From Squalus acanthias (Eukaryota): a stretch of 59,661 bases of DNA. This document shows positions 1 through 59,661 of the stretch, piece by piece. Location: the NCBI GenBank assembly GCA_030390025.1, contig JASTWF010000321.1, forward strand, positions 496,001 to 555,661, read 5' to 3'. The stretch's first letter is position 1. Every line of letters starts with the position of its first letter. The notes under the pieces were generated by a model that was not told the DNA's origin, ran no database searches, and saw only the letters and a list, made by a program, of their open reading frames with translations. Made by a program: the position numbers and the translations under genes.

Positions 1-103
1 AGCGCCAATTTACCGGTCCTGCCAGCGCTATCATTTTCGGCAGCCGGTAACACCAGCCCACGCTGGCACCGGCAGGTTTTTACTGATATCGGATTTTGAG
101 GCC
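1..103. mobile_element. Right terminus of a probable Harbinger-type non-autonomous element cut by the window edge
   Basis: GC-rich and AGCGC-bearing. Ends GATTTTGAGGCC (revcomp GGCCTCAAAATC, resembling the GGCCCAGAAATT MITE terminus at 27688), followed by ATT. The other end is not visible. Confidence 0.35.
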
Positions 104-615
104 ATTGTATTTTGGGTGTGACACTGATCAAAGAAAGTAAAGTGTTTTTCCAAAAATACAGAATGTGGTGTATGTGAGAATGTCTGATAAACAGGAGCCA
201 GCCCTATTATTGTTACAACAGGGGAGTCTAATACTAATGGGACATGCCAGCAGAGAAAAGCCCAACTACTTTAGTTACAAGGTGTCGAATTCACATCCTG
301 GGATCGCGTCCCGAGGAATTGTGGGTCTGCCATGTCCAGTGCTCGATCTGAACCTGAGTGATGTGAGTGTGGAGGTCCGGCCGTGGCCTCAGAGGAAGGG
401 ACTGAAGGTTGTGAGACACGAACCAACTCATTAGACGATTGATGTTGGCCAACGTCCCCACCTGACTGGTTGCAGTCTCACTACAGGTTGAGTGATGTTG
501 GGAAGGCAGCCAATGTAAAGCAGTATTCGTCACGATAAACCACCAACTCATCTCACCTGATGTAAAAAGAATGAGGCAGGTTAGCTTGGGGGCTGGGGGG
601 AAGCACACTTGCTCC

Positions 616-1654
616 TATAAGAGCAGGGAGGTTATGATGGAGCTGTACAAAACGCTAGTTAGGCCACAGCTGGAATACTGTGTGCAGTTCTGGTCGCCAC
701 ACTATAGGAAGGATGTGATTGCATTGGAGAGGGTGCAGAGGAGATTCACCAGGATGTTACCTGGGCTGGAGCGCTTCAGCTATGAAGAGAGACTGGACAG
801 GCTGGGGTTGTTTTCCTCAGAGCAGAGAAGGCTGAGGGGGGACCTGATTGAGGTGTACAAAATTATGAGGGGCATAGATAGGGTAGATAGAAAGGAACTT
901 TTCCCCTTAGTAGAGGGGTCAATAACCAGGGGGCATAGTTTCAAGGTAAGGGGCAGGAGGTTTAGAGGGGATTTGAGGAAAAACTTTTTCATCCAGAGGG
1001 TGGTTGGAATCTGGAACTCACTGCCTGAAAGGGTGGTAGAGGCAGGAACCCTCACAACATTCAAGAAGCATTTAGATGAGCACTTGAAACGCCATAGCAT
1101 ACAAGGCTACGGACCAAGTGCTGGAAAATGGGAATAAAATAGACAGGGCTTGATGGCCGGCGCGGACACGATGGGCCGAAGGGCCTCTTTCTGTGCTGTA
1201 CAGGAAACTTTCGTTTATCCGGCACCCAAATATCCGGAATTCTCGCTTAACCGGCAAAAATCATCCTCCGAAAACTCCTCTCAAATAACCGGCAATGTTG
1301 CCGAGTCGCAGTCGAGTCTCCGCGAACGCCGAGTGCTCCGAAAAATCCTCTCAAATAACTGGCAATGTTGCCGATCCCGAGTCCGAGTCTGAGTCCGCGA
1401 ACGCCGATTTAGTCAGTAGGGGTACTTTTCAAAAGTGCCACTACTCGGCCTCCTGGCGCTGTCGCAAGTCCGAAACATTGCAGTCGCATGAGTAGATTCT
1501 CCCGTGCTGCTTGGAGTCTCTTTGTTAAAAATAGCCTCGGTAGATATAACTCTCTGTTATCCGGTACTTTCGATAAACCGGCACCACGCCGGTCCCGTCG
1601 ATGCCGGATAAACGAAAGTTTCCTGTATAACTCTATGACTCTATGACTATGACT
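616..1654 (+). mobile_element. CR1 LINE, 5'-truncated 3' fragment, interrupted by a MITE in its tail
   Basis: ORF 571-1137 gives LYKTLVRPQLEYCVQFWSP...RLRGDLIEVYKI...FFIQRVVGIWNSLP (CR1 ORF2 C-terminus). 3' UTR follows, with a (CTATGACT)n tail at 1628-1654. Confidence 0.9.
1201..1625. mobile_element. Tc1/mariner-pogo (Tigger-like) MITE, 425 bp
   Basis: Perfect 24-bp TIRs CAGGAAACTTTCGTTTATCCGGCA (1201-1224 / 1602-1625). TA duplication at 1199-1200 and 1626-1627. Removing it restores the CR1 tail. Internal ~71-bp tandem duplication at ~1266-1408. Confidence 0.9.
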
Positions 1655-1724
1655 CCTACTGGCCCACAAGCTGGAAAGGCACTTCCAGCCTGTTCCTGTT
1701 CCATGCAGCACCATCCCTTTAGCA

Positions 1725-1960
1725 CCCGGGGAAACCCGGCCAGCCAGCGTTAAAGCTGGACGAGAGATAATATCTGAGGCACACATCCTCATTAAAATAT
1801 TTAAATCAGCAACCTGCCTCCTGGGAGCGGGTTGGTTGCCCGTCCCCCGTCCCACCACCGTTAACACTGGAAGTGGGCGGGCTCGAGGCGGGTTTGACAA
1901 TTTTTAAATTTTCACATCCCACCCGAAACCCACCCATTTTGCGGGGTTAGAATTACCCCC
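1725..1960. mobile_element. Partial non-autonomous DNA-transposon-like fragment with a Harbinger-like end
   Basis: Ends TTAGAATTACCCC (revcomp GGGGTAATTCTAA), similar to the GGGGTA termini of the autonomous Harbingers. No matching left end found. Confidence 0.3.
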
Positions 1961-3233
1961 CAAAGATGCTGCCTGACCTGCTGAGTGTTACCAGCCTTTT
2001 CTGTTTTTATTTCTGATTTCCAGCATCCGCAGTATTTGGCTTTTGACTCACTTGCTTACTTGATGTAGCACGGGAATACACAGCTAATAAACTGCCAACA
2101 CCTGACAACCTATGTGCAAGATCCTTGATCAGAACCAAGTAAAATTGGTTCCACATCCCCAATGGCCTAGTGAGTCTATGCCGACTGGGACAGGCCCAGG
2201 CCCAGGCCCAATCCCCGTCTGTGCGGAGTTAGCTGGCGTCCAACTGGACAGCGGTAACAGGGCGACAGTACCTCTGGGATCGGAAATGGGAAATCAGCCA
2301 GGGTTCCCCGCTGCTGATTGCTATCCGGCAAACTCTGCTGGAAGCGGACCTGTGTAGATGTTAGGAAAGGAGATGATTGGGCTCCGCCGTGATGCCCCTT
2401 GTGGTCAAATAGCCTACCAACACTAACTGTCAAAGCTCACACACGATTAATGGGTAAGGTACCAGGGAGAGACCAGCTCTCAAAGAACTAAAGTCAATGG
2501 GGTAGAAATTAGGTCGCGCCCCATTTGGGGCGCAAATATCGTCCGCGCGCAAATATTAGCGCCTGGCGCTAATTATCGGCACTGACAGGAAACTTCACTT
2601 TTACCGCCCCGGGAGGTGAGTGGAGCGCTAAATTAGGCGCTGCACACCTCTCTTAAGGCGCAAAGGCCTCGGAGTGAGGCGCTACCTCAGCGCACGAGCG
2701 CAGCGCAGCTGCTGCCAGTTAGCGAGGGAACACAGACACACTGGCGCCGGACACTTCTTAAAGCGGGGGGGGGCCACTTGCTCCCCAGCCACACCCTGCT
2801 CATTGCAGCCTTGAATCTCAGCCTGGAGAGACCTGTAATCCATTTTGCTGCCAAGCATGGAGAGGGTGAGAGAACGCGCTCATCGCTTCACCGAGCGGGC
2901 CTTGGATGCTCTGGTTGACGCAGTGGAGCGCAGACGATGCATGCTGTTCCCGGAGAGTGGCAGGAGGCCTTTGCCACGCGAGTTCAGAAGAGTGTGGAGG
3001 GAGGTGGCTCAGAGCGTCTCCTCCAGGAGCATGGTGCCCAGGACCCATGTCCAGTGCCGCAAAAAGTTCAACGACCTCACTCGGGTCGTCAGGGTGAGTG
3101 GCTTTTTCTCAATACCTCTCCATCCCTCCATCTCAACCTCACTCTATGGCCAGAGGGTCTTAAAACCCCAATGCACAACACTCATGCAACACCTATGGCC
3201 CTTTCATCAAACACACACACACATTCCACACTT

Positions 3234-3403
3234 TGCATACAGTAAGGGCTATTCACCTATGGGAGGCACATCAGGCAAGACCATGGCTGCATACAGTAAG
3301 GGCTATTCACCTATGGGAGGCACATCAGGCAAGACCATGGCTGCATACAGTAAGGGCTATTCACCTATGGGAGGCACATCAGGCAAGACCATGGCTGTAT
3401 ATT
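3234..3403 (+). repeat. 54-bp minisatellite, 3 copies, in intron 1 of the Myb-like gene
   Basis: AGTAAGGGCTATTCACCTATGGGAGGCACATCAGGCAAGACCATGGCTG recurs at 3241, 3295 and 3349. Confidence 0.95.
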
Positions 3404-3896
3404 GACTCAGATGCTGTCCTTTTTCTTGCAGGCTAAGCTGGCTCATAATCGGAGACAGCAGCAACGGACGGGTGGAGGGCGGCTTCAGCTGCAACCCCTC
3501 AGCGATCTGGAGGAGCGCGTCCACAGGATTGTGGCAAGCCGGGTGATCGGTCCCGTCGCCACTGGAGACGCCGACCCCGTTGTGGACAGCAATGGTAAGG
3601 TCATCACCTTTTTGTCCTCTGTCCTTCCACTTGTCCCTCACAACACCAGCCTTTGACACTTTCAATCCAACTTGCTAACTCGCTGCACTTATTCCTCCCT
3701 TACTGCCACCCTGTCCTCACGCTAAAGCCACTCTTGTACCTCCCTGCTTTCAGATGGTGATTCACCAGCTGAGGAGACTGGCCCTGAAGCTGCCACTGGG
3801 AGTGATGCTGCAGCTGAGGAGGAAGAGGAAGCCGGAGCATCAGTGCCACCCTCTCCCGAGGAAGCCCATGCCACACTGGGAACACGCCTTCCCCGG

Positions 3897-4070
3897 AGGG
3901 GAGCAGGGGGGAAGGGGCTGATGATGGTGAAGTTCCAGGACCCAGCGGGCTGCAGCAACGCCATTGGGGGGGGAGGGAAGAACAGGGGAGCAGGGGGGAA
4001 GGGGCTGATGATGGTGAAGTTCCAGGACCCAGCGGGCTGCAGCAACGCCATGGGGGGGGGAGGGAAGAAC
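3897..4070 (+). repeat. 87-bp tandem duplication in Myb-like exon 3, specific to copy 1
   Basis: Units 3897-3983 and 3984-4070. Single copy in Harbinger copy 2. Confidence 0.9.
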
Positions 4071-5113
4071 GGGAGCCTTCTCCCCAGAGGGAGAGTATGC
4101 CAGACACTCCTAATGCAATGGACGCAGAGGAGGAGCGGCTGATTGCAGAAATGAACAGCCAGGCGGTGGGCATGCACACTGAGCTCATGGGTGCAGTGGG
4201 AAGGGTGCCCGAATGCATTGAGGCACTGGCAAGGAGTGTGGAGCACTTCGCTGTAGCACAGGCGGATGCCACACTAAAGCTTACTGCTGCAATTCAGTCA
4301 CTGGCTGCCAGGAACCCATCTGAGACTGCTCTCATGCAGACTCAGATTGAGGCCACGCGAGCACTGACTGCTGCCATCCTCGATGGTTCGTGCACATGTC
4401 CCCGGGGCTGTCACCGCGCCGCAGCAGGCCAGCAATCTGTTCTCCGGCAAATTGCTCCGGATGCTGAAGTGCTGCCCCGTGGGAGTGCCAGTGTGTCGGG
4501 CGAGCAGGGAGTTGCTGTCCTCTCTCACGATGACAGCATTCCTGCTGCCAACACTGTCACTTCTCCACTGCACTTGCCACCGCCTGTAGGACAGACTGCT
4601 GCCGCCCATGCAGAGTTGGTGCAGTCTGCAGCCGGGCCCTCCAGGCCCAGAAGTGGTCGAGGCCGTCCTTCAGGGGCATCTGCAGTGTCAGGGTCTGACA
4701 AGCAGCAGCCTTCCACCAGCCTTGCTGCAGCCACTGAGGTCCCATTACGGAGGAGCAGTAGGGTTAGAAGGGGGGAAGTGCGCAAGGGAAGGAGATCACC
4801 CTCGAAGGGCAAAAAGTAGGAGGTGTGCCAAAATGCTGGTCATTTTTTTATTAAAGGCCGAGGTTCATGGCCCAACTTTTGTTTAGTGTTTTGGACATTA
4901 TCTCCAGGTTGTGAGAACCAGTTATGTTATTGACTGTTTTTTTGTGTTTATTTCTATGAGTTTGTCATGAGGAATTGACACACACAGAGTTTGTACAATA
5001 AATAAGTTTCTGTATTCAAAATATACATGGCTGGTGGTTGGAATTATTGGTGCCTTGGCCGGCTTAGGGGTTGCGTGCTGGGTTGATTCGTGTTTGTAGC
5101 ACTGGCAGGGGCC

Positions 5114-6274
5114 CTAGAAGCGGCTTGCTATTAGTCGTTGACGGACGGCCCTTGCAGTTTGACCATTGTGGGCCGCCCTCCTGCCTTGGTGCTGCTGCTG
5201 ATCATCGTCCTCGGCCTGTTCCTCCTCTTCCTCCTCCTCCTCTTGTGGTGCTGCAAGGCCTGGTGGCATTGGCTGGGTCCTGAGGATTGCCATGTTGTGC
5301 AACATGCAGCACACCACTACGAATTTGGAAACTTGCTCAGGCGAGTACTGCAGGGCTCCTCCGGAATGGTCCAGACAGCGGAATCGTTGTTTGAGCACGC
5401 CGATTGTGCGCTCAATAATGTTCCTCGTTGCTTGTTGGCTTTCCTGGTACCGCAGCTCAGCAGGGGTGTTTGGCGCACGGAGCGGTGTCATCAGCCAGGT
5501 GCTCAATGCGTACCCCTTGTCCCCCAGAAGCCAACCAACTGGCTGATGCGGTGCCTCGAAAATTTCTGCCACAGTACTCTGGCGCAGGATGAAAGCATCG
5601 TGGCAGCTGCCCGGATAGTGGGCATTGACAGCGAGAATCACCTGTCTGTGGTCACAGACCAACTGCACATTCAAGGAATGGAACCCCTTTCTGTTCCGGA
5701 ACTCCTCTGCATTCTCTCGCGGAGCACGCAAAGCCACATGCGTGCAGTCAATGGCGCCCTGCACCATGGGGAAGCCCGCTACCCTCGCAAAGCCCATAGC
5801 ACGGTCATGCTGCTTGTCTGGGGTCATAGGGAAGGAGATGAAGTCTCGTCTCCTTGTGAAGAGGGCATTGGTGACCTGCCGGATGCAGCGATGCACCGCA
5901 AACTGGGAGATATTGGCGAGGTCCCCAACAGCAGCTTGGAATGAGCCAGTGGCGTAGAAGTTCAAAGCCACTGTGACCTTCACTGCCACCGACAGAGACG
6001 TCCTGGACCTCAGCTGAGGCTGCAGATCTGGCTGCAGCAGGTGGCAGAGCTCAGTGACCACCTCCTTGCTGAATCGCAGCCTTCGCAAACACAGCTCCTC
6101 GGACATGTGGATGTAGGAGAGCTGTTCACGATATACCCTGGGAGGGTAAGCTCTCCTGTACATGCGCCTGATGGCCCTCCTCCGTCTGGCCATCATTGCC
6201 ACTCTCTGTCTGCGTCTCACTCTCCTCCGATTGAGCTGGAGCAGGACGACGCCCCCAATCATTGCAGCCCCCAT
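5114..6274 (-). CDS. Harbinger DDE transposase (HARBI1/DDE_Tnp_4-like), 386 aa, intact
   Basis: Motifs GAIDCTH, NRKGFHSLNVQLVCD, GSCHDAFIL, LLGDKGY, IERTIGVLKQRFRCL, CCMLHN; acidic C-terminal tract. TATA-like TATTTAAA upstream on the minus strand at ~6470-6477. Confidence 0.95.
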   Translation of the reverse strand: MGAAMIGGVVLLQLNRRRVRRRQRVAMMARRRRAIRRMYRRAYPPRVYREQLSYIHMSEELCLRRLRFSKEVVTELCHLLQPDLQPQLRSRTSLSVAVKVTVALNFYATGSFQAAVGDLANISQFAVHRCIRQVTNALFTRRRDFISFPMTPDKQHDRAMGFARVAGFPMVQGAIDCTHVALRAPRENAEEFRNRKGFHSLNVQLVCDHRQVILAVNAHYPGSCHDAFILRQSTVAEIFEAPHQPVGWLLGDKGYALSTWLMTPLRAPNTPAELRYQESQQATRNIIERTIGVLKQRFRCLDHSGGALQYSPEQVSKFVVVCCMLHNMAILRTQPMPPGLAAPQEEEEEEEEQAEDDDQQQHQGRRAAHNGQTARAVRQRLIASRF

Positions 6275-7624
6275 ATTCTCTTTGCCAGAAAAGTAATGAG
6301 GTACAGCAACGAAAGTAGCAGCAAAGTTAGGATGAACTAGGCAAAACTACCTCACAAAGCGTTGAGTCAATGTAGAAGTCTCTCTCTCTCTCTCTCCGAA
6401 TCTCTCTCTCTCTCTCAGAACGAGTGGTGCATAAATGTCGACCACAGAAAAAGACAGGAAGAGGCCCCCTTTAAATAGCGCCCCCCCCAGCCCCACACCG
6501 ATTGATAACGTTCCAGTCTTCCGGTCGTTGGAAGCGCCAGGCGGTAAGGCAGGGGGCGCCACTCAATTTCCGCTCCGGGGCGCCCCAAGGGCGTTGCACC
6601 ACGGAATGACGTCACAATCTGCGCGCGCAGGTGGTCGCAGCGGTAAGTTTTAGTGCCGCCGCACAATCTCAAGTTAAGTTCTCGAGCGGCGCAAACAGCG
6701 CTGCGCCCGGGCGTTAGCGCCTTAACGCCCCATTAGCGCCCATTTAAGGCGCTAACGGGAGGCGCAACCAACTGAATATTTACCCCAATGCCTTTAAGAG
6801 GAGTGGGAAGAAAAAGAAAATTGTTCTAATTTTCATCCAGTAAAAATGAATGCACCAGAGGACTGACAGTTCCACACGGCTAATGCAACTTATATCTTTA
6901 AGAAACAAATTGTCTACTATTTAGCAGTTTTGATTTAATGAAATCTTTACCTTTTTTTAATAAATTGATGGTGTCCTGTATTTATTCTTAATTCTTCACA
7001 CGGTCTAATTCTAATCATTAACAATGCTTTTTTTCCCAGCTTTTTGAATTTGACAGGTCGCCCACCAGTTTCCCGCAGTGCCTAGACCTTGTCTTTGAAG
7101 CTGAGGCAGGAGGTCACTTGCCATTGAATCAGATGTTGAGTTGACAGCTTCAGATGTCAAGTCAAAGCTCCCCACTGATTGAGAAATGTTCCCTTAACCA
7201 CTAGTTTCTCTAAATTGCATTTCCATTACAGATTCACAACTCTCCATCCAGTCTGACCTCATTACCTCTCCCACCATTGACAGATCGCTTCTGTCATCTC
7301 TATTTCACCTGCCATCTATTCCATCAGCATGGGTGTACTTTATATTGTCTCACCTTGGTCCTCAGAATCTGACCACGATCAGCCCCAACACCAGCATCAC
7401 CAGGCACACCAGCAGCACCAACAATCACACCAACCTTCTCCGCAATCACCTGATGCTGCACAGGACAGAGAGCATCAGCACCCGACCACATTTCTGCCCG
7501 GGACGCCAGGGATGGCCTCAACAGTGCCACATTTCACGCTGCACACCCTGGCTGCCACATGATGTGCCAGGTTGGCACCATCCCACACCAACAACATAAT
7601 GCATCCCTACAATGCCCAAGCCAT

Positions 7625-8407
7625 AGAAAAGCAGAGTCTTTTTTGAATGGTGAGAGATTGGGAAATATTGGTATTCAGAGGGACCTGGGTGTCCTTGTAC
7701 ATGAATCACTGAAAGTTAACATGCAGGTACAACAGCAAGCAATTAGGAAAGCAAATGGTATGTTGGCCTTTATTACAAGAGGATTTGAGAATAAGAGTAA
7801 AGACGTCTTACTGCAATTATATAGGGCCCTGGTGAGACCACACCTGGAGTATTGTGTACAGTTTTGGTCTCCTTACCTAAGGAAGGATATACTTGCCATA
7901 GAGGGAGTGCAACGAAGGTTCACCAGACTGGTTCCTGGGATGGGGGGATTGTCCTATGAGGACAGATTGAGTAGACTAGGCCTATATTCTCTAGAGTTTA
8001 GAAGAATGAGAGGTGATCTCATTGAAACATACAAAATTCTTACAGGGCTTGACAGGGTAGATGCAGGGAGGATGTTTCCTCTGGCTGGGGAGTTTAGAAC
8101 CAGGGGTCACAGTCTCAGAGTATGGTGTCGGCCATTTAGGACAGAGATGAGGAGAAATTTCTTCACTCAGAGGGTGGTGAATCTTTGGAATTCTCTACAC
8201 CAGAGGGCTGTGGAGGCTCAGTCGTTGAGTATATTCAAGACAGAGATCGATAGATTTTTGAATATTAAGGGAATCAAGGGATATGGGGATAGTGCAGGAA
8301 AGTGGAGATGAGGTAGAAGATCAGCCATGATCTTATTGAATGGCGGAACAAGCTGAAAGGGCCGAATTGCTTACTCCTACTCCTATTTCTGATGTTCTTA
8401 TGTTCTT
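7625..8407 (+). mobile_element. CR1 LINE 3' fragment
   Basis: ORF 7559-8311: QRDLGVLVHESLK...LVRPHLEYCVQFWSP...RMRGDLIETYKIL. 3' UTR and TGTTCTTA-type tail. Confidence 0.92.
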
Positions 8408-8814
8408 ATTCCTATCACACTCATCACCATTGCGGGGGGTACCGTTATGTCTCACCATTCACTGCAACTCACTAAGCCACTTCCAAAGGTGCGCACAAAT
8501 CTGTCCAAGAACGCAAAGTGTTGAAAATAAAGATTTCAGTGTTTGACGGCACATTAACAGAAACTTCACATGAACATTGGCTCAAACACACAAGTGCCTA
8601 CCCTTGTGTGTTGTTAGTTAGTATGATTGGACTAGGATGAGGGTGAGTGTGAGGGGTGGCTAGTGAGATGGGGATGTGATAATATAGATAGAGAGGGATG
8701 GGTGGAGTTGCAAGGTAAGTTGGTGTGCGTAAGGATGTGCAGGAGTTGGGTAGGGAAGGCAGAGTGATGGGGATGTAATGAGTGGCACAGCAGGATGAGG
8801 TTGAGTGTGGCTTT

Positions 8815-9060
8815 GCAGTAACGATTCGTGATCTACTGAGATCATTGAAAGGTTTGCGCCACTGCAGCCTGGTCCTCCTGATGATGCTCCTGCTTGTGTC
8901 CTCCTATGCAATGTGCAACCAGGCTGCGTTGGTCTCCTGGGGAGGTCTCTTCCGCCCATTGGAAGGGAAGAGGACCTCCTTGCGTGCTGTGACTCCCTCC
9001 ATAAGCATATGGAGGGAGTCATGGAAGAGCCTGGGTGCAGCCGTACACCTCTGTGCAATG
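8815..9060 (-). pseudogene. Degraded Myb/SANT-like exon of an older Harbinger family
   Basis: Minus-strand translation ...RKEVLFPSNGRKRPPQETNAAWLHIA*EDTSRSIIRRTRLQWRKPFNDL aligns by eye to exon 1 of the intact partner gene. Confidence 0.7.
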
Positions 9061-9825
9061 CTTGTCAGTGTTTGCAGCACTTCAATGCTGTAGAACACTG
9101 AAAGCACAAATGTCAAAGTAAATGTTGTTATAAAACACATTTTGTTGTGCACTTGAGTAGTAACAAATTCAGTCTTCTGGTTATAATCATTTTATTCTTT
9201 AACTTCAGTATTAAAAGCAATTTACAACCTGAGTATTGTCACAGATAAGTGTGCGAACCTAGGCATGGGTCCTGTCTCGTACTGCTTAAACAAATGAAAA
9301 AGCTTATATTTATACACTGTTTTCTTATCAAACTGGAACTGGCATTGCCTAATATGGTAGTCTCTGGCTACAGCATAGTCCAGAGATACAAGGCTACATT
9401 TTCTTCAACATGCTGTGGTAAGCCTAACCCTTCTAGTTTCTAGACATTCTTACCATAAATAAACATATCCAAGGCTGGTTGGTTGCGAACACCAGCAGTT
9501 GCTAAGTGAAATCTGTATCTCTCTCTCACTCTATCTCTCTCTCTCTCTAATGATGCCATCCACCTTTTTTTCCTATATTCAATGAACTAAACATGAACAC
9601 CTTTCAGAAGCTGAATTAACCGAGTTCCATATGCCAACACTTTGTATCTCACTCATGCTGTACCTGGCTTGGGAGTGTTTGATGGGATAGTGTAGAGGGC
9701 GCTTTCCTCTGTATCTAACCGTGTTGCAGCTGGCCTGGGAGTGTTTGATAGGACAGTGTAGAGGGAGCTTTACTCTGTATCTACTCATGCTGTACCTGCC
9801 CTAGGAATGTTTGATGGGATAGTGT

Positions 9826-10276
9826 GAAGAAAGACTTGCATTTACATAGCGCCTTTCACGACCACCGGATATCTGAAAGCTCTTTACAGCCAATGAAGTA
9901 CTTTTGAAGTGGAGTCACTGTTGTAATGTGGGAAACGCGGCACAGCAAGCTCCCACAAACAGCAATGTAAAAATGACCAGATAATCTGTTTTTGTTACGT
10001 TGGTTGAGGGAGAAATATTAGCCACGACACCGGGGATAACTCCCCTACTCTTTTTCAAAACAGTGCCATGGGATCTTTTACGTCCACCGGAGAGCAGACA
10101 GGGCCTCGGTTTAACGTCTCACCTGAAAGACTGCACCTCCGACAGTGCAGCACTCCCTCAGTACTGCACTGGAGTGTCAACCTAGCTTTATGTGCGCAAG
10201 TTCCTGGAGTGGGACTTGAACCCACAACCTTCTAACTCAGAGGCGAGTGTGCTACCAACTGAGCCACAGCTGACAC
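9826..10276 (-). mobile_element. tRNA-derived DeuSINE (SacSINE1-like) inserted in the satellite
   Basis: Minus-strand head with A box TGGCTCAGTTGG and B box GGTTCAAGTCC. Deu-domain-like core (GACGTTAAACCGAGGCCC...GACGTAAAAGATCCCATGGCAC). L2-like tail AAAGGCGCTATGTAAATGCAAG. Confidence 0.85.
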
Positions 10277-10469
10277 TGTAGGGGAGCTTTACTCTGTATC
10301 TAACCCGTGCTGTAGCTGGCCTTGGAGTGTTTGATGGGACAGTGTAGAGGGAGCTTTACTCTGTATCTAACCCGTGCTGTACCTGCCCTGGGAGTGTTTG
10401 AAGGGACAGTGTAGAGGGAGCTTTACTCTGTATCTAACCCATGCTGTACCAGGCCTGGGAGTGTTTGAT

Positions 10470-13130
10470 GGGCTAGTACAGAGGGAGCTTTACCCCATTA
10501 TTACCCATGATGCACCCTCCAATTAATGCTCCGATGGTCCCTCTCTTTGATACCCTGAAGATCCCTCCACTTATTGCTTCTGACACTATTCCTGTTACAG
10601 GGAATAGACTTGTTTCGGAGCACAAAGGAGGTTGTGATATCCTTGCCTCATCCCAAACACCATTTCCACAAACTGCCTCTCTGTTTGTTTCCTGGCTCCT
10701 TTGTGATGTCACCTGGAGACAGGTTTACGCCCCTGGTTACACAGCATCAGTGGGAGTCACTGTGGGAGGAGCTGGACTTCGCAGCTGACACTGTGAGTGT
10801 GTTTAGTCCCTATAAATTTAATATTAAGGTAAGTAATTCAACCAAATGTCATACAGTCATAGTATGGTTACAGTACAGAAGGAGGCCATTCAGCCCATCG
10901 AGCCTGTCCCACTCCCTTGCCCTTTCCCCTAGCTTGCAAATTTTTTCCTTCAGATACTTATCCAATTCCCTTTTGAAAGACATTAATTACAAATATATTC
11001 ACATTAAATATAATCATAGTAACAAAAATAGTCCAATTGTATTCCACTTAAATTCTAGAATTAATATTCATTTTTAGATTCGAAGATTCTTGGCATGAAC
11101 AGTATCTCTGGAAGGTGGAGAGAGAGGAGTCGAATCATCGTCACACTTACTGGGACTGGAAAAGGTCGCTGGATTCACAGAGAAGATCTGGTGGGAACAA
11201 GAACCCCAGAGGTGAGAGTCTAACCAGCTGCTGGGAGCTGTCTGACAGCTGCCATAAGGCTCAGCCTTTGCTGCGACAAGTTGACCTGAATTTAACTCGA
11301 ATGTAAAGCTAGCCAATACCTCACCTGGGAGTGCTTGACACTTACATGTAGAGGAAGTTTTATTCTGTGTTCTTACAGTGCAGTACCTGAGCTGGTGTGC
11401 TTCATTGGATAGTTTCAGAGGAGCTGCACGTAGCAGTTAACACATGCTGGATCTGAGTTGGCTGTGTTTGGTGAACCAATTTAGAGAGAGCTTCACTCTG
11501 TATCTAACCCGTGCTCAGCCTGCCCTGGGAGTGTTTCATGGGAAAGTGTAGATGGAGCATTACTCACTATACAACCACATGCTGTACCTGCTCTGGGAGT
11601 GTTTGATGGGATAGTGTAGATGGAGCTTTCCTCTGTATCTAACTCATGCTGCACCTGCCCCTGGGAGTGTTTGATGGGATAGTGTAGATCAAGCTTTACT
11701 CTGTATCTAACCCATGCTCTGCCTGCCCAGGGAGTGTTTGATCAGACAGTGTAGAGGGAGCTATACTCTGTACCTAAACTGTGCTTTACCTGGCCTGGGA
11801 GTGTCTTATGGGATAGTACAGAGGGAGCTTTACCCCATTATTGTCCATGATGCACCCTCCAAGTAATCCTTTGATGATCCCACCACTTGATACCCCTGAA
11901 GATCCCTCCACTTATTGCCTATGACGCCCTTCCTGTTACAGGGAATAGACTTGTTTCAGAGCACAAAGGAGGTTGTAATATCATTGCCCCATCCCAAACA
12001 CCATTCCCACAAACTGCCTCACTCTGCCAAAGCAGGAGGGAGACACACTGGCTGATATAAAGAGAAGGGATACTTTCTGGTGTACAAAGCAAGAGGTAGA
12101 CATGGGGGCCATTGAATAGTGGGACCTCACATTTGGAAGATGGGAGGGATAATTTATCAGTGGTAATTTTGGGAGTCTGTGCTCCCTGCTTGGAGTCTTT
12201 GTACATGGGATTGGGTTGGAGACGGGACTGTTTGTACAACCTGCGTTCATGCCCAGTGAGACTGCACACCAGGAGCACAGCCTGGTCATGTGACCCTGTA
12301 ATACCTTGAGTGGGAGGGGCTTGGGCTGCTTTTTGACATGTTTCCTGGCTCCTTCGGGTTTACGCCCCTGGTTACACAGCATCAGTGGGAGTCACTGTGA
12401 GAGGAGCTGGACTTGGCAGCTGACACTGCCAGTGAGTTTAGTCCTTATAAATAGGGGAAATAATAGAACAATTTAATATTAAGGTAAGTAATTCAACCAA
12501 ATGTCATTAATTACAAACATATTCAAAGTAAATATAATCATAGTCACAAAAATAGACCGAATGTATTCCAATTACAGATTCTAGAATTAATATTAATTTT
12601 TATATTAAATGTTTCATGTAGTGAAGAGTATCTCAGGAGGGTGGGAGAGAGTGGAGCCGAACCATCATCACACTAACTGGGACTGGAGAAATGTCGCTGG
12701 ATTCACAGAGCAGATCTGGTGGGACCAAGACCCTCAATGTCAAAGACGGGATGAAACAAGAAGCCCCAAGAATGATTGTAAAGGTGAGGAACTTTACTGA
12801 GGATCCCATCAGTCCAGGATTTTGCCAAGGTGAGAGTCTAACCATCTACTGGGTGCTTCTTCGACAAATGCCATAAGGGACTGCCTTTGATGCGACTAGT
12901 ACAACAGAGCTCAACTTGTCTGTAAAGCTAGCCCATACCTGGGACTGCTTGACACTTACATGTAGTGGGATTTTTATTCTAAGTTCATCCCATGCTGTAC
13001 CTGAGCTGTTGTGCTTCATTGGGTAGTGTCAGAGGAGCTGTACGCTGAATTTAAAACATGCTGGATCTGAGTTGGCTGTGTGTGATCAACCAATTTAGAG
13101 AGAGCTTTACACTTCATCTAAGTTGTACTG
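10470..13130 (+). repeat. Local tandem duplication (~10470-11500 vs ~11810-13130) with reciprocal deletions
   Basis: Shared blocks, e.g. CCTGTTACAGGGAATAGACTTG (10591/11932), GGTTTACGCCCCTGGTTACACAGCATCAG, and TCGCTGGATTCACAGAG. Confidence 0.9.
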
Positions 13131-16100
13131 TACCTGGCCTGGGAGTGTTAGATGGTAATGTAAAGTGGGAGGCTTTACTCTGTATCTAAGCAGCGCTATA
13201 CCAGGCCTGGGAGTGTTTAATGGGACACTGTAGAAGGAACTTTACTCTATATCTAACTGAGACTGACTGATTGACTTTCTTTCATATACCCAGCATGGGC
13301 TTGAACTCAGATACTTTCCGCATACTCACAGAGATCAGCGCGAGAGCACAAAACATCCCAAACACAGGAGCTGACCCTGAGATGGTGCGACACTATCTCT
13401 GCAGCTACATTAGCAACCTTTAGAGATGAACCCCTGTCCGCGCCCATCCTACTTTATCATTTTCTTGTGGTTACAGTTGGAATATTGCAGGTGTGTGACG
13501 TCAAGCCTAAGGAATTTCCCACCTTTGACCTCTTCAATTATTTTATTTCAGCTCAGCTTTGAAGACCAGGACTGTCCTTCAGATGTCCTGCATTTCCTGA
13601 CAGCGCATTTCCAGTACTGGACATGTGACAAGAGAGTGACACCAAAGAGGTAGGACATGTGCAGCCACACTCATCAACATCCATCTTGCCCACACCTGTT
13701 GCTGTGCTGTGACAGATCGAGAAATGCTGGAGTTCCCCTGTGGAGGGAGGCAACGGCAGCTCTGCTGCAAAAGACAGTCAGTCACTCGACACAAGAGATG
13801 GTGAAGGAAAGAATCAGAAAATGTAAAGCTTTGAGGAACTGGATTCTGAACAAAATGAGGTTCCTCAGATCATGGCGTATTCACCCCAGATACATGTGTC
13901 AGAAATGTTTGTTGTCCACAATTAATCCTGAGTGCCTGCCGCTCAAGAGGAGTAACAGTCAATTCCAGATTAACACATATTGAGGCCTGTTACAAAGGTA
14001 TTGGAAACCAAACAGGACAAAGACAAATAGCACTGAAGTATTGATCAATGGGAAGATCTGAATTATAGACAGATTCAATTTAATCCTGCAGGAAGGAAGG
14101 AAAAAAAAAAGGAAGGAAGGTTCTAATCTGTAATAACCGGGACATTGAAGCACTAATGTGCTGTGCCATGGACTGAATAGGATCAACATTTCCCACTTTC
14201 AGACACTTTCCCACTGCTGATTATGGAGTGGGTTGGCCCCATTAGCTGGGCTTACAGTGAATCTCACCATTTGTTTCTAACGTCCAATGTGTTTAAATTC
14301 AGTTTATTGTTATGTTTCCTCTCCAGAGGCTGATGGTACAGAGCTGACCAACGTACAGACACTGGCCAACGCTGAATCAGAGGGGAAATTTATAGAGATT
14401 ATTTTCTCCTCTTTTACCTCACCCATAACTCTTGGGAGACACAAGTGGTAACTTCTGGCTCCCTTAGTCACCATTCCTGTTAATGTTGGGCCAGATTGGG
14501 GACACAAGGCCCTGTCCCTCTGAAGTACTTAGATGACATCTCCATAGCCATGGAAAGCTTCATCTGACTGATGTAGAATCCAGTCTCTGGCACTTCATGA
14601 GTGGGAGGAGGATCCGCTCTAATGGCACCAACACTGTCCTTGGGTCTTTTTCTCCCATCAGCAGCAGAACATCCCTTTACCATCTCCTGCATCAAAAACT
14701 CGGGTTGACCTTACTGGTCTTCCTTTGATTCCTTTCCTTAGTTGGCAGACTTTCCTGCAGTCTATTTTTTGTAATTGTGAACCCAGGTGTAGGGCCCAGA
14801 CCCAGTAGCAGCAGAGCATGATTGAGGCCAAAGGCAAATTTGTTGGAACAAATCTCTGGGACTTAGGAATAGAATGACTGTGGAGGCTAAAAAAGTAAAT
14901 AGAAAAAGAGGACACGAGAACAGGAAAAGGTTAAAGCAAAATTAAGTTACAATTAAGAAAAACAAGAAACACAATATATAAAACACAAGTTTTTAATTTT
15001 AATTTATTCATTGTCGGGATGTGGGCATCACTCGCAAGGCCAGCACTTATTGCCCATCCCTAGTTGCCCTTGAGAAGGTGGTGGTGAGCCGCCTTCTTGA
15101 ACCGCTGCAGTCCATGTTGTGAAGGGACTCCCATAGTGCTGTTAGGTAGGGAGTTCCAGAATTCTGTGAGACTTGGAGGGGAACTTGGTGGTAGTGGTGT
15201 TCCCATGCGCCTGCCGCCCTTGTCTTTTGAGGTGGTAGAGGTCGCAGATTTGGGAGGTGCTATCGTGGAAGCCTTGGCGAGTTGCTGCAGTGCATCTTGT
15301 AGATTGAACACACTGCAACCATGGTGTGCCATGGTGGAGGCAGTAAATGTTTAAGGTGGTGGATGGGATGCCAATCAAGCAGGCTGCTTTGTCCTGGATG
15401 GTGTTGAGGTTTTTGAGTGTTGTTGGAGCTGCACTCATCCAGGGACATGGAGAATATTCCATCACACTCCTGACTTGTGCTTTGTAGATGGTGGAAAGGT
15501 TTGGGGAGTCAGGAGGTGAGTCACTCGCCGCTAAGTACCCAGCGTCCGTCTAGTTCTTGCAGCCACAGCATTTATGTGGAGAGTCTAGTTAAGTTTCTGG
15601 TCAATGGTGAACCCCAGGATTTTGATGGTGGGGGATTCAACGATGGTTATGCCATTGAACGTCATGGGGAGGTGGTTAGACTCTCTCTTGTTGGAGATGG
15701 TCATTGTCTGGCACTTGTGTGGCACAAATGTTACTTGCCACTTATCATCCCCAACATGCATGCTATCCAGGTCTTGCTGCATGTGGACACAGACTGCCTC
15801 ATTATCTGATGAATTGCGAATGTAACTTGACAATGTGCAATCAGCAGCGAACATCCCCACTTCTGAAGGTCATTAATAAAGCAGTTGAAGATGTTGGGCC
15901 TAGGACAAGGTCCTGAGTAACTGCTGCAGCGATGACCTGGTGCTGAGATGATTGGCCTCCAATAACCATAACCATCTTCCTTGTGCTAGATATGACACCA
16001 TCCAGTGGAGAGTTTTCCCCCGATCCCCATTGACTTCAGTTTTGCTAGGGCTCCTTCGTGCCACACTCGGTCAAATGCTGCCTTGATGTCGAGGACGGTC

Positions 16101-16177
16101 ACTCTCACCTCACCTCTGGAATTCAGCTCTTTTGTTCATGTTTGGACCAAGGCTGTAATGAGGTCAGGAGCCAAGTG

Positions 16178-16825
16178 TTGGCCTTCATTGCAAGAGGATT
16201 TGAGTACAGGAGCAAGGATGTCTTACTACAGTTGTACAGGGCCTTGGTGAGACCACACCTGGAGTACTGTGTGCAGTTTTGGTCTCCTTACCTAAGAAAG
16301 GATATACTTGCCATAGCGGGAGTGCAGCGAAGGTTCACCAGACTGATTCCTGGGATGACAGGATTGTCATATGAGGAGAGATTGGGTCGACTAGGCCTGT
16401 ATTCAATAGAGTTTAGAAGAATGAGAGGGGATCTCATTGAAACGTATAAAATTCTGACAGGGCTAGACAGACTGGATGCAGGGAGGATGTTTCCCCTGGC
16501 TGGGGGGTCTAGAACGAGGGGTCACAGTCTCAGGATACGGGGTAGTACATTTAGGACTGAGATGAAGAGAAATTTCTTCACTCAGAGGGTGGTGAACCTG
16601 CGGAATTCTCTACCACAGAAGGCTGTGGAAGCCAAGTCACTGAATATATTTAAGAAGGTGATAGATAGATTTCTAGACACAAAAGGCATCAAGGGGTATG
16701 GGGAGAGAGCGGTAATATGGTATTGAGATAGAGGATCAGCCATGATCATATTGAATGGCGGAGCAGGCTCGAAGGGCCGAATGGCCTACTCCTGCTGCTA
16801 TTTTTCTTTGTTTCTTTCTATGTTT
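16178..16825 (+). mobile_element. CR1 LINE 3' fragment inserted in LINE-B
   Basis: CR1 C-terminal motifs in ORF 16058-16726. CAAGTG is duplicated at 16172-16177 and 16826-16831. Confidence 0.92.
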
Positions 16826-19732
16826 CAAGTGGTCCTGGCGGAAACCAAACTGGGCAGCGGTGAGCAGGTTATTTGAGCGTAAGTGCCGCTTGATAGCATT
16901 GTCAATGACAGCTTCCATCACTTTGCTAATGATGGAGAGATGGCTGATGGGGTGGTAACTGGCTGTTGAATTAGTCCAGCTTTTTCCGGACTGGACAGAC
17001 CTGGCCAATTTACCACTTTGTCGGGTAGATGCCAGTACTGGAGCAGCTTGGCTAGAGGTGCAGCTAGTTCTGGAGCACAGGTCTTCAGTTCTGCAGCTGG
17101 GATGTTGCCGGGGCCCATAGCCTTTGCTGTATCCAGTGCGCTCTACCATTCTTGATATCACGTGGCGTGAAGCAAATTGGCTGAAGACTGGCTTCTGTGA
17201 TGGTGGTGACCTCAGGAGCAGGCCGAGATGTATCGTCCACTTGGCACTTGTGGCTAAAGATGGTTGTGAAGGAATCAGACTAGGGTCCTGAATTTAAATA
17301 AAGGAAACTACGATGGTATGAGGCGCAAATTGGCTAGGATGGATTGGGGAACGTTACTTAAAGGGTTGACGGTGGATAGGCAATGGCAAACATTTAAAGA
17401 TCGCATGGATAAACTACAGAATTTGTTCATCCCTGTTTGGTAGAAAAATAAAACAAAAAAGGTGACTCGACCGTGGCTAACAAGGGAAATTAGGGATAGC
17501 ATAAGATCCAAGGAGAGGGCATTTAAATTGGTCAGAAAAAGCAGCAAACCTGAGGATTGGGAGCAGTTTAGGATTCAGCAAAGGAGGACAAAGGGATTAA
17601 TTAAGAGGGGGAAAATAGAATATGAGAGTAAGCTTTCAGGGAACATAAAAACTGACTGTAAAAGCTTCTATAGATATGTGAAGAGAAAAAGATTGGTGAA
17701 GTCAAGTGTAGGTCCCTTGCAGTCAGAATCAGGGGAATTTATAATGGGGAACAAAGAAATGGCAGACCAATTAAATACATACTTTGGTTCTGTCTTCACA
17801 AAGGAGGACACAAATAACCTCCCAGAGATGTCGGGGAACATAGGGTCTAATGAGAGGGAGGAACTGAATGAAATCAGTATTTGTAGGGAAATGGTGTTAG
17901 GGAAATTGACGGGATTGAAGGCCGATAAATCCCCAGGGCCTGATAATCTACATCCTAAGGTACTTAAGGAAGTGGCCCTAGAAATAGTAGATGCATTGCT
18001 GGTCATCTTCCAAAATTCTATAGACTCTGGAACAGTTCCCATGGATTGGAGGGTAGCTAATGTAACCCCACTATTTAAAAAAGGTGGGAGAGAGAAAACG
18101 GGGAATTATAAACCAGTAAGCCTGACACCAGTAGTGGGGAAAATGCTAGAGTCCATTCTAAAAGATGTAACAGCAGAGCACTTGGAAAACAGTGACAGGA
18201 TCGGACAAAGTCAACATGGATTTACAAAAGGTAAATCATGCTTGACTAATCTACTGGAATTTTTTGAGGATGTAACTGGTAGAATAGATAAGGGAGAACC
18301 AGTGGATGTGGTGTATTTTGGACTTTCAGAAGGCTTTCGATAAGGTCCCGCATAAGAGATTGGCGTGCAAAGTTAAAGCACATGGGATTGTGGGGGTAAG
18401 GTACTGACTTGGATAGAGAACTGGTTGGCAGACAGGGAGCAAAGAGTTGGAATAAACGGATCTTTTTCCGAGTGGCAGGCAGTGACTAGTGGGGTACCGC
18501 AGGGATCGGTGCTAGGACCCCAGTTATTCACAGTATATATTAATGATCTAGACGAGGGTGTAGGGGGTGGTGTGGTAGGGGTCAGCCTCACCTCTAACTC
18601 AGCGAGCGGTTCGAATCGCTCCCATGCCCCTGGTTCTGGACCTTGGACTTATTTGGGGGTTGTGAACAAAGATGCAGTAGACAACAGGTTCCGATGAAAG
18701 AATTTTGACTTTTATTAAATGAAAAGGTAACAAACTTAAAACACACTTAACTCTTAAACAGGTTGGGGAACACACGGTGCAGGCGAGGGAGAAATACAAT
18801 ATACAAAAACCCTTATCCCTCCCAAAAGTCCCACTATCTAGCTAGGTCTTGGTTTCAGGAGATCAGGGATAATGCTCACCAAACAGGGGTTTTGACAGTG
18901 CGAAATCCAGCCAGGTAAGTTGATTGCGATTTTGAGGTACTCTCTTTTTGTCCTTTGGGGCCTGCCGTCCCCACGTGGTACCAGTCTGTGAAATCTGCGA
19001 TGGTGGTCTGGTCGTCGAGTTTTGTTGCGTTGGAGGCTTGTCGGGCCGGTACCTTCTGGGGCTGGACCGTGGATTGAGCGATGCCGACTCGCTCCCAGCC
19101 TCCAGTGACCTTGGCTAGTGGCTGCTAGTGCTAGACCGTGTGCTGAGCGATGCCGACTCGCTCCCAGTGGCCTCAGCTCTAGCCCTTGCCTGGCCTAGTC
19201 TGTCCTTGCCTCCGATCTTGCCCCGGGTCTGCCCCGGGGCCTTGCTGCTTCTCTCCACCTCCTGCTCGTGTCGTGTGGCTGGTAGTGTCTTGCTGGAACT
19301 TGCTGCAACTGGAACAGAGCTGAGAGAGACTTTCTTGGGGGAATTAGGCCCTCAATTATACTGTTCAGACCCTTTGGGGTAGAAATTAGGTCGCGCCCCA
19401 TTTGGGGCCCAAATATCGTCCGGACGCAAATATTAGCGCCTGGCGCTAATTATCGGCACTGACAGGAAACTTCACTTTTACCGCCCCGGGAGGTGAGTGG
19501 AGCGCTAAAGTAGGCGCTGCACACCTCTCTTAAGGCGCAAAGGCCAAGGAGTGAGGCGCTAACTCAGCGCACGAGCGCAGCACAGCTGCTGCCAGTTAGC
19601 GAGGGAACACAGACACACTGGCGCCGGACACTTCTTAAAGCGGGGGGGGCCACTTGCTCCCCAGCCACACCCTGCTCATTGCAGCCTTGAATCTCAGCCT
19701 GGAGAGACCTGTAATCCATTTTGCTGCCAAGC

Positions 19733-21663
19733 ATGGAGAGGGTGAGAGAACGCGCTCATCGCTTCACCGAGCGGGCCTTGGATGCTCTGGTTGACGCAGT
19801 GGAGCGCAGACGATGCATGCTGTTCCCGGAGAGTGGCAGGAGGCCTTTGCCACGCGAGTTCAGAAGAGTGTGGAGGGAGGTGGCTCAGAGCGTCTCCTCC
19901 AGGAGCATGGTGCCCAGGACCCATGTTCAATGCCGCAAAAAGTTCAACGACCTCACTCGGGTCGTCAGGGTGAGTGGCTTTTTCTCAATACCTCTCCATC
20001 CCTCCATCTCAACCTCACTCTATGGCCAGAGGGTCTTAAAACCCCAATGCACAACACTCATCCAACACCTATGGCCCTTTCATCAAACACACACACACAT
20101 TCCACACTTTGCATACAGTAAGGGCTATTCACCTATGGGAGGCACATCAGGCAAGACCATGGCTGTATATTGTAAGGGCTATTCACCTATGAGAGGCACA
20201 TCAGGCAAGACCATGGCTGTATATTGTAAGGGCTATTCACCTATGGGAGGCACATCAGGCAAGACCATGGCTGTATATTGTAAGGGCTATTCACCTATGG
20301 GAGGCACATCAGGCAAGACCATGGCTGTATATTTACTCAGATGCTGTCCTTTTTCTTGCAGGCTAAGCTGGCTCATAATCGGAGACAGCAGCAACGGACG
20401 GGTGGAGGGCGGCTTCAGCTGCAACCCCTCAGCGATCTGGAGGAGCGCGTCCACAGGATTGTGGCAAGCCGGGTGATCGGTCCCGTCGCCACTGGAGACG
20501 CCGACCCCGTTGTGGACAGCAATGGTAAGGTCATCACCTTTTTGTCCTCTGTCCTTCCACTTGTCCCTCACAATACCAGCCTTTGACACTTTCAATCCAA
20601 CTTGCTAACTCGCTGCACTTATTCCTCCCTTACTGCCACCCTGTCCTCACGCTAAAGCCACTCTTGTACCTCCCTGCTTTCAGATGGTGATTCACCAGCT
20701 GAGGAGACGGGCCCTGAAGCTGCCACTGGGAGTGATGCTGCAGCTGAGGAGGAAGAGGAAGCCGGAGCATCAGTGCCACCCTCTCCCGAGGAAGCCCATG
20801 CCCACACTGGGAACACGCCTTCCCCGGAGGGGAGCAGGGGGGAAGGGGCTGATGATGGTGAAGCTCCAGGACCCAGCGGGCTGCAGCAACGCCATTGGGG
20901 GGGTAGGGAAGAACGGGGGCCTTCTCCCCAGAGGGAGAGTATGCCAGACACTCCTACTGCAATGGACGCAGAGGAGGAGCGGCTTATTGCAGAAATGAAC
21001 ACCCAGGCGGTGGGCATGCACACTGAGCTCATGGGTGCAGTGGGAAGGGTGCCCGATTGCATTGAGTCACTGGCAAGGAGTGTGGAGCACTTCGCTGTAG
21101 CACAGGCGGATGCCACACTAACGCTTAGTGCTGCAATTCAGTCACTGGCTGCCGTGATCCCACCTCTGACTGCTCTCATACAGACTCAGATGGAGGCCAC
21201 GCGAGCACAGACTGCTGCCAACCTCGATGGTTCATGCACATGTCCCCGGGGCTGTCACCGCGCCGCAGCAGGCCAGCAATCTGTTCTCCGGCAAATTGCT
21301 CCGGATGCTGAAGTGCTGCCCCGTGGGAGTGCCAGTGTGTCGGGCGAGCAGGGAGTTGCTGGCCTCTCTCACGATGACAGCATTCCTGCTGCCAACACTG
21401 TCACTTCTCCACTGCACTTGCCACCGCCTGTAGGACAGACTGCTGCCGCCCATGCAGAGTTGGTGCAGTCTGCAGCCGGGCCCTCCAGGCCCAGAAGTGG
21501 TCGAGGCCGTCCTTCAGGGGCATCTGCAGTGTCAGGGTCTGACGAGCAGCAGCCTTCCACCAGCCTTGCTGCAGCCACTGAGGTCCCATTACGGAGGAGC
21601 AGTAGGGTTAGAAGGGGGGAAGTGCGCAAGGGAAGGAGATCACCCTCGAAGGGCAAAAAGTAG
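19733..21663 (+). CDS. Harbinger Myb/SANT-like DNA-binding protein; exons 19733-19969, 20362-20524, 20684-21663; predicted 459 aa
   Basis: GT-AG introns (phase 0 and 1) give an open 1380-nt CDS: Myb/SANT-like domain, KLAHNRRQQQRTGGG motif, acidic linker, helical segment, RGRP AT-hook-like motif, basic C-terminus. Confidence 0.88.
20110..20332 (+). repeat. 54-bp minisatellite, 4 copies, intron 1 of copy 2
   Basis: Same unit as 3234-3403 with one extra copy and a TATT/TACA junction variant. Confidence 0.95.
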
Positions 21664-21957
21664 GAGGTGTGCCAAAATGCTGGTCATTTTTTTATTAAAG
21701 GCCGAGGTTCATGGTCCAACTTTTGTTTAGTGTTTTGGACATTATCTCCAGGTTGTGAGAACCAGTTATGTTATTGACTGTTTTTTTGTGTTTATTTCTA
21801 TGAGTTTGTCATGAGGAATTGACACACACAAAGTTTGTAAAATAAATAAGTTTCTGTATTCAAAATATACATGGCTGGTGGTTGGAATTATTGGTGCCTT
21901 GGCCGGCTTAGGGGTTGCGTGCTGGGTTGATTCGTGTTTGTAGCAATGGCAGGGGCC

Positions 21958-23118
21958 CTAGAAGCGGCTTGCTATTAGTCGTTGACGGACGGCCCTTGCA
22001 GTTTGACCATTGTGGGCCGCCCTCCTGCCTTGGTGCTGCTGATGATCATCGTCCTCGTCCTCTTCCTCCTCTTCCTCCTCCTCCTCTGGTGGTGCTACAA
22101 GGCCTGGTGGCATTGGCTGGGTCCTGAGGATTGCCATGTTGTGCAACATGCAGCACACGACTATGAAGTTCGAAACTTGCTCAGGCGAGTACTGCAGGGC
22201 TCCTCCGGAATGGTCCAGACAGCGGAACCGTTGTTTCAGCATGCCGATTGTGCGCTCAATAATGTTCCTGGTTGCTTGATGGCTTTCATTGTACCGCAGC
22301 TCAGCACGGGTGTTTGGCGTACGGAGCGGTGTCATCAGCCAGGTGCTCAATGCGTACCCCTTGTCCCCCAGAAGCCAACCAACTGGCTGATGCGGTGCCT
22401 CGAAAACCTCTGCCACAGTAGTCTGGCGCAGGATGAAAGCATCGTGGCAGCTGCCCGGATAGTGGGCATTGACAGCGAGTATCACCTGTCTGTGGTCACA
22501 GACCAACTGCACATTCAAGGAATGGAACCCCTTTCTGTTCCTGAATTCCTCTGCATTCTCTCGCGGAGCACGCAAAGCCACATGCGTGCAGTCAATGGCG
22601 CCCTGCACCATGGGGAAGCCTGCTACCCTCGCAAAGCCCAGAGCACGGTCACGCTGCTTGTCTGGGGTCATAGGGAAAGAGATGAAGTCTCGTCTCCTTC
22701 TGAAGAGGGCATTGGTGACCTGCCGGATGCAGCGATGCACCGCATACTGGGAGATATTGGCGAGGTCCCCAACAGCAGCTTGGAATGAGCCAGTGGCGTA
22801 GAAGTTCAAAGCCACTGTGACCTTCACTGCCACCGACAGAGACGTCCTGGACCTCAGCTGAGGCTGCAGATCTGGCTGCAGCAGGTGGCAGAGCTCAGTG
22901 ACCACCTCCTTGCTGAATCGCAGCCTTCGCAAACACAGCTCCTCGGACATATGGATGTAGGAGAGCTGTTCACGATATACCCTGGGAGGGTAAGCTCTCC
23001 TGTACATGCGCCTGATGGCCCTCCTCCGTCTGGCCATCATTGCCACTCTCTGTCTGCGTCTCAGTATCCTCCGATTCAGCTGGAGCAGGACGACGCCCCC
23101 AATCATTGCAGCCCCCAT
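21958..23118 (-). CDS. Harbinger DDE transposase, 386 aa, intact
   Basis: Same catalytic motifs as 5114-6274. About 20 amino-acid differences by manual comparison, none in the catalytic motifs. Confidence 0.95.
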   Translation of the reverse strand: MGAAMIGGVVLLQLNRRILRRRQRVAMMARRRRAIRRMYRRAYPPRVYREQLSYIHMSEELCLRRLRFSKEVVTELCHLLQPDLQPQLRSRTSLSVAVKVTVALNFYATGSFQAAVGDLANISQYAVHRCIRQVTNALFRRRRDFISFPMTPDKQRDRALGFARVAGFPMVQGAIDCTHVALRAPRENAEEFRNRKGFHSLNVQLVCDHRQVILAVNAHYPGSCHDAFILRQTTVAEVFEAPHQPVGWLLGDKGYALSTWLMTPLRTPNTRAELRYNESHQATRNIIERTIGMLKQRFRCLDHSGGALQYSPEQVSNFIVVCCMLHNMAILRTQPMPPGLVAPPEEEEEEEEEDEDDDHQQHQGRRAAHNGQTARAVRQRLIASRF

Positions 23119-26100
23119 ATTCTCTTTGCCAGAAAAGTAATGAGGTACAGCAACTAAAGTAGCAACAAAGTTAGGATGAACTAGGCAAAACTACCTCACA
23201 AAGCGTTGAGTCAATGTAGAAGTCTCTCTCTCTCTCTCTCCGAATCTCTCTCTCTCTCTCAGAACGAGTGGTGCATAAATGTCGACCACAGAAAAAGACA
23301 GGAAGAGGCCCCCTTTAAATAGCGCCCCCCCCAGCCCCACACCGATTGATAACGTTCCAGTCTTCCGGTCGTTGGAAGCGCCAGGCGGTAAGGCAGGGGG
23401 CGCAACTCAATTTCCGCTCCGTGGCGCCCCAAGGGCGTTGCACCATGGAATGACGTCACAATCTGCGCGCGCAGGTGGTCGCAGCGGTAAGTTTTAGCGC
23501 CGCCGCACAATCTCAAGTTAAGTTCTCGAGCGGCGCAAACAGCGCTGCGCCCGGGCGTTAGCGGCTTAACGCCCCATTAGCGCCCTCTTAAGGCGCTAAC
23601 GGGAGGCGCAACCAAGTGAATTTTTACCCCTTTGTCTTTTTCGCGCCAAAACCCCTTTCCTAAATCGGTTTCGTGTTGAAGTGATTTAGGTTTCAGTTGA
23701 GGCCTGTTCATTCCATTGTCTTAGTTTTGCGGGCTTGTTAAGTTTTGATGGTTTTAACTTGGTGTTAAATTGTCCTGATGGCTTCCGATGTCTCCCATTT
23801 AGGCAGGGCCTGTATCTACATGCCAAATCTTGTCCCTATAGATACCTGGCTGATTGGATTTTGATGAAGTAATGGCTGTACTAGATGTTTTATTGTTTAC
23901 AGGCTTCTGGCATCCTGTTTGTGCCTGGGGATATTCAAAAGGTGTCTTGAATTATTCAATTTTGGATGTGTTGTGAGGTTTTGGGTGAGGTTCTTCCTCC
24001 TGCCTGGATTGCAGTGCAAACAAATTCCAGACAGCTTGACACCAAAAGTTGTCCACTGCCTCGCCATACCCCTTCGCAAAGGTGTTTTTTTTTCCATAGT
24101 CATTTTCAAAAGTCATTTTTCCTCAGGTTTTTTTCTCCCCTGATCTTTTTAATGTCCAAAACTGAGGTTTTTACCTCAAATCACTTCACTTATGTCCCAT
24201 CATCCCAAGTTCGTAGGAACAGTACAAAAATGACCCCTTTTAGGGTTCGATACGAGTTTCTGGGGAATTTTGCGAAGCTTACAGGGAACTAGATGTAAAT
24301 ATGTCCAAGTTTGCAGACGACACAAAGTTGGGTGGGTGTGTGTGTTGTGAGGAGGATGCAGAGAAACTCCAGTATGATTTGGACAAGTTGGGTGATTGGG
24401 CAGGTGCATGGCAGATGCAGTATAATGTGGATAAATACGAGGTTATCCACTTTGGTGGCAAAAACAGGAAGGCAGATTATTATCTGAACGGCAATAGATT
24501 GGGAAAAGGGGAAGTTCAACGAGACCTGGGGGTCCTTGTGCACCAGTCGTTGAAGGTAAGCATGCAGGTGCAGCAGGCGGTTAAGAAGGCAAATGGTATG
24601 TTGGCCTTCATAGCGAGAGGATTCGAGTACAGTAGCAAGGATGTCTTGCTGCAGTTGTACAAGGCCTTGGTGAGACCACACCTTGAGTATTGTGTGCAGT
24701 TTTGGTCACCTTATCTGAGGAAGGATGTTCTTGCCATGGAGGGAGTGCAGCGAAGATTCACCAGACTGATACCTGGGATGGCAGGAATGACGTATGAAGA
24801 GAGATTGGGACGATTGGGCTTGTCTTCGCTAGAGTTTAGAAGAATGAGAGGGGATCTCATTGAAACTTATAAAATTCTAACAGGACTAGACAGACTAGAT
24901 GCAGGAAGGATGTTCCCGATGGCGGGGGAGTCCAGAACCAGGGGTCACAGTCTAAGGATAAGGGGTAAGCCATTTAGGACAGAGATGAGGAGGAATTTCT
25001 TCACCCAGAGAGTGGTGAACCTGTGGAATTCTCTACCACAGAAGGCAGTTGAGGCCAATTCATTAAATATATTCAAGAAGGAGATCGATATATTTCTTAA
25101 GGCTAAAGAGATCAAGGGATATGGGGAGAAAGCAGGGACAGGGTACTGAATTTGGATGATCAGCCATGATCTCATTAAATGGCGGAGCAGGCTCGAGGGC
25201 CGAATGGCCTACTCCTGCTCCTATCTTCTATGTTTCTATGACAGTCACTCTCACCTCACCTCTGGAATTCAGCTCTTTTGTCCATGTTTGGACCAAGGCT
25301 GTAATGCGGTCAGGAGCCAAGTGGTCCTGACGGAAACCAAACTGGTCATCGGTGAGCTGGTTATTTGTGCTTTGTTAGTGCCGCTTGATAGCATTGTCGA
25401 TGACAGCTTCCATCACTTTGCTGATGATGGAGAGATGGCTGAAGGGATGGTAACGGGCTGTTGGATTAGTCCAGCTTTTTGTGGACTGTACATACCTGGC
25501 CAATTTACCACTTTGTCGGGGAGATGCCAGTACAGGAACAGCTTGGATAGTGGTGCAGCTAGTTCTGGACACAGGTCTTCAGCACTACAGCCGCGATGTT
25601 GTCAGAACCCATAGCCTTTGCCGTATCCAGAGCGCTCTACCGTTCTTGATATCACGTGGAGTGAAGTGAATTAGCTGAAGACAGGCATCTGTGATGCTGG
25701 GACCTCAGGAGCAGGCCGAGATGCATCATCCACTTGGCACTTGTGACTGAAGATGGTTGCGAAGGCTTCAGCCTTGTCTTTTTCACTCACGTGCTGTGCT
25801 CCGCCATCATTGAGGATGTGGATGTTTAAGGAGCCTCCTCCTCCCGTTACTTGTATAATTGTCCATCACCATTCCCGACTGGATGTGACAGGACTGCAGA
25901 GCTTTGATCTGATCCATTGGGTGTGGGATCGCTTAGCTCTGTCGATAGCACGCTGCCTCCGCTGTTTAATATGCATATAGTCCTGTGTTGTAGCTTCACC
26001 AAGAAGGTTTCTGATTTTCAGATACACCTGGTGCAGCTCCTGGAATGCTCTTCAACACTCCTTATTGAACCAGGGCTGGTTTGATGGTAATGGTAGAATG

Positions 26101-26926
26101 AGGGATATGCCGGGCCATGAGTTTACAGATTGTGGTGGAATACAATTCTGTTGCTGCTGATGGCCCACAGCGCCTCATGGATGCCCAGTTTTGAGCTGCT
26201 AGATGTGTTCTTAATCTATCCCATTTAGCACGGTGGTAGGGCCACACAACATGATGAAGGGGTGTCCTCAGTGACTCGGTAGTACCATGATTGACCGAGC
26301 TGGCTGAATCCTGAAGGACATAGCAGCCAGACTGGTTCACGGCAGGTGGTGAGAGAACAAACACGAGCCACTACCGAGCCACACTTGGTGATGGACATTG
26401 AAGTCCCCCACCCAGAGTACATTCTGTGCACCAGCAGCCACAGTGCGCCGGATGAGGAAGGAATAAATGTTTAAGATGGTGGATGGGGAGCTGATTAAGC
26501 AGCCTGCTTTCCCCTGGATTGTGTCGAGGTTTGTGAGTGTTGTTGGAGCTGCAACCGTCCAGGCAAGTGGAGAAAATTCCATCACACTCCTGACTTGTGC
26601 CTTGTAGGGGGTGGAAAGGCTTTGGGGAGTCAGGAGGTGGTGAGTCACTTGCACAGAATACCCAGCGTCTGACTAGCTCTTGTAGCCACAGTATTTATTT
26701 GGCTGATCTTGTTAAGTTTTTGGTCAATGGTGACCCCCAGGATGTTGATGGTGGGGAATTCAATGATGGTAATACCATTGACTGTCATGGGGAGCTGGTT
26801 AGACTCTCTCTTGTTGGAGATGGTCATCGTCTGTCACTTGTGTGGCACAAATGTTACTTGCCACTTATCATCCCCAACCTGCATGTTGTCCAGGTCTTGC
26901 TGCCCGTGGACACAGACAGCCTCATT

Positions 26927-27688
26927 GGGACAAAAATTCGTCACTTGCCGGGTGAGTACGCGTTGTGTACGCACCCGTAAGCTCCTGAAGTGCCGGTTTC
27001 CTGCATGCACTGCACATGCGCGGGAAACCGGAACTTCCGGTCTCGTGAAGGGAGGGGTTCAGAGGTGAACCGCGTGCACGGGAGAGGCTGCGCGCACGCA
27101 GCGAACTTAGGTTTTTTTTCAGGTTTCTCCGGGAAGGTAAGTATGGAAGAAGCTGCGCTTTTAAAAAGGAGGCGCAGGACCTGTTTTTAACAAGGTAAGT
27201 GGTCAATTAATTACAATTAAAAAAAATTTCAACAGGTTTATCCTTTTTAGATACTTTAAAGAAAGGTAAGTTTATTTTTAGCACTCTTAAAAAGTATTTT
27301 AATTTTTTCAAAAATTTTAATTTTTGTTTAAAGTAGTTAATTTATTCAACTTATAATTATTTTAAAAATGTGATGGTTTTTTTTCAATTTATTTGAAGTT
27401 TAGGTGTTGTTTTGGGGCCGATTTCAATTAATAGATTTGAGAGGTCTTCCTGTCAAATCTATGAATGAAAGATGGTCTGCTGCCATTGGCTCTCCATGGC
27501 CCACGTGATCCCAAGGGACGCATCGCACTAACTACGCCCCTGAGATACACAAGCACTGCGCGCCGGCAGCTGCAGGAGGCCCAGGAGCTGAAGTCCCCGC
27601 GGGCCCAGAGGTCAACGGCAGGCGCGGTAGGTAGGTGCGCGCGCGGTCATTGCACCCGCGGGAAGCCAGGGAGCCTAATTTCTGGGCC
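26927..27688. mobile_element. Harbinger/Tourist-type MITE, array copy 1
   Basis: Termini GGGACAAAAATT / GGCCCAGAAATT (revcomp). Flanks ATT and AAT. The empty site GCCTCATTATCTGA is present in other units (~15797, ~35878, ~37683). Confidence 0.8.
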
Positions 27689-29582
27689 AATATCTGACGA
27701 ATTGCGAATGTAACTGTGTAACTGCTGCAGCGATGACCTGGAGCTGAGATGATTGGCCTACAATAACCACAGGCATCTTCCTTTGTGCTAGATATGACAC
27801 CATCCAGTGGAGAGTTTTCACCCGATCACCATTGACTTCAGTTTTACTGGGGCTCCTTGGTGCCACACTCGGTCAAATGCTGCCTTGATGTCAAGGACAG
27901 TCACTCTCACTTCACCTCTGGAATTCAGCTCTTTTGTCCATGTTTGGCCCAATGCTGTAATGAGGTCAGGAGTCAAGTGGCCCTGGCGGAAAGCAAACTG
28001 GGCATCGGGGAGCAGGTTATTTGTGCTTTGTTAGTGCCTCGTGATAGCATTGTCGATGGCAGCTTCCATCACTTTGCTGATAATGGAGAGATGGCTGATG
28101 GGGTGGTAACTGGCTGTTGGATTAGTCCCGCTTTTTGCGGACTGGCCATACCTGACCAATTTACCATTTTGTCGGGTAGATGCCAGTACAGGAACAGTTT
28201 GGCTAGAGGTGCAGCTAGTTCTGGAGCACAGGTCTTCAGCACTGCAGCCGGGATGTTGTCGGGGCCCATAGCCTTTGCTGTATCCAGTGCGCTCTACCGT
28301 TCTTGATATCACGCGGAGTGAAGTGAATTGGCTGGAAACTGGCTTCTGTGCTGGTTGGACCTCAGGAGGAGGCCGAGATGCATCATCCACTTGGCACTTG
28401 TGACTGAAGATGGTTGCGAAGGCTTCAGCCTTGTCTTTTGCAGCCACGTGCTGTGCTCCGCCAGCCTTCAGGATAGGAATGTTCAAGGAGCCTCCTCCTC
28501 CCGTCAGTTGTTAATTGTCCATCACCATTTCCGACTGGGTGTGACAGGACTGCAGAGCTTTGATCTGATTCATTGGGTGTGGGATCGCTTAGCTCTGTCT
28601 ATAACATGCTGCCTTCGCTGTTTAACATGCATATAGTCCTGTGTTGCAGCTTCACCAAGTTGGTTTCTGATTTTCAGGTACACCTGGTGCAGCTCCTGGC
28701 ATGCTCTTCAACACTCCTTATTGAACCAGGTGTGGTTTGATGGTAATGGTAGAATGAGGGATATGCCGGGCCATGAGTTTACAGATTATGGTGGAATACA
28801 ATTCTGTTGCTGCTGATGTCCCACAGCACCTCATTGATGCCCAGTTTTGAGCTGCTAGATGTGTTCTTAATCTATCCCATTTAGCACGGTGGTAGGGCCA
28901 CACAACATGATGAAGGGGTGTCCTCAGTGACTCGGTAGTACCATGATTGACCGAGCTGGCTGAGTCCTGAAGGACATAGCAGCCAGACTGGTTCACGGCA
29001 GGTGGTGAGAGAACAAACACGAGCCACTACCGAGCCACACTTGGTGATGGACATTGAAGTCCCCCACCCAGAGTACATTCTGTGCACCAGCAGCCACAGT
29101 GCGCCGGATGAGGAAGGGATAAATGTTTAAGATGGTGGATGGGGAGCTGATTAAGCGGCCTGCTTTCCCCTGGATTGTGTCGAGGTTTGTGAGTGTTGTT
29201 GGAGCTGCAACCGTCCAGGCAAGTGGAGAAAATTCCATCACACTCCTGACTTGTGCCTTGTAGGGGGTGGAAAGGCTTTGGGGAGTCAGGAGGTGGTGAG
29301 TCACTTGCACAGAATACCCAGCGTCTGACTAGCTCTTGTATCCACAGTATTTATTTGGCTGATCTAGTTAAGTTTTTGGTCAATGGTGACCCCCAGGATG
29401 TTGATGGTGGGGAATTCAATGATGGTAATGCCATTGACTGTCATGGGGAGCTGGTTAGACTCTCTCTTGTTGGAGATGGTCATTGTCTGTCACTTGTGTG
29501 GCACAAATGTTACTTGCCACTTATCATCCCCTACCTGAATGTTGTCCAGGTCTTGCTGCCCGTGGACACAGACAGCCTCATT

Positions 29583-30346
29583 GGGCCAAAAATTCGTCAC
29601 TTGCCGGGTGAGTACGCGCTGTGTACGCACCCGTAAGGCCTCCTGAAGTGCCGGTTTCCTGCATGCACTGCACATGCGCGGGAAACCGGAACTTCCGGTC
29701 TCGTGAAGGGAGGGGTTCAGAGGTGAACCGCGTGCACGGGAGAGGCTGCGCGCACGCAGCGAACTTAGGGTTTTTTTCAGGTTTCTCCGGGAAGGTAAGT
29801 ATGGAAGAAGCTGCGCTTTTAAAAAGGAGGCGCAGGACCTGTTTTTAACAAGGTAAGTGGTCAATTAATTACAATTAAAAAAAATTTCAACAGGTTTATC
29901 TTTTTTAGATACTTTAAAGAAAGGTAAGTTTATTTTTAGCTCTGTTAAAAAGTATTTTAATTTTTTCAAAAATTTTAATTTTTGTTTAAAGTAGTTAATT
30001 TATTCAACTTATAATTATTTTAAAAATGTGATGGTTTTTTTTCAATTTATTTGAAGTTTAGGTGTTGTTTTGGGGCCGATTTCAATTAATAGATTTGAGA
30101 GGTCTTCCTGTCAAATCTATGAATGAAAGATGGTCTGCTGCCATTGGCTCTCCATGGCCCACGTGATCCCAAGGGACGCATCGCACTAACTACGCCCCTG
30201 AGATACACAAGCACTGCGCGCCGGCAGCTGCAGGAGGCCCAGGAGCTGAAGTCCCCGTGGGCTCAGAGGTCAACGGCAGGCGCGGTAGGTAGGTGCGCGC
30301 GTGGTCATTGCACCCGCGGGAAGCCAGGGAGCCTAATTTCTGGGCC
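29583..30346. mobile_element. Harbinger/Tourist-type MITE, array copy 2
   Basis: Termini GGGCCAAAAATT / GGCCCAGAAATT; same insertion site as copy 1. Confidence 0.8.
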
Positions 30347-32240
30347 AATATCTGACTAATTGCGAATGTAACTGTGTAACTGCTGCAGCGATGACCTGGA
30401 GCTGAGATGATTGGCCTACAATAACCACAGGCATCTTCCTTTGTGCTAGATATGACACCATCCAGTGGAGAGTTTTCACCCGATCACCATTGACTTCAGT
30501 TTTACTCGGGCTCCTTGGTGCCACACTCGGTCAAATGCTGCCTTGATGTCAAGGACAGTCACTCTCACTTCACCTCTGGAATTCAGCTCTTTTGTCCATG
30601 TTTGGCCCAATGCTGTAATGAGGTCAGGAGTCAAGTGGCCCTGGCGGAAAGCAAACTGGGCATCGGGGAGCAGGTTATTTGTGCTTTGTTAGTGCCTCGT
30701 GATAGCATTGTCGATGGCAGCTTCCATCACTTTGCTGATAATGGAGAGATGGCTGATGGGGTGGTAACTGGCTGTTGGATTAGTCCCGCTTTTTGCGGAC
30801 TGGCCATACCTGACCAATTTACCATTTTGTCGGGTAGATGCCAGTACAGGAACAGTTTGGCTAGAGGTGCAGCTAGTTCTGGAGCACAGGTCTTCAGCAC
30901 TGCAGCCGGGATGTTGTCGGGGCCCATAGCCTTTGCTGTATCCAGTGCGCTCTACCGTTCTTGATATCACGTGGAGTGAAGTGAATTGGCTGGAAACTGA
31001 CTTCTGTGCTGGTTGGACCTCAGGAGCAGGCCGAGATGCATCATCCACTTGGCACTTGTGACTGAAGATGGTTGTGAAGGCTTCAGCCTTGTCTTTTGCA
31101 GCCACGTGCTGTGCTCCGCCAGCCTTCAGGATAGGAATGTTCAAGGAGCCTCCTCCTCCCGTCAGTTGTTAATTGTCCATCACCATTTCCGACTGGATGT
31201 GGCAGGACTGCAGAGCTTTGATCTGATTCATTGGGTGTGGGATCGCTTAGCTCTGTCTATAACATGCTGCCTTCGCTGTTTAACATGCATATAGTCCTGT
31301 GTTGCAGCTTCACCAAGTTGGTTTCTGATTTTCAGGTACACCTGGTGCAGCTCCTGGCATGCTCTTCAACACTCCTTATTGAACCAGGTGTGGTTTGATG
31401 GTAATGGTAGAATGAGGGATATGCCAGGCCATGAGGTTACAGATTATGGTGGAATACAATTCTGTTGCTGCTGATGGCCCACAGCGCCTCATGGATGCCC
31501 AGTTTTGAGCTGCTAGATGTGTTCTTAATCTATCCCATTTAGCACGGTGGTAGGGCCACACAACATGATGAAGTGGTGTCCTCAGTGACTCGGTAGTACC
31601 ATGATTGACCGAGCTGGCTGAGTCCTGAAGGACATAGCAGCCAGACTGGTTCACGGCAGGTGGTGAGAGAACAAACACGAGCCACTACCGAGCCACACTT
31701 GGTGATGGACATTGAAGTCCCCCACCCAGAGTACATTCTGTGCACCAGCAGCCACAGTGCGCCGGATGAGGAAGGGATAAATGTTTAAGATGGTGGATGG
31801 GGAGCTGATTAAGCGGCCTGCTTTCCCCTGGATTGTGTCGAGGTTTGTGAGTGTTGTTGGAGCTGCAACCGTCCAGGCAAGTGGAGAAAATTCCATCACA
31901 CTCCTGACTTGTGCCTTGTAGGGGGTGGAAAGGCTTTGGGGAGTCAGGAGGTGGTGAGTCACTTGCACAGAATACCCAGCGTCTGACTAGCTCTTGTATC
32001 CACAGTATTTATTTGGCTGATCTAGTTAAGTTTTTGGTCAATGGTGACCCCCAGGATGTTGATGGTGGGGAATTCAATGATGGTAATACCATTGAATGTC
32101 ATGGGGAGCTGGTTAGACTCTCTCTTGTTGGAGATGGTCATTGTCTGTCACTTGTGTGGCACAAATGTTACTTGCCACTTATCATCCCCAACCTGCATGT
32201 TGTCCAGGTCTTGCTGCCCGTGGACACAGACAGCCTCATT

Positions 32241-33004
32241 GGGCCAAAAATTCGTCACTTGCCGGGTGAGTACGCGCTGTGTACGCACCCGTAAGGCCTC
32301 CTGAAGTGCCGGTTTCCTGCATGCACTGCACATGCGCGGGAAACCGGAACTTCCGGTCTCGTGAAGGGATGGGTTCAGAGGTGAACCGCATGCACGGGAG
32401 AGGCTGCGCGCACGCAGCGAACTTAGGTTTTTTTTCAGGTTTCTCCGGGAAGGTAAGTATGGAAGAAGCTGCGCTTTTAAAAAGGAGGCGCAGGACCTGT
32501 TTTTAACAAGGTAAGTGGTCAATTAATTACAATTAAAAAAAATTTCAACAGGTTTATCTTTTTTAGATACTTTAAAGAAAGGTAAGTTTATTTTTAGCTC
32601 TGTTAAAAAGTATTTTAATTTTTTCAAAAATTTAAATTTTTGTTTAAAGTAGTTAATTTATTCAACTTATAATTATTTTAAAAATGTGATGGTTTTTTTT
32701 CAATTTATTTGAAGTTTAGGTGTTGTTTTGGGGCCGATTTCAATTCATCGATTTGAGAGGTCTTCCTGTCAAATCTATGAATGAAAGATGGTCTGCTGCC
32801 ATTGGCTCTCCATGGCCCACGTGATCCCAAGGGACGCATCGCACTAACTACGCCCCTGAGATACACAAGCACTGCGCGCCAGCAGCTGCAGGAGGCCCAG
32901 GAGCTGAAGTCCCCGTGGGCCCAGAGGTCAACGGCAGGCGCGGTAGGTAGGTGCGCGCGTGGTCATTGCACCCGTGGGAAGCCAGGGAGCCTAATTTCTG
33001 GGCC
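32241..33004. mobile_element. Harbinger/Tourist-type MITE, array copy 3
   Basis: As above, 2658 bp downstream of copy 2. Confidence 0.8.
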
Positions 33005-34793
33005 AATATCTGACTAATTGCGAATGTAACTGTGTAACTGCTGCAGCGATGACCTGGAGCTGAGATGATTGGCCTACAATAACCACAGGCATCTTCCTTT
33101 GTGCTAGATATGACACCATCCAGTGGAGAGTTTTCACCCGATCACCATTGACTTCAGTTTTACTCGGGCTCCTTGGTGCCACACTCGGTCAAATGCTGCC
33201 TTGATGTCAAGGACAGTCACTCTCACTTCACCTCTGGAATTCAGCTCTTTTGTCCATGTTTGGCCCAATGCTGTAATGAGGTCAGGAGTCAAGTGGCCCT
33301 GGCGGAAAGCAAACTGGGCATCGGGGAGCAGGTTATTTGTGCTTTGTTAGTGCCTCGTGATAGCATTGTCGATGGCAGCTTCCATCACTTTGCTGATAAT
33401 GGAGAGATGGCTGATGGGGTGGTAACTGGCTGTTGGATTAGTCCCGCTTTTTGCGGACTGGCCATACCTGACCAATTTACCATTTTGTCGGGTAGATGCC
33501 AGTACTGGAACAGTTTGACTAGAGGTGCAGCTAGTTCTGGAGCACAGGTCTTCAGCACTGCAGCCGGGATGTTGTCGGGGCCCATAGCCTTTGCTGTATC
33601 CAGTGCGCTCTACCGTTCTTGATATCACGCGGAGTGAAGTGAATTGGCTGGAAACTGGCTTCTGTGCTGGTTGGACCTCAGGAGGAGGCCGAGATGCATC
33701 ATCCACTTGGCACTTGTGACTGAAGATGGTTGCGAAGGCTTCAGCCTTGTCTTTTGCACTCACGTGCTGTGCTCCGCCAGCCTTCAGGATAGGAATGTTC
33801 AAGGAGCCTCCTCCTCCCGTCAGTTGTTAATTGTCCATCACCATTCCCGACTGGATGTGGCAGGACTGCAGAGCTTTGATCTGATTCATTGGGTGTGGGA
33901 TCGCTTAGCTCTGTCTATAACATGCTGCCTTCGCTGTTTAACATGCATATAGTCCTGTGTTGCAGCTTCACCAAGTTGGTTTCTGATTTTCAGGTACACC
34001 TGGTGCAGCTCCTGGCATGCTCTTCAACACTCCTTATTGAACCAGGTGTGGTTTGATGGTAATGGTAGAATGAGGGATATGCCGGGCCATGAGGTTACAG
34101 ATTATGGTGGAATACAATTCTGTTGCTGCTGATGGTCCACAGCACCTCATTGATGCCCAGTTTTGAGCTGCTAGATGTGTTCTTAATCTATCCCATTTAG
34201 CACGGTGGTAGTGTACAGAACATGATGAAGGGGTGTCCTCAGTGACTCGGTAGTACCATAATTAACCAATCTGGCTGAGTCCTGAAGGACATAGCAGCCA
34301 GACTGGTTCACGGCAGGTGGTGAGAGAACAAACACGAGCCACTACCGAGCCACACTTGGTGATGGACATTGAAGTCCCCCACCCAAAGTACATTCTGTGC
34401 ACCAGCAGCCACAGTGCGCCTGGTGAGGAGGGAGTAAATGTCTAAGATGGTGGATGGGGAGCTGATTAAGCGGCCTGCTTTCCCTTGGATTGTCTCGAGC
34501 TTCGTGTGTGTTGTTGGAGCTGTCACCTTCCAGGCAAGTGGAGAATATTCCATCGAACTCCTGACTTGTGCCTTGTAGAGGGTGGAAAGGCTTTGGGGAG
34601 TCAGGAGGTGCTGAGGCACTTGCGCAGAATACCCAGCGTCTGACTAGCTCTTGTAGCCACAGTATATATTGGGCCGATCTAGTTAATGTTCTGGTCAATG
34701 GTGACCCCCAGGATGTTGATGGTGGGGAATTCAACAATGGTAATGTCATTGAATGCCATGGGGAGGTGGTTAGACTCTCTCTTGTTAGAGATG

Positions 34794-35767
34794 AAAATGA
34801 GAAGTCGCACAACACCAGGTTATAGTCCAACAGATTTATTTAATTTTACAAGCTTTCGGAACAGTTCGCTCCTTCGTCAGGTAAGTTAGCAGTGAGAGAA
34901 TCTCCCAGAATTCACAATTTAAACACAGACAAAATATATTCAAATCTTTCCTACATCAAAGAGCACAGCCAAGACAATGAGATGTGTCCCAGGGGGTCCA
35001 ACGTGTCAAACCACCTGCTGGCTGCATATCCTGTCAATCTGTGTAGGTTCTTGTGTTAGTCTTTTTAAAAAAAAACACCTGGGAAGACCGGCCATGATGT
35101 CAAGTCACGTTCTGTATCGTGACATGAACCCGATATCGCGATTGAGGCCATCCTCATGAGTGCGGAACTTGGCTATCAGTTTCTGCTCTATGATTTTGCG
35201 CTGTCGTGTATCTCGAAGGCCGCCTTGGAGAACGCTTACCCGCATATCCGAGGCTGAATGCCCCTGGCTGCTGAAGTGTTCCCCGACTGGGAGGCAACCC
35301 TCCTGCCTGTCGATTGTTGCGCGGTGTCCGTTCATACGTTGTCTCAGTGTCTGCATGGTCTCGCCGATGTACCATGCTCTGGAGCATCCTTTACTGCAAC
35401 GTATCAGGTAGACAACGTTGGCCGAGTCACATGAGTATGTACCGTGTACCTGGTGGGTTGTGTCCTCACGTGTGATGATGGTATCTGTGTCCATGATTTG
35501 GCATGTCTTGCAGAGGTTGCCGTGGCAGGGTTGTGTGGTGTCTTGGTTGCTGTTCTCCTGAAAGATGGGTAATCTGCTGCGAACGATGGTACTTTTGAGG
35601 TTAGGCGGCTGCTTGAAGGCGAGTAGTGGAGGCGTGGGGATGGCCTTAGCAAGGTGTTCGTCGTCATCGATGACATGTTGAAGGCTGCGAAGAACATGGC
35701 GTAGTTTTTCCGCTCCGGGGAAGTACTGGACGACGTAGGGTACTCTGTTGGTTGTGTCCCGTGTTCG
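34794..35767 (-). mobile_element. Penelope-like element, 5'-truncated, with GIY-YIG endonuclease region
   Basis: ORF 35105-35494: NVVYLIRC...WYIGET...LRQRMNGH...PVGEHF...GLNRD. TCTTGTTAGAGATG is duplicated at 34780-34793 and 35768-35781. Confidence 0.92.
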
Positions 35768-38700
35768 TCTTGTTAGAGATGGTCATTGTCTGGCACTTGT
35801 GTGGCACAAATGTTACTTGCCACTTATCATCCCCAACCTGAATGTTGTCCAGGTCTTGCTGCATGTGGACACAGACTGCCTCATTATCTGACAAATTGTG
35901 AATGTAACTTAACACTGTATAATCAGCAGTGAACATCCCCACTTCTGAAGGTCATTAATAAAGCAATTGAAGATGTTGGGCCGAGGACACTGTCCTGAGT
36001 AACTGCTGCAGCGATGACCTGGGGCTGAGATGATTGGCCTCCAATAACCACAGGCATCTTCCTTGTGCTAGATATGACACCATCCAGTGTAGAGTTTTCC
36101 CCCGATCCCCATTGACTTCAGTTTTACTGGGGCCCATTGGTGCCACACTCGGTCAAATGCTGCCTTGATGTCGAGTACAGTCACTCTCACCTCACCTCTG
36201 GAATTCAGCCCTTTTGTCAATGTTTGGACCAAGGCTGTAATGAGGTCAGCAGCCAAGTGGTCCTGGCGGAAACCAAACTAGTCATTGGTGAGCAGGTTAT
36301 TTGTGCATTAGTGACGCTTGATAGCATTGTGGTTGACAGCTTCCATCACTTTGCTGATGTTGGAGAGATGGCTGATGGGGTGGTAACTGGCTGTTGGATT
36401 AGTCCAGCTGTTTGCGGACTGGACATACCTGTCCAATTTACCACTTTGTCGGGTAGATGCCAGTACTGGATCAGCTTGGCTAGAGGTGCAGCTAGTTCTG
36501 GAGCACAGGTCTTCAGCTCTGCAGCCGGGATGTTGCCGGGGCCCATAGCCTTTGCTGTCTCCAGTGCGCTCTACCGTTCTTGATATCACGTGGAGTGAAG
36601 CAAATTGGTTGAAGACTGGCTTCTATGATGGTGGTGACCTCAGGAGCAAGCCGAGATGCATCGTCCACTTGGCACTTGTGGCTGAAGATGGTTGTGAAGG
36701 CATCAGCCTTGTCTTTTGCACTCACATGCTGTGCTTCACCATCATCCTGTGTTGTAGCTTCACCAAGAAGGTTTCTGATTTTCAGATACACTTGGTGCAG
36801 CTCCTGGAATGCTCTTCAACACTCCTTATTGAACCAGGGCTGGTTTGATGGTAATGGTAGAATGAGGGATATGCCGGGCCATGAGGTTACAGATTATGGT
36901 GGAATACAATTCTGTTGCTGCTGATGGCCCACAGCGCCTCATGGATGCCAAGATTTGAGCTGCTAGATGGGTTCTTAATCGATCCCATTTAGCACGGTGG
37001 TAGGGCCACACAACACGATGAAGGGGTGTCTTCAGTGGCTCGGTAGTACCATGATTGATGAAGCTGGCTGAGTCCTGAAGGACATAGCTGCCAGGCTGAC
37101 TCACGGCAGGTGGTGAGAGAACAAACACGAGCCACTACTGAGCCACACTTGGTGATGGACATTGAAGTCCCCCAGCCAGAGTACATTCTGTGCCCCAGCA
37201 GCCACAGTGCGCCTGGTGAGGAGGGAGTAAATGTTTAAGATGGTGGATGGGGAGCTGATTAAGCGGCCTGCTTTCCCCTGGATTGTGTCGAGCTTCTTGA
37301 GTGTTGTTGGAGCTGCAACCGTCCAGGCAAGTGGAGAATATTCCATCGCACTCCTGACTTGTGCCTTGTAGGGGGTGGAAAGGCCTTGGGGAGTCAGGAG
37401 GTGGTGAGTCACTTGCGCAGAATACCCAGCGTCTGACTAGCTCTTGTAGCCACAGTATTTATTTGGCTGATCTAGTTAATGTTCTGGTCAATGGTGACCC
37501 CCAGGATGTTGATGGTGGGGAATTCAATGATGGTAATGCCATTGAATGTCATGGGGAGGTGGTTAGACTCTCTCCTGTTGGAGATGGTCATTGTCTGGCA
37601 CTTGTGTGGCACAAATGTTACTTGCCACTGATCATCCCCAACCTGAATGTTGTCCAGGTCTTGCTGCACGTGGACACAGACTGCCTCATTATCTGACGAA
37701 TTGTGAATGTAACTTGACACTGTGCAATCAGCAGCGAACATCCCCACTTCTGGAGGTCATTAATAAAGCAGTTGAAGATGTTGGGCCTAGGACACTGTCC
37801 TGAGTAACTGCTGCAGTGATGACCTGGGGCTGAGATGATTGGCCTCCAATAACCACAACCATCTTCCTTGTGCTAGATATGACACCATCCAGTGGAGAGT
37901 TTTCCCCCGATCACCATTGACTTCAGTTTTACTGGGGCCCCTTGGTGCCACACTCGGTCAAATGCTGCCTTGATGTCGAGGACAGTCACTCTCACATCAC
38001 CTCTGGAACTCAGCCCTTTTACATGTTTGGCCCAAGGCTGTAATGAGGTCAGCAGCCAAGTGGTCCTGGCGGAAAGCAAACTGGGCATCGGGGAGCAGGT
38101 TATTTGTGCTTTGTTAGTGCCTCTTGATAGCATTGTCGATGACAGCTTCCATCACTTTGCTGATGATGGAGAGATGGTTGATGGGGTGGTAACTGGCTGT
38201 TGGATTAGTCCAGCTTTATGCGGACTGGACATACCTGGCCAATTTACCACTTTGTCGGGTAGATTAACCAGTACTGGAACATCTTGGCTTGAGGTGCAGC
38301 TAGTTCTGGAGCACAGGTCTTCATCTCTCTAGTCGGGATGTTGTCGGTGCCCATAGCCTTTGCTGTATCCAGTGCGCTCTACCGTTCTTGATATCATGTG
38401 GAGTGAAGTGAATTGGCTGAAGACTGGCTTCTGTGATGGTGGGGACCTCAGGAAGAGGCCGAGATGCGTCATCCACTTGGCACTTGTAACTGAAGATGGT
38501 TGCGAAGGCTTCAGCCTTGTCTTTTGCACTCACGTGCTGTGCTCCGCCATCGTTGAGGATGGGTATGATCATGGAGCCTCCTCCTCTCGTTAGTTGTTTA
38601 ATTGTCCATCACCATTCACGACTGGATGTGGCAGGACTGCAGAGCTTTGATCTGATCCATTGGGTGTGGGATCGCTTAGCTCGGTCTATAGCAATGTTCC

Positions 38701-39832
38701 TGCTGTTTAACATGCATATAGTCCTGTGTTGTAGCTTCACCAAGTTGGTATCTGATTTTCATGTACACCTGGCATGCTCTTCAACACTCCTCATTGAACC
38801 AGGGTTGGTTTGATGGGAATGGTAGATGGAGGGATATATCAGCTCATGAAGTTACAGAGTGTGGTGGAATACAATTCCATTGCTGCTGATGGCCCACAGC
38901 GCCTCCTTGGTGCCCAGTTTTGAGCTGCTAGATCTCTTCTGATTCTATCCCATTTAGTACGGTGGTAGTGCCACACAACACAATGAAGGGTTGTCCTCAG
39001 TGTGAAGACGGGACTTCATCACCACAAGGACTGTGCGGTGGTTACTGCGACCAATACTGTCATGGACAGATGCATCTGCGACAGGTAGATTGTTGAGGAC
39101 AAGATCAAGTAGCTTTTTTCCTCGTGTTTGTTCTCTCACCACCTGCTATGAGCCCAGTCTGGCAGCTATCTCCTTGAGGACTTTGCCAGCTCGGTGAATA
39201 GTGGTACTACTGAGCCACTCTTGGTGATGCCCGAGCAGCCACAGTGCGCCGGATGAGGAGGGAGTAAATGTTTATGATGGTGGACGGGGGGCTGATTAAG
39301 CGGACTGCTTTCTCCTGGACTGTGTCGCGCTTCTTGAGTGTTGTTGGATCTGCAACCATCCAGGCAAGTGGAGAATATTCAATCACACTCCTGACTTGTG
39401 CCTTGTAGGTGCTAGAATGGTTTTGGGGAGTCAGGAGGTGAGTCACTTGCCGGCGAATACCCAGCCTCTGACCTGCTCTTGTATTTACGTGGCCTGGCTA
39501 GTTACTTTGCTGATGATTGAGAGTAGATTGATGGGGCAGTAATTGACCGGATTGGATTTTTCCTGCCTTTTGCGGAAAGGACATACCTGCCCAATTTTCC
39601 ACTTTATCAGGTAGAGGCCAGTACAGGAACAGCTTGGCTAGAGGTGCTGCTAGTTCTGGAGTGCAGGTCTTCAGCTCTACAGCTGTGATGTTGTTGGGGC
39701 CCCACAGCCTTTGCAGTATCCAGTGCGCTCTGACGTTTTCTGATATCAAGTGGAGTGAATTGAATTGGCTGAGGACTGGCATCTATGAGAGTGGGGACCT
39801 CAGGAGGAGGCGGCGATGGATCCACTTGGCAC

Positions 39833-40422
39833 TTGTACAGGGCCTTTGTGAGACCATACCTGGAGTACTGGGCACAGTTTTGGTCTCCTTATCTAAGGAG
39901 GAATATACTTGCCTTGGAGGCGATGCAATGAAGGTTCACTAGATTGATTCCTGGGATGAGGGGGCTGTCCTATGATGAGAGATTGTGTAGAATGGGCCTG
40001 TACTCTCTGGAGTTTAGAAGAATGAGAGGTGATCTCATTGAAACATACAAGATTCTGAAAGGGATTGACAGGGTAGATGCTGAGAGGTTGTTTCCCCTGG
40101 CTGGAGTGTCTAGAACTAGGGGGCATAGTCTCAGGATAAGGGATAGGCCATTTAAGACTGAGATGAGGAGGAATTCCTTCACTCAGAGGGTTGTGAATCT
40201 TTGGAATTCTCTGGCCCCAGAGGGCTGTGGATGCTGAGTCTTTGAGTATATTCAAGGCTGAGATGGATAGATTTTTGGACTCTAGGGGAATCAAGGGATA
40301 TGGAGATCGGGCGGGAAAGTGGAGTTGAGGTCGATGATCAGCCATGATCTTATTGAATGGCGGAGCAGGCTCGAGGGGCCGTATGGCCTACACCTGCTCT
40401 TATTTCTTATGTTCTTATGTTC
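39833..40422 (+). mobile_element. CR1 LINE 3' fragment
   Basis: GLYSLEFRRMRGDLIETYKIL...FTQRVVNLWNSL; 3' UTR and (TTCTTATG)n tail. Confidence 0.9.
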
Positions 40423-41042
40423 TGCCTGGAGGTAGTTGCGAAAGAAGGAGATGAGGAGAGAGAAAACACAATACAAAAGCTAGAGCTGATTTTAATCATT
40501 TATAAAAATGGACCAAATATAACACTAACCGTTTGCATATTTTTGTCCATGGACGAACAAAATGCTGCCAATTAATTCTTCCCTGAGGCTAACGGAACAG
40601 ACTGCTGCTGATTGGAGACAAAGAGCTAGTGACACTTTCAGAATGAGACCTGTATGGGAGGGGAAGGCGATGCCATGTGACCCAGGCAACTCCTGGAGGG
40701 CACTGAGTTCAAAGGGACGGTGAACCCAAGGTTTCTTCCTCCTCCCGCGTTCCCTCCGCCCCGTCCTCTCCCCATTTTAGATGCTGTCTTATTTCAGATG
40801 TTAAAATATGAGGACATTCACTGTATTTCCCACTCCATGAGAAAAAACCAACAACGTGGGATTTTAAACATCTTTCGGTGTTACATTTCATACTTCATGT
40901 ACAGATTGTGGACTTTGAGAAATACATCACTGTAAAAATCTGTTTCATGTAACAATTAAAAAATTGTATTTACCTACTTGTTGGTCAATGTTTTCATTTC
41001 ATACAATCATCTCATCAACTTATGTAAATATTCAATATTTAT

Positions 41043-44000
41043 CAACACAGATAAATGTGAGGTATTACATTTTGGTAAGAAAAATATGGAGGTCACATAT
41101 TACTTGGAAATAACGAATCTAAATGGGGTAGAAGAGCAAAGGGATCTCGGAGTACAAATACACAAATCACTGAAAGTAGCGACACAGGTTAACAAGGCCA
41201 TAAAAAACGCAAGCACTGGGGTTTATTTCTAGAGGGATTGAATTGAAAAGTAGTGAAGTTATGCTAAACTTGAATTGAACCTTGGTTGGACCACACTTGG
41301 AGTACTGCATACAATTCTGGACACCATATTATAAAAAGGAATTAGAGGCACTGGAGAGGGTGCAAAAAATGATGAGTAAAACATTAGAGCTGAAGGACAG
41401 GCTAGTGGGTGTGGCCCAAATAAGGGTTCTTTACACAAATGCACAGAGTATAAGGAATAAATTGAATGAACTGCAGGCATGAATTCAAATAGGAGGGTAT
41501 GACATTGTAGCTATTACTGAGACATGGCTACAAGACAGTCAGGACTGGGAACTAAATATACCAGGTTATAAGGTCTACAGGGAAGATAGGGGAAATGGCA
41601 GAGGGGGAGGAGTAGCCTTAGTGATTAAGGATGAAATCACTTCAATGATAAGAGAGGATTTAAGGAGAGGTAAGCAGGCAGTGGAGACGTTATGGGTTGA
41701 ATTATGAAATAAAGGATCTAAGACTGTAGTGGGAGTTGTGTATAGGCCCCCTGGTAGCAGCTGTGAAGTGCTACATTGTACAAATGAAGAGATTAGACAA
41801 TCGTGTAGCAAAGGTGGAGTGTTTTTAATGGGGGATTTTAACTTTCATAGATTGGGAAAAGCAGACTAGCACCTGTCAGAAAGGTAGTGAATTTCTTGAG
41901 TGTGTCCGGGATAGTTTTCTACAACAATATGTCCTAGAGGCAACAAGGGGGCAAGTCATATTAGATTTAGTAATGAGTAATGAACCAGATTTAGTTAACA
42001 GCCTAACTGTGCGTGAACATTTATCCAATCGCGATCATAACATGATCGAGTTCAACATAGTGTTTGAATGGGAGAAACGCAAAACAGCTACTAAGATTCT
42101 AGATTTAGGTAAGGCCGACTTCAACAGGATGTCCACAGTAAAGTGGGCAAATCTGTCACTGGGTAAAATGACAGAAGATCAGTGGGAGATGTTTAAAAAA
42201 TAATTTAAGGTGTTACAGAAACAGTTTATACCCCTGAGGGGCAAGAGCTCTACTTGCCAAAAAAAAACCATCCATGGACAACTAAAGAGGTAAAGGCCAG
42301 CATAAAACTAGAAAGGAAAGGGCATACAAAAAATGCAAAAAATAGCACCGATCCTGGCGAATGGGAAAGATACAAAGAACAGCAACAGTTAGTAAGAGCT
42401 ACAAAAAGGGAGTATGAAAAGAAACTTGCAAGGGATATCAAAATCAATGTGAAGAATTTTTACAATTATATTAGGAAAAAGAGGGTGGTCAGGAGCAAAG
42501 TTGGCCCCTTAAAAACAAAGTGGTGATATTGTCAATGACAATGGGGAAATGGTGGCCATGTTGAATAATTACTTTGCATCAGTATTTACAGTAGAGAAAG
42601 AGGACAGCATGCCGGAAATCCTAAAGAAACTAATATTGAATCGGGGACAGGGGCTCAATAAAATTAATGTAAGTAAAGCAACAGTAATGAAGAAAATAAC
42701 GGCACTAAAGAGTGATAAATCCCCAGGACCAGATGGTTTCCATCCCAGGGTTTTAAAGGAAGTAGGAGCACATTGCAGATGCCCTAATTATAATCTTCCA
42801 AAGTTCTCTAGATTCAGGAACCGTCCTTTCATTTGGAAAATTGTACATGTTACTCCGCATTTTAAGAATGGCGAGAGAGGGAAACCAGTGAATTATAAAC
42901 CAGTTAGCCTAACATCTGTTGTCGGGAAATGACTAGAGTCTATAATTAAGGATAGGGTGACTGAACAGCTCGAAAATTTTCAGCTGATCAGAGAGAGCCA
43001 GCATGGATTTGTGAAAGGTACCATTAATTGGAGGGAAACTAAAATAAATCAAGGGAATGCACTTATTGTATTCAATATTAGTAATAAAATGGTAATGGAG
43101 AAAATAATGAGACTAGGTTAGATAAATCACCAGGACCTGATGGTTTCCATCCCAGGGTATTAAAAGAAGTGGGGAAATTGCAGAAGCATTAGCTATAATC
43201 ATTCAAACTCTTGATTTGGGAACTATGCTGTTAAACTCAAAAATTGCAAATGTCAGTCCATTATTTAAGAAGGGTGGGAGAGAGAAAGCAGGTAACTACA
43301 GGCCTGTGAATTTAAAATCAATTGTGGGGACGCTACTAGAATCTCTCATTAGGGATAGAGTGACTGAGCACTTGTCCAAATATGAGCTGATCAGAGAGAG
43401 CCAGCATGGTAAGACTTGGGTTGGAAATTGGTTGGGAGGTAGGAGACAATGATTGGGGATAAAGGGTTTGTACTCAGATTGGCAGAATGTGACAAGTGGA
43501 TCTGTTCTGGAGCCTCAACTTTTTCCCATATTTATTACTCACTTGGATCAAGGAATAGAGCTGTATATCCAAGTTTCCAGAGGACACTAAAGTCAGAGAC
43601 ACAGTAAGTAGTGCAGCTGGGAGCAGGAAGTTGCAAAACTATGTCAGATGGACAAGTGTGAGGTCGTCCACTTTGGACCTAAGAAAACTACATTTTCCAA
43701 ATGTTGGGAAACTAGGAACTGTAGAGGAGCAAAGAGATTTGGGAGTCTAACTCCACAAATCATTTAAAACTAGTCGACAGGTACAAAAAGTAATAAATAA
43801 GGCCAATGGAAATTTGGCCTTTATCTTAAAATGGCTGGATTACAAATAGGAAGAGTTGTAATCTTAACATTTGAACCATTTAGGATGAAAATCATGAAGT
43901 ACCTTTTCACACAAGGTATTAGAAACCTGGAATTCTCTCCCCAAAGGGCTGTGGATTCTCGGACAAGTGGAGCTTCTAAGACTGAGATTGATAGATTTTA

Positions 44001-44125
44001 GTTGGGAAAGGCTAACAAGGGACATGGAGCAAAGGTGGGTAAATAGATTTGAGGCACAGATCAGCAATGATCTAATTGATTCGCATTGGAGGCTCGAGGG
44101 GCTGAATGGCCGACTCCTGTTCCGA
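41043..44125 (+). mobile_element. Cluster of degraded CR1 fragments, including the ORF2 endonuclease region (~41410-42200) and RT pieces
   Basis: LYTNAQSIRNKLNEL, ITETWL, VVYRPP, GDFN, DHNMIEF, KSPGPDGFHP (twice), NYRPV; many stops and frameshifts. Confidence 0.85.
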
Positions 44126-45245
44126 TCTTCCTTTCAATCTGCTTGGTTTCCAGTCAGGTTTTGTCAGGAGCCATAAAAATTCTTCATTCTTAATTCTGTT
44201 GCAGGGATTTCAAAAACATCGGTCATTTTCACGAAGGACTCGTCGCAGAATTCATTAAGATCTTGGAGCAAGACAATTGATCCTTCGATAAGAGTTCCTT
44301 TTACATCTATTTTTCCAGCTTACGTGGGTTAGTTGCCATTTTAAATATTGGATTTAACCCTGTGCATGTGGCAGTGTTGGGATTTGGAACGATTCCCCCC
44401 AGGCCCCATCTCCAGAGCTCTGTGCATGGTGACCCTGTTTATAAATACTGCCCTCTACTGGCAGTTGGCAGTTTTTGTCTCCCACCCACACTGCTGCACT
44501 GTGAGGTGGAGCTTCTTCATTCACAATTATTCAGCTCCGTTAACTCCAACACTGAGGTGTTCTTTCCCATTTTCTGGTTTTTATTTTACATTATTTGGTT
44601 TTGTGCGATGAGTCTAAACAACGGCTCTTTCCAGGTGCCCAGTTCAATGTATCACCTCTTATCGTCCTGTGGCAGATAGTCCCTGGTTTTCACCAGGGGG
44701 TGGATCTCCTTGTCATTCCCCAGATGAAATATGTTGGGGAGCCACGTGCTCTTCCACCCACACGTTAACCAGACATTCGGCTCCGGCCCTGGCAGATCGG
44801 ACTGCCCCGGCAGAGGAGTCCTGGCTGCTGTTGCTCCTTTTAATATTGTTTAGAATTAGGTGCCCCCTTCAATTCCAAGTTATTTGCCAATGTCCCAGAT
44901 TCATTGCTGACCGACCACCTCTGAGGGGCAGCTTTGGTGATCTACCAGTTGTGTAAGTGCGGAGAAACCACACTGAAGGATAAAGGAGAATTACTCAGCC
45001 AGTAATAGGAAGCTCCGCATTTAACCATTTCTGTTTAGAAATCTGGGAGTTTTGAAAAAAGAGCCATCAAGTCACAGATATTTGTTTAAAGTCTCCATAC
45101 TGCACATACACAGGGCTAAACTCAGTTGTACACGGGTGGTCAGCCCTCCTTTGGGCAACAGAGATTAATCACTGCAGCAATTTCCCTTTTCTGTAACCTT
45201 GCTTTAAATGAATCGTGCACAGACTGAGATTGAGATGGTTCTGTT

Positions 45246-45541
45246 AGAAACATAGAAACATAGAAACTAGGAGCAGGAGTAGGCCATTCGGCCCGTCGAG
45301 CCTGCTCCACCATTCAATACGATCATGGCTGATCATCCAAATCCAGTACCCTGTCCCTGCTTTCTCACACAGAATCCCCATCGAGCCTGCACCGACACAT
45401 ATCCCACCCTATCCCCGTAACCCCACGTATTTAATTCCCCCTAACATATCCCATCCTATCCCCGTAACCCCACATATTTAATCCCCCCCTAACACTAAGG
45501 GTCAATTTATCATAGCCAAATCAACCTAACCCGCACATTTT
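45246..45541 (-). mobile_element. CR1 3' tail followed by a SINE (HE1-like) fragment
   Basis: (AGAAACAT)n plus GGAGTAGGCCATTCGGCCC, the revcomp of the CR1 3' UTRs in this window. The later part (CAATTTATCATAGCCAA...CCTAACCCGCACAT) is assigned from recall only. Confidence 0.6.
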
Positions 45542-45628
45542 TGTTGTCAGATATAGTTCCAGGATGTTCTACCTTCAGACAGCAATGGCTTATGTTTATG
45601 TTTATCACAGTCAGGCTGACCAGAACTT

Positions 45629-46246
45629 TTAAAGGTGATGTGAAAAGGGCCAATAGAAAATGGAAAGTGTTGCCGAGCACAGAGTATTGAAGTTGTGAAA
45701 TGTGAAATCATGGAGTGGTCAGACATGGGATCGTACCTGGGCTCTCTCACTCTGAGTTAGTTCCAGATTGAATTATTTAATTACAAGAGAATGTTTGAAC
45801 TATAAAGACACAGTGTGTTCATCTTTTGTAAAACTTCGAGGCTTTCATCACATCACCTTGAAAAATGTCCTGCCGTGTTTAAATTGTTCTCTCTCCTGTA
45901 CTCTGAAATATAATGGGAATAGACTGTATAACAGACTGTGTCGACTGCACGCTGTGCACTGCAGGAAAAGCAACACATTCACTGGTGATACCTGCTTATG
46001 GGGACACCCTGTGTGTGGAGTAAAGTATTCCCTTTTCCTTGCATTCCTGATAATCAAACACTGGACATTGTGATGGGGATGAGTAGAAAGGTTGTTTCTC
46101 AATCCAGTTTGGTTTTATGGAGAATGGATCCCATTGACAGACACAAATATTCACAGAGTGAGAGAGCTCAGGTACGATCCCACATCAATGCTCTGTGCTC
46201 GGCAACACTTCCCATTTTCTATTGGCTCTTTTCATATCATCTTTAA
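45629..46246. repeat. Inverted repeat, arms 45629-45754 and 46154-46246
   Basis: About 93 bp of alignable sequence in opposite orientations. The left arm has an extra ~33-35 bp. Spacer ~400 bp. Confidence 0.85.
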
Positions 46247-47021
46247 TTGTTATGATCAGCATGATCCATATCTGCCTCCTCCTGAGGTCCCCACCATCAC
46301 AGAAGCCAGTCTTCAGTCAATTGATTCAATCTACGTGATATCAAGAAATGGCTGAGCGCACTGGATACAGCAAAGGCTATGGGCCCCGACAACATCCCAT
46401 CTGTCGTGCTTAAGACTTGTGCTCCAGAACTAGCCGCGCCTCTAGCCAAGCTGTTCCAGCACAGCTACAACACTGACATCTGCCTGATAAAGTGTAAAAT
46501 TTCCAAGGTGTGGACTGTCCGCAAAAAGCAGGACAAATCCAATCCGACCAATTACCGCCCCATCAGTTTACTCTCAATCATCAGCAAAGTGACGGAAGGT
46601 GTCGTTAACAGTGCTATCAAGCGGCAATTACTCACCAATAACCTGCTCACAAATGCTCAGTTTGGGTTCCGCCAGGACCACTCAGCTCCAGGTCTCATTA
46701 CAGCCTTGGTCCAAAATGGACAAAAGAGCTGAATTCCAGAGGTGAGGTGAGAGTGAGTGCCCTCGACATCAAAGCAGAATTTGACTGGTTGTGGCATCAA
46801 TGAGCCCTAGTAAAATTGAAGTCATTGGGAATCACGGGTAAAGCTTTTCATTGGCTGGAGTCATACCTAGCACAAAGGAAGATGGTTGTGGTTGTTGGAG
46901 GCCAATCATTTCAGCCCCAGCACATCACTGCAGGAGCTCCTCAGGGCAGTGTCCTAGGCCCAACCATCTTCAGCTGCTTCATCAATGACCTTCCCTCCAT
47001 CATAAGTTCAGAAATGGGGAT

Positions 47022-47236
47022 TGACGTAATAAAGACTCACTACGCACTTGAACATAAAGCAAGGCTTTAATCAACTTGTAACAAAACATGGAGGTCTAGT
47101 TAGCAGTCACTAGCTTCCTGTTTCCAGATTGTCTCTGCCCAAGGTGGGCCCATGCCTGAGTATTTATACTCCCTGGACGGCGCCCCAGCTGGCCGCCCAG
47201 TAGTACTTCCTGAGTTGTTACTTGCGATTTATGACA
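47022..47236 (-). repeat. Gypsy 3' LTR
   Basis: Identical by eye to 51316-51530. Confidence 0.95.
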
Positions 47237-47274
47237 TTCTTCCTCCCTAAAAGGTTTGGAAGTCCAGTCTTCCT

Positions 47275-50238
47275 TTAACGGACTAGGCGGACCAGAAATA
47301 GCCGTAGACGTTTAGCTCTCTGCTTGTGACCGGAAGGCACGTCTCCCCGGACCGTGTCCTGGTCCCTGGGTCGCTTGGCCCGTACCGGTAAGTCAGTAGA
47401 GTCCGCGTCATCTTGATCATCCTGTGGAGGACTGGGAATATCATGACTCCGGGTGCGGGTCCCCACAGGTGCTGAGCTGGCCTCATCCCGGGTCGTGGCT
47501 GGAGATTGTCCGGCGTCCTGGTTTCGGGTGGCCATCCTACAGGGAGCGTCCAGCTCCCTGAGTTGATCCGGTAGCGTTGCCGGCAGATCCCCCGATGTCC
47601 CAAGCGGGGCATCATTTTCATAGGGGTGCGGAGTGTTGATATCATTGTCGGGGGATCCTTCATCATTCGGGCCCGTGTGACCGGTTGGGCAGGGAGCCAG
47701 ATCTCGGAGCGAGACGGTGGTCTCCCGGCCATCAGGGTACCGTACGTGCGCATACGTGGGGTTTACCTCCGTTAACTCCACCTCGTCAACGAGAGGGTCG
47801 TTTTTGGCAGACCAGACGAACCTCCGGAGTAGCACCGGGCCTGGAGCCACCACCCATGACGGTAGAGACGTCCCACGTGTAGAGCGACGCCGGAATTTGA
47901 AGAATCGCTCATGAGGCGTGACATTAGTAGACATGGAGAGAAGAGACCTGATAGAGTGTAACACGTCGGGGAGCACCGTTTCCCACTGCTGGTCCGGTAG
48001 GTTGCGTGACCTTAGTGCCAGACGGACAGCGTTCCAGATGATGGCATTGTATCGTTCAACCTGTCCGTTACCGATTGGGTGATATGGTGTCGTCCTACTT
48101 GAGGCGATTCCCCGTTGGGAGAGATAACTTTTAAGTTCACTCGACATAAAGGAGGGACCCCGATCAGTGTGGATAAAATTGGCCGTCCCGCAAAGGGAAA
48201 AGACCTGATCGAGGCATTTAATTACCGTAGAGGTAAGCATATTAGGGCAGGGGAAGGCGAAGGGAAAGCGTGAATACTCGTCCACCATCGTAAGTAGGTA
48301 GGTGTTCCTTGTCGACGAAGGCAATGGCCCTTTAAAGTCTATGCTGAGCCTCTGCATAGGCTGCATTGCATGTATGAGTAAGCCATCTGATGGGCGAAAG
48401 AATTGTGGTTTCAATTCTGCACAAATCCTACAGGAGGAGCATGTTTTCTTTACGTCCTCGGTTGAAAATGGTAGATTTTTGGAGCGCACAAAGTGCAACA
48501 TGCGGGTCACACCAGGATGGCATAAGTCCATATGCAAATCCGCCAGAGTCGACGTTGACATTGAGGAGCAAAATGCCCGTGTGAAGGTATCTGGGGCCAC
48601 GTTCTGTTTGCCGGGTCGGTAACGGATAGTATATCCAAAGGCAGCCAGCTCCATCCTCCAGAGTTGAATTTTATTATTTTTGATTTTCGTGCGCCTCCGG
48701 TTATCCAACATGAAGGCCACAGAGCGCTGGTCAGTTATAAGCGTAAAATGACGCCGAGCAAGAAAATGACCCCATTGGCGTACAGCCTCGATGATGGCCG
48801 TAGCCTCCTTCTCGACGGGGGGGTAATGGAGCTCGCTACCCTGCAAGGTTCTGGATAGGAATGCCACGGGTCGGCCACCTTGATTCAAGGTAGCGGAGAT
48901 CGCCACCTCCGATGCATCGCATTCGACCACAAAAGGAAGATTTTCGTCAATGGAGCGAAGCGTGGCTTTCTCCAGCTGTCGTTTGAGGAGGTTGAAGGCA
49001 GAAATAGCCGTAGCTTCCAATGGAAAAGACTTCGCATGGAGCAGGGGCTGTATTTTATCGGAGAAGTGTGGTATCCATTTTGCGTAATAAGCAAACATGA
49101 CAAGTGCCCGACGAAGAGAGCCGAGGTTCGTCGGGGGAGGGAGCTCCTGAAGTGGACGAAGTCGCTCTGGGTCTGGTTTAATAACACTGTTGCCCACCCA
49201 GTAGCCAAGAATGTTCACCGATGGCACCGACTTCACCGATTTGGATTCGTTTAACGTTAAGTGGCGACGGTGGAGTACGTCAAAAAATCTCTGAAGATTG
49301 GCGTCATGCTCCTTTTGATCATGGCCGGCAATAGTGATATTGTCTAAATACGGAAAGGTATCCGTCAAGTTCTCTTGCCGGACTAGGCCATCCATGGCCC
49401 GTTGGAAGACGGCCACCCCATTGGTGACCCCGAATGGAAGGCGGCGAAACTGGAAAAGCCGACCATTGGCCTCAAAGGCCGTATACTTCTTGTCGGAGTC
49501 TTGCAGTGGCACCTGATGGTACGCGCTTTTTAAATCGAAGGTCGAGAATACCTTGTATTTGGCAAGGTTGTTGACCATGTCATCTATGCGTGGCAGCGGG
49601 TAGGCATCCAGATCGGTATATAGATTAATAGTCTGCGAATAATCGATACACAGACGGTTTTTATGTTGTTTTAAGGGATTCCTCACGATGACGACCTGAG
49701 CCCGCCAGGGAGATGAACATGGCTCGATAATATCGTCGACTAAAAGGCGAGAGATTTCCGCCTCAATAAACGCTCGATCGTCTTGGCTAAAGCGCCGCGA
49801 TTTGGTGGCTATGGGTTTACAGCGGGGGGGAAGATTGGCAAACAGGGAGGGTTCACCGAGTAAGGCCGCCGAGAGTGCACAAAACGGCACCTTAGAAATG
49901 GTAAGCTCCGGCCTTGACCCTCCAAACTCAAAAGTGATCTTCTTGTGCTGCTTCTGGAAGTCCTGTCCCAGAAGCACATCGCTGCATAAGTTTGCGAGTA
50001 CTCCGAGCCGGGTGGAGAGATACGTGCGGCCGTTGAGGATGAGGTTGACCAGACAGAAGCCAGAAGAATTGGTGGTCAGAGTCGTCAGAGCCATTGCAAT
50101 CTCCCTGTCCGAGGGATAAATGTGCAGTTTTAACCTGTTGACAGCCCGCTTACTAATGAAGCTGTCAGAGCTGCAGGAGTCGATTAGCGCGCTTAGAGTG
50201 TGCCCATTTACTGCAACCTTCGTGGCTGCATGGGACAA
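47275..50238 (-). CDS. Gypsy pol region (protease, RT, RNase H, integrase), 987 aa open
   Basis: LIDSCSS; RLCIDY, DLKSAYHQ, LPFGV, YLDN; ECDAS, EKEA, ITDQ; H..H..C..C, SIDFKGP, HTDRG, NGQVER. No chromodomain visible. Confidence 0.93.
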   Translation of the reverse strand: MSHAATKVAVNGHTLSALIDSCSSDSFISKRAVNRLKLHIYPSDREIAMALTTLTTNSSGFCLVNLILNGRTYLSTRLGVLANLCSDVLLGQDFQKQHKKITFEFGGSRPELTISKVPFCALSAALLGEPSLFANLPPRCKPIATKSRRFSQDDRAFIEAEISRLLVDDIIEPCSSPWRAQVVIVRNPLKQHKNRLCIDYSQTINLYTDLDAYPLPRIDDMVNNLAKYKVFSTFDLKSAYHQVPLQDSDKKYTAFEANGRLFQFRRLPFGVTNGVAVFQRAMDGLVRQENLTDTFPYLDNITIAGHDQKEHDANLQRFFDVLHRRHLTLNESKSVKSVPSVNILGYWVGNSVIKPDPERLRPLQELPPPTNLGSLRRALVMFAYYAKWIPHFSDKIQPLLHAKSFPLEATAISAFNLLKRQLEKATLRSIDENLPFVVECDASEVAISATLNQGGRPVAFLSRTLQGSELHYPPVEKEATAIIEAVRQWGHFLARRHFTLITDQRSVAFMLDNRRRTKIKNNKIQLWRMELAAFGYTIRYRPGKQNVAPDTFTRAFCSSMSTSTLADLHMDLCHPGVTRMLHFVRSKNLPFSTEDVKKTCSSCRICAELKPQFFRPSDGLLIHAMQPMQRLSIDFKGPLPSSTRNTYLLTMVDEYSRFPFAFPCPNMLTSTVIKCLDQVFSLCGTANFIHTDRGPSFMSSELKSYLSQRGIASSRTTPYHPIGNGQVERYNAIIWNAVRLALRSRNLPDQQWETVLPDVLHSIRSLLSMSTNVTPHERFFKFRRRSTRGTSLPSWVVAPGPVLLRRFVWSAKNDPLVDEVELTEVNPTYAHVRYPDGRETTVSLRDLAPCPTGHTGPNDEGSPDNDINTPHPYENDAPLGTSGDLPATLPDQLRELDAPCRMATRNQDAGQSPATTRDEASSAPVGTRTRSHDIPSPPQDDQDDADSTDLPVRAKRPRDQDTVRGDVPSGHKQRAKRLRLFLVRLVR

Positions 50239-50241
50239 ACT

Positions 50242-51215
50242 TTAGGGAAAAACAGCCGTGATGGGAGGAGGGGCAATTTTCCCTTCGGCAACTGTAGCCT
50301 TAACAGTAGTTCTTGGGGGAGGAGCAGCTCCATAGATAGCAGCTGTGAAGCTAACAGGAGCTCTCGACCGGTATACTTTAGAGGAGCGGCCTTTCTTGTG
50401 AGCAAAGGCCCGTGACTGGCATACCTTGGAAAAGTGTCCTTTCTTGCTGCAATGATTGCAGGTCACATTACGAGCCGGGCAAAATTTTCTGTGATGGCAC
50501 GCCCCTCCACAAAAGAAACACTTTCTTCCTGATTGCCAGGATGCTGCTAGGGCGGGGTCGTCATCAGCGAAGGCCTCTAGGGTAGGGTCGTCGTCCGTTA
50601 GAGTAGAGTCAACATCAGTGGGGGCATCCGCCCGAGACCTACCGAAAGACTCATTAAAGGAGATAGCCGCCGCCCGTGCACGTGGTGGGAGATAAGTGTC
50701 TGCACTTTTCTTGGCCAAGTCCAAGGAACACGCCTGGTCATAAGCAGCCCGTAAATTGAGGGTTTTATTTTCCAGCAGGCGCTGACGTATAAAAGGGGAC
50801 GCGATTCCATTGATAAAGGAATCGCGGATTAGTTCCTCTTGATACTGTTCAGCTGTAACTGCTTTAAGGTTACAATCCTTGCTGAGCCTGCGAAGTTTCT
50901 GGAGAAATTCATCGAGTGATTCCCAGGCTGCTGCCGAGTTGTGGCCAGTAGGTGTCGAGCAAATATTTCATTTGGGGACTTGACATATAGCTGCTGTAAG
51001 ATTTCGATAGCCGTGTCATAGACTATACAGTCCTCAATATAATCATACACATGAGGAGACACGTAGTTGATAAGCATTCGTAACTTATTTGGGACATCCG
51101 CCCCACATTCTTCAAGAAAGTTGCTAAAGGTACGAAACCAATGCTTCCATACCTTCGCTGCCGCAGGTGCATTCGGGTCCAGGTCGAGACGAGCGGGTCT
51201 AAGGAGTTTCTCCAT
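50242..51215 (-). pseudogene. Gypsy gag with two CCHC zinc knuckles; 1-bp frameshift at ~50922-50924; ends at a TAA in frame with pol
   Basis: MEKLLRPARLDLDP...WKHWFRTF. Adding one G restores QQPGESLDEFLQKLR...IRQRLLE and runs into CFFCGGACHHRKFC and CNHCSKKGHFSKVC. Confidence 0.85.
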
Positions 51216-51315
51216 GATGGATAAGTTTCTTGCCCTAGTTCCCTTCTGTGGTTCGAGTTGCAGCTGGTTGTTCCGAATCACCCAAAGCGTGGAGACGATA
51301 TCAAGTTGATTAAAT

Positions 51316-51530
51316 TGACGTAATAAAGACTCACTACGCACTTGAACATAAAGCAAGGCTTTAATCAACTTGTAACAAAACATGGAGGTCTAGTTAGCAG
51401 TCACTAGCTTCCTGTTTCCAGATTGTCTCTGCCCAAGGTGGGCCCATGCCTGAGTATTTATACTCCCTGGACGGCGCCCCAGCTGGCCGCCCAGTAGTAC
51501 TTCCTGAGTTGTTACTTGCGATTTATGACA
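51316..51530 (-). repeat. Gypsy 5' LTR with TATA box and poly(A) signal
   Basis: Minus-strand TATAAATA at 51455-51462 and ATTAAA at 51360-51365. Confidence 0.95.
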
Positions 51531-52083
51531 GGGATGTTCGCTGATGATTGCACAGTGTTCAGTTCCATTCGCAACTTAAGTGGCAAGTAACATTCACGCC
51601 ACACAAGTGCCAGGCAATGACCATCCCCAACAAGAGAAAGTCTAACCACCTCCCCTTGACATTCAATGGCATTACCATCGTCAAATCCCCCACCATCAAC
51701 ATCCTGGGGGTCACCATTGACCAGAAACTTAACTGGACCAGCCACATAAATACTGTGGCAACAAGAGCAGGTCAGAGGCTGGGTATTCTGTGGCGAGTGT
51801 CTCATCTCCTGACTCCCCAAAGACTTTCCACCATCTACAAGGCACAAGTCAGGAGTGTGATGGAATACTTTCCACTTGTCTGGATGAGTGCAGCTCCAGT
51901 AACACTCAAAAAGCTCAACACCATCCAAGACAAAGCAGCCCGCTTGATTGGCACCTCATCCACCACCTTAAACATTCACTCCCTCCACCACCTTAAACAT
52001 TCACTCTCTCCACCACCGGCGCACCGTGGCTGAAGTGTGTACCATCTACAAGATGCACTGCAGCAACTCGACAAGGCTTCTTT

Positions 52084-54162
52084 AGAACATAGAACATAGA
52101 ACAGTACAGCACAGTACAGGCCCTTCGGCCCTCGATGTTGTGCCGAGCATTGTCCGAGACCAAGATCAAGCTATCACACTCCCTATCACTCTGGTGTGCT
52201 CCATGTGCTTATCCAATAACCGCTTGAAAGTTCCTAAAGTGTCCGACTCCACTATCACAGCAGACAGTCCATTCCACACCCCAACCACTCTCTGAGTAAA
52301 GAATCTACCTCGGACATCCCTTCTATATCTCCCCCATGCACCTTATAGTTATGCCCCCTTGTAACAGCTGCCTCTACCCGAGGAAATAGTCTCTGAACAT
52401 CCACTCTATCTATCCCCCTCATCATCTTATAAACCTCTATTAAGTCGCCTCTCATCCTCCTCCGCTCTAACGAGAAAAGCCCCAACTCCCTCAATCTTTC
52501 CTCATAAGACCTCCCCCCCAAACCAGGCAGCATCCTGGTAAATCTCCTTTGCACTCTTTCCAATGCTTCCACGTCCTTCCTATAGTGAGGTGACCAGAAC
52601 TGCACACAATATTCCAAATGTGGTCTCACCAAGGTCCTGTACAGTTGCAGCATAACCTCACGGTTCTTAAACTCAAACCCTCTGTTAATAAACGCCAACA
52701 CACCATAGGCCTTCTTTACTGCTCTATCCACTTGAGTGGCAACCTTCAGAGATCTGTGGATATGAACCCCCAGATCCCTCTGTTCCTCCACGTTCCTCAG
52801 AACCCTGCCGTTGACCTGTAATCCTTATTCAAATTTGCCCTACCAAAATGAATCACCTCGCACTTATCAGGGTTAAATTCCATCTGCCATTTTTCGGCCC
52901 AGCTCTGCATCCTATCAATGTCTCTTTGCAGCCTACAACTGCCCTCCACCTCATCCACTACTCCACCAATCTTGGTGTCATCAGCAAATTTACTGATCCA
53001 CCCTTCAGTCCCCTCCTCCAAGTCATTGATAAAAATCACAAACAGCAGAGGACCCAGCACCGACCCCTGTGGCACACCGCTGGTAACTGGTCTCCAGTCC
53101 GAAAATGTTCCATCCACCACCACCCTCTGCCTTCTATGAGATAGCCAGTTACTTATCCAATCGGCCAAATTTCCCTCTATCCCACAACTCCTTACTTTCT
53201 TCATGAGACGACCATGGGGAACCTTATCAAACGCCTTACTAAAATCCATGTATACGACATCAACTGCTCTACCTTCATCTACACACTTAGTTACCTCCTC
53301 AAAGAATTCAATCAAATTTGTTAGGCAAGACTTACCCTTCACGAATCCGTGTTGACTATCCCTGATTAAGTTGCCCCTTTCCAAATGGTCATAAATCCTA
53401 TCCCTCAGGACCTTTTCCATTATCTTACCAACCACCGAAGTAAGACTAACCGGCCTATAATTACCAGGGTCATTCCTATTTCCTTTCTTGAAGAGAGGAA
53501 CAACATTCGCCACTCTCCAGTCCTCTGGCACCATTCCCGTGGACAGTGAGGACCCAAAGATCAAAGCCAGAGGCTCTGCAATCTCCTCCCTTGCCTCCCA
53601 AAGAATCCTAGGATATATCCCATCTGGCCCAAGGGACTTATCGACCCTCAGGTTCTTCAAAATTGCCTAAAACATCTTCCCTCAGAACATCTACCACCTC
53701 CAGCCTATCCACCTTTATCACACTCTCATCCTCAAGAACATGGCCCCTCTCCTCGGTGAACACTGACAAAAAGTATTCATTCATCACCTCTCCTATCTCT
53801 TCTGACTCCATGCACAAGTTCCCACTACTGTCCTTGACCGGCCCTACCCTCACCCTGGTCATTCTTTTATTTCTCACATAAGAGTAAAAGGCCTTGGGGT
53901 TTTTCTTGATCCGACCCGCCAAGGACTTCTCATGCCCCCTCCTAGCTCTCCTAAGCTCTTTTTTTAGCTCATTCCTTGCTACCTTGTACCCCTCAATCGA
54001 CCAACTGAACCTTGTTTTCTCATCCTTACATACGCTTCCTTTTTCCTCTTGACTAGACATTCAACCTCTTTTGTGAACCATGGTTCTCTCACTCGGCCAT
54101 TTCCTCCCTGCCTGACAGGGACATACCTATCAAGGACACGCAGTAATTGCTCCATGAAAAAG
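52084..54162 (-). mobile_element. CR1 LINE, 2.1 kb, frameshifted RT region
   Basis: ORFs 53638-54060, 52797-53660 ([18 protein letters not shown]) and 52255-52791. (TTCTATG)n tail. CTTT duplicated at 52080-52083 and 54163-54166. Confidence 0.93.
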
Positions 54163-54484
54163 CTTTGACAGCACCTTCCAAACCCGCGACCTCTACCAGC
54201 TAGAAGGACAAGTGCAGGAGACGCATGGGAACACCATCACCTTCAAGTTCCCCTCCAAGTTACACACCATCTGATTTGGAGATATATCACTGTTCCTTCA
54301 TCGTCGTTGGGTCAAAATCCTGGATCTCCATCCCTAACAGCACTGTGGGAGTACCTTCTCCACAAGGACTGCAGCGGTTCAAGAAGGCGGCTCACCACCA
54401 CCTTCTCAAGGGCAATTAGGGATGGGCAATAAATGCTGGCCTTGCCAGCGATGCCCACATCCCAGGAACAAATAAAAAAAACCT

Positions 54485-55720
54485 CTCTCTGGGTTGAATT
54501 TTATCTGTCATGTGTCCGCCCATTCCATTAGCCTGTCAATGTCTTCTTAAAGTCTATTGCTGTCTTCCTCACTGTTTACTATATTTCCAAGTTTCGTGTC
54601 ATCTGCCAATTTTGATATTGTGCACTGTACCCCCCAGGTCCAAATCATTAATGTATATCAAAACAGCAGTAGTCCAGTATTAAACCTTGGGGAAAGCCAC
54701 TGTATACCTCCCTCCAGTCCGAACAACAGCCATTCACCACAACTCTGCTTTCTATCCTTTAGCCAATTTTGTATCCATGTTGCTACTGCCCCTTTTATCC
54801 CATGGGCTTCAATTTTGATAAAAAGCCGAATATGTGGTACTTTATCAATCACCTTTTGAAAGTCCATGTACACAACATCAACTGCACTGCCCTCATCCAA
54901 ACTCTCCGTTACCTCATCAAAAAATTCAATCAAGATAGCCAAACACAATTTGCCCTTAACTAATCTGTGCTGGCTCTCCTTTATTAGCCCACACTTGCCC
55001 ATTTTCTCCCGAATTATTATTTCTAAAAGCTTCCCCACCACCGACGTTAAACTGACTGGCCTATAATTGCCAGGTTTATCCTTCTCCCCTTTTTGAACAA
55101 GGGTGTAACATTTGCAATCCTCCAGCCCTCTGGCACCACCCCTGTATCTAAGGAGGATTGGAAGGTTGTGGCCAGTACCTTTGCAAAATCTACCCTTACT
55201 TCCCTCAGCTACCTAGGATGCATCCCATCGTTCCGGGTGACTTATCCACTTTAATTACCGCCAGCCTTTCTAGTAGCTCCTCTTTATCTATTTTTATCTC
55301 ATCCAGTATCACAGCATCCTCCTCGTTTACCATAGCTTTGGCAAAGTCCTCTTCCTTGGTAAACTCTGATGCAAAGTACTCAGTTCGTACCTCCTGCTCC
55401 ACCAATAATTCTCCATTTTGGTCCCTAATCGGCCTCACTGCTCCTCTGACAACCCTTTTACTGTAATATCCCTATAGAAGACCTTTGGATTCCCTCTTAT
55501 GTTAGCTGCCTATCTATTCTCGTACTCTCTTGGCCACTCTTATTTACTTTATCACTTGTCCTCTGTACTTTTTCTTCTCAGCCTGATTCTCCCTTGTTAT
55601 TTCAAGCTGACATCTGTCATGTGCCCCCTTTATCTGCTCCATCCTACTCTCTAACTCCCCAGTCATCCAGGGAGCTCTGGCTTTGGTTGCCCTCCCTTTC
55701 CCACTTGTGGGAACGTATCT
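54485..55720 (-). mobile_element. Older degraded CR1 fragment
   Basis: [30 protein letters not shown], and KFADD-like remnants. Confidence 0.8.
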
Positions 55721-55815
55721 AGGGAGGGAAAATGCTAGAATCTATTATTAAGGACGTAGTAATGCAGGGCACTTAGAAAATAGTAATATGATTGGGCAGA
55801 GTCAACATGGTTTTT

Positions 55816-56241
55816 GAGATGCTCCTTAAAACCTACATCATCTGTCCTTATATCTCCTCATGTGACTCGGTGCCACATTTTGTTTGATAACACTCCTGTG
55901 AAGCAAATTGGGTCATTTTACTATGTTAAAGGCACTATATAAATGCAAGTTGTTGTTGCTTTAGTGGTGTTGGTAGAGAGATTAACATTGGGCGGGATAC
56001 CGTGAGAGCTCCCTGCTCTTTTTCGAATAGTGCCATGGGATCTTTTATATCCACCTGTGAGGGGAGATGAGGAGTTGGTTTAATGTCTATCTGAAGACGG
56101 CACCTTTAACAGTGTAGCACTCCCTCAGTACTGCACTGGAGTGTCAGCCTGAATTACATGCTCAACTCTCTGGAAGGGAATGTGGACCCACGATCTTCTG
56201 ACTCAGAGGTGAGAGTGTACCAACTGAGCTACAGCTGACAC
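55816..56241. mobile_element. L2-type 3' tail (+, ~55816-55958) adjoining a partial DeuSINE (-, ~55965-56241)
   Basis: The tail matches 59160-59325; the SINE part matches 10000-10276. Confidence 0.75.
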
Positions 56242-56709
56242 ATGATCCTGGAGTTAGGTTCTGGAATACCACACTTGCCTCTGGTTTAATGTGTAATATA
56301 TGTGGGCAGAACAAACGAAAGAACAGAGACAGGATGAGTTGTTAGTCAAGGTGCTTGTTTACTAGGCCAGAATGAACTGAGCATGCTCATACTAAACATG
56401 TGACAAACCATGTGATAATACATTACCTAATGCAAACATCGACTCCTTCCTATCGCCCAAAGAGTGTCCCAAGGAATTAGGGAGTAAATTTCACGTAAAT
56501 TCAAAGGTCACAGCACCACATGGCTGTGTGAGGAAGAGACACAGGCAGAGAAGGAAAAAAAAACAACAGGGTTAGCAAAGTAGTCTGTGTGATTGTCTAT
56601 GGTTTGGGGTTTACGGGTATCAGCTTAGCTCGGATCAGAGCGCACAATGTAGGCATTGTAAGAATATCGATATGTTTTTGCATTACTTGTGTTTTTAAAC
56701 ACCGACAAA

Positions 56710-58212
56710 AAGAAATCAAGAAACGGCTGAGTGCACTAGATCCAGCAAAGGCTATGGGCCCCGACAACATCCTGGCTGTCGTGCTGAAAGACTTGTGCTC
56801 CAGGACTAGCCGCCCTTCTAGCCAAGCTTTTTCCAGTACAGCTACAACACTGGCATCTACCCGACAATGTGGAAAATTGCCCAGCTATGTCCTGTCCACA
56901 AAAAAAGGACAAATCCAACCCAGACAACTTTTTCTTTTATTCATCATGGGATGTGGGCGTTCGCTGGCAAGGCCAGCATTTATTGCCCCATCCCTTACTC
57001 ACCAATAACCTGCTCTCAATGTCAGTTTAGGTTCTGCCAGGACACTTGGTTACTGACCTCATTACAACTTAGTCCAAACACGGAAAAAAAAATCGGATTC
57101 CAGAGGTGAGGTGAGAGTGACTGCCCTTGACATCAAGGCAGCATTTGGACGGAGTGTGGTATCAAGGAGTCCTAGTAAATTGAAGTCAATGGGAATCAGG
57201 GGGAAAACTCTCCACTGGCTGGAGTCATACCTAGTACAAGGAAAATGTCAGGCATGACCTACCTTTCACAATCCATGCGGGCTCTCTCTGATCAACTAAA
57301 ATGTTCAAGGTGTTCAGTCACCCTATCCTTAATTAAGACTCTAGCAATTTCCGACAACAGATATTAGGCTAACTGTCTATATTCCCTGGTTTCCCTCTCT
57401 TGCCATTCTTAAATAGAGGAGTGACATGCTTATTTTCCAATCTAAAGGGACGGTTCCTGAATCGAGAGAACTTTGGAAGATTATAGTTAGGGCATCTGCA
57501 ATGTGCTCACCTACTTCCTTTAAAAACCCTGGGATGGATACCACTGGTCCTGGGGATTTGTCACTCTTTAGTGCCATTATTTTCTTCATTACTGTTAATT
57601 TTATCGAGTCCCTGTCCCCGATTCAATATTAGTTTCTTTGGATTTCCAGCATGCTATCCTCTATTCTACTGTAAATACTGTAGAATGGACATGGTGTGTG
57701 GTTGTTGGAGGTCAATCATCTCAGCCCCAGGACATCGCCCTGCAGAGTTCCGCAGGACAGTGTCCGAGGCCCACCCTCTTCAGTTGCTTCATCAATGACC
57801 TTCCCTCCATCATAAGTTCAGAAGTGGGATGTTCACTGATGACTGCGCAGTGTTCAAGTTCCATTCGCAACTCCTCAGATAAAGAAGCAGTCCATGCCTG
57901 CATGCAGCAAGACTGAAAAACTATCAGGCTTGGGCTGATCTAAGTGGCAAGTAACAGTTGCGCCACACAAGTGCCAGGCAATGATATCTTCAAAAGCGAA
58001 TGTCTAACCAACTCCCCATGACATTCAATGGGATTACCATCGCCAAATCCCCCACCATCAACATCCTGGGGGTCACCATTGACTAAAAACTTAACCTGGA
58101 CCAGCCACATAAATACTGTGGCTACAAGAGCAGGTCAGATGCTGGGTATTTTGTGGCGTGTGTCTCACCTCATGACTCCCCAAAGCTTTTCCACCATCTA
58201 CAAGACACAAGT
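56710..58212 (+). mobile_element. LINE-B fragment interrupted by a minus-strand CR1 piece (~57245-57680)
   Basis: AKAMGPDNI, SCFINDLPSIISSEVG, NTVATRAGQ. The CR1 piece MALKSDKSPGP resembles 42560-43010. Many single-base indels. Confidence 0.8.
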
Positions 58213-58599
58213 AAGGAGGGATAGCATGCTGGAAATCCCAAAGACACATTAACCAACTTTTTTATCATGGCAATCGCTCGATTGGGCTGAATGTTCTTCA
58301 TGTGTACAAACAATGATCCAATCAGATTCATAAATCACTAAAAAGTAGTGACGCAGCATAACAAAGCCATAAAACATGCAAAAAAGCATTGGGGCTGAAT
58401 TCTAGAGGGATAGATTGAACAGGGGAGTTTCAACTTGTATGGATCCCCTGGTTAGATCACACTTGGAGGATTTTGCACAGATTGGTCTCCAGAAACCCCG
58501 ATATACAGCCAGTCTATTCGTGTGTTAACCATGAATCAGGTCAGAGCACATTTCCTGAGATGTTTTATGGTGGTCCTCCCCAGCATCTGTCTGAGGCTG

Positions 58600-59325
58600 A
58601 ACCAGACTGTTCACAACCTGGGGGTCATATTTGACCCTGAAATGAGCTTCTGACCACCCTATCCACGCCATCACTCAGACGCCAATTTCCACCTCCATAA
58701 CATCGCCCAACTCCGCCCCACCTCAGCTCATCTGCTGCTGAAACCCTCAGCCATGCCTTTGTTAACTCATGACTTGACTATTCCAACGCAATCCTATCTG
58801 GCCCTCACAATTCTCCCCTCCGTAAACTTGAGGTCAGACAAAACTCAGCCGCCCCGTGTCCTAACTCGCACCAAAGTCCCGTTCACCATCGCCCCAGTGC
58901 TCGCTGATTAATTGGCTCCCGGTTATGCAAAGACTCAATTTTCAAAATTCTCATTCTTGTTTTCAAATCCTTCCATGGCCTCGCCCCTACCCGAATCTCT
59001 CCAGCCCCCAATCCTCCTGCGCTCCTCAAATTCTGGCTTCTTGAGCATCTAGATTATAATCGCTCAATCATCGGTGTCCGTGAATTCAGCTGCCAATGCC
59101 CTAAGCTCTGGAATTCCCCCCCCCTAACCCTCTCCGCCTCTCTATCTCTCTCCTCCTTTAAGACGCTCCTTAGAACCTACCTCTTTGACCAAGCTTTTGG
59201 TTCATCTGCCCTAATATCTACTTGTGTGGCTCATTGTCAATTTTGTTTTATAACGTTCCTGTGAAGTGCCTTGGGATGATTTACTACGTTAAAGGCACAT
59301 ATAAAACAAATTTTTGTTGTTGTTG
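58600..59325 (+). mobile_element. L2 LINE 3' fragment
   Basis: Remnants of NLGVIFDPEMSF, FHLHNIAQLRP, AETL.HAFV...LDYSN and LWNS; ends in (TGT)n. Confidence 0.8.
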
Positions 59326-59661
59326 CATTTCTCCTAACCATAAAAACAGTGATAAATAATAATTGAAATATTCCTAAAAAGTGCGTCTTGTCTTTTGGGC
59401 CTGCAAGCCCCGGCCATATTACTTTCTCCAAAACATTCCCACATGACAGGGTCGATGGTAAATGTTATTGTCAACAGGTCATCTCACACATGTAGAATGC
59501 TGAACTATTTAGCCTAAACAATACAGTAAATCGGAGGATGTGACGCTACGCTGTGGCCACGCCCGTACCTTGAGCACTGGGCCCTGTTCTGGTCATGAAG
59601 CATCAAGGGAGTTTTTCAATACCTGGATGCACTGGATGAGACTGATCCTTGGGGGAAAAAG

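Follow-up and report, generated by a model that had tools for sequence, protein, structure and literature searches.

A lineage of animal Ty3/gypsy elements that lacks a chromodomain probably uses its own RNA, and no tRNA, as the primer for minus-strand reverse transcription; judging from the sequences, we put the probability of this reading at roughly three in four. The focal member lies in the window (the whole stretch of DNA analysed here, 59,661 nucleotides from Squalus acanthias). Its primer-binding site (PBS) pairs with a stretch inside its own LTR, and this PBS-LTR duplex is real, lineage-wide and covarying. Priming by a tRNA is argued against because the two arms change together, because the PBS arm sits one base after the CA that ends the LTR, and because none of the arms begins with TGG. 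To our knowledge, self-priming has been proven experimentally only in Tf1, and it counts as a hallmark of the Tf1/sushi chromoviruses. The best reading of the present case is a known mechanism, new in a distinct lineage without a chromodomain.

If this is true, the existence of a separate animal lineage that is widespread, and that numbers thousands of young copies in one large genome, would point to a further origin of tRNA-free priming or to a greater age for it. The lineage also bears on the proposal that hairpin priming preceded tRNA priming, as put forward in the excerpted text of PMC3601003. Fragments from the 3' ends of tRNAs silence tRNA-primed elements (PMC7472051, in excerpt); self-primed elements would lack the target of such fragments and could escape them. 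Annotation that requires a tRNA PBS misses elements of this kind. Lastly, covariation gives an exact predicted cut site together with a set of conserved bases, which makes the mechanism directly testable.

The focal element

The element occupies 4509 bp on the minus strand (window 51530-47022) and has the features of Ty3/gypsy elements, that is, TG...CA LTRs, a target-site duplication (TSD), a polypurine tract and the domain order protease, RT, RNase H, integrase (Table 1). Entries of the Ty3 enzyme are the best PDB match of its Pol, and no Pfam family was found in the two gag pieces of this copy. With identical 215-bp LTRs and a 5-bp TSD, the element is young.

Table 1. Features of the focal element, with positions in the window
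Feature	Position	Strand	Basis
5' LTR, TG...CA, 215 bp	51316-51530	-	sequence identical to 3' LTR
3' LTR, 215 bp	47022-47236	-	LTR comparison
Target-site duplication, 5' copy, 5 bp	51531-51535	-	
Target-site duplication, 3' copy, 5 bp	47017-47021	-	
Putative TATA-like box within a short inverted repeat	51455-51462	-	sequence
Partner arm (putative self-primer); 3' end is the ATTAAA hexamer (51365-51360); invariant G at 51369	51360-51372	-	
Small predicted hairpin right after the inferred cut site; weak in the focal family, stronger in most relatives	51341-51357	-	
Predicted U5 hairpin adjoining the LTR end	51318-51339	-	
Spacer of one base between LTR end and PBS	51315	-	
PBS, 13 nt, complements the partner arm	51302-51314	-	
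gag, two tandem CCHC knuckles; frameshift near 50.9 kb and stop at the gag-pol junction in the focal copy	50242-51215	-	
pol: protease, RT (YLDN), RNase H, integrase; without chromodomain	47275-50241	-	
Polypurine tract, abuts the 3' LTR	47237-47248	-	

A covarying duplex between PBS and LTR

A sequence-only reading of the window had reported a 13-nt tract complementary to the element's own LTR, covering the ATTAAA poly(A) signal, where a tRNA-type PBS would be expected. Both parts of this description hold. The 13-mer (51314-51302) is a 100% complement of LTR positions 51372-51360, with 45 nt between the arms; a single A (51315) separates the terminal CA of the LTR from the PBS, and no TGG follows, either here or at any of 32 junctions in the lineage. 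The PBS arm also complements the copy of its partner in the 3' LTR. A perfect 13-nt complement has a naive chance expectation of about 2e-5, and the fold of the 166-nt region is unexceptional (z -1.23). Since the regional fold alone is unremarkable, the evidence for pairing lies in the position of the arms and in their conservation across the lineage.

The same reading had proposed a comparison of relatives as its check, and this comparison shows that the arms covary across the lineage, pairing being kept by compensatory change. The junction set holds 32 sequences, of which 29 are non-redundant; 16 of the 32 (those outside the 20-element set described below) were chosen after an arm had been seen, and, owing to shared descent among the junctions, the counts do not represent independent events, nor is relatedness modelled in the shuffle controls. 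At PBS positions 1-12, 26-29 of the 29 non-redundant junctions form a Watson-Crick pair. There is more pairing than under column permutation at positions 4-9 and 11-16 (p <= 0.003) and no more than by chance from position 17 on; positions 1-3 and 10 vary little or not at all and carry no covariation signal. A separate MAFFT alignment of 15 junctions has changes on both sides in 11 of 16 pairs; none of 500 shuffles reached its score, and its pairing stands at 91%, against 24-47% in slid registers. RNAalifold recovers the same 13-bp helix. At the level of single elements, the near-identical sisters L065 and L068 differ by a double change, and the varied arms sit on many separate branches of a FastTree phylogeny with 35 rows.

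The register is also constant. The arm starts one base past the CA of the LTR in all 29 non-redundant junctions, and the loop varies between 20 and 86 nt. Because a primer site must keep a set distance from the LTR, the fixed spacing of arm and LTR, next to a loop that varies fourfold, fits a primer site. Conserved bases are an invariant G ten bases away from the partner's 3' end, a terminal AAA and, directly after it, RCC. A stem of at least 4 bp begins at the first base after the partner in 21/29 junctions, against 8.3 expected (it has only 2 bp in the focal family); the free energy of the first 26 nt after the partner falls below the shuffle mean in 18/29, which is a weak test.

The pairing of each PBS with its own LTR also bears on a different kind of primer, namely a host tRNA half, an internal tRNA fragment or another small host RNA, with the LTR match being secondary. 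Half-tRNA priming is described for several Ty1/copia lineages (PMC6317226, in excerpt), and an 11-nt core is common to the three host-genome families and some other relatives. Yet each of many PBS sequences tracks its own LTR: 11-12 of 12 positions pair in 27 of 29 self comparisons, as against 103 of 812 cross-family ones. Moreover, the primer would end in AAA and not in CCA, an Rfam search over 51150-51560 gave no match at E values up to 5, and the excerpted plant survey reports half-tRNA priming for copia elements only (PMC6317226). No tRNA genes were found in the window. Taken together, a host RNA is a highly improbable primer.

How general the arm is among relatives

A search for RT-RNase H homologues yielded 1436 sequences, and the named sources among the best 120 of these are prawns, mantis shrimp, a coral, a copepod, a nematode, a tunicate, a mussel and two cartilaginous fish. 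With a 56-sequence alignment as query, we collected the best 80 of 543 metagenome loci and 9 loci in genome contigs, and took two further families from the host genome. A terminal repeat was present in 22 of the 80 metagenome loci. The 16 with a settable LTR end were used (that of L086 was set from a contig-end overlap), and six were omitted: three were circular overlaps, in two a contig end truncated the 3' copy, and one had a duplicated junction. The 20-element test set consists of these 16 loci, the focal element and three host-genome elements.

All 20 elements with a defined LTR end carry a perfect arm of 8-17 nt that starts no more than 3 nt from the LTR end. The arm is at least 11 nt long in 19/20, against a maximum of 9 nt in 240 downstream control windows, and the shortest one (8 nt, in L111) belongs to 14 pairs around one mismatch. 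Unrepaired mismatches are present in some young copies (L063, L064 and L111).

Of fifteen further loci that have 60 nt or more ahead of gag, 10 gave an arm, including all six omitted earlier, and five did not (L042, L050, L071, L078 and L079). In L050 the arm appears when both contig ends are read, and L071, L078 and L079 look truncated or degraded. The remaining locus, L042 (positions 1-119), is a close relative (72% in RT, with a YLDD motif) in which no arm or LTR is recognizable in the 119 nt before gag; it is possibly an exception or a truncated copy. The junction of L054 lies at a contig end. For the loci in genome contigs, 14-nt arms were found in 4/9, the other five having no readable junction. 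No relatives were found in viral contigs. Loci L135-L143 are eukaryote-type Gypsy elements in contigs filed as bacterial genomes, which are most likely host contamination.

A proposed route of self-priming and its alternatives

In the focal element and across its lineage, an LTR stretch ending in AAA can pair with the 11-16 nt that start one base past the LTR end. We propose that the RNase H of the element, whose acidic residues are invariant in 56 sequences, would then cut just 3' of the paired stretch, between AAA and RCC, as expected from Tf1. This cut would leave a 3'-OH at the edge of the PBS, facing U5, from which RT would extend over U5 and the rest of R (44 nt in the focal element). 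The 15-25 nt from the cut to the expected poly(A) site would let the cDNA jump to the 3' end. By analogy with Tf1, we infer both RNase H cleavage and priming for this lineage. In most families the primer would also include the poly(A) hexamer, so that pairing may, as a side benefit, keep this signal's 5' copy hidden.

Hiding the signal was one of the roles that the sequence-only reading had suggested for the pairing, and as the sole role it has lost ground. The idea is that the duplex only hides the poly(A) signal of the 5' LTR and that the primer is something else. Retroviral poly(A) hairpins are a precedent for hiding a 5' poly(A) signal, the partner ends in AATAAA or ATTAAA in 18/29 junctions, and the PBS arm adjoins the 5' LTR only, which would make the effect specific to the 5' copy. 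However, the pairing is also found where it would hide nothing of the kind: in L043 and L045 a canonical hexamer is missing from the partner and instead lies 5 and 26 nt downstream, outside the duplex, and the pairing is complete in a further five families (L044, L062, L070, L086 and L093) that lack a canonical hexamer. With two families that have the hexamer outside the duplex and five that pair without one, masking is not the shared purpose. Nor does masking call for a constant one-base spacing between arm and LTR end, and with masking alone the element has no primer site, given that TGG is absent from the junctions. We thus hold masking as the whole function to be unlikely; it may operate alongside priming.

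Self-priming from the paired LTR stretch has a further competitor in the partner copy of the 3' LTR. The 3' end of the element's own RNA, or of a second packaged RNA, would be trimmed after AAA and annealed to the PBS. An identical partner is present in the 3' LTR and is always transcribed there, and such a primer would work even with the start site elsewhere. On the other hand, the local hairpin should form first during transcription, and a cut in the 3' LTR loses the R overlap required for strand transfer on that RNA. We know of no precedent for priming by a 3'-LTR copy, and consider it decidedly unlikely here.

Where the RNA starts

For self-priming from the 5' LTR, we lean slightly towards an RNA that starts at the partner or a few bases before it, which would give a short Tf1-type primer of 11-16 nt at the cap end. 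The sequence-only reading took the partner to lie probably away from the cap site. The partner begins in an initiator-like context, and for this reason a Tf1-type start at the partner appears at least as likely as a start away from it. This context is T-rich and then reads (A/T)G(T/C), a combination that resembles the initiator consensus. The limit of covariation at 16 nt fits a short primer copied into the PBS, as reportedly happens in Tf1, and could instead be the footprint of RT.

A start some 60 nt upstream of the partner, with a longer leader as primer, is a tentative second option. The TATA-like box of the focal element (51462-51455) starts 90 nt upstream of the partner. In four host-genome junctions such a box lies 75-93 nt upstream of the invariant G, and none is found at about -30. 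The 25 non-host junctions have no TATA at a fixed distance, which speaks for a start at the partner: it is present at -25 to -35 in none of them and at scattered distances in five. A fuller version of the upstream start would have self-priming arise independently outside the chromoviruses: the RNA would start about 60 nt upstream, and a capped, folded leader of about 70 nt, the size of a tRNA, would be cut out as primer for a YxDN RT. With the cut falling exactly after the poly(A) hexamer, one duplex would both make the primer and remove the 5' poly(A) signal. As a whole we regard this version as doubtful.

The conserved AG before the core of the partner could be read as a splice acceptor; this is disfavoured, as TG stands there in 7/29 junctions. 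In the host-genome families (L129, L125 and L133; window 51455-51462) the TATA-like box occupies the centre of an inverted repeat, with arms of about 11 bp in family B and 6 bp in family A; the LTRs of the two families are otherwise unlike.

Copies of the focal family in the host genome

The 3.7-Gb genome contains 3189 intact junctions with the focal PBS, from which it follows that the family replicates while carrying this PBS. Its best 30 matches in the genome have 99-100% identity and 0-4 LTR-LTR differences each (one with an indel), and their 13-nt PBS is unchanged in 29/30, with a single change in the other. Many sister copies hold an open frame of about 1315 codons; the focal copy is broken in gag.

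Copying of the primer into the PBS was examined with mutants at three positions, against the baseline of 3189 intact genomic junctions. Position 7 gave 14 partner-only mutants, 21 PBS-only mutants and 1 double mutant, which is compensatory (about 0.09 doubles expected by chance) but, as a single event, too little to show such copying. Double mutants were absent at positions 5 and 6, and one off-diagonal control also gave 0.

Some copies have unusual arrangements. Two of them, L002 and L003 (G000:C741 and C2462), have the same flanks and TSD as the focal insertion; the region was thus duplicated after insertion or assembled more than once. Head-to-tail arrays are also present: in L127/L128 (G000:C19) the middle LTR is shared and is followed by PBS and gag, and at G000:C1:566513-575072 three junctions are spaced 4247 bp apart.

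Placement of the lineage and comparison with known systems

The absence of a visible chromodomain, remarked on in the sequence-only reading, extends beyond the focal Pol: none was found in 20/20 full-length relatives, and none appears among the precomputed Pfam domains of 120 homologues. Because it is absent from all 20 relatives, the lineage, which on its sequences appears to act like Tf1, should not be filed with the chromoviruses. The same 20 relatives gave no match to the SH3 domain of Tf2, and the 23 scanned outgroup proteins have no chromodomain either. In an RT tree built without a named chromovirus reference, the lineage clusters together, separate from two distant Gypsy RTs. RT identity is at least 36-37% for the lineage, against at most 34% for multi-domain outsiders. 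Cluster look-ups returned no clade names for it.

The RT motif (focal copy at about 49340-49351) is YxDN in 91 of the best 120 homologues and YLDD in 11, with 18 unmatched, and the YxDN and YxDD forms are intermixed on the RT tree. Since the focal family is young and abundant, its YxDN enzyme evidently works. A full-text search for YLDN together with retrotransposon returned 0 papers.

As to its name, a first lead is that the lineage may be the Cigr-1 clade or lie near Mag. The Cigr-1 clade ('Gypsy-Cigr', from Ciona intestinalis) resembles the lineage in size and in having a single gag-pol frame, which in Cigr-1 runs to about 1200 codons. The nearest Atlas clusters are K02A2.6-like, which we take to be linked to Mag. 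The Cigr-1 clade has been reported in molluscs (PMC6238403, in excerpt). The name 'Selgy', considered for a self-priming Gypsy group, is wrong; it denotes a Selaginella lineage.

The mechanism of self-priming is described for Tf1 (PMC7175516), and self-priming for Tf1/sushi elements including vertebrate members (PMC4600332, PMC5341516), each source being used in excerpt. On these partial accounts, Tf1 and Tf2 of Schizosaccharomyces pombe, Tj1 and Tf1/sushi are like the present lineage in that the PBS by the 5' LTR complements the element's own LTR and there is no tRNA site (PMC7175516, PMC4600332, PMC5341516). According to the same excerpts, Tf1/sushi elements share with it a core duplex of about 11 nt, RNase H and structured RNA between primer and PBS. 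Unlike them, the lineage has no chromodomain, two tandem CCHC knuckles and mostly a YxDN RT; its duplex is often 13-16 nt, and its putative primer mostly has the poly(A) hexamer as its 3' end and lies only 20-86 nt from the end of the LTR. In Tf1 the first ~11 nt of the transcript serve as primer; the putative primer of the lineage is defined by its pairing with the PBS.

Other elements offer partial parallels. In plants, self-priming has been predicted for Tcn1 (gypsy) and for TAR, Houba and Osr-1 (copia) from a PBS-LTR complementarity of at least 10 nt lying 0-5 nt from the LTR end (PMC6317226, in excerpt). The lineage shows the features used there, that is, a PBS of at least 10 nt, 0-5 nt from the LTR end and complementary to its own LTR. 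Tcn1 and TAR were recognized in the same way but belong to other hosts and lineages, Tcn1 being related to Tf1/sushi and TAR being copia. The Conserved Hairpin Site of the fungal GalEa elements and the bivalve biv-TRIM resemble the lineage in that they lack a tRNA PBS and carry a hairpin next to the 5' LTR; unlike in the lineage, both of their arms are internal, and GalEa, a copia element, is without an LTR partner in the excerpted accounts (PMC5445492, PMC6934838). A full-text literature search found no report of self-priming in the lineage or of a primer with the poly(A) hexamer at its end; its scope did not extend to Repbase, Butler 2001, Lin and Levin 1997 or the Cigr-1 paper, and an earlier mention is quite possible.

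Surroundings of the element in the window

Translations reveal LINE-type RT fragments on both sides of the element (46325-46732 and 51548-52033), so an older LINE copy was apparently the target of the insertion. A further LINE fragment is found at 52255-53666. Two copies of a Harbinger/PIF-like gene pair are found at 2839-6346 and 19715-23190; the pair encodes a Myb/SANT protein, scanned in both copies, and a DDE_Tnp_4 transposase, scanned in the first. At about 25240-39400 and at 9629-13257 the window contains a tandem array, its unit about 2657 bp long, together with clusters of a 67-bp repeat.
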